This document shows, piece by piece, positions 1 to 53,238 of a stretch of 53,238 nt of DNA (positions are counted from its first letter, which is position 1; each line of letters opens with the position of its first letter). Source of the DNA: Candidatus Delongbacteria bacterium (GTDB lineage: Bacteria > UBA4055); assembly GCA_016937995.1 (NCBI GenBank), contig JAFGVM010000001.1, positions 1-53,238 on the forward strand, written 5' to 3'. The translations under genes and the position numbers were made by a program. The notes beneath the pieces are model-generated. The model was not told where the DNA came from, did not search any database, and saw nothing but the letters and a program-made list of their open reading frames with translations.

Positions 1-803
1 ACTACTATCTCAAATTGCGAGAATACGCTTTGTTTTTCGACATTGCAGAGGGCTTCGAACCCGAAACGGTTCTCTTTCATTCCAAGTAATTCGCTGCGGA
101 TATCATCGGTCAGTATGCCTGTATCGCCTTTGATGATCTTGTAGTTTTCAAGCAGGATGTCTTTCTGGTCGGAGAAAACGATCTTTCCGTTGTTGATGAA
201 AGTAATGTAATCGGCTATTTTTTCAAGATCGGAAGTGATGTGCGTCGAGAATAGGATAGATTTGTTCTCGTCCTGAATTTCTTCGCGGAGTATGTCCATG
301 AGCTTGTCGCGGAATACGGGGTCAAGTCCGGATGTCGGTTCGTCAAGGATCAGAAGTTCGGCGTTGTGCGAGAGAGCTACGGCAAGCGAGAATTTCATTT
401 TTGTTCCTTTTGATAGATCTCTGATTTTCTTATTCGGGAGGAGCTCAAATATCCCGCAGTATTCGTCGAATTTTTCATCATCCCACCTGCTGTAGAACGG
501 TGCGATTATCTCTTTCATTTTCTTTACGGTCAGATGCTCATAAAAATAGCTTTCTTCATATACGAAACCGATCCTGTCCTTTATCGCCACTTCATCTATC
601 GAATTATCCATTCCGAATATTTTGATGTCGCCGGAATCTTTCTTCAATAAATTCATTATAAGCCTGATAGTGGTCGTTTTTCCTGCCCCGTTAGGCCCGA
701 TGAAGCCCATCACAAACCCTTTATCGAGGTTGAAGTTTATATTATCCAGCTTAAAACCGTCAAACTCTTTCGAAACATTCTTTATATCTAATATTTTATT
801 CAT
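1..803 (-). CDS. ABC transporter ATP-binding protein (YtrB-like), runs off the left edge
   Basis: Not in the ORF track; translated by hand from ATG at 803: MNKILDIKNVSKEFDGFKLDNINFNLDKGFVMGFIGPNGAGKTTTIR (Walker A), later LLILDEPTSGLDP (Walker B). AGAGGAG RBS at 811-817. Lies downstream of the GntR gene. Confidence 0.93.
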   Translation of the reverse strand, partial: MNKILDIKNVSKEFDGFKLDNINFNLDKGFVMGFIGPNGAGKTTTIRLIMNLLKKDSGDIKIFGMDNSIDEVAIKDRIGFVYEESYFYEHLTVKKMKEIIAPFYSRWDDEKFDEYCGIFELLPNKKIRDLSKGTKMKFSLAVALSHNAELLILDEPTSGLDPVFRDKLMDILREEIQDENKSILFSTHITSDLEKIADYITFINNGKIVFSDQKDILLENYKIIKGDTGILTDDIRSELLGMKENRFGFEALCNVEKQSVFSQFEIV

Positions 804-816
804 TTTATTTCTCCTC

Positions 817-853
817 TGTCATTGCGAGGATTTTATTAAATCCGTGGCAATCT
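817..853. repeat. TGTCAT-type palindromic repeat (TGTCATTGCGAGG...CCGTGGCAATCT)
   Basis: Near-identical reverse-complement copy at 19453-19488. Confidence 0.85.
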
Positions 854-867
854 TGTTCTTTTTTTTT

Positions 868-897
868 TGTCATCCTCGTGCTCCGACACGGGGATCC
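868..897. repeat. TGTCAT-type palindromic repeat (TGTCATCCTCGTGCTCCGACACGGGGATCC)
   Basis: Near-identical copy at 10871-10900; internal hairpin. Confidence 0.85.
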
Positions 898-921
898 ATT
901 TTTATGTTTGTTAATCCGTTT

Positions 922-949
922 CGGGGTCGACCGTTGGGCGACCCCTACG
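922..949 (-). repeat. GTAG-type REP-like hairpin
   Basis: Minus strand reads GTAGGGGTCGCCCAACGGTCGACCCCG: GTAG tetramer plus imperfect GC-rich stem. Confidence 0.75.
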
Positions 950-950
950 A

Positions 951-981
951 ACTATCAACTGTCAACTTTCAACTGTCAACT
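951..981 (-). repeat. Heptamer tandem repeat (TTGANAG)x4
   Basis: Minus strand directly after the GntR stop: TTGACAG TTGAAAG TTGACAG TTGATAG TTCGTAG. Confidence 0.8.
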
Positions 982-1348
982 ACTCATACAACGCATCCAA
1001 CATCTCCCTTAATTCTTTCTTCTTCAATCCAAGCATTCTTGCTTCATCAACTGCTTCGATTAATTTATTTTCAATTATTTTCAATTTCTGTTCTTTGATA
1101 AATTCTTTATTCTGATGTGCTACAAAAGTTCCCTTTCCACCGACAGTTTCCAAAAAACCTTCTCTCTCCAGATCTTCATAACTTCTCTTGGTCGTTATAA
1201 CACTGATCCTAAGTTCTTTAGCAAGATTTCTTATAGATGGAAGAGCATCTCCGGCTTTTAGTTCACCGGTGATCATCAAACCTCTAAACTGATCAGAGAT
1301 CTGCTTATAGATAGGATCGGGAGATGAATTTTTAATTATAATTTTCAT
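980..1348 (-). CDS. GntR family transcriptional regulator, YtrA subfamily
   Basis: PIYKQI...LKAGDALPSIRNLAKELRISVITTKRSYEDLEREG...GKGTFV wHTH with a short C-terminus; 122 aa, upstream of an ABC ATPase. Confidence 0.95.
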   Translation of the reverse strand: MKIIIKNSSPDPIYKQISDQFRGLMITGELKAGDALPSIRNLAKELRISVITTKRSYEDLEREGFLETVGGKGTFVAHQNKEFIKEQKLKIIENKLIEAVDEARMLGLKKKELREMLDALYE

Positions 1349-1379
1349 GGTTTTCGACTCCGTGCATTTTGTGTTTGCC

Positions 1380-1427
1380 GTATATATGCGATATATACAA
1401 TTTAACGAATAATTTTTACCGTGTCAA
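1380..1427 (-). promoter_or_regulatory. Sigma70-type promoter with adjacent palindromic GntR/YtrA operator
   Basis: TTGACA (1427-1422)-N17-TAAATT (1404-1399), immediately followed by the inverted repeat GTATATAT-GCG-ATATATAC (1380-1398). Confidence 0.75.
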
Positions 1428-1443
1428 GTGTTTTTTATGACAT

Positions 1444-1467
1444 AAAAAAGCCCCATCAAAGATGGGG
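1444..1467 (-). terminator. Intrinsic terminator after the propeller lipoprotein gene
   Basis: Minus strand: CCCCATC-TTT-GATGGGG-C-TTTTTT. Confidence 0.75.
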
Positions 1468-1490
1468 AATTATGTGATTTAATTAAATTC

Positions 1491-1518
1491 GTAGGGAACG
1501 CAGATCTGCGTTCCGTAC
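1491..1518 (+). repeat. GTAG-type REP-like palindrome
   Basis: GTAGGGAACGCAGATCTGCGTTCCGTAC. Confidence 0.75.
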
Positions 1519-1532
1519 AATGTCAATGGAAT

Positions 1533-2690
1533 TTAATAATCATAAAATTTAATATTCCTACCTTTCTCATCGTCAAATTCATCCGCATTAAAATAAATCA
1601 GCTTATCACCTATGAATCTAATCCTGTAATACAATTTTGATCCCGTTCCATCATAGTAGACTAGATCTTTAAATTGAATAGAATTCTGATATATTCCATT
1701 TTTGAATATATCAACATACATGCCTGAAAGATTTTCAGAATTTCTCTCATTAGTTGCAAGTACCCATAATCTGTTATATTTGTCTACAAATATTTCGTTT
1801 ATAGCTCTCTTTTTTATATTACCAAATTTTTCTTTCATGTTAATACCATTCAATTCACTCATTCTATCCATTTCGATATCTTTGTAGAAGTAACTTCTGA
1901 AATCTTTTTTAATTTGATACTTCTTATCTCCTGTATTAGAGTCGTAAACATCTATCTTGTATTCACTATCACTTATCCAAGAGATATACAGATTAGTTTC
2001 ATTCCCACATATAAATGGGTACATTTGAGAACTGGCTGCTACACCATGTTCGATAATTTTATAAAATCTGTCAACAACTTTGATCTGATTAAAATCATTA
2101 TCCATTAGTATATTTTCTATTGTTAGCTCATCACTGTCTTTATCCAGAGTAAGATGTTCCCATTTTGTAGCTATAATTCTATGTTCTGAAAGTTTATGAA
2201 TTTCAGTTACAATGAAACCTAGGTTGAATGATTCAATGTATTCTCCACTAAGATCAAAAATATTAACTTTATCACTATTACTAAAAAAGGCATAGATCTT
2301 ATTATTGATGATTATTGTTCCTGAATATCCCTCATTTTCACCGGGTCCTTGCCCAGTTGGTGAAAATGATCTTATGAATTTAAAATTACTATTATACAAA
2401 GTTAATCTTCCTTTAGGATTATAACCCTGAACTAAAATATTATCGCCTGGCAGTTTATGAACTGTTGACATCCAAAAGAACCCTAGAGAATCTTCTGCGC
2501 TACGATTACTGTTAATCTGACCGGTATATTTCAGATTAACCTTTAGTTCCGGATCATCAGAAATCTTTTTGTTGATGATCACTTTACCGTCTTCAGTTTC
2601 AACAACGGTATAATTCGTTTTCTTTTCACATGCGTTAAAGATCAACAACATTACAACAATGCCAAACAAAATCACTTTTCTCATTCTCAT
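1533..2690 (-). CDS. 6-bladed beta-propeller (NHL-like) lipoprotein
   Basis: Lipobox-like FNAC, GQGPGE motif, IFVDKYNRLWV, YVDIFKNGIY; paralog of 20496-21659. Confidence 0.8.
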   Translation of the reverse strand: MRMRKVILFGIVVMLLIFNACEKKTNYTVVETEDGKVIINKKISDDPELKVNLKYTGQINSNRSAEDSLGFFWMSTVHKLPGDNILVQGYNPKGRLTLYNSNFKFIRSFSPTGQGPGENEGYSGTIIINNKIYAFFSNSDKVNIFDLSGEYIESFNLGFIVTEIHKLSEHRIIATKWEHLTLDKDSDELTIENILMDNDFNQIKVVDRFYKIIEHGVAASSQMYPFICGNETNLYISWISDSEYKIDVYDSNTGDKKYQIKKDFRSYFYKDIEMDRMSELNGINMKEKFGNIKKRAINEIFVDKYNRLWVLATNERNSENLSGMYVDIFKNGIYQNSIQFKDLVYYDGTGSKLYYRIRFIGDKLIYFNADEFDDEKGRNIKFYDY

Positions 2691-2840
2691 CCTCTCTCAA
2701 TTTGATATTTTAAATTTTTTACCTATCCGAAAGTATGAAAACTAGTTTATTTTCAGAAATTATACAATTTAGTAGTGATGAAATGCTTAAAATATGGTGT
2801 GAATGGAATAAGTATATTGCAAAATGTGTTTTTTTTCTCT

Positions 2841-2869
2841 TTGACTCTTTTTACGATTTTAACTACATT
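2841..2869 (+). promoter_or_regulatory. Sigma70-type promoter
   Basis: TTGACT-N17-TACATT upstream of GGAGGA RBS and ATG at 2904. Confidence 0.6.
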
Positions 2870-2903
2870 AAATCATCAAAATAAATATTACAACGGAGGA
2901 TTT

Positions 2904-4334
2904 ATGCTCAAAAGGTTAACAGTATTACTTTTATTTGTAGTTACAACTACAGTCTTTTTCTCTTGTACTGAAGATGATTCAACAGATCCGATAATTTATG
3001 ATGAGTTTACCGTTCAGACTGACTGGTCCGGTGGAGGTACTCAGGTAGATATGCTGGATTCGAATAAATTTAATGTTTCAGCAGGTATTGACTTCACATC
3101 CACACCAGGAGAAATTACTATTTCAGGTGATTATTTTGTAACTAACGATGCTCAGACTTACAACGGTAAATTATATGTCTGTGTCACCGGATACGGTACA
3201 TTTGAATATGATCCAACATCAGATGTATGGAAACTTAGTCTTGCAGGTCACTACTGGAGATTCTCTTATGTATTTGATGGAAAACTTTACACTTTGTACT
3301 CAGGTGTTGAAATAAAAACTTACGATGGAACAACAAACGATTATGGTCTAGGTCCAAACGGTTGGGCCGTTTTCAATAATGATGGACTACCTGCATACGG
3401 TGAAGTTGATCCTTACCTCAATATTTTTGATTTTACAGAGTTCAATTCAGAACTATATGCATGTGGTGGTCTCTGGAATGGTACAACAAACCAGTCTGCT
3501 GGAGGTCAGGTATATAAATTTAATGGTACTGCATGGGAACAGGTTGGTGCAACTACTGAGAACTCATCTAATGCTATTGTAGCTTACGATGGAGAACTTT
3601 ATTGGGGAACTCACTGGAGTGGTGATCTTTTTAAACTTGTAGGTGGAGTTTGGACATACACAGGTCATTCTTTCGGGATGTCAGTTACTGATCTTGTTGT
3701 ATGTAATGATAAATTATATGTTGCTTCTTGGAACACATCTTATGTAACAGGTTATGTTGATGAATTTGATGGTACGAACTGGGTAAGAAGATATAACGGT
3801 GAGGCTGTAACAGAGCTTACTGTACATAACAATATGATAACATGGGGTACTAATCCCGGAGGTAAGATATTTCAATTATCAAATGATCCCGCTCCTTGGG
3901 TTGTGAATCTTTACGATCTAGGTATTACCTGCATAAGTGGACTAGTTTCAGTTAATGGTGATCTTTATAACGGTTGTGGTTATCAAACAGCTCCGAATGT
4001 AAGAGATAATTTTATTTATAAGAACGGAGTTCAGGAAAAGAAATTAGAATGCTGTATGTTAGTATCATCAGGTTATTCTTCTATTGAGAACACTTGGGGT
4101 AACATTGTATGGAATTGTGACGAACCAGCAGGCACAGGTGTGGAAGTATGGGTTCAGGGAAAAGACTCTGCTGCTGCATGGCCAATGTACACTGAATATA
4201 ACTGGACTCAAATGGTAAATGATACTCCTATTGAACTTGATGGACAGGATATGAGATATAAAGTTTATCTATGGTCGACTGAAGACGGTGTAACACCAAC
4301 TTTTGAAGATATTTCACTAAAGGTAGAGCAATAA
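2904..4334 (+). CDS. Lipoprotein with beta-propeller repeats and a C-terminal beta-sandwich
   Basis: Start moved from 2775 to 2904 (GGAGGA RBS, promoter, signal peptide MLKRL...FFSC). Repeated [FY][ND]GxLY and [FY][DN]GTxW blade motifs. Confidence 0.8.
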   Translation: MLKRLTVLLLFVVTTTVFFSCTEDDSTDPIIYDEFTVQTDWSGGGTQVDMLDSNKFNVSAGIDFTSTPGEITISGDYFVTNDAQTYNGKLYVCVTGYGTFEYDPTSDVWKLSLAGHYWRFSYVFDGKLYTLYSGVEIKTYDGTTNDYGLGPNGWAVFNNDGLPAYGEVDPYLNIFDFTEFNSELYACGGLWNGTTNQSAGGQVYKFNGTAWEQVGATTENSSNAIVAYDGELYWGTHWSGDLFKLVGGVWTYTGHSFGMSVTDLVVCNDKLYVASWNTSYVTGYVDEFDGTNWVRRYNGEAVTELTVHNNMITWGTNPGGKIFQLSNDPAPWVVNLYDLGITCISGLVSVNGDLYNGCGYQTAPNVRDNFIYKNGVQEKKLECCMLVSSGYSSIENTWGNIVWNCDEPAGTGVEVWVQGKDSAAAWPMYTEYNWTQMVNDTPIELDGQDMRYKVYLWSTEDGVTPTFEDISLKVEQ

Positions 4335-4347
4335 ATGTATAAAAAAC

Positions 4348-4372
4348 GGGGACGGAAAAATCCGTCCCCTAC
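4348..4372 (-). repeat. GTAG-type REP-like hairpin between convergent genes, probably also a terminator
   Basis: Minus strand GTAGGGGACGGATTTTTCCGTCCCC, flanked by A- and T-tracts. Confidence 0.75.
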
Positions 4373-4376
4373 ATTT

Positions 4377-5144
4377 TTAATTGTCAAATATTTTAAACAG
4401 TTTTCTCGTATTTTCTAACGTGACCTTAGAAACTTCCTCAATGCTGATATTTTTTAAATCAGCGATCTTCTGAGCGATATATCTCAATTTTGAAGGATCA
4501 TTCCTCTTACCCCGAAAAGGAACAGGGGTTAAAAACGGAGAGTCTGTTTCAAGCAGTAAACGATCCAGAGGCAAAGCTTTTATAACTTCTTCTCTGTCAT
4601 TTTTTTTATAAGTGATATTCCCGGTGAAAGAAATATAAAATCCTTTATCTATCAATTCCAGGGCCGTATCTGCAGATCCTGCGTAACAATGAAAAACACC
4701 TGTATAATTATCTGAAACTTCATTTATAACTTTCATAGTCTCTATTTCTGCATCTCTGCTATGAATGATTACAGGAAAATTTTCTTCGAGAGATAATTCA
4801 AGCTGCTTTATAAAATATTTTCTCTGTGTTTCGAAAGGGACTTTATCCCAGTAAAGATCCAATCCTGTTTCGCCCAATGCAACAACCTTATCATGCTTCA
4901 AAAGCTCTCTGATCTCTTTTACAGCATCATCAGAATTACTTTTTAGATCTGTAGGGTGCAAACCAACTGCAGCATAGATCCTATCATATTTTTCTGCAAG
5001 CCTGATCGATTGATATGAAGTTTCAATGTCAACACCAACGTTGATAATTCCATCGATCTCAGTTGAAAGAAGCTCATTAATAAGTTTGTCCCTGTCCTCA
5101 TCATAATGTTCAAAATATAAATGTGCATGAGACTCGAAGAACAA
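4377..5144 (-). CDS. tatD: TatD family deoxyribonuclease
   Basis: ESHAH, VGLHP, GETGLD, IIHSR, GVFHC, LLETDSPFL motifs; TTG start. Confidence 0.95.
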   Translation of the reverse strand: MFFESHAHLYFEHYDEDRDKLINELLSTEIDGIINVGVDIETSYQSIRLAEKYDRIYAAVGLHPTDLKSNSDDAVKEIRELLKHDKVVALGETGLDLYWDKVPFETQRKYFIKQLELSLEENFPVIIHSRDAEIETMKVINEVSDNYTGVFHCYAGSADTALELIDKGFYISFTGNITYKKNDREEVIKALPLDRLLLETDSPFLTPVPFRGKRNDPSKLRYIAQKIADLKNISIEEVSKVTLENTRKLFKIFDN

Positions 5145-5155
5145 AACTTACTCCA

Positions 5156-5830
5156 CTATAAAAATAATATTCTAATGAAAAATTCTGCTACAGGAAATAT
5201 AGCCATTCCGAAAATAGAGAATTTAAATACATTACCTATCACTATCAAACCGATAAGGATACCTATACCGTATCTGCTCACAGCTTCAAACTTATCAGCC
5301 TGCTCATGTGTTAAAAATCCCATAAGTATCTTAGAACCATCCAAAGGTGGTATCGGGAATAGATTGAATATCATCAGGACAGTATTTATAAGAACAGCAT
5401 AGAAAAAGAAATTCTCCAGATAGGTTTGATGCTCCGGTGAAAAAATTATATATGGATCTATTCTGTCCATTCCTACGATAAGTAATATCTTGTATAGTAT
5501 TATTGATACAATGATAAGAAGAAGATTAGAAAGCGGTCCCGCAGCAGCAGTGATAGCCATATCTCTTTTCATATTTTTAAAATTAAAAGGATTCACAGGA
5601 ACGGGCTTTGCCCCCCCGAACATTATTGACCAGCCTGAAAGAAGACCTAACATAAGTGGCAGCATGACTGTCATCATCGGATCAATATGAGGCATTGGGT
5701 TTAAAGTTAATCTGCCCATTCTCTTGGCAGTAGGATCACCAAGGTAAAATGCTGTTACTCCGTGAGATACTTCATGAAATACCACTGAGAACAGCAGTAC
5801 TATGATCATTATAATTATTCCAGGACCCAT
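5156..5830 (-). CDS. Site-2 protease, peptidase M50 family
   Basis: HEVSH, GDPTAKRMGRLTLNP, AGPLSN, FNLFPIPPLDG. Confidence 0.95.
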   Translation of the reverse strand: MGPGIIIMIIVLLFSVVFHEVSHGVTAFYLGDPTAKRMGRLTLNPMPHIDPMMTVMLPLMLGLLSGWSIMFGGAKPVPVNPFNFKNMKRDMAITAAAGPLSNLLLIIVSIILYKILLIVGMDRIDPYIIFSPEHQTYLENFFFYAVLINTVLMIFNLFPIPPLDGSKILMGFLTHEQADKFEAVSRYGIGILIGLIVIGNVFKFSIFGMAIFPVAEFFIRILFL

Positions 5831-5837
5831 AATTTAT

Positions 5838-6557
5838 CTAAAACTTATAACTTAACATTAACTTATGATTAACATGACCTGTATCGTCAAGAGACTGAAT
5901 TATCTCTGTCTTTAACGCAGGTGCTCTGTATGAAGCATTTATTGCACTTACTAGATGATTTAGTGCAATTGCCCCGATAGTGTAAAAGAACCTTGTATTG
6001 CCGTCTTCTGAGGATATTCTTATGTCATCGTAATCTTTTCTAACCGACGTTGATGACCAGTCCCAGAAATCTGAAGGATTATCATATCTGTTATTAAAAT
6101 CCCTGTCAATATTTCTCTGGGCATTATAATCTTCTACGTTATCGTAATTTGCAATGTCCACCCAGTATCTCTCATCTTTTCCCGATGGATCAACACCTGC
6201 CTTCAACGCGGCAAGGTCCTTATAATCATCCTCTCTTATAGAAGAGTAATAACTAAATCCGGCTGCAACAGCTATTAAACTCACTTCTGTGATAAAAAAA
6301 GTCGCAGCCTCTTTCTTTCTTCCCAGCTTATACTCCCCCCATCCCGGAACAATAAATGAACGGATGAAGTATTTAAAACTGTCAGTTTTTTTCTTTTTAT
6401 CTTTATCTCCCTTACCGTACCTGTCCCTAACGAATGACATCTCTTTTTCAAAATCATTTAGATTATTGAAAGGAACTATATCCTCGGCAACAAGGACCCG
6501 ACAGAATAAAAAGATCATTATCAGAGAAATAATATGTCCGTATCTTAAATTCATCAA
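5838..6557 (-). CDS. Exported/membrane protein, DUF5683-like
   Basis: Signal peptide; RSFIVPGWGEY followed by a hydrophobic helix; LNHLVSAINA; C-terminal F. Confidence 0.65.
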   Translation of the reverse strand: MMNLRYGHIISLIMIFLFCRVLVAEDIVPFNNLNDFEKEMSFVRDRYGKGDKDKKKKTDSFKYFIRSFIVPGWGEYKLGRKKEAATFFITEVSLIAVAAGFSYYSSIREDDYKDLAALKAGVDPSGKDERYWVDIANYDNVEDYNAQRNIDRDFNNRYDNPSDFWDWSSTSVRKDYDDIRISSEDGNTRFFYTIGAIALNHLVSAINASYRAPALKTEIIQSLDDTGHVNHKLMLSYKF

Positions 6558-6559
6558 AT

Positions 6560-7696
6560 TTACCAGTTGACCGAGTAGGTCAGTTTATAATTATCTAATC
6601 CCAGGACATCAGCCTTATCATTGTTTTCGATCCTGAGCTTTGTTTCAATAGAATATTTGGATTTGATAACATATGCGGCATCAAAAGCTGAAGCAACATG
6701 ATTTAACAAGGTCACCATAAGAAAGTTCTGCCCCATTTCATAAGCTATATTAGCTTCATTTCTGAGATCCTCATAGAAATCTACATGTTCCGCTGAATTA
6801 TGATCATTAAAGTTAAATGCACTTGACTCATTCAACTTTAACTTAGGCCTAAGTACTGCTGTTGTGTCAGTTCCGTTTATTGCATATTCCGTAACGTATA
6901 TTATCTCTCCCTCAGCATCTCTTTCATAACCCTCATAATCGTCCCATCCACCGGCGAACTGATGATACTTACCTATCATTTCATAGTACTGCTGAGTTTT
7001 TCCGCTCGGCAGGTTATGTGTAAATTCTTTTAATGCAATGTCACCTTCAGCAAAGGTCATTACATCCGCCAAAGGCAGACCCAGATAGTATAATGAAGTA
7101 TCTGTCATAGACATTTCCATCATGTCCAGAACACAAAATTCTGTATCGTTATCCCAGTCAATATCATCATCCCAGTACCAGTTATCTCTATCTTTAAAAT
7201 AATCAAGGCTCCAGATATCCACTGCATTAACAGCAGGATTGGCATTTAAATATACCAGAAAATTCTGGGACATACCCATTAAACCGCCATAATAACGGTC
7301 TTCACTAAAACTGGAATTGGCATAATCTTCAAACTCTGCAGTTTTATCATCACCGTCAGAATCATATACATACCATAAAGAAACCGCAACTGCCTCAATA
7401 CCAAAAAATATACCGCTTCTGATATAGTCCTTTGCATAGAATTCACCTGCTCCGGGCAGTAATATCGAAAGACCTGAAGCGATCATAGGGCTCATTCCGT
7501 CCTTATATTCCGCTTTCTTTTTGCTTTTTATCCTTGGAGTTGATGCTTCAGTTTCAACAGTCTCAGCTGTATCATCATTTTGAGCCAACATTATACCTGA
7601 TATACCATTATAATTGACCGCCTGGCCATACATAGATACTAAAAATCCAAGTATCATCACTATAATTGATATTCTCTTATTTTTCATTGTTCTCAC
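6560..7696 (-). CDS. Exported/membrane protein, DUF5683-like (paralog of 5838-6557)
   Basis: SILLPGAGEFY followed by a hydrophobic helix; QQYYEMIGKY; LNHVASAFDA; C-terminal W. Confidence 0.65.
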   Translation of the reverse strand: MRTMKNKRISIIVMILGFLVSMYGQAVNYNGISGIMLAQNDDTAETVETEASTPRIKSKKKAEYKDGMSPMIASGLSILLPGAGEFYAKDYIRSGIFFGIEAVAVSLWYVYDSDGDDKTAEFEDYANSSFSEDRYYGGLMGMSQNFLVYLNANPAVNAVDIWSLDYFKDRDNWYWDDDIDWDNDTEFCVLDMMEMSMTDTSLYYLGLPLADVMTFAEGDIALKEFTHNLPSGKTQQYYEMIGKYHQFAGGWDDYEGYERDAEGEIIYVTEYAINGTDTTAVLRPKLKLNESSAFNFNDHNSAEHVDFYEDLRNEANIAYEMGQNFLMVTLLNHVASAFDAAYVIKSKYSIETKLRIENNDKADVLGLDNYKLTYSVNW

Positions 7697-7809
7697 CCGT
7701 ATGCTTAATTAAATATTATCCTTTTTGTCTTCGCTGAATTAGTTCATTATATCTTGTAATATTTTTTATTCTGTCATGCTGATCCCGATTTCGAATTATC
7801 AATTGCTTC

Positions 7810-10800
7810 CTAAAAATCAATAAAATCGAACAGTACTGTCAAATAACTTCTTACCTCATGTCCGTATGTAACATCCTCATTCACAAATTTATCAAGTCCA
7901 TATGCCACTGTATAATCAACTGAAAGAGGGAATCCGTAGAATATGGTACCGAACATCCTTATGTTCAATCCTACACTTTTTTTCAGGTCCTTCATTGAAT
8001 CCTTTATTGCCTCATCTGTCCATCCTGTTCCCGCTCCAAATAGTATTCCTGCATACAGATTTTTAAAATTATATATTCCTAATAGTTTATCTGTTCTTTT
8101 AACAATCGGAAATCTGATCATTGTGGATGCATAAGCTGTTTTAGTTCCACCGAGACTATAGAAAGAATACCCCTGTAATCCTGTCAGACCACCTATGTAA
8201 TTATAATAGAACGAATCTATATTCTCATCATCAAGATAAGAAAATTTCATTTTGAGTGTTAATCCTGATTCCAGAGGAAGCTTAAAATACTCTTTTATAT
8301 CAAGGTCGTACTGATTATAATTGTATTTTCTGTAATCTTCCTGCAAAGTACCGTAATCTGAGTTCAGAGAGAAACCTGTAATAAAATCAGTAATATGCCT
8401 TGAATATGTAAAGGTAACATCTCTTCCATAAGTTCTGTTGATATAGTGGTTGAACCTGAATTTATTGCTGGCAAGATTTAATTTAACATTATAACTCTTC
8501 TCTTTGAAGTAAGTGTACTTCAAAACAAAATCACCGTAATCAGCAGCTGCATCACTCCTTACATAAGTAAAGAATGCTTCCATATCAAGTTCGCCGAGAG
8601 GATATTTGAAAATTTTCGGTTTTAATGTAAAAGGTACCTTTATTCCAAAATCAAGCTCCATGATATCGTAAGTAAAGTCAATATCATTTATCTCATACTC
8701 AGGAATATCAGTTCCATCTTCAAGACTGTCAACATGAACAATTACCCTGTCATTGATAAAAGTATTATCATCTGTTCTGACCATATTGAATGCCATACCG
8801 TATATAGTAGGCAACAGGAATTTGAATTCAGTCATTGCGAACAGGTCGGAATCACCGTTCATCCCTCTGTTGTAACCTCCGAAAAGTGATACTTTGTCAA
8901 GGTAGTCACTTAGGAAGAAATATATTCCGGGTTTAAAATTATTATTATCAAAAGCCAGCCTTGGCACTATCATTATGCTCTGAAAATCATTCATATATCT
9001 TCTTGAATCTTTCAGGTAGTCCAAAGTTGTGATCGAAAGAAAATTATTATCATAAACCTCGTAATCTCTGTATTCACATTTGGATGTTTCGATCGGTTCA
9101 ATATCTTTGATCTCATAGATATTTGTTCTGATACCGTTGTAATTAACATAGACAAGTGTATCCTGCTGCAGTTCAGGATAGAATGCACCACCTCTTACAT
9201 TAGTTACTGTCTCATCAAGTCCCGAGGCAATATCTCTCCTGTATATATTGTAAATACCTGTTCTGTCACTTGCATAGTAGACATACTTTTCATCAGGAGA
9301 ATACACAGGATCTCTGTCATCATATTTTGTGGAGATCAGAGTAGTGACATTACCCAGTGTGTCCACTTCCACAATATCCTTTCCATATTCTATTATCGAT
9401 CTGTCAATAAGTATCTTTGAACCGTCTTTACTCCATTTTGGAAGAAAATACTGAGTACCGTCATCTTTTTTAGTAAGATTCAATGCAACATCTTTCTCAA
9501 TATCATATATGTACAGGTTCCTTGTACCGTCATGGGTTGCCACAAAAGCTATCTTTTTACCATCAGGAGACACTTCAGGGTTCGCTGCTCTCATACCGTG
9601 AGTGATCTGCTCCTCTTCATCTTCTTTGATATCATAATGATAAATGTCCAGATAATTGTTTCCGTAAATGCTGTGTTTATCCGATCTTGAGAAATATATT
9701 GATCTGCTGTCAGGTGTCCATGAGTATGAAGAGAACATCACAGCAGGTATTTTAAATTTAATAGAATCTGTCTTTAGGTCTTTTATGTGCAGATCCCTTT
9801 TGTAAAAAGAGGGCTCTCCGCCTATCTTAGTTGATAAGAAAGCAAGATATTTTCCGTCAGGTGAAAATTTAGGATTGGAATTCACAAATGCAGAATCAGA
9901 GATATCCTTACCCTGAACCAGATTATTTTCCACATTTTTGATCTCCTGTCTGTACTTTTCTCTAAGATCATTTATCCACTCTGAGTAAAGCTCATCACCT
10001 CTTTTACCCGTAACTCTTTTTATAGCCTCCTCGAATGAAAAAGAAAATGCTTTCCCCATCTCCTCGGAGATCTTATAAGGGACATCCTTGCCATATTTTT
10101 CAAAGATATATTTTACGAAAGCAAAACCGGTGTTATAGATACTCTCAGCTTCGTGAGAACTTCTGTTGTAGAAGTCTGTCAACTGGGAATATTTAAGCTC
10201 TTTTCCTTCGAGAATCCTTTCTCTGAGGAGCATGTCTCTGTTAGCATCCCAGAAATCGTAATGTAATGTATCCGGATCCTGATTCTGAGCAACACCTTCA
10301 GCGAACCATGGAGGTATTATATTCATCGGAATATTTGCGGAAGATAATATATTCGGGAACCCTGTCAGCACATCTTCTCTTTTCTCATCTTCGTAACCTG
10401 TCCATTGCAAATACAGTCCGGGAAACATTTTCGATGCTTTCCTTGGAACCTGAAGCTGGATCATATGTGAAAATTCATGAGCGAATAGATTGGTATACCA
10501 GAAATGGTCACCTCTGAGTATCGTATCGAATGCTGGTGCCCAGAGTGAAATTTTATCATTGTAATAGTAAGCACCGCCGTTCGCCATATCATCGTAATCG
10601 TTTATTATCACATGGATCTTGTAGTCGGGATAGAAATTATAAAGTTTTGTTATCGTACCGTAAATACTTTCACCTACAGATGCAAATCTGACCGCGCTTT
10701 TCTCCGTTCCCTGATGATAATGAAATATGAAATGCTCAGTGTCAAAGGTTCGCCATTGCAACTCAGGATGATTGTGCATATCAAGTATCTGCGCACTAAG

Positions 10801-10854
10801 CATAGTAAATACTGATGATATTAGAAGAATGTATGTGTAAATTGTTTTTTTCAT
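7810..10854 (-). CDS. Gluzincin-like metallopeptidase / TolB-like PD40 propeller / Omp85-like barrel hybrid outer-membrane protein
   Basis: Signal peptide; HEFSH plus PWFAEGVA; SPDGK/TPDSR/SKDGS/SPDEK repeats; amphipathic beta-strand C-terminal third with GGLTGLQGY; ends in F. Confidence 0.8.
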   Translation of the reverse strand: MKKTIYTYILLISSVFTMLSAQILDMHNHPELQWRTFDTEHFIFHYHQGTEKSAVRFASVGESIYGTITKLYNFYPDYKIHVIINDYDDMANGGAYYYNDKISLWAPAFDTILRGDHFWYTNLFAHEFSHMIQLQVPRKASKMFPGLYLQWTGYEDEKREDVLTGFPNILSSANIPMNIIPPWFAEGVAQNQDPDTLHYDFWDANRDMLLRERILEGKELKYSQLTDFYNRSSHEAESIYNTGFAFVKYIFEKYGKDVPYKISEEMGKAFSFSFEEAIKRVTGKRGDELYSEWINDLREKYRQEIKNVENNLVQGKDISDSAFVNSNPKFSPDGKYLAFLSTKIGGEPSFYKRDLHIKDLKTDSIKFKIPAVMFSSYSWTPDSRSIYFSRSDKHSIYGNNYLDIYHYDIKEDEEEQITHGMRAANPEVSPDGKKIAFVATHDGTRNLYIYDIEKDVALNLTKKDDGTQYFLPKWSKDGSKILIDRSIIEYGKDIVEVDTLGNVTTLISTKYDDRDPVYSPDEKYVYYASDRTGIYNIYRRDIASGLDETVTNVRGGAFYPELQQDTLVYVNYNGIRTNIYEIKDIEPIETSKCEYRDYEVYDNNFLSITTLDYLKDSRRYMNDFQSIMIVPRLAFDNNNFKPGIYFFLSDYLDKVSLFGGYNRGMNGDSDLFAMTEFKFLLPTIYGMAFNMVRTDDNTFINDRVIVHVDSLEDGTDIPEYEINDIDFTYDIMELDFGIKVPFTLKPKIFKYPLGELDMEAFFTYVRSDAAADYGDFVLKYTYFKEKSYNVKLNLASNKFRFNHYINRTYGRDVTFTYSRHITDFITGFSLNSDYGTLQEDYRKYNYNQYDLDIKEYFKLPLESGLTLKMKFSYLDDENIDSFYYNYIGGLTGLQGYSFYSLGGTKTAYASTMIRFPIVKRTDKLLGIYNFKNLYAGILFGAGTGWTDEAIKDSMKDLKKSVGLNIRMFGTIFYGFPLSVDYTVAYGLDKFVNEDVTYGHEVRSYLTVLFDFIDF

Positions 10855-10870
10855 TTATTTATTTCTATGT

Positions 10871-10972
10871 TGTCATCCCCGTGCTCAGACACGGGGATCT
10901 TTTTTTTTAATAGGCGAATGTTGATTCGCCCCTACTTCATCATTGGATGTTCCGTGTTGAATATTGATATTC
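10871..10972 (-). repeat. Composite intergenic repeat cassette (heptamer-like run, GTAG REP, ATGACA palindrome)
   Basis: Minus strand: AATATTC AACACGG AACATCC AATGATG, then GTAGGGGCGAATCAACATTCGCC (10935-10913), then AGATCCCCGTGTCTGAGCACGGGGATGACA (10900-10871). Confidence 0.8.
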
Positions 10973-10973
10973 A

Positions 10974-13937
10974 TTATTTAATTACCGCAACCTTTACTTT
11001 ATACTTTTCTGTTTTACTTCCAGCTACGAACTCCAACACAGCAGTATAAATCCCTGTTGGTTTACCTGAAACATCCCATTCGATCTCGAAATTATCTCCT
11101 GATTCTGTGAAAGTCTCTGATAATTCTTTAATTTTATTTCCGTTAAGATCATAGATAGTAATGTTTACAGTGCCTGGTTCATTCAGGAAGAACCTGAAAT
11201 GAGTTAAATCCCCTTTTACAGGATTCGGCCAGTTGTAAACGCTTTTTTTGTTCGTAATATTGCTTGTTGTTGATGCATCTTCAGGAGACAGCAGAATAAA
11301 TCCATTCTGCAGCTGTAAATATGAATCAATTGTTCCTTCATTCAATGGGTAAACGTTAAGTGTTCCAAGCTTATCATAAGAGTAAATACATACCTGTCCG
11401 TTTGACTGAAGTAAACCTATGTTGTTAATGTCTGATCCAAGTGTAAAGTTCTCTGTTCTGACATAACCACCATCAAATGAATATGAACCGCAATTCATAG
11501 CATTGTCAACAAAAGTACAGAATTTACCATCGTCAGTTTCGTAAGTGAAAATATTATCTATCTGATCAACTCGTGTATCCAAAGGGAATCCATTTTCCAT
11601 ATATCCATGTTCATTATAGACCTCAATTGTACCTTCATTAGCTATTAGATAGTCAATGTTTCCATCCTCGTCAAGATCATTAAGTGAAGTTGAGCCATTA
11701 AAGTCAAGATATTTTATGGCCTCTTGGAAATTATTCTCTAAAAGATGGAACATATTATACCTAATTATGTTTGTATCCTCAACAATAATAACATCTTCTA
11801 TTGCATCGTAAGATTTTCCAATTATAGAGACCTTGCTATTCCCTGTAATATTATCGTTGTTGTAAGGAATAAATATTCCCAATCCTTGATCAATATAAAG
11901 TAGCCTATCTTTTATTGCAGCTATGAAGTAAGCATCCTTACTTCCATCATAGGTTACTGCAACATCAGTGATATTTTTTATCTCTGTTTCAACATTCCAG
12001 GATAAAACATCTGTCCAAATATGTAATCCTTCTTCTGTTGGTATTACACCCGGTTTTATCTGCCCAGTTACTTTTGATACTGGAGTATTAATAATTACAG
12101 GTGCATTCATATTTATTGTCGTTAAACCAAGTGAATCTGCTTGAACCAGCACCAAATTATCCTTATAATCAACTGGTTCGAATTTTTCAGATAGTGCAAC
12201 TCCAGTGTTATCTGAGAATATCAGCGAATCTTCCTTCTGTATCCTGATCTCTCCGTCATTTCTGTAGAATAAGTGATATAATTCATCATTGTAGTAGAAC
12301 GGCATATAGTTTGAATTTTCTAATCCTGAATTTATCGGATAACCTGATAATTGATTCTCCAGTTCATAAGAAAATCTCATCGATCTGCTTATACCGGAAA
12401 AATTGAATAATCTAATACCTGTATCTGTTCCTTCGTTCGTATCTGAACGTGGATATGATTTATTACTGAATTCAACACTGTTAAGGTCTTTATTTGAATA
12501 TTCAAGCCACATTTCGTTACTGCCAAAAAAGAAATCAAAATACCATCCAAGCTCGGTACCGTAACCAGCATCGAACAACCAGTAATCCTGACCGATATCA
12601 AATGAACCGTCACCTTCTTCCAGATACACACCCCTATTATCATGATCATCATTGACAGCATTGTTCACAATATTTTCCGGTGTAGTTTTTCGTTTATCAA
12701 TATGCCAGACAAGTATCCCGCCTGTTCTTACTGATAATGGATCTCCATCTTCAAGATCAAAACCGTAAGTCAAAGGAAAATCATAATCGTTATCCTGGAT
12801 AGATACCAATGTTTTGAAACCTTCATCGACAATTTCGTATTCTTCTAACCCGTATTTTCTTATAGTAAACCTTATTCTTTTGCCGTCTCTGTCGTATCCG
12901 AATATAGTAGAGTCTGAATTTGTGTAGTGAACAGGTGTTCTGTTCTCGACCAGAAAATATTCATCAGTGTTTATAGGAATTCTGTATATTGTCGAATTTG
13001 AATCCACAGCTATAGAATCACGTGACACTGTCAGATCCTCAATAGTTGTCCATCCCTGCTGTTCTTTTACCCATGCGCATACCGAGGACGGTATCATTCC
13101 TGAGAAATTGGCTGAACCCTGATCCATCAGTCCAAATTTTCCAATACAGCTTTGTCCATTTTCACTACTATAAAGGTTCGGGATTCCTAGATGGTGAGCA
13201 AACATCAAGGTAGAAATACCACCCATTCCTGCATAATACCATTTATCGTTGGATATTTGCCACTCACATTCAGGTAGAATAATACAATTATCAACTTTTA
13301 CATTCTTATCATTGATTGAATCATATAAAACTACCTCTTTTTCGTTTAGATCACTTAAAGAAAAGTATACAGATGGAATATCAAATGGTGTATCATCATA
13401 TCCTGCACTGAATTCCTGACCTGATCCGGCATGAAAAATTACGAATGTATCATAATTACTGAAAGGAATTGAATGATCATTTGATAACTTTCTCCACGAA
13501 TCCTGATAAAATTCATAAAGTTTTTCTTCGAGATTTTCGTCAGTGTAATTCTGATTATAATACCAGATCGGGTGATTAAGTGTAAAAACTGTATCAAGAA
13601 CAGTAATGTTTTTTACGATAGTATCTCCTGACATAGCATAGAAATAATTCTTAACGTAAGTAAGCTGATCAGTAAAATATTCAGCGTTATGTTCTACTGC
13701 ATCAAGTAAAAGAGTATCCGGATATTCATAACCGGAGTTGAAAGTTCCATCCCCTGTAGTATAATCAAGCGTGTCAGTTTCAAATTCAACCATGATCGCA
13801 AGTACGTTCAGGCCGGTTGCTTTCTGAGATGAAATTCCTAAAGCTGATTTCGAAAGATCTATCTTGGTTTTGCTGAAAATAGTCATTGTTGAAATAAGCA
13901 AAGTTATACACAGATATTTTAAAAATTTGTTTATCAT
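10974..13937 (-). CDS. M6/InhA-like domain protein with degenerate zinc motif and T9SS type-A C-terminal domain
   Basis: IFHAG, ILPE, GLMDQG, EYFLVENR, GILVWHID M6 motifs; C-terminal VYNWPNP...IYDLNG...WD...GIY...KVAVIK. Confidence 0.85.
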   Translation of the reverse strand: MINKFLKYLCITLLISTMTIFSKTKIDLSKSALGISSQKATGLNVLAIMVEFETDTLDYTTGDGTFNSGYEYPDTLLLDAVEHNAEYFTDQLTYVKNYFYAMSGDTIVKNITVLDTVFTLNHPIWYYNQNYTDENLEEKLYEFYQDSWRKLSNDHSIPFSNYDTFVIFHAGSGQEFSAGYDDTPFDIPSVYFSLSDLNEKEVVLYDSINDKNVKVDNCIILPECEWQISNDKWYYAGMGGISTLMFAHHLGIPNLYSSENGQSCIGKFGLMDQGSANFSGMIPSSVCAWVKEQQGWTTIEDLTVSRDSIAVDSNSTIYRIPINTDEYFLVENRTPVHYTNSDSTIFGYDRDGKRIRFTIRKYGLEEYEIVDEGFKTLVSIQDNDYDFPLTYGFDLEDGDPLSVRTGGILVWHIDKRKTTPENIVNNAVNDDHDNRGVYLEEGDGSFDIGQDYWLFDAGYGTELGWYFDFFFGSNEMWLEYSNKDLNSVEFSNKSYPRSDTNEGTDTGIRLFNFSGISRSMRFSYELENQLSGYPINSGLENSNYMPFYYNDELYHLFYRNDGEIRIQKEDSLIFSDNTGVALSEKFEPVDYKDNLVLVQADSLGLTTINMNAPVIINTPVSKVTGQIKPGVIPTEEGLHIWTDVLSWNVETEIKNITDVAVTYDGSKDAYFIAAIKDRLLYIDQGLGIFIPYNNDNITGNSKVSIIGKSYDAIEDVIIVEDTNIIRYNMFHLLENNFQEAIKYLDFNGSTSLNDLDEDGNIDYLIANEGTIEVYNEHGYMENGFPLDTRVDQIDNIFTYETDDGKFCTFVDNAMNCGSYSFDGGYVRTENFTLGSDINNIGLLQSNGQVCIYSYDKLGTLNVYPLNEGTIDSYLQLQNGFILLSPEDASTTSNITNKKSVYNWPNPVKGDLTHFRFFLNEPGTVNITIYDLNGNKIKELSETFTESGDNFEIEWDVSGKPTGIYTAVLEFVAGSKTEKYKVKVAVIK

Positions 13938-13953
13938 TAACTAGCCGGATAAA

Positions 13954-15036
13954 TTAAAAACCAATATTAAGAGAAAATCTCATTGTGTCTGTCAGAGGAT
14001 GTCCTTCACCGGCATCCAGGTAAGAAAAATCAAAAATATATGAATCATATCTTAAACTACAACCGTAAGTGGAAGCGCTTATTTCACCCATATCATCATT
14101 CCAGAATCCCAATCTGAGACCTATCATTTTATTGTACCAGTATTCTGCTCCAAGTCCCCAGATAATGTCCTTTACACCATCCTCATCAGTCCATGAAGTA
14201 AAGATAGCTTTGTAAATCGGATCTGTCTGGTTCCATTCATCATCATCCTCAATATCACCGTCACCATTAAGATCTTCACCTTTTTTTACCAGAAGTTTAT
14301 TCATGTCACCTGTAAGAACCAATGAATTATAGTCGTCATAGAACATATAGTATGCAAATCCCAGTTTCATATTCGTAGGTAAAGGATCAGCCTGTTCGTA
14401 GTCTATATAAGATACTTTTGGTCCCATGTTCGATATCGTTAATCCCCAGTCAACATCGTAATCTGTCTGATATAACAATCCAAGGTCCATAGCAACACTG
14501 TGACCTGTACCTGAACCCTTTTCATTTCCGGCACCGTAGTCTGATAAGTGTGAATATATGAATTTTGTATTGATACCTATGTAAAGATCATCTGATATGT
14601 CTGTTCCGTAAGAAAGTGTTGCTGCAGTCTCATAGGTCTTGAAAGTACCGAGTTGAGTTCCTGATTCATCAGTTCTGATCTGCTCACCAAGGTAAAAGTA
14701 AATGATGTGACCTCCGATAGTTCCTAAACCGGGTATCTCCTGTTTGTAAGCTATGAAATCATAGTAAAGATCATCAAAACCGAATCCGGGTAACCAGCTT
14801 GCATGCATCATTGTGACCTCTCTTCCACCCTGACGTCCAAGACCGGCCGGATTCCACCATGATGCTGTGGCATCATCTGCAATAGCTACAAATGAGTCAC
14901 CCATACCAGTAGGCCTTGCTCCCGGAGAAATTGTTAAAAAGATAACTCCAGCCTCTGAAGGTCGGGCAAAAACAGAGGTTGAAATAATTATCATCAATAG
15001 AGAGATAGTTAATTTTAGTATGTTCACGGATTTCAT
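13954..15036 (-). CDS. porV: Type IX secretion system outer-membrane protein PorV (PorV/PorQ family)
   Basis: FLTISPGARPTGMGD...DDATASWWNPAGL; KFIYSHL; DPLPTNMKLG; GAEYWY; HPLTDTMRFSL. Confidence 0.88.
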   Translation of the reverse strand: MKSVNILKLTISLLMIIISTSVFARPSEAGVIFLTISPGARPTGMGDSFVAIADDATASWWNPAGLGRQGGREVTMMHASWLPGFGFDDLYYDFIAYKQEIPGLGTIGGHIIYFYLGEQIRTDESGTQLGTFKTYETAATLSYGTDISDDLYIGINTKFIYSHLSDYGAGNEKGSGTGHSVAMDLGLLYQTDYDVDWGLTISNMGPKVSYIDYEQADPLPTNMKLGFAYYMFYDDYNSLVLTGDMNKLLVKKGEDLNGDGDIEDDDEWNQTDPIYKAIFTSWTDEDGVKDIIWGLGAEYWYNKMIGLRLGFWNDDMGEISASTYGCSLRYDSYIFDFSYLDAGEGHPLTDTMRFSLNIGF

Positions 15037-15120
15037 TTTTGGTCCTGTTATAATTCTAATTTACTATTATCGTATCTTGTTAAACTCATTCATCATAACT
15101 TTGTTCAAAAGCTTAGACAA

Positions 15121-15993
15121 TTATTTTGTTTGAATTTCAACTGCTTTGAGAAGATTGTTTAAAAGAGCTGTATTAGTCAACGGGCTGACTCCACCCGGTA
15201 CCGGTGTTACAGCTGCTACTTTATCATTCACAGAATTAAAATCAACATCACCTGTAAGAATATAATTTCCTTCCTTATCGATTGATTCGTTCATCCCGAC
15301 ATCAACTATGACCTGATCAGGATTTGTAAACTCTTCTGTAATAAAATTCGGTGACCCTATTGCAGCGATCAATATATCCGCTGAACGGCAGATATCTTTC
15401 AGGTTCTTTGTTCTTGAGTGGCAAACTGTTACTGTTGCATTAGCACCTTCAGCTTTCTGGATCAATAGATTTGCTAGCGGTTTACCAACAATATTCGATC
15501 TGCCTACGATAACTACATGCTTTCCTGAAACTTCTATCTGGGAATAATTCAGTATATCCTTGCTTGCCTGAGCTGTGCTTGGAACAAAAGTCTCTTCACC
15601 CAGAACGTTCTTACCTGCATTCACAGGGTGTACCCCGTCAATATCTTTGTCCGGAGAAATTGTGTTCAATATTATTTTTTCATCTATATGTGACCAGAGC
15701 GGAAGCATCATTATCAGTCCATGCACCAAAGGGTCTCTGTTAATATCAACTATTTCCGAAGCAAGTTTTTCAGTATTGATATTTTCTGAAAATCGATAAA
15801 GTTTAAATACTGCACCAACTTTTTCACAGTTCTTCTCGATCATCGCCGTATAAACCTCGACTGCAGGATCGTTACCGGCTATCAATACACCAAGTGTAGG
15901 TATGATACCCTGTGAAATATACTTTTCTATTTTAGCTTTAATTTCTTTCCTGATGACTTTAGCTATCGGGCCGCCTTTCAGCAAAATGGACAT
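15121..15993 (-). CDS. folD: Bifunctional methylenetetrahydrofolate dehydrogenase/cyclohydrolase
   Basis: KDIDGVHP, GRSNIVGKP, ATVTVCHSRT, GDVDF, TPVPGGV. Confidence 0.95.
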   Translation of the reverse strand: MSILLKGGPIAKVIRKEIKAKIEKYISQGIIPTLGVLIAGNDPAVEVYTAMIEKNCEKVGAVFKLYRFSENINTEKLASEIVDINRDPLVHGLIMMLPLWSHIDEKIILNTISPDKDIDGVHPVNAGKNVLGEETFVPSTAQASKDILNYSQIEVSGKHVVIVGRSNIVGKPLANLLIQKAEGANATVTVCHSRTKNLKDICRSADILIAAIGSPNFITEEFTNPDQVIVDVGMNESIDKEGNYILTGDVDFNSVNDKVAAVTPVPGGVSPLTNTALLNNLLKAVEIQTK

Positions 15994-16023
15994 TGTATAC
16001 CTTCTGTTAACTAATTTATCGTT

Positions 16024-16557
16024 CTAGTCAAAAGTAATTGATTTAATCTTTACAGGCTGTAACGGATTATCCATCGGACCTTTTGCAACGTTTTCTATTT
16101 CATGGGCAACTTCCAATCCCTCTATGACCTTTCCGAAGACAGTATGTTTACCGTTCAGCCAGTCACAACCGCTTTTTCTTGTCACTATAAAGAATTGTGA
16201 TCCATTGGTATTTGGTCCGGCATTTGCCATTGCGATCGTACCGTAATCAACTGCTGCTTTCAGTTTGCCCATCTCATCGTGACATTCGTCACCGAACTCG
16301 TAACCGGGTCCACCGGTTCCGGTACCTATAGGACATCCGCCCTGGATCATAAAGTCATCTATAACTCTGTGAAATTTTAATCCATCATAAAATGGTTTCA
16401 TGGTCTTTTGACCGGTCATCGGGTCTTCCCACTCTTTTTCACCCTTAGCCAGTGAAACGAAATTATCAACTGTTTGGGGTGCTATGTCCGGCCATAGTTC
16501 GAGCTTAATATTACCTTTATTGGTGTGCATTGTAACTATGATATTTTCCATTATCAA
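16024..16557 (-). CDS. Cyclophilin-type PPIase, cytoplasmic
   Basis: FHRVIDDFMIQGGCP, MANAGPNTNGSQFFI, WLNGKHTVFG; no signal peptide. Confidence 0.95.
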   Translation of the reverse strand: MIMENIIVTMHTNKGNIKLELWPDIAPQTVDNFVSLAKGEKEWEDPMTGQKTMKPFYDGLKFHRVIDDFMIQGGCPIGTGTGGPGYEFGDECHDEMGKLKAAVDYGTIAMANAGPNTNGSQFFIVTRKSGCDWLNGKHTVFGKVIEGLEVAHEIENVAKGPMDNPLQPVKIKSITFD

Positions 16558-16570
16558 CTCCTTTTAAAAG

Positions 16571-16665
16571 AGGGGACGAATTTTAGGCGTCCCCTTCGGT
16601 TCTTTATTCATAATTCAAGTTACGGACGAGTAGTGTCTGACACTTACCACTTACCACTGTCCACT
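16571..16665 (-). repeat. Composite intergenic repeats (AGTGGNN heptamers, AGTGTCAGACACT palindrome, degenerate REP)
   Basis: Minus strand after the stop: AGTGGAC AGTGGTA AGTGGTA AGTGTCAGACACT ... GAAGGGGACGCCTAAAATTCGTCCCCT. Confidence 0.7.
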
Positions 16666-17472
16666 TTACTTAACTCTTACCTTTGTCATTACTACGTCTT
16701 TAACAGGCTTGTCACCCTTTCCTTTTTCTACAGCTTCAATTTTAAGAGCAACATCCATTCCTTCGATCACTTTTCCGAAAACAGTATGCTTACCGTTCAA
16801 CCATGGTGTTCCATCTTTTTTAGTTACTATGAAAAACTGGGATCCATTAGTTCCAGGTCCTGAATTTGCCATTGCAATAACTCCGTAATCTACGGTTGCT
16901 TTCAATTTGCCTTTCGTAGCAAATTTTCCTTTAAAACCTGTTTTCTCAATATACCATTCGATAGGATGTTCCATCATCGGTTTTCCGCTTCTTGCCTTAT
17001 TACATTCTTCAATTATTTTTGAAATTTCCTTATCTCTCGTAGTCTCATTATTGGACTGTAAATAAGGTATCACCATTTGTTGAAATACATCTCCAGCCAT
17101 TGTTTCATCTGTAATTTTTCCTGACTTTATCTCTTTTCCTTCGTCAAAACATTCATCCTCAAATTTATATCCTGGATTTCCTGTACCTGTACCCAGCGGA
17201 CATCCACCCTGGATCATGAAATCACTTATTACTCTGTGAAAGATCAGTCCATCGTAAAAAGGTTTTTTTACTTTAGCTTTTGAAATTGGATCTGTCCATT
17301 CCTTAGTTCCATTTGCCAGACCGATGAAGTTCGCAACTGTCTTGGGAGCAATATCTGGCCAAAGCTCGATCTTGATTGTGCCCATTGTTGTTTCCATTGT
17401 AACTATTGGATTAGCAGCATAAAGCTGTATTATGCCTGCAACGAATAATAATGCGATCAGTAATTTTTTCAT
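16666..17472 (-). CDS. Cyclophilin-type PPIase, Sec-exported, with ~75-aa insertion
   Basis: Signal peptide ending LYA; cyclophilin motifs; insertion between FEDEC and LKATVDYG. Confidence 0.93.
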   Translation of the reverse strand: MKKLLIALLFVAGIIQLYAANPIVTMETTMGTIKIELWPDIAPKTVANFIGLANGTKEWTDPISKAKVKKPFYDGLIFHRVISDFMIQGGCPLGTGTGNPGYKFEDECFDEGKEIKSGKITDETMAGDVFQQMVIPYLQSNNETTRDKEISKIIEECNKARSGKPMMEHPIEWYIEKTGFKGKFATKGKLKATVDYGVIAMANSGPGTNGSQFFIVTKKDGTPWLNGKHTVFGKVIEGMDVALKIEAVEKGKGDKPVKDVVMTKVRVK

Positions 17473-17496
17473 TTCATATCCCTTTAAATTATTTTA

Positions 17497-18390
17497 TCAG
17501 TTGATTACGACCCTTGAAATAATAACATCTTTCAACGGTTTATCTTTTTCACCTGTCTCAACATTTTCTATCTTATGAACAACATCCATTCCTTCAATCA
17601 CCATTCCAAAGACAGTATGTTTACCGTCTAGCCATGGAGTACCTTCTTTTTTTGTAACAATGAAAAATTGTGAACCGTTAGAATTTGGACCTGAATTTGC
17701 CATTGCGATAACACCGTATTTCACATTTGCCTTTAGTCGTTTCGGTATCAACCTTCCCTTATGACCCGTTTTTTCCAGATACCATTCTATCGGATAATCC
17801 TTTATTGGTTCTCCACTTTGAGCTTTATTACATCTTTCAAGAAGGTCCTGAATATCTTTGTCTCTGGTATCTTCATTTGTTCTCTGTAGATAAGGCATTA
17901 TCACTCTGTTGAATACTTCTCCAGCAATATAATCATTTTCAATCTCACCGGATGTCAGTTCTTCACCTACGTCAAAACATTCATCCTCGAACCTGTACCC
18001 AGGACCACCAGTACCGGTTCCTAATGGACATCCACCCTGGATCATAAAATCTTTTATTACTCTGTGAAATATTAGACCATCATAAAAAGGTCTGTTAACT
18101 TTCATACCTGATCGTGGATCTGTCCATTCCTTTTTGCCTGTTGCCAGACCAATAAAATTGGATACAGTCTTCGGAGCAATCTCCGGCCAAAGTTCTATTC
18201 TGATATTTCCGTAGTTTGTTTCTATCGTTGCAAAAGGATTTTTTTGATTCTGAGATTTTGCTTCATGATCCAGAGAAACTTCAGATGATTTATTAACTCC
18301 TTCTGAAGTGTCTGTTTTTTTTTGATCCTGTGAACAGCTTAAAAAAAGGATCAGCATCATTATTGTGAGTACTAAGTTTCTATTGAACAT
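17497..18390 (-). CDS. Cyclophilin-type PPIase, lipoprotein, with ~75-aa insertion
   Basis: Lipobox FLSC; cyclophilin motifs; same insertion as its neighbour. Confidence 0.93.
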   Translation of the reverse strand: MFNRNLVLTIMMLILFLSCSQDQKKTDTSEGVNKSSEVSLDHEAKSQNQKNPFATIETNYGNIRIELWPEIAPKTVSNFIGLATGKKEWTDPRSGMKVNRPFYDGLIFHRVIKDFMIQGGCPLGTGTGGPGYRFEDECFDVGEELTSGEIENDYIAGEVFNRVIMPYLQRTNEDTRDKDIQDLLERCNKAQSGEPIKDYPIEWYLEKTGHKGRLIPKRLKANVKYGVIAMANSGPNSNGSQFFIVTKKEGTPWLDGKHTVFGMVIEGMDVVHKIENVETGEKDKPLKDVIISRVVIN

Positions 18391-18405
18391 TTAGATCCCT
18401 GATTG

Positions 18406-19125
18406 TTAATTTACGATTTCCAGTAGTTCTACTTCAAATATCAGTACCGAGTTCGCAGGTATCTTACCTGTAGCTCTTTCACCATAACCGTATTTTGCAG
18501 GAATGTATAATACATACTTACTTCCTGGAGTCATAAGTCTGATACCTTCCTGCCAGCCTTTTATTACTTTTCCAAGTTTAAATTCAAGCGGTTCGCCTCT
18601 GTCATAAGAGCTGTCAAAAACCTCTCCGTTTATCAAAGTGCCTTTGTAGTGGACCTTAACTGTATTTACTGTCATAGGATGCTTGCCAGATCCCTCTCTT
18701 ATCACTTTATACTGAAGACCGGAAGGAGTTACTTTCACACCTTCTTTAGTTTTATTTTCTGCAAGAAATGCTTCACCGAGCTTTAGATTTTCCTCAGGAG
18801 ATATACCATCCACTGAAACACCATCATCTTCTTTCTTTTTAGCTACCATTTCCTTACCATCACTTTTTATTCTCATGATCTCTTCCTGGGAAAGAAGCAA
18901 AGGGTAATTATCAGCTTCATCTTTAAATCCCTGTAGAAATGGTTCAATTTTAAATTCAGGACTAGCAAGAAGTTTTCTCGCAAGATCTATTCCAAAAGTA
19001 TAGCTTGATTTATCTTCTTTCGTCTTTAGATCTTCCTTGTTCAATCTGCTCTTTTTTTGCTCTACACAGCTCATCAGTGCAATAACAATTGCCAATGCTA
19101 AAATTATCCGTAAGATCATTTTCAT
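18406..19125 (-). CDS. FKBP-type PPIase (FkpA/Mip-like) lipoprotein
   Basis: Lipobox LMSC; KSSYTFG; SGLQYKV; VKVHYKGTL...FDSS; VIKGWQEG; IPANSVLIFEVELL. Confidence 0.95.
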   Translation of the reverse strand: MKMILRIILALAIVIALMSCVEQKKSRLNKEDLKTKEDKSSYTFGIDLARKLLASPEFKIEPFLQGFKDEADNYPLLLSQEEIMRIKSDGKEMVAKKKEDDGVSVDGISPEENLKLGEAFLAENKTKEGVKVTPSGLQYKVIREGSGKHPMTVNTVKVHYKGTLINGEVFDSSYDRGEPLEFKLGKVIKGWQEGIRLMTPGSKYVLYIPAKYGYGERATGKIPANSVLIFEVELLEIVN

Positions 19126-19286
19126 ATTGGTGCTCCTTTAGGTTAATTTGTCAATTTATAGCTAACTCAATACTCTTTTCAACAAAGGAATGTAAATATA
19201 TAAATAATTTCTTAATATGACAAGTTTAATATATAGTCTGAATCAAGCAACTTTGTGCTTGGGAATTTCTTTATAATAATTTATTG

Positions 19287-19315
19287 TTGTAAATCTTTGC
19301 CGGCATTTATACATT
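19287..19315 (+). promoter_or_regulatory. Putative sigma70-type promoter
   Basis: TTGTAA-N17-TACATT. Confidence 0.45.
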
Positions 19316-19379
19316 TATTCGTAAAGACAGGACCATATCATGGATACAATTAAAAAAAATTCTTAATTGAGTCAGGAGT

Positions 19380-19488
19380 GAAGTTAGAAGTTAGAAGTTA
19401 GAGGTCAGAGGCGGGGGAAGGTTTCCACACCTTCCCGGAATCTTTAAAAAATAGATTGCCACGGATTTAAAAAATCCTCGCAATGACA
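19380..19488 (+). repeat. Composite intergenic repeat cassette
   Basis: (GAAGTTA)x3 GAGGTCA, then GCGGGGGAAGGTTTCCACACCTTCCC hairpin, then AGATTGCCACGGATTTAAAAAATCCTCGCAATGACA (19453-19488). Confidence 0.8.
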
Positions 19489-19509
19489 ATAAAACAAAGA
19501 GAAAATAAA

Positions 19510-20310
19510 ATGAATAAATATTACGATACAAATAAGAAGAACTGGAATGAAAGAGTCAACATCCACAAAAATTCAAAGTTCTATGATGTGGAAGGATTTT
19601 TGAAAGGTAAAAGTTCGCTTAAGTGCTTAGAGCTGACTGAGCTCGGTGATGTGAAAGATAAAAAGATACTTCACCTGCAGTGCCATTTTGGGATGGATTC
19701 AATATCTTTGAGCAGAATGGGGGCAGAAGTAACCGGTGCAGATTTTTCATCAAATGCTATTGAACTTGCGAGAGAGCTTGCAGAAAAGACAGGATCAAAC
19801 ACTAGATTTATATGCGCCAATGTGCTTGAACTGAATTGGGCATTGGACGGTAAGTTCGATATTGTCTATGCATCTTACGGTGTTTTCTGCTGGATCGATG
19901 ACCTGAACAGATGGTTTGAGATAGCTGCTCATTTTCTAAAGCCTGGTGGAGAATTGATCATTCTCGATGGACATCCAAGTAATAATCTTTATGAATACAA
20001 TGAGGACAAAGGCGAACTTGAGATTGTAGGCCCGTACTTTAATGACAAAGCACATCGTTATGAGGAACTCTACACCTATACAGACGGAGATGTGAAAATG
20101 GAGAATCATGTTGAATACGAATGGGCTCATCCGGTCAGTGAATTCATAATGGCAGCCGTTAAAAACGGACTAAAGATCACTTCTTTCAAAGAATCTCCCC
20201 TGTGTGGATGGGAAAGATTTCCGAATATGAAGAAAAAAGATGAAGAATACTGGATACTTGAAAGTAAGGATCTGCCTTTCATCTTTTCAATGAAATGTGT
20301 TAAGGAATAA
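19510..20310 (+). CDS. Class I SAM-dependent methyltransferase
   Basis: ILHLQCHFGMDSISL, VTGADFS, FDIVY, LKPGG. Start moved to 19510 because the 19483 ATG lies inside the repeat. Confidence 0.9.
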   Translation: MNKYYDTNKKNWNERVNIHKNSKFYDVEGFLKGKSSLKCLELTELGDVKDKKILHLQCHFGMDSISLSRMGAEVTGADFSSNAIELARELAEKTGSNTRFICANVLELNWALDGKFDIVYASYGVFCWIDDLNRWFEIAAHFLKPGGELIILDGHPSNNLYEYNEDKGELEIVGPYFNDKAHRYEELYTYTDGDVKMENHVEYEWAHPVSEFIMAAVKNGLKITSFKESPLCGWERFPNMKKKDEEYWILESKDLPFIFSMKCVKE

Positions 20311-20427
20311 CAGACATCCTCAATTTGTGTGTGACAAAAAACTAAGATACGATCAAAGCACTTCACACTATCATATTAATATTTTAAACTTCATATTATA
20401 CATTTCATAATGTTTTTTAATATTTCC

Positions 20428-20456
20428 TTGATAATATATTAATTTTTTATTACATT
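20428..20456 (+). promoter_or_regulatory. Putative sigma70-type promoter
   Basis: TTGATA-N17-TACATT upstream of AAGGAG RBS. Confidence 0.5.
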
Positions 20457-20495
20457 TCTTCATATCGTTAATAAAAATCAATTAAGGAGATTGTT

Positions 20496-21659
20496 ATGAA
20501 GAGAGTAATGTTTTTTACATTAGTATTATCAATTTTAACACTGATCAGTTGCGCTAAGAAAAAAAATTCTATAGAAAAGAATGAAGACGGAGTATCGATC
20601 TATAAGAACTCCACCTCACCATCCAATCCAAATTTTACTTACGAATTCATTGAAGATGGTACGATCCCTTTCTTTGAGGGAGAAAATAATGAAGAAAGAG
20701 ATTTTAAACAACCTACTGCAGTAATTGAAGATAAAGACGGCAACATTTTCGTTGCAGGAAGCAATGTAGCTAAGATATTCAAATTCTCACCAGATTATAA
20801 ATTTATTAATTCTTTCGGTGGAAAAGGATTAGGTCCGGGTGAATTTGAAGGAGGACCTTCATCTTTAACATATCACCGTGGGCAACTTCTTGCACCTTGC
20901 TGGAGAAACACTTCTACCAATGTTTATGATACCGATGGAAATTTCATAGAAAAAATACCTCCGGGAATAAATGCAGGATTCTCAGGTCAAATTTCTTTCA
21001 ATAATAGAATGCTTATGAATACTGAATCAAGAAAAGATGATGATAATGAGGCTATCGTAACTTCTTCAATAGTATTGATAGATACCAGTTTTAAGAGTAT
21101 TGATAAGATTATATACGAAAAAGATACAAGAACACTTTTGAGGACTTTCAGGGTCAGCGACATGTATGTCAGATTTGCAGCAGGTAAGGATATCTTTTAT
21201 GTCGGAGATGTCTCTGAGAATGCTTATAAGATCTTTGGATATGATAAGAATTTTACTAAAACTATGGAGATCAAAAAAAAGTACAGATCAGAAATAGAAG
21301 AAGATTCAATGGCAGTAGTATATTCTTTTAATCCTGATAATCTTGGTGGAAGTTTCGATAGAAAGTATAAAACAAATGCGAAAGATAGAACTCTTTACTA
21401 TAAATCAATAAATCATATGTTCGTTGATGAGAATGACAGACTCTGGGTAGTTTCCCCTACTAAAAACAAGAAAGATCAAAAAGGTCTTTATGTTGATATT
21501 TTTGAAAAAGGAATTTATCTGAACACAATTTATTTACCGTTCTATCAAAGTAAAGACTTCTCTTATGTTTATTCAGCTATGTTCTTGAGAAATGGAAAAC
21601 TATTCTATGTTGATCGCGACAATGCATGTATCAGGGTATATACATATCAAGACAAATAA
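20496..21659 (+). CDS. 6-bladed beta-propeller (NHL-like) lipoprotein
   Basis: Lipobox LISC; FGGKGLGPGEF; MFVDENDRLWV; YVDIFEKGIYLN. Confidence 0.85.
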   Translation: MKRVMFFTLVLSILTLISCAKKKNSIEKNEDGVSIYKNSTSPSNPNFTYEFIEDGTIPFFEGENNEERDFKQPTAVIEDKDGNIFVAGSNVAKIFKFSPDYKFINSFGGKGLGPGEFEGGPSSLTYHRGQLLAPCWRNTSTNVYDTDGNFIEKIPPGINAGFSGQISFNNRMLMNTESRKDDDNEAIVTSSIVLIDTSFKSIDKIIYEKDTRTLLRTFRVSDMYVRFAAGKDIFYVGDVSENAYKIFGYDKNFTKTMEIKKKYRSEIEEDSMAVVYSFNPDNLGGSFDRKYKTNAKDRTLYYKSINHMFVDENDRLWVVSPTKNKKDQKGLYVDIFEKGIYLNTIYLPFYQSKDFSYVYSAMFLRNGKLFYVDRDNACIRVYTYQDK

Positions 21660-21698
21660 TACTCTCATCTTATTTATCAAACAACTTCGAAAGCAATT

Positions 21699-21732
21699 AG
21701 GCTAAAAGAATTTAAAACTTTTAGCCTTTTTT
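21699..21732 (+). terminator. Intrinsic terminator
   Basis: AGGCTAAAAG...CTTTTAGCCT followed by a T-tract. Confidence 0.7.
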
Positions 21733-21814
21733 ATTATTGCATTCTGTTTCATATTGTTTTAAATATTTATAGTTTTTAACCATGCATTAAATCTTCAAAA
21801 TTAGGAGTTTCATT

Positions 21815-24800
21815 ATGAAAAACAACAGCTCTTTAAGATTTATTCCGATAATTTTATTAATTTCAACATTTATCTTTACCAAAAACATTTACTCAAAAAT
21901 AGAAATGGTTATTCAAAGTGAACATTCAGGTAGTATAAATTCTATCGCAATTGACAAGAATGATAAATTCTTATACTCAGCAAGTTTTAATGAGATCAAA
22001 ATATGGAATTACAAGACAGGTGGACTGGCAAAAACATTGAATGTTCTTACCGATCTATACTCAATGACTTTGCATCCAAATGGTAAATACCTAATAACTG
22101 GTAGTTATGGCAAATTGGAATACCGCGACATTAAAACTGGGAAACTTGTTAAGACATTAAGGAAAAGCGAGTTTATTTCAGACAAATTAAAAATTGACCC
22201 TTCTGGGAATTATCTAATTTCTATCGAGAATGAAAAGTTTATCAAAATTTGGGACCTGAAAACTGATCAATGTGCTAGAACAATAAACGGTGACAGACAT
22301 TTTGTTACTGATTATGTTTTTTCTCCTGATGGAAAATATATTTTAACGGTTGGTTTTAGTAATGATATAAATGTATTTGATCTGAAAACCGGAAAACTTG
22401 TAAAAGAAATCTATATCGGTGAAGAAGGTACCAATATAGAAAATGTTGCAATTGATAGTAAGGGCGAAACGATAGTTGCTTCTCAGTATCAAAGGATCTA
22501 CGTTATCGATTTTTATACAGGCAAACAAAAAATGATGATAACACAGTCTGAAAATATAAGTTCACTGGCAATAGATCCTGAAAACAAGTATATCTTAAGC
22601 CCAACTAAGGGAGGGATAATATTTTGGGATATTAGAAATGGGAATATTGCTCAGCAAAGTATAAATCCTTATGGGAAAAAATTTGTATTTAACAACGCAA
22701 AAACCGCTGTGATTACAGGTGTTGAGGGTACACATTTAAACGAAGTAAACCTGAATAATCCTAGTTCAACAAGAAATTTCGGTATTGATCCCGACTTTCA
22801 CAGAGTCACTTTTCTGCATACTGATGAAACAATCTTGATGACATGTGACGATTATGAAGTTTACTTCTGGGACATAGAATCCGGAGCTTTAATTGACCGT
22901 TTCGATCCCGAGCAAGTAAGTAGAGAAGGTGTTTTTCGTGGTGGATTACACAGCATTGCTTTAAGTGATGACAAAAAACAATTTCTCACAGCAGATAAAT
23001 CATCAATAAAAATCTGGAATTACAAGACAAAAAAGCTTATTAAAAAATTTAATGTGACAGACTACAAAAATGGCCACGGGCACGATGGTTGCGGTTATGT
23101 AATTGTCGATCCATTATTCAAATATGCAGTTACTTACGGTAAAGATATTATTCTATGGAATATTTTAACAGGAGAATTTATTACAAAAGTCTCAGACAGA
23201 TCTTATGGTTTCTTTTTAATTGATCCCACGAATAATTTTTTAGTTCATATGCGCTACGGTAATAATGTAGAGATAAGAAAATTAAACAATCTTGAACTTG
23301 TTACTTCTTTTAATCTTCCAAGAAGTGGATTTGCTTCAATGTCATTTGACTTTTCAGGTAAGTATCTTGTTTTTGAGACCGAGGGCAAGGCTTTTGATGT
23401 TTATAATTTTGAAGATAAAAAATGGGAAAAGGGTTCTGAATCATACTTAAAAGACCTAACCGGTTTTAAAACTTCACAAAATAAATATTACAAGAATAAA
23501 GGGTCAGTTTTCTGGAACATCTATTCGCAAAACAGTGCAATATTTGAAAAAGACCAGTTCGGATTATTAAGCAGATCAGGAAAATTGATCATTTCTTCAA
23601 ATCCTGATAAATCGTTACAGATTACAAACTCCTGTTCTCAAAAAAGTTTCAAACTTTTAAGTAGCAGCAATGACTGGGTTATGTTCAATGATGAAGGATA
23701 TTTTGATGCTTCAAGATATGGTGGTAAGTTGGTATCCATGTCTAATGAGAATCTTGAAGTATTTTCAATTGATCAGTTCGCAATAAAAAACAACAGACCA
23801 GACCTGATACTTAAATATATTGGCGTATCAGACAATTTGACCATAGAACACTTTAAACAGCAATATCAAAGAAGATTAAGAAAACTGGGACTTACTGAAG
23901 ATCAATTATCCTCTGATCTTCATGCTCCTGATGCAAAAATAAAAAATATAACAACTTCGTTCAATTTTTCAGAAATCTCATTCTCTTTAACTGATACAAA
24001 ATACGATTTGAATTCTTACAACATTTATGTTAATGATGTCCCTGTGTATGGATCTGATGGGAAAAAGATAGAAGGAAAGAGTATCGAACTATCGGAGAAT
24101 GTTGAGATCACTCAGGGAAATAACAAGATCGAGATTTCTTGTATGAATAGCAAAGGTGTAGAGAGTTATAGAGCTTATACTTATGCAGATTATAAAGAAC
24201 TAAAGAAATCAGCTCTTTATTTACTTTCGTTCGGGGTTTCTGATTATAAAGATAATGCTCTTGATCTAAAATATGCTGCAAAAGATGCAGAAGATATTTC
24301 TGAAGCTTTTTCTAAACTGAATTCAAAACAGTTCTCGAATGTTTATTCCCAAGTATTTACAAATAATGACGTAACTATAGATAATATCAAAAATGCTATG
24401 AGTTTTCAAATGCTTAATGCGCGACCAAACGATTTCTTCGTTTTATTCATTGCCGGTCATGGAATTCACGATAATGACCCCGAAAATACTTACTATTTCC
24501 TCACACACGAATCAGATTTGAACGATCTTAAAAATACAGCTGCGAATTTTGAATTAATTGAGGATATACTTGACGGGATTCCTCCTAGAAATAAACTATT
24601 CCTAATGGACACATGTGAATCAGGAGAGCTTGAGGATGGTGATATCAATGTGTATGCATCAGCTGATGGTTCCAGAGGATTAAAAAGTAGAGGAATAAAG
24701 ATTAATAATACCAATAACTTTAAATCGAAACCTTCAACAGATAGATACATTTACGAAAAGAACAGATATATCTATAACGACCTTGCTAGAAGGACCGGAG

Positions 24801-25057
24801 CGATAGTTTTCTCTTCTTCAAGAGGAGGAGAGCTCTCTTATGAAAGAGATGATATTCAGAACGGATTATTTACTGAAGAGTTAATAAATTGTCTTAAATC
24901 AAGTGATGCCGATACAGACAATGACGGAATTATCTCAACAGAGGAACTCAGGATATTCGTTGGCAAGAAGGTTGCTGAGCAATCCGGAGGACTGCAGCAT
25001 CCTACTATTGACAGAGATAATATTTACCAGAAATTTGGATTTAAGTCTTCAAAATAA
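21815..25057 (+). CDS. Exported WD40-repeat protein with C-terminal caspase-like (peptidase C14) domain
   Basis: N-terminal hydrophobic signal; many IKIW/WD, HPNG, DPSG, SPDG repeats; FIAGHG (His) and MDTCESG (Cys); NGLFT; DTDNDGIIS; QHP. Confidence 0.9.
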   Translation: MKNNSSLRFIPIILLISTFIFTKNIYSKIEMVIQSEHSGSINSIAIDKNDKFLYSASFNEIKIWNYKTGGLAKTLNVLTDLYSMTLHPNGKYLITGSYGKLEYRDIKTGKLVKTLRKSEFISDKLKIDPSGNYLISIENEKFIKIWDLKTDQCARTINGDRHFVTDYVFSPDGKYILTVGFSNDINVFDLKTGKLVKEIYIGEEGTNIENVAIDSKGETIVASQYQRIYVIDFYTGKQKMMITQSENISSLAIDPENKYILSPTKGGIIFWDIRNGNIAQQSINPYGKKFVFNNAKTAVITGVEGTHLNEVNLNNPSSTRNFGIDPDFHRVTFLHTDETILMTCDDYEVYFWDIESGALIDRFDPEQVSREGVFRGGLHSIALSDDKKQFLTADKSSIKIWNYKTKKLIKKFNVTDYKNGHGHDGCGYVIVDPLFKYAVTYGKDIILWNILTGEFITKVSDRSYGFFLIDPTNNFLVHMRYGNNVEIRKLNNLELVTSFNLPRSGFASMSFDFSGKYLVFETEGKAFDVYNFEDKKWEKGSESYLKDLTGFKTSQNKYYKNKGSVFWNIYSQNSAIFEKDQFGLLSRSGKLIISSNPDKSLQITNSCSQKSFKLLSSSNDWVMFNDEGYFDASRYGGKLVSMSNENLEVFSIDQFAIKNNRPDLILKYIGVSDNLTIEHFKQQYQRRLRKLGLTEDQLSSDLHAPDAKIKNITTSFNFSEISFSLTDTKYDLNSYNIYVNDVPVYGSDGKKIEGKSIELSENVEITQGNNKIEISCMNSKGVESYRAYTYADYKELKKSALYLLSFGVSDYKDNALDLKYAAKDAEDISEAFSKLNSKQFSNVYSQVFTNNDVTIDNIKNAMSFQMLNARPNDFFVLFIAGHGIHDNDPENTYYFLTHESDLNDLKNTAANFELIEDILDGIPPRNKLFLMDTCESGELEDGDINVYASADGSRGLKSRGIKINNTNNFKSKPSTDRYIYEKNRYIYNDLARRTGAIVFSSSRGGELSYERDDIQNGLFTEELINCLKSSDADTDNDGIISTEELRIFVGKKVAEQSGGLQHPTIDRDNIYQKFGFKSSK

Positions 25058-25167
25058 CTTTCTAATTAATATTACAAATTATGATTAATGTGATGGTCTA
25101 TAACTCTTATCGGCCATATATTGTTATAGTTAAAGCATTGACCGTAATTTCTGAAAGGAATTAAAGT

Positions 25168-26408
25168 ATGAAAACGAGATTCTATGCTATTACATCTTTG
25201 TATTTTATAGCAACAGGTCTATTTTTATTTTTAATACACGATGCATATAACTCTGAATTAAATACTTACCTGAATAAAAAGACTAATGATCTTCAAATAG
25301 CCTATGATAAAGTTGTTGAAACTTACAGTATTTCCGCAAAATTACTTTTCGACCTTGAAATAGATAACCCTGAGATCATGTCTTTAATATCTCAAACTAA
25401 AAATGCAGATAGTACCGGATTGACAATAATAAGAGAAGAATTATATAATAAACTATCACATACTTACAGGGATATGAGTAAGTATAACTACAGGCAACTA
25501 CATTTTCACTTAAGCGATAATACAAGCTTATTGAGATTCCACCGGCCTGAAAAATTTGGTGATGATCTATCTATTTTTAGAAGTACAGCAAGGAACACTA
25601 ACAAATATCAGACTTATTCACAAGGTTTTGAAGAAGGTGCAACATTGAGTGCTTTCAGATACGTTTTCCCTTTGCTGTACAAAAACGAGCATTACGGTTC
25701 GGTCGAACTGAGTGTTTCATACCTTGGGATAATCTCGAAAATTGAAGAAAATAAAGATATTGCATGCAGTTTCATGATATCAAGAGAAGTCATTAACTCA
25801 AAGATTTATAAATCTGAAAAAAATAATTATTTAACATGCAACGCAAATAAAGATTTCTATGTTGAAAAAGAGGGCCATGACAAGATCATCAAGAAACAGA
25901 TCAATGGAATAGAATACCCAAAAATATTCAAAATATTTTATCAAAATGCTGAAGCATAGGAAATATTCAACTCATTTAAATCGGGAACTCTTATTATATC
26001 TGTTGATGATAAAGATTTTACCGTTACTTTACTTAGGATACTCAATTTTGACAACCATCCTGTTGCTTATATTACCGCTATTGAGAAGGATGAATTCGGG
26101 AATAAGTTACTCCTAACATATACCTTGTACGGTGTCATCAGTTATCTTATAATCATTCTCTTTCTTACACTGCTACTAATCACTTTTTTGAAGAATAGGG
26201 AGCTTGAAAAGGCAAAGGAAAAGATCAAAGTATTAGACGGCCTGTTACCTATATGTTCTCATTGTAAAAGATAAGAGCTGACAATGGAGAATGGGAGCAG
26301 ATAGAAGCTTATATCGATAAGAAATCTGAAGCCAAATTCAGTCATTCAGTCTGTCCTGAATGCGCTAAAGAACATTACGGCTCTTACCTTGACAGCAGAA
26401 ATAATTGA
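25168..26408 (+). pseudogene. dCache-type membrane sensor with C-terminal CxxC...CPxC domain, interrupted by an in-frame TAG and a frameshift
   Basis: QLHFH...LRFHRPEKFGDDLS...GFEEG. The frame stays open past TAG 25957-25959 through a second TM helix to LLPICSHCK; a shifted frame from ~26271 gives IRADNGEWEQIEAYI...FSHSVCPEC, ending TGA at 26408. Confidence 0.85.
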
Positions 26409-26514
26409 CCATAAAGCTCTATACAACTTCCAATTTTTCAACTTGCAATTATCAAGTAAAATTTGCATTTTTCATTCTTAATTCATTTAAGAACATAACA
26501 AACCCGGAGTTTAA

Positions 26515-27921
26515 ATGCTTGAAAAGCAAAAAACTATTTCAAATGCTGTTTCGATTTCTGGAATAGGTCTGCACACAGGCTGCAAATCAACAATTATATT
26601 CAAACCTGCATCTGAAGATACAGGTATTATTTTTAGAAGAACTGACCTTGAAACTGTAGTTGACATCCCTGCGAAAATAGAATTTGTTGACAGTATTGCA
26701 AGAGGTACTATACTGAGTAATGACGGAGTCAAAATATATACTGTTGAGCATGTATTAGCTGCTATAATGGGATTATCCATAGATAATATTATCATTGAGC
26801 TTGATGCTGAAGAGCCACCGGTAATGGACGGAAGCGCTATAGATTTTGTAAATATCTTAAAGGGGATCACATTACAGCAGGATAAACCCAGACAATACTT
26901 CGAAGTAAAGGAAAATATTGTTTACAAAGATGAATCCAAAGGTATCGAGTTGATAGTCGTACCTTCAGATAAATTCCAGATCACTTACATGGTCGATTAT
27001 AACAATCCAGCACTCGGAACTCAGTTCACTACTATGTATGATCTTGAAGAAGAGTTCGAAAAAGATTATGCATCTACAAGAACTTTCTGTTTTCTGTCTG
27101 AAGTTGAGCATCTTAAGGAAGCAGGACTGATAAAAGGTGGATCGCTGGGAAACTCTGTGGTCATACTTGACAGAGAGCTAAGTAAAGAAGAAACCTCAAT
27201 GGTAGAAAAGAAACTTGGTATGGGCGAAGGTATTATCCCTGAAACTAAGGGAGTTCTAGGTTCTGTTGAATTCAGGTTTAAGAACGAACCTGTACGACAT
27301 AAAGCTTTGGACCTTATAGGTGATCTTGCATTACTTGGCAAACCTATCAGGGGTCATTTTCTATGTGCGAGAGGTGGGCATGCAGCTCATATTGAACTTG
27401 TAAAACTACTTAAGACTGCTGTTGAAAAACATTCACTTATAAACAAATTTAAAAGAAGTGCTGATGAATCTTATGTTTTCGATGTTAAAGACATTATGAA
27501 TCTATTGCAACACAGATATCCAATGCTATTGGTGGATAAAGTGGTTGAGATCACACCGAATAAAAGTATTGTCGGACTTAAGAATGTAACTTTCAATGAA
27601 GATTTCTTCAATGGACATTTCCCGGGGAATCCTATTATGCCTGGTGTTCTTATCGTAGAAGCTATGGGGCAAACTGGCGGATTATTGCTGATGAATTCAG
27701 TTGAGAATCCTAAAGATAAATTAGTTATGTTTACCGGTATTGACCAGATCAAATTCAGAAAACCGGTAGTACCTGGTGATCAGTTAATGATGCATGTAGA
27801 AATGGTAAGACCTCTATCAAGAGGTATCTGTAAAATGCATGGGGTCGCTTTTGTTGATGGTAAAAAAGCTGCCGAGGCACTTATGACTGCTTACGTTATG
27901 GATAAACCCAGTGATAAATAA
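26515..27921 (+). CDS. lpxC-fabZ: Bifunctional UDP-3-O-acyl-GlcNAc deacetylase / 3-hydroxyacyl-ACP dehydratase
   Basis: GIGLHTG, TVEHVLAA, HKALDLIGDL; HRYPMLLVD, FFNGHFPGNPIMPGVLIVEAMGQ. Confidence 0.97.
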   Translation: MLEKQKTISNAVSISGIGLHTGCKSTIIFKPASEDTGIIFRRTDLETVVDIPAKIEFVDSIARGTILSNDGVKIYTVEHVLAAIMGLSIDNIIIELDAEEPPVMDGSAIDFVNILKGITLQQDKPRQYFEVKENIVYKDESKGIELIVVPSDKFQITYMVDYNNPALGTQFTTMYDLEEEFEKDYASTRTFCFLSEVEHLKEAGLIKGGSLGNSVVILDRELSKEETSMVEKKLGMGEGIIPETKGVLGSVEFRFKNEPVRHKALDLIGDLALLGKPIRGHFLCARGGHAAHIELVKLLKTAVEKHSLINKFKRSADESYVFDVKDIMNLLQHRYPMLLVDKVVEITPNKSIVGLKNVTFNEDFFNGHFPGNPIMPGVLIVEAMGQTGGLLLMNSVENPKDKLVMFTGIDQIKFRKPVVPGDQLMMHVEMVRPLSRGICKMHGVAFVDGKKAAEALMTAYVMDKPSDK

Positions 27922-27938
27922 TATTTAAGGAATTAAAA

Positions 27939-28706
27939 ATGATACACCCTACTGCTATAGTATCAGAAAAAGCTCAAATTGGTAACAATGTTCAGATAGG
28001 ACCATTTACGATAATAGAAGATAAAGTTATCATCGGAGATAATTGTAAAATAGGTGCTCACGTAACAATTGCAGACGGAACAATATTACATAAAGACGTT
28101 GAGATATATAACGGTGCTGTACTTGGTACTGTACCACAGGACCTTAAATTTTCAGGTGAAGAGACCACTCTTGAGATCGGTGAAAGAACTGTGATCAGAG
28201 AATATGCTTTTTTGAACAGAGGTACAAAGGATAAATTTAAGACTGTTATTGGCAAAGACTGTTTTTTAATGGCGTTCGTTCACGTAGCCCATGATTGTTT
28301 TATAGGTGATAACTGTATCATCGGTAACGGGGCACAGATAGCAGGTCATATTTCTATCGATCATCATACAATTCTAAGCGGACATGTACTTGTTCACCAG
28401 TTCAGCAAGATCGGGTCATACTGTATGGTTGAAGGCGGAGCAAAAGTAAAAAGAGATATACCTCACTATTGTATGGCTGTCGGCGAACCTCTAAAATTCT
28501 CCGGATTGAATAAGATAGGACTTCAACGAAACGGATTTTCCACAGAGGATATTCAGGACATCTCTGATGCTTACAGGATAATCTATAGAAACGGACTTAC
28601 AACTGAAAAAGCAGTAGAACAGGTAGAAAAAGATTTTGTTGACAATAACATTGTTCTTAATATCACTGAATTTATCAGAGACTCTAAACGCGGTATTCTC
28701 AGGTAG
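27939..28706 (+). CDS. lpxA: Acyl-ACP--UDP-N-acetylglucosamine O-acyltransferase
   Basis: IHPTAIV, hexapeptide repeats, PQDLKF, IRE...RGT, HVAHDC, VHQF. Confidence 0.97.
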   Translation: MIHPTAIVSEKAQIGNNVQIGPFTIIEDKVIIGDNCKIGAHVTIADGTILHKDVEIYNGAVLGTVPQDLKFSGEETTLEIGERTVIREYAFLNRGTKDKFKTVIGKDCFLMAFVHVAHDCFIGDNCIIGNGAQIAGHISIDHHTILSGHVLVHQFSKIGSYCMVEGGAKVKRDIPHYCMAVGEPLKFSGLNKIGLQRNGFSTEDIQDISDAYRIIYRNGLTTEKAVEQVEKDFVDNNIVLNITEFIRDSKRGILR

Positions 28707-28711
28707 CATAG

Positions 28712-29512
28712 ATGAGTATAGAATTTCTTGATACCGGAATTAATACCGGAACTTTTAATATGGCTGTTGATTTCTTCATGGCCAGGAATCATTTGGATAA
28801 ACCTGTTTTCAGGATCTATCGCTGGGACCCTTACTGCATTTCTCTTGGTTATCATCAGAAGCTCGAGGAAATTGATATTGAACGTTGTAAGCAAAACGGA
28901 ATTGATATTGTCAGGAGAGAGACTGGAGGAAGAGCTGTTTATCACTCTGAGGAAATTACTTATTCAATGATAATCCCGAAGAATTCGGAATTTTATTCAG
29001 ACTCCATACTGGAAGTTTACAATAAGATCAGCACTGTTCTTGTTAAAGCTTTAAAACTCTCCGGAATTGAAGGTGCTGAACTGGAAAATGGTAAAGCACC
29101 TGATTTTAAAGAACTTTACAAAGAAAAAATATCATCGGTATGCTTCTCTTCAACATCAACTTATGAAGTAGTGGTAAATGGGAAGAAATTAGTTGGAAGT
29201 GCTCAGAAAAGATTAAAAGAGTCAGTTTTACAGCACGGATCGATACTTTTCGGTAAAAAACATCTTGAGCTTATAGATCATCTTAATGTTGCAGAGAAGA
29301 GAAAACCCAGATTGAAAGAGATGACTTTAAATAAGACTGTTACTATTGAAGATGTTTCTGAAAATAAAGATCTTGATGAGTTCTATAAAACTTTCAAAAC
29401 AAATTTATCATTGGCATTATCTGAAGAATTTAATATATTAGTAGAAGAAGTAACGTTAAATGAAGATGAATTATTAAAAATAAGAGAAGCTGAAAAACAC
29501 TTTGATCTTTAA
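28712..29512 (+). CDS. Lipoate-protein ligase A family (LipM/LplA-like, catalytic domain only)
   Basis: NMAVD, RIYRW...ISLGYHQ, RRETGGRAVYH, GKKLVGSAQ, LQHGSI. Confidence 0.9.
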   Translation: MSIEFLDTGINTGTFNMAVDFFMARNHLDKPVFRIYRWDPYCISLGYHQKLEEIDIERCKQNGIDIVRRETGGRAVYHSEEITYSMIIPKNSEFYSDSILEVYNKISTVLVKALKLSGIEGAELENGKAPDFKELYKEKISSVCFSSTSTYEVVVNGKKLVGSAQKRLKESVLQHGSILFGKKHLELIDHLNVAEKRKPRLKEMTLNKTVTIEDVSENKDLDEFYKTFKTNLSLALSEEFNILVEEVTLNEDELLKIREAEKHFDL

Positions 29513-29524
29513 TTTGGAGGTAAT

Positions 29525-30280
29525 ATGAAGAAATTTTTACTGGTATTGATGATGCTCACAACGATCAGAGCATTCGGAATTTTCGGTTTCGGTGTCCACG
29601 CAGGTGTTGATAATACAAGTGTTGATAAATACGACAGATCCTTCCGTTTTGACATTGTGGGGAATGAATATTCCTATAGTATCACCAGAGATGAAATTTC
29701 AAATCCGTTCGTTTTCGGTGGTCAGGTTTATCTTGATATACCTTTAATACCTATCGGATTTGAGGTTGGATTTGAAGGAGCATGGGCAAGTTACAAATGG
29801 ACAGCTCCCGCTGTGATTACTGATGAAGTTGGAACAAACAATATTCCTCTTGAATTCATAGGTTATGATGTCGGTACATCAGGATACTCAGAAGAATTTT
29901 CTTTTGGAAGATTTTCAACTGATTTTACAGCTAAATGGTATGTTTTCGGATTTCCACCGGTAGTAAAAGTATTTTCATTCTATGTAGGTGGAGGAGCGGG
30001 ATTCCACTTTATTACTCCTTTGGTCTCTGAGGATCTGATAATTGCAGAACTGACAAAAAATACATCTATCCCGGCTTCAACGGAGATAGATATCGAAGCT
30101 CTGGTTGAAAGTAATGTTTCGATGGGATATCATTTTGTAACAGGTTTCAGAATAAAACCTCCTGTTCTGCCGGTTGCGATTAACATTGATTATAAATGGA
30201 CATGGACTGAAGAGAATGACTATGGTGATCCTACAAACAACTTTGGACTTATAAAGGGTTCTTTAAGTATGTATTTCTAG
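29525..30280 (+). CDS. Outer-membrane beta-barrel protein
   Basis: Signal peptide, alternating amphipathic strands, FYVGGGAG, C-terminal YF. Confidence 0.7.
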   Translation: MKKFLLVLMMLTTIRAFGIFGFGVHAGVDNTSVDKYDRSFRFDIVGNEYSYSITRDEISNPFVFGGQVYLDIPLIPIGFEVGFEGAWASYKWTAPAVITDEVGTNNIPLEFIGYDVGTSGYSEEFSFGRFSTDFTAKWYVFGFPPVVKVFSFYVGGGAGFHFITPLVSEDLIIAELTKNTSIPASTEIDIEALVESNVSMGYHFVTGFRIKPPVLPVAINIDYKWTWTEENDYGDPTNNFGLIKGSLSMYF

Positions 30281-30297
30281 AATTTACAGTCTGCTTC

Positions 30298-30331
30298 AAA
30301 AAAAGGGAACGCTATTGCGTTCCCTTTTTTT
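30298..30331. terminator. Bidirectional intrinsic terminator
   Basis: A7-GGGAACGC-TATT-GCGTTCCC-T7 between convergent genes. Confidence 0.9.
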
Positions 30332-31316
30332 ATTCCCCTTCTATCAGTAGTTTCATTAAATCAGGAAAACTGTAACCTACCTTACTTGCACATTCCGGAA
30401 CTAACGAAAGCTCTGTCATCCCCGGCAAAGTATTTGCTTCAAGAAAATAAAATTCTCCATTCTTATCCAGAATAAAATCGATCCTGCAATAATCTTCACA
30501 ACCCAGCACTTCATTCATTTTAAGTGCGTAGGTATTTATAGTCTGTAGCTGACTTTGGGTTAATTCCGCAGGACATACATGTTTTGTTACACCCTCACTG
30601 TATTTGTGTTCATAGTCGTAAAAACCTTCATTTGGAATTAATTCTATCACAGGAAATGCTTTTTTATGGATAACAGGTATTGAGAGTTCTCTTCCTGAGA
30701 TATATTCTTCTATCATAAATTCATCATTGATATTATGCATCATAGCTATGGTCATAGGTATATCATCATCACTGTCCAGTATAGAAACTCCTATTGATGA
30801 ACCCTGTGCTAATGCCTTTATAACTACAGGATAGCTGTATTCCTTTGAGATCAGATCCTTTATCTCTCCTTCATCTGTCGTGGACAATATTTGCCATTTC
30901 GCAATAGGTACATTCACTTTCTGAGCATATAATTTACTTTCATTTTTATCCATACAAACTGCACTTGATACCGGGCCAGAACCGATATATTCAATATTCA
31001 GATCTTCAAGCATTTTCTGAACTTCACCATTTTCCCCTTCCCCACCATGCAGACCTATGAATACTTTATCAGGAGCAAGTTTTTTTAAAGTTTTTATCAA
31101 AGCTTCAGATTTATCATCTGTCTTCTGGATATGTAGATCTATTCCGTCATAAGTGAAATTTTCATCTGCTTCCAATACTGTACCGGGAAAAGCAGTGTCG
31201 ATAAAAATACTTTTATATCCGGCAATATGAATACCTTTCACTACAGCTCTGCTTGTTTTTAAACTTATCTCTCTTTCTGTTGAAAATCCACCTGCTAAAG
31301 TAACTATTTTCTTCAT
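30330..31316 (-). CDS. ddl: D-alanine--D-alanine ligase
   Basis: GGFSTEREISL, LHGGEGENG, MDK, GSSIG, FYDYEHKY, RIDF, EANTLPGMTELS. Confidence 0.96.
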   Translation of the reverse strand: MKKIVTLAGGFSTEREISLKTSRAVVKGIHIAGYKSIFIDTAFPGTVLEADENFTYDGIDLHIQKTDDKSEALIKTLKKLAPDKVFIGLHGGEGENGEVQKMLEDLNIEYIGSGPVSSAVCMDKNESKLYAQKVNVPIAKWQILSTTDEGEIKDLISKEYSYPVVIKALAQGSSIGVSILDSDDDIPMTIAMMHNINDEFMIEEYISGRELSIPVIHKKAFPVIELIPNEGFYDYEHKYSEGVTKHVCPAELTQSQLQTINTYALKMNEVLGCEDYCRIDFILDKNGEFYFLEANTLPGMTELSLVPECASKVGYSFPDLMKLLIEGE

Positions 31317-31329
31317 AAAGCAACTCCGT

Positions 31330-31815
31330 TTAAAGACCTTCCATTTTTTGATCTTCCTGTTCCTTTTTCTTCATCTTCTGTCTTGCAGCATACTCTTTTG
31401 TTGATATTATTAAATAATTTTCACTGATCTTATATGCTGCGAAATAGTCGCCTTCCTCTGTTTTCCAGAGTTTATTCTTTGATACACCCTTTGTTTCCAT
31501 TGATTTCCATATTCTCTTTTTGCCGTTCAATTTAAGAATATTGTCAACTTCATTATCTGTGATAGGTAAAGTGATGGATTGATCTTCTTTATCAAGTTTC
31601 ATATATGTTATCGCATCTACTTTGTTCTTGAAATAATGGATCACTATAAAAAATTCACCTTTTTCATACTGGAACAGATTGTTCTCTTCGTCATAGTTCA
31701 CACTCCCTCCATATCTTCGGACGCACTGCTCTCTTGTTTCATCGATCCTTGAAAGTAATTGCTGTTGAAATATGATCGTACTAAGGATGATCAATAATAG
31801 AATTTTAACTTTCAT
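31330..31815 (-). CDS. Exported hypothetical protein
   Basis: AGGAG RBS, signal peptide, 161 aa, RIDETREQCVRRYG. Confidence 0.7.
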   Translation of the reverse strand: MKVKILLLIILSTIIFQQQLLSRIDETREQCVRRYGGSVNYDEENNLFQYEKGEFFIVIHYFKNKVDAITYMKLDKEDQSITLPITDNEVDNILKLNGKKRIWKSMETKGVSKNKLWKTEEGDYFAAYKISENYLIISTKEYAARQKMKKKEQEDQKMEGL

Positions 31816-31928
31816 TGTTTGCTCCTGTATTACTTTTGTAGCTTAAGTAAAAAATAAGCATAAACTTTACTTGTAGCAAGAAGGAAAATTGATTCACATA
31901 GTTTTAATCAGATCATAATAAATAAATT

Positions 31929-32014
31929 CGTTGGGGAAGGCTTCTACGCCTTCCCGCTTTGGGTTATTTGAATTGAAAACCATAAGCGGGAGACCGTGGA
32001 AGGTCTCCCCTACG
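31929..32014. repeat. Inverted REP doublet (REPIN-like)
   Basis: CGTTGGGGAAGGCTTCTACGCCTTCCCGCTT on the plus strand faces CGTAGGGGAGACCTTCCACGGTCTCCCGCTT on the minus strand. Confidence 0.8.
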
Positions 32015-32041
32015 CATTTGCATTGGGCTGATTAAATTCAC

Positions 32042-32070
32042 TTGTAATATCACGATATACAAACTATATT
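32042..32070 (+). promoter_or_regulatory. Putative promoter ending 7 nt before the MFS start codon
   Basis: TTGTAA-N17-TATATT; ATG at 32078. Confidence 0.5.
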
Positions 32071-32077
32071 TTCAACT

Positions 32078-33328
32078 ATGCAAGAGACATACAACATAAT
32101 AAATAAAGACCCTCAGATCTGGAAATTCAGTTTCTACGGATTTTTCAAAAATCTCAAGTTCTTCGAACCATTCCTGATAATCTTCCTAATGCAGTCCGGA
32201 CTGAATCTCTTCCAGATAGGACTTCTTTATTCAGTCAGAGAAATAATGTCATTTGTCTTTGAAATTCCATCAGGTATTCTTGCAGATAACTACGGAAAGA
32301 AAAAGGAACTACTGCTATGTTTTGCATTCTACATATTTTCATTCACTGTATTCTTCTTCAGCACTGAATTCTGGCAATTTTCTATAGCAATGATATTCTT
32401 CGGTCTCGGAGAAGCGTTCAGATCAGGAACCCATAAAGCAATGATAATGACATATCTGGAAGAAAAGAACTGGTTTATGCACAAGAACTTTGTCTATGGA
32501 AAAACAAGATCTTTCTCAATGATAGGATCAGCGTTTTCATCAATACTATCAATAGTATTCTTATTCCAGTTCGAACAATTGAAATTTTTATTTATAATTT
32601 GTGTAATTCCTTACATTGCAGATATGATACTGATAGCTTCTTACCCTGCATCACTGGATGTAAAGGTCAGGAGCAAATTCAATTTTAAGGAATTTTTCAG
32701 TGACAGTGTAATACATTTCAAGAGAGTTTTAAAGAGCACTGAAATATTGAAGACCATTACATCATCATCATTCTTTGATGCAACATTCTCCAGTATAAAA
32801 GATTATATTCAGCCTATTCTTGCTATTCTTATAACATCCAGCACACTGGTACTTTACTTTAACCTTGACGAAAAACAGACTTTGAAGTTCTCTCTGGCTG
32901 TGATATACATGATCATTTATATTTTCAGTGCTTACGCTTCCAGAAATGTTTATAAATTGAATAAGAAAAGATCATCGGCAAGATTGATGGGCATAACAAT
33001 GAATATTCTTGGATTTACATCATTATTCATAGCATTTTCAGTTAACTTCAACTTATTTCTACTGATAGCATTAAGTTTCTTCTTCCTTTACATACTGAAG
33101 AATGTCCGGAGACCTATGTTCGTAGATGTTATCAGTGATATAATGGAAAAAGACCAGAGAGCTACGGTCCTTTCAGTTGAAAATCAACTGACTGCCATAT
33201 TTACTATAGTATTTGCTCCGGTATTTGGATTCATTGCCGACAATTCTTCTTTCACCGTATTATTTATGATCATTGCTGTTTTAGCTTTCGTGATGAATTT
33301 TATCGCCCGTGTTCCTGAAAAAAGATAA
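32078..33328 (+). CDS. MFS transporter
   Basis: EIPSGILADNYGKK (motif A-like), GLGEAFRSGT, about 12 hydrophobic segments. Confidence 0.92.
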   Translation: MQETYNIINKDPQIWKFSFYGFFKNLKFFEPFLIIFLMQSGLNLFQIGLLYSVREIMSFVFEIPSGILADNYGKKKELLLCFAFYIFSFTVFFFSTEFWQFSIAMIFFGLGEAFRSGTHKAMIMTYLEEKNWFMHKNFVYGKTRSFSMIGSAFSSILSIVFLFQFEQLKFLFIICVIPYIADMILIASYPASLDVKVRSKFNFKEFFSDSVIHFKRVLKSTEILKTITSSSFFDATFSSIKDYIQPILAILITSSTLVLYFNLDEKQTLKFSLAVIYMIIYIFSAYASRNVYKLNKKRSSARLMGITMNILGFTSLFIAFSVNFNLFLLIALSFFFLYILKNVRRPMFVDVISDIMEKDQRATVLSVENQLTAIFTIVFAPVFGFIADNSSFTVLFMIIAVLAFVMNFIARVPEKR

Positions 33329-33329
33329 C

Positions 33330-33421
33330 TGTCATTCTCGGACTCGATCCGGGAATCCAGGAGTATTAAAATTTGGATATGTTTTTATTAAAAATGGGGA
33401 CGATAAGAATTCGTCCCCTAC
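33330..33421 (-). repeat. GTAG REP plus ATGACA-ending palindrome between convergent genes
   Basis: Minus strand: GTAGGGGACGAATTCTTATCGTCCCC (33421-33396), then CTGGATTCCCGGATCGAGTCCGAGAATGACA (33360-33330). Confidence 0.8.
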
Positions 33422-33435
33422 ATTTTGTAAATAAT

Positions 33436-34317
33436 TTAATCTTTACCACCCTTCGCAACCATTTCCAAAGCATCCTCAATATCTCCCGGTGCTCCCATAA
33501 TGCCCATAAAACTATGGGACCCCATCATAGAAAGGTCAGGAAAGTTTATTGCAATTCTGAACTTTGTATGAAGTGCTATAACTTCTTTACCAGTGATCAT
33601 AATTTCGTAAGGTAAATGAGCGGTTGAACGAATTGGTTTAAAATCGATCTCATCCATGACGAATTTATCAGCTCCTTCACCAACAGATAAAGAGACACCG
33701 AAAACTGTTTCTTTCTTTCCGGGAATATCAATTCTGTAAACTTTTGAAGTACCGCCTGCTTTCATCTCTAACCCTTTTTCAACCATTGAAACAGCCTGCT
33801 CATAGCTATTATACTCTTCCAGCTCTAATACATCTTCAAAATACGGCATCATTATCTTGTAGTGATAATCTTCTATATCTTCTGCTTCTAATCCTTCTTC
33901 CGGACCGAATTCACTGATAAAACCCAATGCTTTTTTCATACCTTCATAGACAGGTTTCATATCACCCTTCATCTGATATGCATAGAACATATAAACAGGA
34001 TTTGTGTAGCTTACCTGTACCTTACCGTTCAATTCTGTTATGGAAATTCTCTGGGCAGCCCCAAACCCTCCATAGTTTGATCTGGATGAAAGCTCTTTTA
34101 ATTTCTCATTGCTCACAATGATTATCATGGAATTTTCGTATGGAGAATACTCCCCTGCAATTTCAAACCCTTCCTTTATCATCTTAGCTTTAACATCTTT
34201 CGCAACAGAATCTATTACACCCTCTTCATGAATTGCCAGTATAAAAGGTTTGTAAAGAATCTCTTTCGCATTCAATATTAAAATCAATGACAATAAAATC
34301 ATTATTATCTTTTTCAT
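33436..34317 (-). CDS. Exported hypothetical protein
   Basis: GGGAG RBS, signal peptide ending LNA, 293 aa; no motif I can assign confidently. Confidence 0.75.
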   Translation of the reverse strand: MKKIIMILLSLILILNAKEILYKPFILAIHEEGVIDSVAKDVKAKMIKEGFEIAGEYSPYENSMIIIVSNEKLKELSSRSNYGGFGAAQRISITELNGKVQVSYTNPVYMFYAYQMKGDMKPVYEGMKKALGFISEFGPEEGLEAEDIEDYHYKIMMPYFEDVLELEEYNSYEQAVSMVEKGLEMKAGGTSKVYRIDIPGKKETVFGVSLSVGEGADKFVMDEIDFKPIRSTAHLPYEIMITGKEVIALHTKFRIAINFPDLSMMGSHSFMGIMGAPGDIEDALEMVAKGGKD

Positions 34318-34484
34318 TATCTAATCTCCCTATTTTTCATAAATGTAACTTACATATTATAATATAAAAATGATATTTAGCATTGTTTTATTAAACAATG
34401 ATATCTATCATCATTTATAGAAAGCTAAATGTAATAATAATTCTTCGGAGATGTTGTAAATTATTCTGATATGAACTATAACCC

Positions 34485-34513
34485 TTGATTATTTGAACAA
34501 TTATAACTAAATT
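34485..34513 (+). promoter_or_regulatory. Putative sigma70-type promoter
   Basis: TTGATT-N17-TAAATT. Confidence 0.5.
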
Positions 34514-34538
34514 TAATAAAGTTGAACAATTAAATAAT

Positions 34539-35774
34539 GTGGAAAATATCAAGACTGTTATGGAAAACTTTCAAAAAAAGTCAAAAGAACAACTGATAAA
34601 AGAAATCATGTCGTTGAAGGAAAGAGTTTTGGCCCTTGAGTCAAAATTGAATAACTGTGATAAAAAAGAACTTTTGAATGAGATAGAGGAAAAATATTTA
34701 AACCAGCTTGAAGATAATCCTGCAGCAATGGTAATACATTCTGATGGTAAGATCCTCTATACGAATCGTTCTACCAATAAAATTATCGGTGTAAAGGATT
34801 CCAATGAACTTTTAGGAAAAGAGGTCCTCGAATTTGTTCATCCCGATTCAAAAGATCATAACATTAAAAGAATTGAAGAATTACTTAAAAGTCAAAGACC
34901 GGGAGAATTTTCTCAGGAAATTTTTTTGAAGAAAGACGGTACTCCATTTCATGTTGTTGTTAAAGGTTTTCCCATTGAATTCAAGAAGAAAAAAGCTGTA
35001 CTTGTTGAATTCTGGGATATTTCAAAGAACAAAAAGATATATGATGCTCTTAAAGAAAGTAAGAAACACTATAAAACTTTACTGGACAGTATCGAGGCAT
35101 CAGTGTTTATGTTAGATCTTGATTTTAAATATATTTCTGGGAACAGGATCTTATACGACAGACTTAACATGAAGGAATCTGAAATTCTTGGAAAACATGT
35201 ATCTAAAATTCTTGCTGAAAAAACAGCTGAAGTATTTTTAAAGAACGCTAAGAAAGTGATCGCTGATAAGAACAGCATAACTTTCGAGCTTGAAGTAAAC
35301 ACTAGAACAGGAAAATCGGTCTATCGGGTTAAATTATCACCGGTATTTGATGATGATGGCAATATAACGAACGTTCTGGGTATTTCTAATGATATTACAG
35401 AGCAAAAAAATGCAATATATGAATTATTTCATGAAAACGAAAAATTTAAATACTTAATTGAGCAGGCTGATGATGCAGTATTTAAAGGTGACAGTTCAGG
35501 AAATTTTATTTATGTAAACCCTGCGACAGAATTTATTACCGGATACACCAGCGAAAAGCTTTTAACTATGAACATGTCCGATCTTTTCTCAAAAGATGAA
35601 CTTTCAAACAAACCATTAAAATATGATCTGCTTGATGAAGGTAGATCCGTTCTAATGGTAAGAGATATCATTATCAGAGACGGTTCAACCATAACAGTAG
35701 AAATGAATTCTAAAAAGATGCTTGACGGAACATACATCTGTATAATGCGTGATATCTCCGGAAGAAAGATGTGA
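34539..35774 (+). CDS. Protein with an N-terminal coiled coil and three PAS domains, no output domain
   Basis: FVHPDS...KKDG...WDIS; LLDSI...NDITEQK; LIEQADDA...YVNPA...RDG...RDISGRK then stop. Confidence 0.85.
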   Translation: MENIKTVMENFQKKSKEQLIKEIMSLKERVLALESKLNNCDKKELLNEIEEKYLNQLEDNPAAMVIHSDGKILYTNRSTNKIIGVKDSNELLGKEVLEFVHPDSKDHNIKRIEELLKSQRPGEFSQEIFLKKDGTPFHVVVKGFPIEFKKKKAVLVEFWDISKNKKIYDALKESKKHYKTLLDSIEASVFMLDLDFKYISGNRILYDRLNMKESEILGKHVSKILAEKTAEVFLKNAKKVIADKNSITFELEVNTRTGKSVYRVKLSPVFDDDGNITNVLGISNDITEQKNAIYELFHENEKFKYLIEQADDAVFKGDSSGNFIYVNPATEFITGYTSEKLLTMNMSDLFSKDELSNKPLKYDLLDEGRSVLMVRDIIIRDGSTITVEMNSKKMLDGTYICIMRDISGRKM

Positions 35775-35783
35775 TCATTTTTT

Positions 35784-35808
35784 AGGGCGTATTTTGATAC
35801 GCCCCTAC
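35784..35808 (-). repeat. GTAG-type REP-like hairpin
   Basis: Minus strand GTAGGGGCGTATCAAAATACGCCCT. Confidence 0.8.
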
Positions 35809-35902
35809 GAATCAAAAAAATATACCCATAAATTTCTACAAACTTGATTTGTTCGGAATTTATTATTATCTTCTGTCGAAAAAAATAATAAGGAGATACA
35901 AA

Positions 35903-36760
35903 ATGATTAAGGTAAACGGTTTTACTATCAGCGAAAAAGACTTTGACATGGCATGTGCCGAGAGAAAATACTACACTCGTAAAGAACAACTTGATAAAAA
36001 TGACGTTGATGATATCGCTAATCAGCTTATCGAAGCAACACTATTAATGGAAGTTGCAGAGAAAAAAGACATTGAAGTAACTGAACCTGAAATTGATCAA
36101 ATGCTGGCTCAGATAGCTTCAAATTTTGAGACTAAAGAAGCATTCGAGGATGCTGTCGCTAAAACTGGTGAAACTATCGAATCTACAAGGGCAAAAATTA
36201 AAAAAAATATTACTTTGCAGAAATTTGTTCAACAGGACTACGTCGATAAAACTGAAGTATCTGAAGAAGATGCTCAAAAATACTATGATGCAAATAAGAC
36301 TAAATTTATCTCCGGGGAAGAAGTCAGAGCTTCTCATATACTTTTGAAAAAGGAGGACAAAGAGCTTGCAATGGAGATCCATGAAAAACTTACTGAAGGT
36401 GCAAATGGTGATTTTGCGGAATTTGCAAAAGCACATTCCGAGTGTCCAAGTAGAGAAAAAGGTGGAGATCTTGGATTCTTTGGTAGAGGTAAGATGGTTC
36501 CTGAATTTGATAAGGCTGCTTTTGAATTGGAAAAAGATCAGATAAGTGATCTTGTTGAGACTCAGTTCGGTTATCATATTTTGAAAGTTACTGATAAAAA
36601 TATTGGTGGTCTTAAGAAATTTGATGATGTAAAAGATGCTCTTAAACAAAGTATAAAGAACACAGTTATCAACAATAAGCTTTCAAAATTTGCTCAGGAA
36701 TTAAAAGCTGAAGCAACAATTGAGATCAATGAAGAATTACTGGCTAAGAGAATCGCTTAA
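35903..36760 (+). CDS. Parvulin-type PPIase with SurA/PrsA-like N-terminal domain
   Basis: AAGGAG RBS before ATG at 35903; VRASHIL, HSECPSREKGGDLGFF, MVPEFDKAAF, ETQFGYHI. Confidence 0.92.
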   Translation: MIKVNGFTISEKDFDMACAERKYYTRKEQLDKNDVDDIANQLIEATLLMEVAEKKDIEVTEPEIDQMLAQIASNFETKEAFEDAVAKTGETIESTRAKIKKNITLQKFVQQDYVDKTEVSEEDAQKYYDANKTKFISGEEVRASHILLKKEDKELAMEIHEKLTEGANGDFAEFAKAHSECPSREKGGDLGFFGRGKMVPEFDKAAFELEKDQISDLVETQFGYHILKVTDKNIGGLKKFDDVKDALKQSIKNTVINNKLSKFAQELKAEATIEINEELLAKRIA

Positions 36761-36776
36761 TTTTCATTTTCATATC

Positions 36777-36808
36777 AAAAAAGAGGTGTTCGATCGAACA
36801 CCTTTTTT
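36777..36808 (+). terminator. Intrinsic terminator
   Basis: AGGTGTTCG-AT-CGAACACCT followed by a T-tract. Confidence 0.85.
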
Positions 36809-36980
36809 CATTTTAATTATAAATCACTGTTTTTCTTTTACGTTACTTTCTCTATAAAAAAATAACTCAATAAATAATCTTGTTAACAGCGAAATAATAA
36901 AAATAAACAAAGCATAATTAACCAATATACCATATATTGTATATTAATTGTTTTTAAAAAAAATACATGGGAAATAAAAA

Positions 36981-38993
36981 ATGTCAAAACACAATCATAA
37001 CAATAAGAAAAAATTCATTAAAAGAGAAAATGAAAAAAAGAACGAAAGACCTGCAAAAGAGACCAGAACATATACAGGTATTATTCAACTGAAGAAAAAC
37101 GGTTCCGGAAGAGTGATATGTAACGATATAGAGGCAAATGTTTTCATTCCAAGTATTTATACCAATGGAGCTTTTGATAACGATAGTGTAGAAATATCCC
37201 TGATCGGTTCACCAAAATACTTTGATGTAGAGGGAAAAGTAGTAAGGGTTTTAAAAAGGAACACTTCACAATATGTTGCTGAGATCCACATTAAGAACAA
37301 TCAGTATTTTGCTGTCTGTGATAATGAAATGGTGATCAGGTTAAAAAAGAAAAAAGTTGAAGCAAAATGGAAAGACGTAAAAGAAGGTATTCTTGTCGTA
37401 ATTGATATCGATGACTGGCACGATCCTATTACAGCCCATATCGTTGAAGTTCTGGGTGAAGCAAGTGACCCGCATATATCAATGATAAGAATTGCCCGGA
37501 AGTATGGCTTTAGAGAAGAATTCTCACCGCAGATAATGGACTCTCTTGAAAGCTATTCACAGGAATACATCGAACAAAAATTGGCTGAGAGAACAGATCT
37601 AAGACATGAAACAATATTTACAATTGACCCGACAGATGCTAAAGATTTCGACGATGCGATATCTATCAAAAAAAATGATGATGGTTCATTCGATCTCGGT
37701 GTTCATATTGCTGATGTTTCATCATACATTCCTGAGGATGGACCTTTGGACAAAGAGGCTGCTTACAGAGGCTGCTCTCTTTACTTGCCGTCTTCAGTAA
37801 TACCAATGCTCCCCCGGAAATTATCTAACTATCTTTGCAGTTTAAATCCTGATGTTGACCGGCTTGCATTCAGTTGTTTTATGCGCATTGATAAATTTGG
37901 AAATATTGAGAAATATCATTTCAAAGAAACAGTGATAAGATCAGCAATGAGATTTGACTACATAAATTTCCAGCAACTTTTTGAGACACTGGAAAATGAA
38001 AAGCAGCCTGAAGAAAAATATAACGGTTTTGAAGACCTTGTAAAATGGTCGTATGAGTTAAAAAGAATACTTAAGGAAAAGAGAAAAAATGAAGGAAGTA
38101 TTGAATTTGATCTTCCTGAAATTAAAGTAGTTCTTGATGCGGATGGTAACACAATTGATATTCGTAAATACCAGCTTTTTGAATCGAACAGTGTTATTGA
38201 AGAATTCATGCTCGCAGCAAATATATGTTCTGCAGATTTTCTTGCTCAGAGAGATCAGAAACTTCCGGCGGTATACCGTATTCATGAAAAACCTTCTCAG
38301 GAAAAAATACTGCATTTTTTTGACGATCTTGAAAATAATGGTATAAAAATAAAAAGGATTGAAGATCTTACAGATCATAAATTCATCCAGAATACTCTGG
38401 AACAGGTAAAAAAAGCTCCTAACGGAGATATTATTTCAATGAGCTTTCTCAGAGCAATGATGAAAGCTAAATATTCCACTGATAACATTGGACATTACGG
38501 TCTTGCTTTCAAGCTCTACACCCATTTTACCTCTCCTATCAGAAGATATCCAGATCTCATGGTACACAGACTGATAAAAAAACATTTGAAAAAACTTTCC
38601 ATTAACAAAGCATATGATAATAAAAAAGTGATCGAAGAAAAATGTATGCAGTCAACTGTTAGAGAGATAAGTGCTATAAAAGCCGAGTATGAAGCACGTG
38701 ACCTGAAGATAATTGAATACATGATCGACAAGATCGGAAATAATTACTCAGGTGTTGTTGTAAGTGTAGTCCCTTTCGGAGTTTATGTAAGATTGAAGGA
38801 GATCCCTATCGAAGGACTTATCCGTATGAGAAATGAACACTCAGACCAGTTTGATTTTATTGAGGATAAAAATATTTTCAAGGGCAAAAGAACCGGATTG
38901 GAAATACATACAGGTAAGGATCTTGAAATAAAGATAAGTAACATTGATCGTGAGATGCTTACGATCGATTTTGAACTTGTTAAAAAAAAATAA
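36981..38993 (+). CDS. rnr: Ribonuclease R / RNB family exoribonuclease
   Basis: TIDPTDAKDFDDA, GVHIADVS, IEEFMLAAN, HFTSPIRRYPDL, C-terminal S1 domain. Confidence 0.93.
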   Translation: MSKHNHNNKKKFIKRENEKKNERPAKETRTYTGIIQLKKNGSGRVICNDIEANVFIPSIYTNGAFDNDSVEISLIGSPKYFDVEGKVVRVLKRNTSQYVAEIHIKNNQYFAVCDNEMVIRLKKKKVEAKWKDVKEGILVVIDIDDWHDPITAHIVEVLGEASDPHISMIRIARKYGFREEFSPQIMDSLESYSQEYIEQKLAERTDLRHETIFTIDPTDAKDFDDAISIKKNDDGSFDLGVHIADVSSYIPEDGPLDKEAAYRGCSLYLPSSVIPMLPRKLSNYLCSLNPDVDRLAFSCFMRIDKFGNIEKYHFKETVIRSAMRFDYINFQQLFETLENEKQPEEKYNGFEDLVKWSYELKRILKEKRKNEGSIEFDLPEIKVVLDADGNTIDIRKYQLFESNSVIEEFMLAANICSADFLAQRDQKLPAVYRIHEKPSQEKILHFFDDLENNGIKIKRIEDLTDHKFIQNTLEQVKKAPNGDIISMSFLRAMMKAKYSTDNIGHYGLAFKLYTHFTSPIRRYPDLMVHRLIKKHLKKLSINKAYDNKKVIEEKCMQSTVREISAIKAEYEARDLKIIEYMIDKIGNNYSGVVVSVVPFGVYVRLKEIPIEGLIRMRNEHSDQFDFIEDKNIFKGKRTGLEIHTGKDLEIKISNIDREMLTIDFELVKKK

Positions 38994-39087
38994 TACGACT
39001 TTAATTTTTTTTAGTTTCTTGTACTATACAGGCTTGTTATTTGTTATATTTATTTAAAATTGTTCAGATAATATACGTAAGTTCAAT

Positions 39088-40302
39088 ATGAAATTATTCA
39101 CACCACTTTTACTATTAACAGTAACTCTTTTTTCTCAGGATAACACCTACGAGATTAAAAAGAACATGAGCTTTGCTGTAACAAAGTACAGACAAAAACA
39201 ATTTCGCAGTGCTATGAATTACTTTGAGAAAGTATTTGAACTTGATCCCGATTTTTCTGTTGCACCTGTATCAATTCTGGATAAACAGGCAAGATGTTAC
39301 AAGGAACTGGGATTAAATGATTCTGCTACGATCGCTTACGAAAAATTAAATAAACTTGATCCGGGTAACGAGGTAGCTCAGAAAAATATAGAATACAAGT
39401 ATGTTAAGAACGAGGATTTTTCCAAAGCTGCCGAATTGAGTAAAAGATCAGCTGTTGAACATCCTGATGAACCAGAGCATTGGAGAGATGCAGGTAATTA
39501 TCTTTTCAGAGAAAATAACTTTAAAAAGAACATGGATGATATCTTAAGCTGTTATCAAAAATATTTTTTTAAGAAAAATGATCCTGAGACCATCAAAAAA
39601 ATTATTTCAATCTCACAGTCAAAGTTAACTGACAAGCAATTTGATATTGTAATAAATATCTTTGAGTCAATAGTCAAAAATGGATCTGAAAATACCGATA
39701 TAATTAAGGCTCTGGCCAAAAAATATATTGATCATGATACTGAAAAGCTTGATACTGCTGTTAAGTATCTGACCACTATTGAAAAAAAGATACCGGAAGA
39801 TGTTAAAGTAAAGCAATTACTTGTGGAAGCTTACACCAATTCTAAGAATTTCGATAAAGCATTAGCTTACTCTGAAAAAATATTAAATATAAATGACCTT
39901 GACTACCCATACAATGATTACGACACTTTTTCGAGATTATGTATCGAATTAAATAAATTCGGACAGGCAAGAAATAAGGTCTATAACGGTATGTTGAAAT
40001 ATAACGATCTTTCATTTAGAAAAATCCTTGCGAACATATATAAAGCTTCGGCATCATCTGGGAACAGAGATATTATGTACGATGACAAACTTGTATTCCT
40101 TATTTCATTTGGTCTATATGATGAATGCAATGAAACATCAGTAACATCAAAATTTAAAGTTAATGGACTTTTACCTTCAAGATCTGAATATTTTGTAAAT
40201 AAGGACAAGTTCTATCCAACTGCAGAAAAATATCTTTGGATCAAAAAAGACTGGAAAGAAGTTAAATACATAGAAACTTACTTAAAAGGATTACTTAAAT
40301 AA
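39088..40302 (+). CDS. Exported TPR-repeat protein
   Basis: Signal peptide; helical repeats such as AMNYFEKVFELDPD and AYEKLNKLDPGN. Confidence 0.75.
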   Translation: MKLFTPLLLLTVTLFSQDNTYEIKKNMSFAVTKYRQKQFRSAMNYFEKVFELDPDFSVAPVSILDKQARCYKELGLNDSATIAYEKLNKLDPGNEVAQKNIEYKYVKNEDFSKAAELSKRSAVEHPDEPEHWRDAGNYLFRENNFKKNMDDILSCYQKYFFKKNDPETIKKIISISQSKLTDKQFDIVINIFESIVKNGSENTDIIKALAKKYIDHDTEKLDTAVKYLTTIEKKIPEDVKVKQLLVEAYTNSKNFDKALAYSEKILNINDLDYPYNDYDTFSRLCIELNKFGQARNKVYNGMLKYNDLSFRKILANIYKASASSGNRDIMYDDKLVFLISFGLYDECNETSVTSKFKVNGLLPSRSEYFVNKDKFYPTAEKYLWIKKDWKEVKYIETYLKGLLK

Positions 40303-40315
40303 AATGGAGACAGCA

Positions 40316-40810
40316 ATGAAATATATAGTTTTGATCCTGATATCTATCACATCTTTTCTTTTCTCCGGATTAATAAAAGGTGAGGTTAAAGATAATTCTG
40401 AGAATCCTTTAAGTGAAGCTAATATTACTATTGAAGGAACAACACTGGGTTCAGCTTCTAACGAAACAGGATATTATCTTATTACCGGTGTCAAGAATGG
40501 AACTTACGAGGTCACATGTTCTTACATCGGTTATCATCCTATCACTGCTGTTGGAGTAAAGGCATATGAGGACTCATTAACAATTGTAAATTTCAATCTT
40601 TATCCTCTGGAAATGGAAATGGAGGAGCTTCAGGTTGAGCATGAAGAGGAGGATTATACCGATCAGATGCAATTCAGAAAATTAGAAAGCGTTAAATTTT
40701 ATCAGATCATATATGTCCCGAACCCCGACCAGAATTTAAAAAAACCTGATAAAGTAAAAGTGGGTTTCTTTGAGAGACTTTTTTATAAGATCGGTAAATT
40801 ATTCGACTAA
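40316..40810 (+). CDS. Stand-alone carboxypeptidase-regulatory-like (prealbumin-fold) domain protein
   Basis: IKGEVKD...PLSEANITIEGTTLGSASNETGYYLITGV...GTYEVTCSYIGY; GGAG at 40306 favours the ATG at 40316. Confidence 0.8.
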   Translation: MKYIVLILISITSFLFSGLIKGEVKDNSENPLSEANITIEGTTLGSASNETGYYLITGVKNGTYEVTCSYIGYHPITAVGVKAYEDSLTIVNFNLYPLEMEMEELQVEHEEEDYTDQMQFRKLESVKFYQIIYVPNPDQNLKKPDKVKVGFFERLFYKIGKLFD

Positions 40811-40827
40811 AATGTACATCTTGGATT

Positions 40828-42288
40828 ATGAAAAAAATAATAATATACATATCTCTAATTTTTCTTATCGTTTCATGCACAAACACAGTAATAAAGGAGA
40901 AATTACCGACATTACGTTACAGAGATCTGGATACTTCAGAATTACCTGTTGAATTTAACATTCTCGGTGACCCCCGGAGCGGAATGTGGTCAGTAATGAT
41001 CTATGACCTTGACAATAATATCTCACTTTTCGAATACAATAAGAATAAAAATCTTTTACCAGCTTCGAATTTAAAGCTGGTCTCGACCGCTGCAGCTTTA
41101 AAAATACTTGGACCGTTTCACCGGTTTAGGACCGATCTTTTTTATACCGGTAAGATAAACAAGAAATTAAATGTTTTAGACGGTGATATAATTGTTTTAG
41201 GTAGCGGTGATCCAACCATCGGTAAAAATTATTTCAGAGATTCATCCCTTACTGAGTTTAAAATCATTGCAGATTCATTAAAGCTGAATAACAGTATCGA
41301 TTATATCAGAGGAAAAATTAAAGTTTATAATCCAGCAAGACATGATAATATGTATGGAAAAGGATGGGATGTGGATGATCTTTCTGATTACTACTCCGCT
41401 ATTATTTCCCCTGTATCTTTCAATGAGAATTTGACCAAGATAATAATTAAAGATTCAAATATAGAAGTGATCCCACCTTATCCATTCAGATTCAAACTGG
41501 ATACGATTCCAAATATGGAGAGATCTTCTTTCACAAGGGTCCTTGGTACTGATTCAGTGATAGTAAAGTCCGGCTTCATAAGAAGAGTTCAGGGCTATGT
41601 CACAGTTCAAAATCCGGAAAAATTATTTTTAAATTCTTTGGAAAATTATCTTAAGAAAAACGATATATCGGTCATGTCTGAGGATATTCAGGATTCCTCA
41701 GTACTGATTTCTCCTCTTTGTACTATCTTCAGTGACAGTGTTTTTTCAATTATACACAAGTGTAATATCGAAAGTAATAACTTCTATGCAGAACAGCTTT
41801 TCAGAGAAACAGCAAGGATCTTTTCGCTTGATACACTGGTTTCAGACTCACTTAAGAATATTGATCTGAATTATGATAATATCCTGAAACTTAACTCTGA
41901 GTTATACAGCAGATTGTTCGGTATAAATAACTTTGAAATAATGGACGGAAGCGGGTTATCACGTAGAAATTTTTTCTCAGCTGAAAAATTCATTAAAGTT
42001 TTAAAGGTAATGAAAGATGACCGGTACTTTACAACTTATCTATCCTCATTACCAATTCCCGGTCAGGACGGTACTCTTGAATTCAAATTCGTTCATCCCG
42101 ATCTAAACAATGTACTTTTTGCAAAAACAGGAAGTATGAGCGGAGTGAACGATATAACAGGTTACTTGATCACAAAGAAAGGTACAAGGATCGCCTTTTC
42201 TCTGTTAAATAATTATTACAACATATCAAGAGGTATCATGAACAGATATCTTGAAGATATGCTGGTCTATGTGGTCAACAATTATTAA
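40828..42288 (+). CDS. dacB: D-Ala-D-Ala carboxypeptidase/endopeptidase (PBP4, peptidase S13)
   Basis: PASNLK (SxxK), SNN (SxN), DGSGLSR, AKTG; lipobox IVSC. Confidence 0.93.
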   Translation: MKKIIIYISLIFLIVSCTNTVIKEKLPTLRYRDLDTSELPVEFNILGDPRSGMWSVMIYDLDNNISLFEYNKNKNLLPASNLKLVSTAAALKILGPFHRFRTDLFYTGKINKKLNVLDGDIIVLGSGDPTIGKNYFRDSSLTEFKIIADSLKLNNSIDYIRGKIKVYNPARHDNMYGKGWDVDDLSDYYSAIISPVSFNENLTKIIIKDSNIEVIPPYPFRFKLDTIPNMERSSFTRVLGTDSVIVKSGFIRRVQGYVTVQNPEKLFLNSLENYLKKNDISVMSEDIQDSSVLISPLCTIFSDSVFSIIHKCNIESNNFYAEQLFRETARIFSLDTLVSDSLKNIDLNYDNILKLNSELYSRLFGINNFEIMDGSGLSRRNFFSAEKFIKVLKVMKDDRYFTTYLSSLPIPGQDGTLEFKFVHPDLNNVLFAKTGSMSGVNDITGYLITKKGTRIAFSLLNNYYNISRGIMNRYLEDMLVYVVNNY

Positions 42289-42359
42289 CTGATCTATAAA
42301 AAAAAACAAAATAAATATTTTTTCACTTACCGCACAGAGAAAACAGAGAAGAATAATTT

Positions 42360-42755
42360 ATGGAATATTCCAATTACAATAAAAATGCTGCAAAAAAATA
42401 CGGTGCTGATGATTACGGTATGAGAAAATATGTTATGGCATTTTTAAAAAGAGGGCCTGATAGAGTAATTGAAAAAGAAAAAGCTGACGAACTACAGAGA
42501 GCTCATCTTGACAACATCAGTAAGATGGCTGAAGAAGGTAAACTTGTACTGGCAGGTCCTTTCTTTGGAGATGGTGAGTTAAGTGGCATATATATTTTCA
42601 ATGTCAGCTCTATTGAGGAAGCTGAAAAACTAACCAGTACTGATCCTGCAATAAAAGCAGGCAGTCTCGTAATGGAATTAAAAGAATGGTACGGGTCAGC
42701 TGCTTTAATGGCTGTTAATGAGATACATAAAACGATAGCTAAAATTAATATTTAA
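42360..42755 (+). CDS. YciI family protein
   Basis: AHLDNI...GKLVLAGPF...DPAIKAG. Confidence 0.85.
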   Translation: MEYSNYNKNAAKKYGADDYGMRKYVMAFLKRGPDRVIEKEKADELQRAHLDNISKMAEEGKLVLAGPFFGDGELSGIYIFNVSSIEEAEKLTSTDPAIKAGSLVMELKEWYGSAALMAVNEIHKTIAKINI

Positions 42756-42769
42756 TAAAACTGTCTACT

Positions 42770-42798
42770 AAAAAAACGGGAATATTCCCGTTTTTTTT
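42770..42798. terminator. Bidirectional intrinsic terminator
   Basis: A7-CGGGAATATTCCCG-T8 between convergent genes. Confidence 0.88.
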
Positions 42799-45343
42799 AT
42801 TTTATATACCATTTTACATATTCAGGATACATTTCAAATAACAGATCGTCGATTGGTCTTATTCTGATATTGAATCCCTGCTCTCCGGATCCTGTCAGAA
42901 CAAAATTACAAACATATTTGGCAACATTGTCAGCATACCTTTCAACAAATTTCATTTCATTTATCTCATAATTTTCTATTTCAGGATTATAAAATAATTC
43001 AACTTTTATATTTTTTTCATTAACTCCATCAAGGAAAATATAAGCTTCAACGGAAATAGTGTCACTTGAACTAACACTGTGTGAATCTAAATTGGTAAAA
43101 ACATCTTTGAAATTTAAATTATTCCATTTCGGGTCATATTCATCGTGGAGCTTAAGAAGGTCATCGATCAATTTATAATCGTTCTTCTTCAGAACTTCCG
43201 TTCCGATGAATATCTTGTTATAAAATTTATTGTAGTATTCTTTGAACATACGGTGCATATTAAAACCCTTTCCGACGGTGTAGATCGATCTTTTCATGAT
43301 CTCAACCCATTCTTCAGGATAATAACTTTCACCGTGATCATAGTATTTTTCAGCTATTTCATCTTCTATCAGATCGTATATCTGCTGTGCTTCAGCCTGA
43401 TTTTTCAACTCAATATCTGTGTAATGGTCTCCGGCATTTATAGCCCAGCCATTGTCCCCGTCATAACATTCCGCCCACCAACCGTCAAGAACGCTCAGAT
43501 TGATGATACCATTTATTCCTGCTTTAATACCTGAAGTTCCACTTGCCTCCATCGGTTTGATAGGATTATTCAGCCATACATCGACACCCTGCACCATATG
43601 ACGTGCAATATCCATATCATAATCCTCAATGAAAACAATATTGTCCTCCAGGCCGTATTTTACCGTATTGTTTAGAATGTTTTTGATTATTGCTTTCCCT
43701 GCTATATCAGCCGGATGTGCTTTTCCTGCAAAAATGATCTGTACTGTTTTACCCGGTCTGGTCAGAATACTTTTTAATCTTTCAGGATCCTGGAATAACA
43801 GATCAGCTCTTTTATAAGTTGCAAATCTTCTTGCAAATCCAATTGTCAGAAATTGAGGATTTAGAATTTTTGATGCTTTTCTTATGCTTTTTGCCTGTGC
43901 ACCTTTTTTCTGCAGACTGTCTACCACCCTTTTTCTAAGGAATGTTATCAACTGTTCCTTTCTTCTTTTATGAGCATCCCATATCTCATTGCTCGGTATA
44001 GAATCCACACCATCCCAAAGATCAGAACTATTCGCCCTGTGCATATAATCCGGTCCAATGTATCTGTCGAACAAATAAGTGATCTCAAGACTTAACCAGG
44101 TTTGAAGGTGTACACCGTTAGTAACATGGGTGATCGGTATCTCATTATCCTGCATATAAGGGAATATCCCTTTCCACATGTTCCTGGAGACTTCAGCATG
44201 TAACTTTGAAACTCCATTTCTGAATTTTGAGTACTTTATTGCAAAGACAGGAAGCCAGAATATTCTTGAACCATCAACTTTTCCACACTTTAAAAATCTA
44301 TCCATAGGCATTTTTAGAGTTTCAATGTCATACTTAAGATATTCAATTATGATACTGTCATCAAAGTGCTCATTGCCTTCTATTACAGGAGTATGTGTAG
44401 TAAAAACAGTGGATTGAATAACGAGTTGTTTTGCTTTTTCAAAAGTCATTTTCTTTTCCAGGACAAGCTGTTTTATCCTTTCAACTATGAGAAATGCTGA
44501 ATGACCTTCATTAAGATGGAATACTTTCGGTTTAATATTCATTACATCCAGGGCCTTTAAACCTCCCTGACCAAGAATGATCTCCTGCTGGATACGAAGT
44601 TGTTTATCTGCTATATACAAATGGTCTGTTATACATCTGGTTGAAGGATCATTCTGCTGGATATTAGTATCAAGTAAATACAACTTTATCTTACCGACAT
44701 CTATCTCCCAGATCTTTACCCAGATATCCTTATCTTTTATCTTCATTGAGAACAACAAAGGTTCTCCACGATCATTTACGGTCTCACAGATAGGTTTCAG
44801 GCTCCACTGATTCTCACAATACTCTTCATGTTGATAACCGTCAATAGCGATCCTCTGATTCATATAACCATAAGTATACAGCAATCCTATACCTACAAGA
44901 GGGATACCCATGTCTGAAGCAGCTTTAAGATAGTCACCTGCAAGTACACCGAGACCTCCTGAATATATAGGTACTGATTCGTGCATTCCGAATTCCATAG
45001 AGAAATAAGCGATCACATTTTCTTTATCAACCGGCTTATCCTCATTTTCTTCATTTGTGTAAAAACCCTCAAAACTCATATATTGCTTGAACTTGTCATA
45101 TACCTTGTTAAGTTCATAAAGAAACCCGTTATCCTTACTGAGTTTTGCTATGTCCTCTTTGGAAAGGCGGTGAAGAAATTCTACCGGATTATGATGGACC
45201 TCTCTGAAAAGTTCGGGATTTATCCTTCTGAAAAGTCTCTCAGTTTCTTTATCCCAAGTTGACCACATGTTGTAAGATATTTCAAACAAAGGTTTGAGTT
45301 CTTCAGGGAATTTGGGTTTAACATAAAAATTCTTTAACTTCAT
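42797..45343 (-). CDS. glgP: Alpha-glucan (glycogen/maltodextrin) phosphorylase, GT35
   Basis: AYFSMEFG, YSGGLGVLAGD, HLNEGH, GFARRFATYKR, EASGTSGIK (PLP lysine). Confidence 0.96.
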   Translation of the reverse strand: MKLKNFYVKPKFPEELKPLFEISYNMWSTWDKETERLFRRINPELFREVHHNPVEFLHRLSKEDIAKLSKDNGFLYELNKVYDKFKQYMSFEGFYTNEENEDKPVDKENVIAYFSMEFGMHESVPIYSGGLGVLAGDYLKAASDMGIPLVGIGLLYTYGYMNQRIAIDGYQHEEYCENQWSLKPICETVNDRGEPLLFSMKIKDKDIWVKIWEIDVGKIKLYLLDTNIQQNDPSTRCITDHLYIADKQLRIQQEIILGQGGLKALDVMNIKPKVFHLNEGHSAFLIVERIKQLVLEKKMTFEKAKQLVIQSTVFTTHTPVIEGNEHFDDSIIIEYLKYDIETLKMPMDRFLKCGKVDGSRIFWLPVFAIKYSKFRNGVSKLHAEVSRNMWKGIFPYMQDNEIPITHVTNGVHLQTWLSLEITYLFDRYIGPDYMHRANSSDLWDGVDSIPSNEIWDAHKRRKEQLITFLRKRVVDSLQKKGAQAKSIRKASKILNPQFLTIGFARRFATYKRADLLFQDPERLKSILTRPGKTVQIIFAGKAHPADIAGKAIIKNILNNTVKYGLEDNIVFIEDYDMDIARHMVQGVDVWLNNPIKPMEASGTSGIKAGINGIINLSVLDGWWAECYDGDNGWAINAGDHYTDIELKNQAEAQQIYDLIEDEIAEKYYDHGESYYPEEWVEIMKRSIYTVGKGFNMHRMFKEYYNKFYNKIFIGTEVLKKNDYKLIDDLLKLHDEYDPKWNNLNFKDVFTNLDSHSVSSSDTISVEAYIFLDGVNEKNIKVELFYNPEIENYEINEMKFVERYADNVAKYVCNFVLTGSGEQGFNIRIRPIDDLLFEMYPEYVKWYIK

Positions 45344-45357
45344 CTATATCTCCTTCA

Positions 45358-46551
45358 TTATAAGCTTTCTTCAAGGTCAGTTAATGCGTTCATAAAATTT
45401 CTGTATGCGTTCTCAGGGGAACTGTACGGGGAGAAATATTTATGAACATCCCCGTCCTGAAAATATTTTGTTGACATGTAATAGTAGTGGTCTGATGTTG
45501 ACAGTTTTCTTGCTTTTTCAAGTAATTCCACTGAACCTGATGCTTTCACTTTTGGTAGTATTTCGTAAAAAGCTTCCAGAGCATTATTCTGAAGATCATT
45601 CTCTTTCCATGCGGACAGGTCCCTTTCCATGTCAGCCCATGATACAGGTTCAGGAAATGATATACTTTCAGGTTTATAATTTGCTTTCTGAAGAACATCG
45701 GAAGGCCATGAAAATTCTATCCTTTTAGTCTTTAATGCTTTCTGTGGAAGATGTTTTACGAATTCAAATATACCTGTCTCTTCCCACTGGTGCTCTCCGA
45801 ATGTCTCATAATCCATGAACAGGTTAAGAAATAGATTTTTCTTTCCCTTTTCAACCATGTTCAGATCATCAACCCATTTAACGAATTTATCAACTGTCAA
45901 AGGATACTCTACCCATCCCTTATTGGAGAAACGGAATGCGATATCATCGGAAAGTGAATAATATTTTAACAGCATGTGCATTGTTTTATTAGGGTTCATG
46001 TAAGCATATAAAGGTGATCTCCAGTCAAGTATCCTGTCAACTCCCTCTGTTATTATTACCTTAAAACCTTCTTCTTCCCAGATGATATCAGATAAAGTAT
46101 CCTGATAAATAAGCTCTGTATTTCTGAAAGTTATCGGTGAGAACCCGAATTCTTCCTGTATGGTCTTTCTATGCATTCGAACCTGTTCAAGAAATTCTTC
46201 TTTATCATACAAAAAAGCAAGAGAATGATAGTAAGTTTCGGATAAAAATTCTACACAGTTGGTTTTTGCGAGATCTCTGAATGAATAAAGAACTTCAGGA
46301 GCATACATTTTAAACTGCTCTATAGCCGTTCCTGTGATAGAGTATGCGATCTTGAATTTACCTTCGAACTTTTCTATCAGCTCTAGCAATAACTTATTCG
46401 TAGGTAAATAGCATTTCTCTGCTACTTTTCTCATAACTTCTTTATTCAGTTTATCGTCGAAAGGATCAAGTCCTTTACCGATATCCAATACAGAAAAGTT
46501 CCTTATTCTGAAAGGTTGATGTACCTGAAAGTAAAATACTATATTTATCAT
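45358..46551 (-). CDS. Glycoside hydrolase family 57 (alpha-amylase-like)
   Basis: FQVHQP, ETYYHSL, FRNTELIY (Glu nucleophile), FMDYETFGEHQ (Asp). Confidence 0.93.
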   Translation of the reverse strand: MINIVFYFQVHQPFRIRNFSVLDIGKGLDPFDDKLNKEVMRKVAEKCYLPTNKLLLELIEKFEGKFKIAYSITGTAIEQFKMYAPEVLYSFRDLAKTNCVEFLSETYYHSLAFLYDKEEFLEQVRMHRKTIQEEFGFSPITFRNTELIYQDTLSDIIWEEEGFKVIITEGVDRILDWRSPLYAYMNPNKTMHMLLKYYSLSDDIAFRFSNKGWVEYPLTVDKFVKWVDDLNMVEKGKKNLFLNLFMDYETFGEHQWEETGIFEFVKHLPQKALKTKRIEFSWPSDVLQKANYKPESISFPEPVSWADMERDLSAWKENDLQNNALEAFYEILPKVKASGSVELLEKARKLSTSDHYYYMSTKYFQDGDVHKYFSPYSSPENAYRNFMNALTDLEESL

Positions 46552-46555
46552 TTTT

Positions 46556-47857
46556 TTATCCGATTGTTTTTATATATACGCTGTTTATTTCGTCACATGC
46601 CTTATCCCATTTGATAGTCTCAACTTCCTTCCTGCCACTTTCACCGAGCTTATTTCTCTTTTCAGTATCTCTTAACAGATCAAGTATACTTGAAGTCAGA
46701 AGATCAACATCCCAGAAATCAACTTTTACAGCATTTTGTATTACTTCAGCCACACCTGACTGCTTCGAAATAATTGTTGCCAATCCGTATGACATAGCCT
46801 CCAAAGGTGCTATACCAAATGGTTCTGATACTGAACTTAGAACATATATGTCAGAATTCGTGAACATTTCAGCAACGTGCTCACCATTCAGGAATCCTGT
46901 AAAAAGAAAACGGTTCTTTAGTCTGTATTTTGCTGATCTGTGAACTATTTTTCTTTCCATATCCCCCGCCCCGGCCATTATAAACCTTACTTTCGGGAAT
47001 TCTTTAAGAATTCTTTTTGATGCTTCAAGAAAATAATCAGGTCCTTTTTGGAGTGTTATTCTGCCCAGAAAAAGAACTACAGGATCTTTGAATATCTTTT
47101 TTCGATTGATGTACCCTCTGACGTTAATGTTGTGTGCATTGTGCACGATGGACACTTTACCCGTATCTATCAGGTACCTAGATATTACCATCTCGGCAGT
47201 GTAACGGGATACTGCTATTACAGAATCCGCTTCTGTCATTCCCGAATATTCTATATTATGTATCCTAATATCTCCACCACCACCGGCTCTGTCAAATTCT
47301 GTTGCATGAATGTGAGTTACAAGTTTTTTTCCGCTGATCGATCTGGCAATTATCCCTGCTGAATATGTCAACCAGTCATGTGCATGAATAATATCAAAAT
47401 CAAGTATCCTTGCATACTTTTCAGCACGCATTGTAAATTCTTTTACTTTTTCGAATATATCCTCTGTACCCTCCAGATTTTCTATGATCTTTTTAAAAGG
47501 TACTTTGGTTGAGTAGGTATATGATCTGGTGAGCTCTTCAAAGTAGGTGGTTATCTCTGCTTTATTGAAATATGATTCCGGAATCGTGTCAAGACCAAGA
47601 TAACTGTATTTTTCGGATACTGAATGAAAAACCTCTTTAAAATATTCTTCCTGTTTACTTATTGAAATGAACTTGACAGGTAATTCATCTGCATCACTTT
47701 CCTTTCTGAGAGGAAAATATATCTCCTCTTTTGACGGAAGTACAAGATCGACCTCAATACCTTTTTTTAAAAGACCTTTAACTATACCGTAGCAGGCTGT
47801 TCCTAATCCTCCGGATATGAGGGGAGGAAATTCCCATGTGAACATCAGAACTCTCAT
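46556..47857 (-). CDS. GT4 glycosyltransferase (glycogen synthase-like)
   Basis: Start at 47857 (ATGA overlap with upstream stop): MRVLMFTWEFPPLISGGLG; HAHDWLT; GRITLQKG; SEPFGIAPLEA. Confidence 0.92.
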   Translation of the reverse strand: MRVLMFTWEFPPLISGGLGTACYGIVKGLLKKGIEVDLVLPSKEEIYFPLRKESDADELPVKFISISKQEEYFKEVFHSVSEKYSYLGLDTIPESYFNKAEITTYFEELTRSYTYSTKVPFKKIIENLEGTEDIFEKVKEFTMRAEKYARILDFDIIHAHDWLTYSAGIIARSISGKKLVTHIHATEFDRAGGGGDIRIHNIEYSGMTEADSVIAVSRYTAEMVISRYLIDTGKVSIVHNAHNINVRGYINRKKIFKDPVVLFLGRITLQKGPDYFLEASKRILKEFPKVRFIMAGAGDMERKIVHRSAKYRLKNRFLFTGFLNGEHVAEMFTNSDIYVLSSVSEPFGIAPLEAMSYGLATIISKQSGVAEVIQNAVKVDFWDVDLLTSSILDLLRDTEKRNKLGESGRKEVETIKWDKACDEINSVYIKTIG

Positions 47858-49890
47858 TTTCTTGCTCCCGGTTTTTGAAAAATATTTTCTATTTCTACTA
47901 ACGCTGCCACACTCCATGCCTGTGCCGGACATCCCTTAGGAAAGTGAGGATTATCTCCGTCCCAGACCTCAGCAACAGAAGATATGTGTCCTTTTAATAT
48001 TCCAAGTTTGAATTTTTCAATATATGTGTCGATCTGCTCTCTCAACTCCGGTCTTTTAAGTTTCTTTTTATGAGTTTTATAAAAAACGTTTACGAACGGC
48101 CCTAATAGCCATGCCCATACTGTTCCCTGATGATAAGAAAGGTCCAGCTGTGTCTGGTTTCCGATGAACTTCTTTTTAAAAGAACTGTTCCTCGGTGAAA
48201 GAGTTCTGATCCCGTACTGTGTTAATAATTCTGTTTCAGCAAGTTTCCAGCTATTATAAAGTATTTCATCACTCCACAGATCAAAAGGCAAAGAAGCAGC
48301 TATCAGCATGTTCGGTCTGTAATCATCTATAGGAATATCATTTTCCAGCCTGTCTGCAAGATGTCCGTCAACAATGAATTTATTTGCATTTTTCTCGATA
48401 TTTTTAATTATACTGTTTATGTCCTTCAGATTAAATTTGATATTTTTTGGTTTGAACTCACTTATCTTCATGTCTTTAGCGAACATCTGAAATGTTTTAA
48501 GAGCGTTATACCAGAGTGAATTTATCTCAACAGGCTTACCGAACCTTGGGGTCACAGGTTTATTGTATACCTTGGCATCCATCCATGTTAAAGCACTGTC
48601 ACTGTATTTGATGTTTATAAGACCATCATCGTTCATTCCGAAAGGCAGAAGATTATTGAAAGCATAATTGCCCACTATTTCGGTAAGATAAGAAAACAAT
48701 CTTTTCTTAAGTTTTTCATCTTCAATCAAAGAATAACTGTCAAACAGTCTTACTGCAAACCATAATGAAGCATCAACTGAATCATAATTTGTACCTTGTC
48801 CTCCCTCTCCTATCACATTCGGCAGTATCCCTTTCTGAAGTTTCTTCCCGTATTTATCAAGGATATTAAAATATTTCTTTATCCCGTTCTTTTCGTAGAG
48901 AAGGGCTTTCATACTTATCATCGTGTCCCTTCCCCATGCTGAGAACCACGGAAAACCTGCAATTATGTCATCTTTTGTAACGAAAGTATCAAATATATTA
49001 TCAAGAATGTTCGTGTATTTCTTTGCCGGGTAAAGATCTTCATCACTGAATTTTACCTTCGATAGAGAATACTCAGTTTTGATCTTATCAGGGTGATCGT
49101 AAGGAAGATCTGATACAGGATATCTTTTATCAATAGTTCCTGAAGTTCTGATGTGATCGTTTATTATCTCATCTGAGTATAGTATTTCAGCTGTTTCTCC
49201 GGGAGTAAGTTCAAATTTCCACAATACCGGGGCAACCACACTTTCTGAAGCATCATAACCCCTCATGGAATCAAGAGGATAAAAAATATTCCTGAAAATA
49301 ATTCTTTCTTCTTCTATTACACCTTTTGAAGTAGAGAAATAAGCTTTAACTCCTGTATCTTTCCTTTCTACTGAACAAATGTTTTCATCTATTGAAGCTT
49401 CTGTTCGGACTGAATCCCAAATATCAATATCGTTCACACTGTGATGATCTCTTAATGAAAACTTCGGTCTTATCTCGAACTCTACTTTAACCGAGCTCAA
49501 ATTCGCAAAAGAGACTTTTACAATATTCTTACTGTGATGCATTTTGATCTTTTTCAGTATCAGAAAGTCATCTGATTTCGGGACAGATGAAAATAATATC
49601 GTTGGAAAAGGGAGTAGCCATGTTTTTACAATATGCTCATATCCATCAGGATAGATACAGTCAGCATAATTGCTTGAATCAAGATATATTTCTCTGGTCC
49701 TCCATCTTACTTTTTCCTCTTGCGACTGTATAAGATGTGTCCGTTTGAATTTATCATCTGACGCGATAAGAAGCCCGTTGTATTTTCTTTTGTTAACGAA
49801 ATTACCGCTTCCCATTGAGTATCCGCCTTTATTATTCGATAATACCCACTCGTGATGTGTTACTTCGTTAAAATAATAATTAAAATCCAT
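47854..49890 (-). CDS. Amylo-alpha-1,6-glucosidase (archaeal-type glycogen debranching enzyme)
   Basis: EWVLSN...RKYNGLL; AGFPWF.AWGRD; TWMDAK; KPVEINSLW; YHQGTVW; GCPAQAWSVA. Confidence 0.93.
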   Translation of the reverse strand: MDFNYYFNEVTHHEWVLSNNKGGYSMGSGNFVNKRKYNGLLIASDDKFKRTHLIQSQEEKVRWRTREIYLDSSNYADCIYPDGYEHIVKTWLLPFPTILFSSVPKSDDFLILKKIKMHHSKNIVKVSFANLSSVKVEFEIRPKFSLRDHHSVNDIDIWDSVRTEASIDENICSVERKDTGVKAYFSTSKGVIEEERIIFRNIFYPLDSMRGYDASESVVAPVLWKFELTPGETAEILYSDEIINDHIRTSGTIDKRYPVSDLPYDHPDKIKTEYSLSKVKFSDEDLYPAKKYTNILDNIFDTFVTKDDIIAGFPWFSAWGRDTMISMKALLYEKNGIKKYFNILDKYGKKLQKGILPNVIGEGGQGTNYDSVDASLWFAVRLFDSYSLIEDEKLKKRLFSYLTEIVGNYAFNNLLPFGMNDDGLINIKYSDSALTWMDAKVYNKPVTPRFGKPVEINSLWYNALKTFQMFAKDMKISEFKPKNIKFNLKDINSIIKNIEKNANKFIVDGHLADRLENDIPIDDYRPNMLIAASLPFDLWSDEILYNSWKLAETELLTQYGIRTLSPRNSSFKKKFIGNQTQLDLSYHQGTVWAWLLGPFVNVFYKTHKKKLKRPELREQIDTYIEKFKLGILKGHISSVAEVWDGDNPHFPKGCPAQAWSVAALVEIENIFQKPGARK

Positions 49891-49891
49891 T

Positions 49892-51652
49892 TCATAGCTC
49901 CTTTTTATCTTTGATCGCAGGGATTATATTTTTCGAAACTATGTAATCCCAGTCGATTTTCATTGCAAGTGATTGAGCCGTTTCAAGATGATTTTTCAAT
50001 GCTTTATCATCATTGAAAGAAGTGATCTTTTTGAATATTTCTTCTGCATTTTTTTCTATTTCATACTTCTCGATCTCGGTTCTTCTTTCTACGTTAATAT
50101 CCTGAAGCTGACGGATCGTTAGTCTATTAATATTCTCTGTAAAATCGATTATATGAAAAGAGTTCTCTGAAGAACTGTACTTTTCTTTTATCAGACTGCT
50201 GCAGCCGCAAGCATCCGATAATACTGCCAAGCCACCGAACTGGACAGTTTCTATCTGGGCAATACCGAACGGTTCATAGACTGACATTCCAAGTTCTGCA
50301 TCAGAACCGATCCTGAGATCTATCCATTCAGCACTTCTAGGTATCCTGTTACCGCAACTGTGAGCATTAAAACCGAACTGGTTGATGAAAACACACTTTA
50401 TTGACTTTGACTTTGCATTAAAATGTGATACCATATCGTATATTTTAGATTCAAGACCCACAAGATCAGGCCAACCTTCCTTATGAAGTACAGGCCATCC
50501 GTAATCCTTCTCCATTCTAACTATATCATTTGAAGATCTTCCGGTACCGATAAGTGTTGATAAAAGCACATAAAAACCTGTTTTTGAATTTTTGTGGAAC
50601 AATTCATCAAGTTCTTCAAGCAGCATTATATCTCTCCATAGACCTTTACTGTCAACAAGTCTTGTTACATGAGTAAAAGTATGATCCGGAGTAAAATTAA
50701 ACAAATTCCTGCAGTATTCTTGTACGATCAATTTACTTTTTTTCTTAGCTTCCAGATTTATATTTTTTATCGGGATCCCGTTATATACTGTTGCTATTTT
50801 TTTCTCATCTATACCGGGATTTAGGAACTTTATCTCTTTAGCTGTAAATTGACTTACTGCAAATATATGGTCTACCTTATCAGTTCTTTTCACAAGTTCA
50901 TTTCTGTAAAAATCCGATCTATCTCCGAATATATCCTCCATCGATCTATTCTTTCTCTCTCCATGCTCCAGTATTCCATAGAAACAGATATCCTTCCCTT
51001 CATGACCTTCAATGATATTTCTTGCCGTTGAAACTTCATGGGCATAAAATACGGTCTTACAGTTCTTCCTTCTTCCTTTGTCTCTGTCAATACTGACTTT
51101 TAAAACAGATGGCATTCCCATATATTCATGAGAAAAATGTACTATCCTTTCATCTTTTGATATCACTGCATTGAGAATATCCGTGTATGGAACGGCTATT
51201 CTGACATACTGCTCATAATCCCAATCCCCGTATCTTTCGGACTGGATTCCAAAAGATTCCCATAACATAAACTTCAATTTATCTATATGATCCTGGAACA
51301 TATTGTTTATGTGCACTAGTATCGTTTCGGTTTCCTGATAATCGTTGGGATCTGTCTCGCTACTGACGATCCTTTTACCGTAAACAATGCTTATATTGTA
51401 TTTTTTTTCTATCGGTGAGAAAACATGTGTATACTTGTCAATGTCGTACTGATCCAGACCGGAATAGAGTACCACACCGTCTTTTCCTAAACGTGAAGAA
51501 GCTGTTCCTTCTGTGTTAAAAAGCGGTCCGTAAAGGAATGACCTTCCAAAATATTCTTTATAAGGGTCAGCTGTTATTAATCCTGCTATTACTGAACCTA
51601 TTCCACCTATTTTTTGCACTGCTTCATGGGTAATATGAACTGCGATCTTCAA
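49892..51652 (-). CDS. Divergent GT3-like glycogen synthase
   Basis: HEAVQKIGGIGSV (KxGG), HFSHEY, YEPFGIAQIE (E-X7-E); TTG start. Confidence 0.75.
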   Translation of the reverse strand: MKIAVHITHEAVQKIGGIGSVIAGLITADPYKEYFGRSFLYGPLFNTEGTASSRLGKDGVVLYSGLDQYDIDKYTHVFSPIEKKYNISIVYGKRIVSSETDPNDYQETETILVHINNMFQDHIDKLKFMLWESFGIQSERYGDWDYEQYVRIAVPYTDILNAVISKDERIVHFSHEYMGMPSVLKVSIDRDKGRRKNCKTVFYAHEVSTARNIIEGHEGKDICFYGILEHGERKNRSMEDIFGDRSDFYRNELVKRTDKVDHIFAVSQFTAKEIKFLNPGIDEKKIATVYNGIPIKNINLEAKKKSKLIVQEYCRNLFNFTPDHTFTHVTRLVDSKGLWRDIMLLEELDELFHKNSKTGFYVLLSTLIGTGRSSNDIVRMEKDYGWPVLHKEGWPDLVGLESKIYDMVSHFNAKSKSIKCVFINQFGFNAHSCGNRIPRSAEWIDLRIGSDAELGMSVYEPFGIAQIETVQFGGLAVLSDACGCSSLIKEKYSSSENSFHIIDFTENINRLTIRQLQDINVERRTEIEKYEIEKNAEEIFKKITSFNDDKALKNHLETAQSLAMKIDWDYIVSKNIIPAIKDKKEL

Positions 51653-51714
51653 TTTAAGACCCTTAATTTAATTTTGTATTTTTATGATTTATTCCCTCAT
51701 GTATTAATGTATTC

Positions 51715-51743
51715 AATTTAACGAATTTTAACCGTTATTCCAA
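51715..51743 (-). promoter_or_regulatory. Putative promoter of the glucan operon
   Basis: TTGGAA-N17-TAAATT; shares ATTCGTTAAATTG with the GntR promoter. Confidence 0.55.
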
Positions 51744-51798
51744 AGTAAATAAAATAAATTAATAGAAGGTGTTTTAGACGTAACTTCTTAAATAGTGC

Positions 51799-52248
51799 CT
51801 AGTATTTCGAAACTTTAATTTCTTTTGCATAAACCGGTTCTTTCAGGTCTTTACCATAACCTTTTATGTAGATCAGTCGTTTTTCATTATCAGGGATCAA
51901 TACTACCTGATATAAATCAGTCGCATTATCTTTTACATATTTGATCAATGGGTCTTCTACCTTATTTCCTGATTCTCCCGGAAAAGGAGTTAATGCTGAA
52001 TTTAAAGTAGGGATCAGTTTATCAACAGCTTTCTTAGGAGTCCATTCTTCATATCCGCTGTCCTGCATACTCCCCAAGGTCATCTCCACAACATCTACTG
52101 CAGTTTTGATCTTATGCAGATTTGCTGCATCAAGATTATTTTTTACGTTCTTTATATTGTCTTTATTTCCGGTGTTTTCTCCGCATGATAAAATTACAAA
52201 AAACATAACTACGGTTAGGATTTTCAATATTATACTGTATTTCTTCAT
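51799..52248 (-). CDS. Hypothetical lipoprotein
   Basis: AAGGAGG RBS; lipobox ILSC. Confidence 0.8.
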   Translation of the reverse strand: MKKYSIILKILTVVMFFVILSCGENTGNKDNIKNVKNNLDAANLHKIKTAVDVVEMTLGSMQDSGYEEWTPKKAVDKLIPTLNSALTPFPGESGNKVEDPLIKYVKDNATDLYQVVLIPDNEKRLIYIKGYGKDLKEPVYAKEIKVSKY

Positions 52249-52457
52249 TTTAACCTCCTTTTAACTATACTAAGAAATTATCGAATTTCTCATTCCAAGT
52301 CAAGAACTACAAAAAATTAAAATAATTTTTATTACTTTAGGTCATGCAAAAGTAAAGAGAGAATACTTATATTTCATTTTTCTTTCTTGATTTCAACTTA
52401 GTTCAGCTATATATTTTACTAATAATAGTTAATCCCAAAACAACACAGGACAATATC

Positions 52458-53238
52458 ATGAAAAAGTTAATTTTACTATTAGTTATATTCCTATCAGTAA
52501 ACCTCTTTTCATTTGAATTAATGAAATTCATCATCGTCGAATCTCCCAAAGATGACATTTCTGAAATGAAAAAACTCACAAAACCGAATTTCAAGACCGG
52601 TGACACAATGTACATGGTATTCGATCTAAGTAATTGTAATATGAAGAACAACAAAGCATCACTAATATACACTTATGAACTTCAGGCAAACATGAAATCT
52701 GTTTACAAATCTACACCTGAAATTCTCAGACCGGGAACGCAGAGTTTCTGGTATCTGATCGAGCATCAGCTTAATACAGGACCGGGAATGTATGAAGGAA
52801 TTCTTACAGTTAAGGATAATAATTCAGGACAGGAAGAACATAGGACTGTTGTATTCAGATTGAAGAAAGGAAAATCGACTGGATTTGTTAAAACAAAAGC
52901 AGAACCGGTTGTGCAGGAAGAAATTCCTGTATCGATCGAACCAGAGATAAATACTCCGTCGACCGGGAATGTAGATCTTAGTGTATCATCAGGATCATTT
53001 ATCAGCGAGAACGGTCTGCTGTCTCTCGATAAGAATGTTTATTTCCCTGATGAAGAAATCAAAGTAACATTCAAAGTTATGAAACATTTTAGCTCTAGTG
53101 CATGGATAGGAATCCTTCCGTATGACTGTCCTCATGGTTCAGAAAAGGTAAATGATGAGAATGATCTAGGTTACAAACATCTGAAATATGAGAAATACAA
53201 GGGTGGTGGTACTATGATTATGAAAGCTCCGAGGAAAC
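52458..53238 (+). CDS. Exported protein with Ig-like domains, truncated at the right edge
   Basis: Not in the ORF track; translated by hand: MKKLILLLVIFLSVNLFS..., PGMYEGILTVKDNNSG, LSLDKNVYFPDEEIKVTF...AWIGILP; no stop before the window end; AGGA RBS. Confidence 0.8.
   Translation, partial: MKKLILLLVIFLSVNLFSFELMKFIIVESPKDDISEMKKLTKPNFKTGDTMYMVFDLSNCNMKNNKASLIYTYELQANMKSVYKSTPEILRPGTQSFWYLIEHQLNTGPGMYEGILTVKDNNSGQEEHRTVVFRLKKGKSTGFVKTKAEPVVQEEIPVSIEPEINTPSTGNVDLSVSSGSFISENGLLSLDKNVYFPDEEIKVTFKVMKHFSSSAWIGILPYDCPHGSEKVNDENDLGYKHLKYEKYKGGGTMIMKAPRK

What the first reader, a model, noticed from the sequence alone, without database searches (positions are those of the whole stretch)
817..981. 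Stereotyped, directional intergenic cassette: heptamers, then GTAG-REP, then ...ATGACA palindrome, recurring across the window
Seen: three unrelated repeat classes stack in the same order and polarity at separate loci. Complete sets lie at 981-817 (minus), 10972-10871 (minus) and 19380-19488 (plus). Partial sets lie at 33421-33330 (REP plus ATGACA palindrome) and 16665-16571 (heptamers plus degenerate REP), with a decayed trace at 7809-7726. In the complete sets the cassette follows the direction of transcription and ATGACA ends about 13-21 nt before the next ATG. The module sequences differ between loci, so these are not copies of one element; only the arrangement is conserved. Established: GTAG REPs are substrates of RAYT/TnpA(REP) HUH nucleases. 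Inference: these are ordered landing pads left by several small nuclease- or cargo-bearing elements acting in trans (RAYT; GIY-YIG and four-helix-bundle genes are candidates for the other two classes), or a composite mRNA-processing signal. I know of no description of this ordered arrangement.
Basis: partly seen in the sequence, partly recalled or inferred. Interest (0 to 1): 0.8.

Follow-up and report, generated by a model that had tools for sequence, protein, structure and literature searches.

The report
Intergenic pile-up of three selfish repeats
A 165-base spacer between two genes is a pile-up of three kinds of small selfish DNA repeats, each tied to its own helper gene elsewhere in the genome, and their seemingly fixed order mostly reflects where each kind prefers to sit.

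Summary
The three repeat classes are real and abundant in this genome (2.75 Mb; nearest named relatives are Candidatus Delongbacteria). I counted 112 intergenic heptamer arrays, 102 GTAG hairpins and 105 hairpins ending in ATGACA.

Each class has a gene-carrying version:
- Inverted heptamer arrays flank all 5 free-standing four-helix-bundle (PF05635/S23p) genes.
- TGTCAT/ATGACA hairpins flank both small GIY-YIG genes.
- Inverted GTAG-type hairpins flank the single Y1 (IS200-like) transposase gene.

The ATGACA hairpins are the published CGTC/TGTC-tagged REPs, also called Ssn-related motifs. GTAG REPs are also known.

The order heptamer > GTAG > ATGACA holds for 29 of 32 co-oriented pairs. Each class's own positional habit already predicts 26-27 of 32. 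Only 6 of 1213 spacers carry all three classes, and only 2 of those show strict order and polarity.

The same gene junction is empty in 8 of 9 relatives, so this is accreted mobile DNA, not a required signal.

Two points seem new. Heptamer arrays flank four-helix-bundle genes across phyla (65 of 77 loci against 0 of 63 controls). GTAG hairpins sit exactly on the 3' edge of heptamer arrays (22 of 102 against 2% of controls).

The parts
950..981 (-). Heptamer array, 4.6 copies of AGTTGAY. Its first unit overlaps the stop codon TAG (980-982) of the gntR-family gene.
   Evidence: Read. Tandem Repeats Finder and module table.
923..948 (-). GTAG-tagged REP hairpin (GTAG + GGGGTCG..CGACCCC), 1 nt after the heptamer array.
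   Evidence: It belongs to a family of 102 intergenic copies.
868..895 (-). TGTC-tagged REP, i.e. Ssn-related motif, class C1: AT-stem with a C.A mismatch, loop, stem-AT, then GACA.
   Evidence: The same class flanks the GIY-YIG gene at G000:C64.
817..851 (-). TGTC-tagged REP, i.e. Ssn-related motif, class C2: ATTGC CAC [variable stem-loop] TC GCAAT GACA.
   Evidence: The same class flanks the GIY-YIG gene at G000:C56.
804..816 (-). Native spacer with an SD-like GAGGAG before the ABC-ATPase start codon (ATG 803-801). It is the only part of the spacer shared with the empty junction of relative G001.
980..1348 (-). GntR-family regulator gene upstream of the mosaic.
   Evidence: Pfam GntR.
3..803 (-). 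ABC transporter ATPase gene downstream of the mosaic. It runs off the window end.
   Evidence: Pfam ABC_tran.
10871..10972 (-). Second locus: a degenerate heptamer-like flank (10936-10972), a GTAG REP (10913-10935) and a C1 motif (10871-10898).
   Evidence: Three species of the same genus carry three different REPs at this site.
19380..19488 (+). Third locus, in a divergent spacer: heptamers GAAGTTA x3 and more (19380-19411), an untagged GC hairpin (19412-19438, GGCG in place of GTAG) and a C2 motif (19455-19488).
33330..33421 (-). GTAG REP (33396-33421) plus a C1 motif (33330-33356).
16572..16666 (-). Heptamer array AGTGGTA-type (16641-16666), starting at the stop codon, plus an untagged GC hairpin (16572-16594).
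4348..4372 (-). Solo GTAG REP in a convergent spacer.
31988..32013 (-). Solo GTAG REP in a divergent spacer.
35785..35808 (-). Solo GTAG REP lying against the direction of both flanking + strand genes.

Best explanation
The segment is a mosaic of independently acquired small selfish repeats from three families. They have piled up in the only tolerated slot of a formerly about 18-nt operon junction, between the stop codon and the ribosome-binding region.

The three families:
1. Heptamer arrays are the arms of S23p/four-helix-bundle elements of the 23S-rRNA-intervening-sequence type. A full element is array, gene, then the complementary array, and its arms can pair in RNA.
2. GTAG hairpins are REPs of the kind handled as single-stranded DNA by a Y1 HUH transposase.
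3. Hairpins ending in ATGACA are TGTC-tagged REPs, also called Ssn-related motifs. They are bound and cut as single-stranded DNA by small GIY-YIG Ssn nucleases. There are two subclasses here, each matching one of the genome's two Ssn-like genes.

Why the order looks fixed: each family has its own anchoring habit. Heptamers start at the stop codon. GTAG hairpins sit on the 3' edge of heptamers or within about 14 nt of the stop. Ssn motifs sit near the next start codon, after an A-tract.

Shown: the families, their gene-bearing versions, the statistics and the empty sites in relatives.
Inferred: the enzymatic roles in this organism, that the four-helix-bundle protein acts on heptamers, and that spread acts in trans.
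For: Gene-bearing versions of each class:
- All 5 free-standing PF05635 genes are flanked by inverted heptamer arrays.
- Both small GIY-YIG genes are flanked by TGTCAT/ATGACA hairpins.
- The single Y1_Tnp gene is flanked by inverted GTAG-type hairpins.

Across phyla:
- In most of the 25 GIY-YIG loci whose flanks I printed (of 80 fetched), (T/C)GTCAT-hairpin-ATCC lies upstream and GGAT-hairpin-ATGAC(A) downstream. This was judged by eye, not counted.
- 65 of 77 four-helix-bundle loci have period 6-8 arrays on both sides, against 0 of 63 control loci.

Literature:
- CGTC/TGTC-tagged REPs with stems beginning AT and a CCA tail (PMC3733652, passages read).
- SsnA cuts single-stranded DNA beside its hairpin, and 71% of ssnA regions carry the motif (PMC11893778, sections 6-8, 10 and 12 read).
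- The Coxiella IVS has tandem heptamers 5' of its S23p ORF, with the RNase III cut at the first repeat (PMC4990558, passages read).

Stems covary. In 30 distinct C1 copies, pairs 3/21, 4/20, 8/16 and 9/15 switch between A-T and G-C types, and the C.A mismatch is kept in 26 of 30.

Solo positions in tandem spacers:
- Heptamers start at a median of -1 nt from the stop (n=33).
- GTAG hairpins start at a median of 14 nt (n=39).
- Ssn motifs lie at a median of 67 nt from the stop and 31 nt from the next start (n=35).
- These habits predict 26-27 of 32 ordered pairs; 29 were observed.

Empty and filled sites:
- The junction is empty in 8 of 9 relatives with both genes on one contig.
- It is empty in 9 of 10 named Delongbacteria loci; the two sets probably overlap.

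Co-distribution in the 16 genomes searched in the family (window genome included):
- C1 and C2 motifs: G000 36 and 29; G002 30 and 15; G001 2 and 1; G007 1 and 1; none in the other 12.
- Ssn-like genes occur only in G000, G002 and G007.
Against: - Both Ssn-like genes here look damaged at the N-terminus: a frameshift in C64 and a TAA at codon 3 in C56. The trans-acting nuclease may no longer work.
- The Y1 transposase passes NCBI's IS200 model (77 bits, cut-off 55) but not the REP-associated model (30.5 bits, cut-off 80). Its flanking hairpins differ from the abundant REPs.
- Arrays (112) far outnumber four-helix-bundle genes (5), and only 4 array pairs within 2 kb are complementary. No result shows that the protein touches heptamers.
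- Independent insertion does not explain two things: the roughly 3-fold excess of co-occurrence, and the exact abutment of GTAG on array ends.
- Gene calls are rough longest-ORF calls, so distances to start codons are approximate.
Confidence: 0.7

Rival explanations
1. Nested targeting. The families are not independent: earlier residents create the landing site for later ones. In particular the GTAG hairpin docks at, or generates, the 3' edge of a heptamer array. The order would then be a true hierarchy of insertion rather than separate positional habits.
For: - Period-7 identity is 0.43 in the 28 nt 5' of GTAG, against about 0.30 for other periods, for the 3' side and for controls.
- 22 of 102 REPs have a strong upstream array, against 2% of 3000 control 28-mers.
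- No co-oriented GTAG hairpin precedes a heptamer array in a tandem spacer: 10 pairs run array-then-GTAG, 0 the reverse.
- The last heptamer often runs in phase into GTAG, as in ..AAGTCAGAAGTAGGGG...
- Co-occurrence of classes is about 3 times the independent expectation.
- Relative G002 has a different array and a different REP in the same order at the same junction.
Against: - 80 of 102 REPs have no strong upstream array.
- Heptamer arrays beside four-helix-bundle genes carry no GTAG hairpin.
- Permissive or long spacers alone could raise co-occurrence.
- Independent habits already predict most of the order.
Confidence: 0.25
2. The stack is a composite cis-acting RNA signal selected for function in the operon transcript, for example processing, insulation, 3' stabilisation of the upstream message and 5' protection of the downstream one.
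For: - Modules are largely co-directional with transcription.
- They are nearly absent from divergent spacers: 4, 7 and 5 modules in 213 such spacers.
- ATGACA hairpins often end 8-30 nt before the start codon (28 of 62).
- 21 of 102 REPs are followed by TTTT, against 11% of controls.
- Hairpin stems covary.
Against: - The orthologous junction is empty in 8 of 9 relatives. In several the stop and start overlap (TAATG), which means direct coupling without any signal.
- The motifs are almost confined to 2 of the 16 family genomes searched.
- Modules mostly occur singly.
- No Rfam family matches.
- SsnA acts on single-stranded DNA, not RNA (PMC11893778, section 8).
Confidence: 0.1
3. One composite mobile cassette (heptamers + REP + ATGACA hairpin) moves as a unit.
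For: Three loci in one window share the same order and polarity.
Against: - Module sequences differ at every locus.
- Spacers between modules are unrelated.
- Only 2 of 1213 spacers have the strict arrangement.
- At one junction, species of the same genus differ in single modules only.
Confidence: 0.03

Closest known systems
CGTC/TGTC-tagged REPs (Di Nocera et al. 2013, PMC3733652), also called NTS or Ssn-related motifs with SsnA GIY-YIG nucleases (Chenal et al. 2025, PMC11893778)
   Same: - A TGTC tag, stems that begin with AT, loops of 3-5 nt, and a CCA-like tail on the tagged strand.
- Frequent inverted dimers (11 TGTCAT..ATGACA pairs).
- Small single-domain GIY-YIG genes flanked on both sides by the motif.
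   Different: - Two subclasses coexist here. One has a conserved C.A (T.G) mismatch. The other has an internal loop and a freely varying inner stem.
- Both nuclease genes look damaged.
- The host is a Delongbacteria-like genome.
- cd10448 membership could not be tested.
GTAG REPs with RAYT / REPIN systems (recalled: Nunvar 2010, Bertels and Rainey 2011; summarised in PMC3733652)
   Same: - A GTAG tag followed by a GC-rich hairpin; 102 intergenic copies.
- Downstream-of-gene location; rare in divergent spacers.
- One Y1 transposase gene flanked by inverted tagged hairpins.
   Different: - Mostly singletons: 3 inverted pairs and 3 direct pairs.
- The transposase scores as IS200, not as a REP-associated transposase.
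- 22% of copies abut a heptamer array.
23S rRNA intervening sequences that encode S23p (Coxiella IVS, PMC4990558)
   Same: - A PF05635/TIGR02436 ORF between complementary arms.
- Tandem heptamers on the 5' arm.
- The closest solved relative is PDB 2RLD, with five identical chains. S23p is reported to be a homopentamer.
   Different: - These lie between protein-coding genes, not in 23S rRNA.
- The arms are whole heptamer arrays, typically 4-5 copies.
- About 100 arrays have no gene.
Intergenic heptamer arrays: TAACTGA repeats (MacGregor 2015, PMC4679880); cyanobacterial STRR (recalled: Mazel 1990)
   Same: - Tandem heptamers in spacers, overlapping upstream stop codons or sitting just before start codons.
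- Patchy distribution across phyla.
   Different: - Many unit types occur here (38 classes).
- The link to four-helix-bundle genes is not made in that paper: 'S23' and 'intervening sequence' each occur 0 times in it.
BIMEs of E. coli and NIMEs of Neisseria (recalled; NIME-type clusters are mentioned in PMC3733652)
   Same: Several small repeat families stacked in one transcribed spacer.
   Different: - The three families here have three different gene partners.
- There is no fixed motif grammar beyond each family's own positional habit.

Membership tests
GTAG REP / RAYT | GTAG tetranucleotide followed by a 20-40 nt imperfect palindrome, in many extragenic copies | tested here: met
   115 GTAG+hairpin sites, of which 102 are intergenic.
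GTAG REP / RAYT | A REP-associated Y1 transposase gene flanked by inverted REPs | tested here: inconclusive
   One PF01797 gene (99 bits) is flanked by inverted GTAG/TTAG-tagged short hairpins. NCBIfam REP_Tyr_transpos gives 30.5 bits against a cut-off of 80, while the IS200 model gives 77 against 55.
GTAG REP / RAYT | Cleavage of REP single-stranded DNA by the transposase | not testable with these tools
   This needs biochemistry.
CGTC/TGTC-tagged REP = Ssn-related motif | Tag CGTC or TGTC, stem of 8-9 bp beginning AT, loop of 4-5 nt, CCA tail | tested here: met
   compared with PMC3733652 section 6.
CGTC/TGTC-tagged REP = Ssn-related motif | A single-domain GIY-YIG gene of about 90 aa flanked on both sides by the motif | tested here: met
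   Both small GIY-YIG genes qualify. Pfam GIY-YIG scores are 49.5 and 46.7 bits.
CGTC/TGTC-tagged REP = Ssn-related motif | The protein belongs to CDD cd10448 | not testable with these tools
   No CDD library is on hand. NCBIfam gave no match and there is no PDB relative.
CGTC/TGTC-tagged REP = Ssn-related motif | Strand-specific single-stranded DNA cleavage next to the hairpin | not testable with these tools
   This needs biochemistry. Both local genes look N-terminally damaged.
S23p / 23S rRNA IVS element | ORF of PF05635/TIGR02436 | tested here: met
   6 matches in the genome. The C51 copy scores 116 bits on TIGR02436 and 105 bits on PF05635.
S23p / 23S rRNA IVS element | Complementary arms around the ORF | tested here: met
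   5 of 5 free-standing copies have inverted heptamer arrays. Duplex energy lies 3.4-5.4 sd below shuffles for 3 copies and about 0.9 sd below for 2.
S23p / 23S rRNA IVS element | Insertion in a 23S rRNA helix | tested here: not met
   All 5 copies lie between protein-coding ORFs.
S23p / 23S rRNA IVS element | Excision by RNase III | not testable with these tools
   No RNA data were available.
BIME/NIME-type mosaic | Members of several repeat families clustered in one spacer | tested here: met
   40 of 1213 spacers hold two or three classes.
BIME/NIME-type mosaic | A fixed architecture of motifs | tested here: inconclusive
   29 of 32 co-oriented pairs are ordered, but 26-27 are expected from solo habits. 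Many pairs are in other orientations.

The most novel reading that the evidence does not exclude
Tandem heptamer arrays, the long-unexplained STRR- or TAACTGA-type repeats, would be the conserved inverted arms of a cross-phylum family of selfish elements. These elements carry a pentameric S23p/four-helix-bundle gene and colonise spacers in mRNA as well as rRNA. The protein would recognise about five heptamers. GTAG REPs would use the 3' edge of these arrays as a specific docking site, giving a real insertion hierarchy among three unrelated nucleic-acid parasites.
Probability: 0.3. Interest if true: 0.75.

Novelty: new variant of a known kind. Interest (0 to 1): 0.5.

Why it matters
- It turns an apparent 'regulatory cassette' into a readable record of three selfish-DNA families, each with its partner gene. 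That helps annotate spacers in poorly known phyla.
- It extends the Ssn/SRM system described in 2025 to a new lineage, with two motif-nuclease pairs in one genome.
- It gives a concrete, testable origin for intergenic heptamer arrays: they are the arms of S23p/four-helix-bundle elements. The support is a 65 of 77 against 0 of 63 contrast across phyla.
- The library searches I ran found this link stated only for the single Coxiella rRNA IVS.
- The exact docking of GTAG REPs on array edges is unexplained. It may reveal the target choice of a Y1 transposase.

Tried and rejected
- Rfam at gathering threshold: 0 matches in the window.
- Sequencing runs: no RNA holder listed.
- Laying contigs of 4 DNA runs on window 1-20000 showed no filled/empty variant. 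One contig of a second sample bridges 556-1360 with no differences.
- Replication versus transcription as the cause of the orientation bias could not be separated. Discordant cases number 4 vs 3 (GTAG), 6 vs 5 (ATGACA) and 3 vs 7 (heptamers).
- REPs as intrinsic terminators: only 21 of 102 have TTTT within 10 nt, against 11% of controls.
- Heptamers as universal stop-codon traps: only 53 of 110 arrays have stops in all three frames on the G-rich strand.
- Junction 3 (19380-19488) could not be compared because relatives have different upstream neighbours.
I replaced it with counts and with the 5 local elements.
- Heptamer unit classes shared between this genome and foreign four-helix-bundle flanks: 11 of 38 against 52. 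The naive hypergeometric p of 2e-7 is inflated by the AT-rich composition.
- I first assumed a Flavobacteriia host. Named relatives show Candidatus Delongbacteria.

Full report
**What is at the locus.**
- Read on the minus strand, the GntR-family gene (980-1348; Pfam GntR) ends with TAG at 982-980.
- That stop codon is already part of a heptamer array, AGTTGAC AGTTGAA AGTTGAC AGTTGAT AGTT (981-950).
- One base later comes a GTAG-tagged GC-rich hairpin (948-923).
- Two different hairpins follow, each closing on AT and followed by GACA (895-868 and 851-817).
- After 13 nt with an SD-like GAGGAG comes the ATG of an ABC-ATPase gene (803).
The 'heptamers' at 10972-10936 are degenerate. The middle hairpin at 19412-19438 lacks the GTAG tag. 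7809-7726 is too decayed to call.
- Rfam finds nothing in the window.

**Host.**
- The window is the whole of contig C28 of a 2.75 Mb, 99-contig, 34.6% G+C genome.
- The nearest named relatives of its ABC ATPase (85-92% identity) are Candidatus Delongbacteria MAGs.

**Genome-wide census.**
- I used a rough longest-ORF gene map: 2215 ORFs covering 91% of the genome.
- 152 period-7 arrays were found, 112 of them intergenic after merging.
- 115 GTAG+hairpin sites were found, 102 intergenic.
- 179 of 1962 ATGACA sites are preceded by a hairpin closing on AT; 105 of these are intergenic.
- Several contigs end in long heptamer arrays.
- The ATGACA hairpins fall into classes:
  - C1 is AT NN C CGNN loop NNCG A NN AT + GACA. 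Pairs 3/21, 4/20, 8/16 and 9/15 covary, and a C.A mismatch is kept in 26 of 30 distinct copies.
  - C2 is ATTGC CAC [free stem-loop] TC GCAAT + GACA, with 23 distinct copies.

**Each class has a gene-carrying form.**
- The genome has six PF05635 (23S_rRNA_IVP, four-helix-bundle) matches.
  - Five are free-standing, and several contain stop codons. All five sit between a G-rich heptamer array and its complement, with a different unit at each copy.
  - The arms can pair: 3.4-5.4 sd below shuffles for three copies and about 0.9 sd below for two.
  - The sixth match is the Avd of a diversity-generating retroelement and has no arrays.
- There are two small GIY-YIG genes.
  - The C64 copy lies between a reverse C1 hairpin (TGTCAT..) and a forward one (..ATGACA).
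  - The C56 copy lies among C2-type hairpins.
- The single Y1_Tnp gene is flanked by inverted GTAG/TTAG-tagged short hairpins.

**What is already known.**
- The ATGACA hairpins match the CGTC-tagged REPs of Di Nocera et al. 2013. In that description the tag often changes to TGTC, stems begin AT, loops are 4-5 nt, the tail is CCA, the repeats are mostly dimers, they occur in five phyla, and there is 'no dedicated transposase' (PMC3733652, passages).
- Chenal et al. 2025 tied exactly these motifs (NTS/SRM) to SsnA, a 94-aa GIY-YIG enzyme.
  - It binds the hairpin as single-stranded DNA and cuts just upstream.
  - It acts on one strand only and not on RNA.
  - 71% of ssnA regions carry the motif and 42% carry it on both sides (PMC11893778, sections 6-8, 10, 12).
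- My own scan agrees.
  - The local protein family has more than 545 relatives at 50-63% identity across many phyla.
  - In most of the 25 loci whose flanks I printed, the gene sits between (T/C)GTCAT-hairpin-ATCC and GGAT-hairpin-ATGAC(A), with lineage-specific stems. This was judged by eye.
- GTAG REPs and their Y1 transposases are textbook. Here the transposase passes NCBI's IS200 model but not the REP-associated one, so that membership stays open.

**Heptamers and four-helix-bundle genes.**
- I searched with the intact 117-aa C51 protein. It scores 116 bits on TIGR02436. Its closest solved relative is PDB 2RLD, which has five identical chains.
- The search returned 80 loci from Bacteroidota, Bacillota, Fibrobacterota, Cloacimonadota, Planctomycetota, Ignavibacteria, Verrucomicrobiota and others.
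- Of 77 loci with full flanks, 65 have period 6-8 arrays (nearly all period 7) on both sides. 48 have an exact inverted match of at least 12 nt between the two flanks.
- Among 63 GIY-YIG loci used as controls, none has arrays on both sides and 4 have one on either side.
- Arrays have a median of 4.7 copies (interquartile range 4.1-5.3); 71 of 149 lie between 4.25 and 5.25 copies.
- In print I found this link only for one case.
  - The Coxiella 23S rRNA IVS has three tandem GACAGAT repeats 5' of its S23p ORF, with the RNase III cut at the first repeat. S23p is cited there as a homopentamer (PMC4990558, passages).
  - MacGregor's study of TAACTGA arrays in Beggiatoaceae, Cyanobacteria and Bacteroidetes does not mention S23 or intervening sequences (PMC4679880, passages).
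  - Searches gave nothing further. Subscription papers and supplements were not seen.

**Is the order real?**
- In tandem spacers the modules follow the gene direction: GTAG 65 vs 11, ATGACA 55 vs 25, heptamers (G-rich strand) 48 vs 30.
- Divergent spacers are almost empty: 4, 7 and 5 modules in 213 spacers. The 139 convergent spacers hold 17, 6 and 14.
- Among co-oriented pairs of different type in tandem spacers, heptamer-before-GTAG is 10 to 0, GTAG-before-ATGACA is 13 to 3, and heptamer-before-ATGACA is 6 to 0. That is 29 of 32 (p=2.6e-6).
- Spacers holding only one class show the same habits.
  - G-rich heptamers start at a median of -1 nt from the stop.
  - GTAG hairpins start at a median of 14 nt.
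  - ATGACA hairpins lie at a median of 67 nt from the stop and 31 nt from the next start.
  - Drawing positions independently from these solo distributions gives 26-27 ordered pairs of 32.
- Other arrangements are common. Adjacent pairs include TGTCAT..ATGACA dimers (11), inverted array pairs (8), ATGACA tandems (7), GTAG with a reversed ATGACA hairpin (4) and ATGACA before GTAG (3).
- Only 6 of 1213 spacers hold all three classes, and 2 of those have strict order and polarity.

**What independence does not explain.**
- Classes share spacers about three times more often than expected. For example, heptamers with GTAG occur together 17 times against 6 expected.
- The 28 nt 5' of GTAG have period-7 identity 0.43. 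Other periods, the 3' side, ATGACA flanks and 3000 control 28-mers all give about 0.30.
- 22 of 102 REPs have a strong array ending exactly at GTAG, often in phase with it, against 2% of controls.

**Comparative evidence.**
- At the gntR-ABC junction, 8 of 9 relatives with both genes on one contig have no insert.
  - G001, of the same genus, reads stop, 18 nt with the same GAGGAG, then ATG.
  - Four other genera have overlapping or near-overlapping stop and start.
  - 9 of 10 named Delongbacteria loci agree; this set probably overlaps the first.
- G002 (same genus) has, at the same place and in the same order, a different heptamer unit (TAGGGAT..), a different GTAG REP, no C1, and the same C2.
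- At the second junction the three genomes of the genus each have a different REP. That REP is followed by C1 in this genome, C2 in G002 and nothing in G001.
- Among the 16 genomes searched in the family (window genome included):
  - C1 and C2 motifs number 36 and 29 here, 30 and 15 in G002, 2 and 1 in G001, 1 and 1 in G007, and none in the other 12.
  - Ssn-like genes occur only in G000, G002 and G007.
  - PF05635 genes occur only in G000, G002, G004 and G007.
  - These genomes are kin and not independent, and some are incomplete.

**Conclusion.**
- The locus is a mosaic of accreted selfish repeats from three families, two of them already described together with their enzymes.
- It is neither a conserved composite signal nor one element.
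- The apparent grammar is mostly each family's own anchoring habit.
- The specific docking of GTAG hairpins on heptamer-array edges is left unexplained.
- The cross-phylum pairing of heptamer arrays with four-helix-bundle genes deserves a study of its own.

**Caveats.**
- Gene starts are approximate.
- Both local Ssn-like genes look damaged.
- No RNA data exist for this organism.
- No protein-nucleic acid contact was tested.

Noticed in passing
G000:C40:9578-9832 (minus) and the sequence downstream of it: An Avd-like PF05635 gene is followed by a reading frame that looks like a reverse transcriptase, so this is probably a diversity-generating retroelement. It has no heptamer arrays, unlike the five free-standing four-helix-bundle genes.
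   Followed up: partly
G000:C64:33277-33560 (L008 1488-1782) and G000:C56:21419-21691 (L009 1474-1776): Both small Ssn-like GIY-YIG genes appear N-terminally damaged. The C64 copy has a frame change between the likely ATG and the conserved core. The C56 copy has a TAA at the third codon, ahead of the GIY strand.
   Followed up: partly
G000 contig ends: C8 51635-51721, C12 1-82, C15 10452-10527, C31 1-87: Contigs break inside long perfect heptamer arrays of 11-12 or more copies. Array lengths and numbers are therefore underestimated in this assembly.
   Followed up: no
Genome-wide, 10 nt 5' of the ATGACA-type hairpins: 38 of 105 hairpins are preceded by an AAAA run, against about 11% of controls. 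At junction 2 the relative that lacks the hairpin already has ..AAAAGATT.. there. This hints at an A-tract + GAT target site.
   Followed up: partly
Window 10936-10972 and G000:C35 near 18063: The same roughly 40-nt flank (..caatattcaacacggaa[c/t]atccaatgatgaa) precedes the same REP (GTAGGGGCGAATCAACATTCGCC) at two loci. Some REPs therefore travel with a longer 5' segment.
   Followed up: no
Eleven TGTCAT-hairpin..hairpin-ATGACA dimers, for example G000:C66:26784-26851: The dimers usually pair two different stem variants (ATCC.. with ATAT..). Their 10-25 nt spacers often read cca..ttttat(g)g, which resembles the left junction of the gene-bearing C64 element. This fits a gene-deleted, MITE-like origin.
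   Followed up: partly
Window 3-1348: The GntR and ABC-ATPase pair resembles the PmtR/PmtA export system in NCBIfam, but below the curated cut-offs (137 bits against 200; 327 against 350).
   Followed up: no
Upstream of the four-helix-bundle genes at G000:C73, C84 and C99: A shared motif CAYTATTTGACC lies upstream of three of the genes. It may be their own promoter.
   Followed up: no
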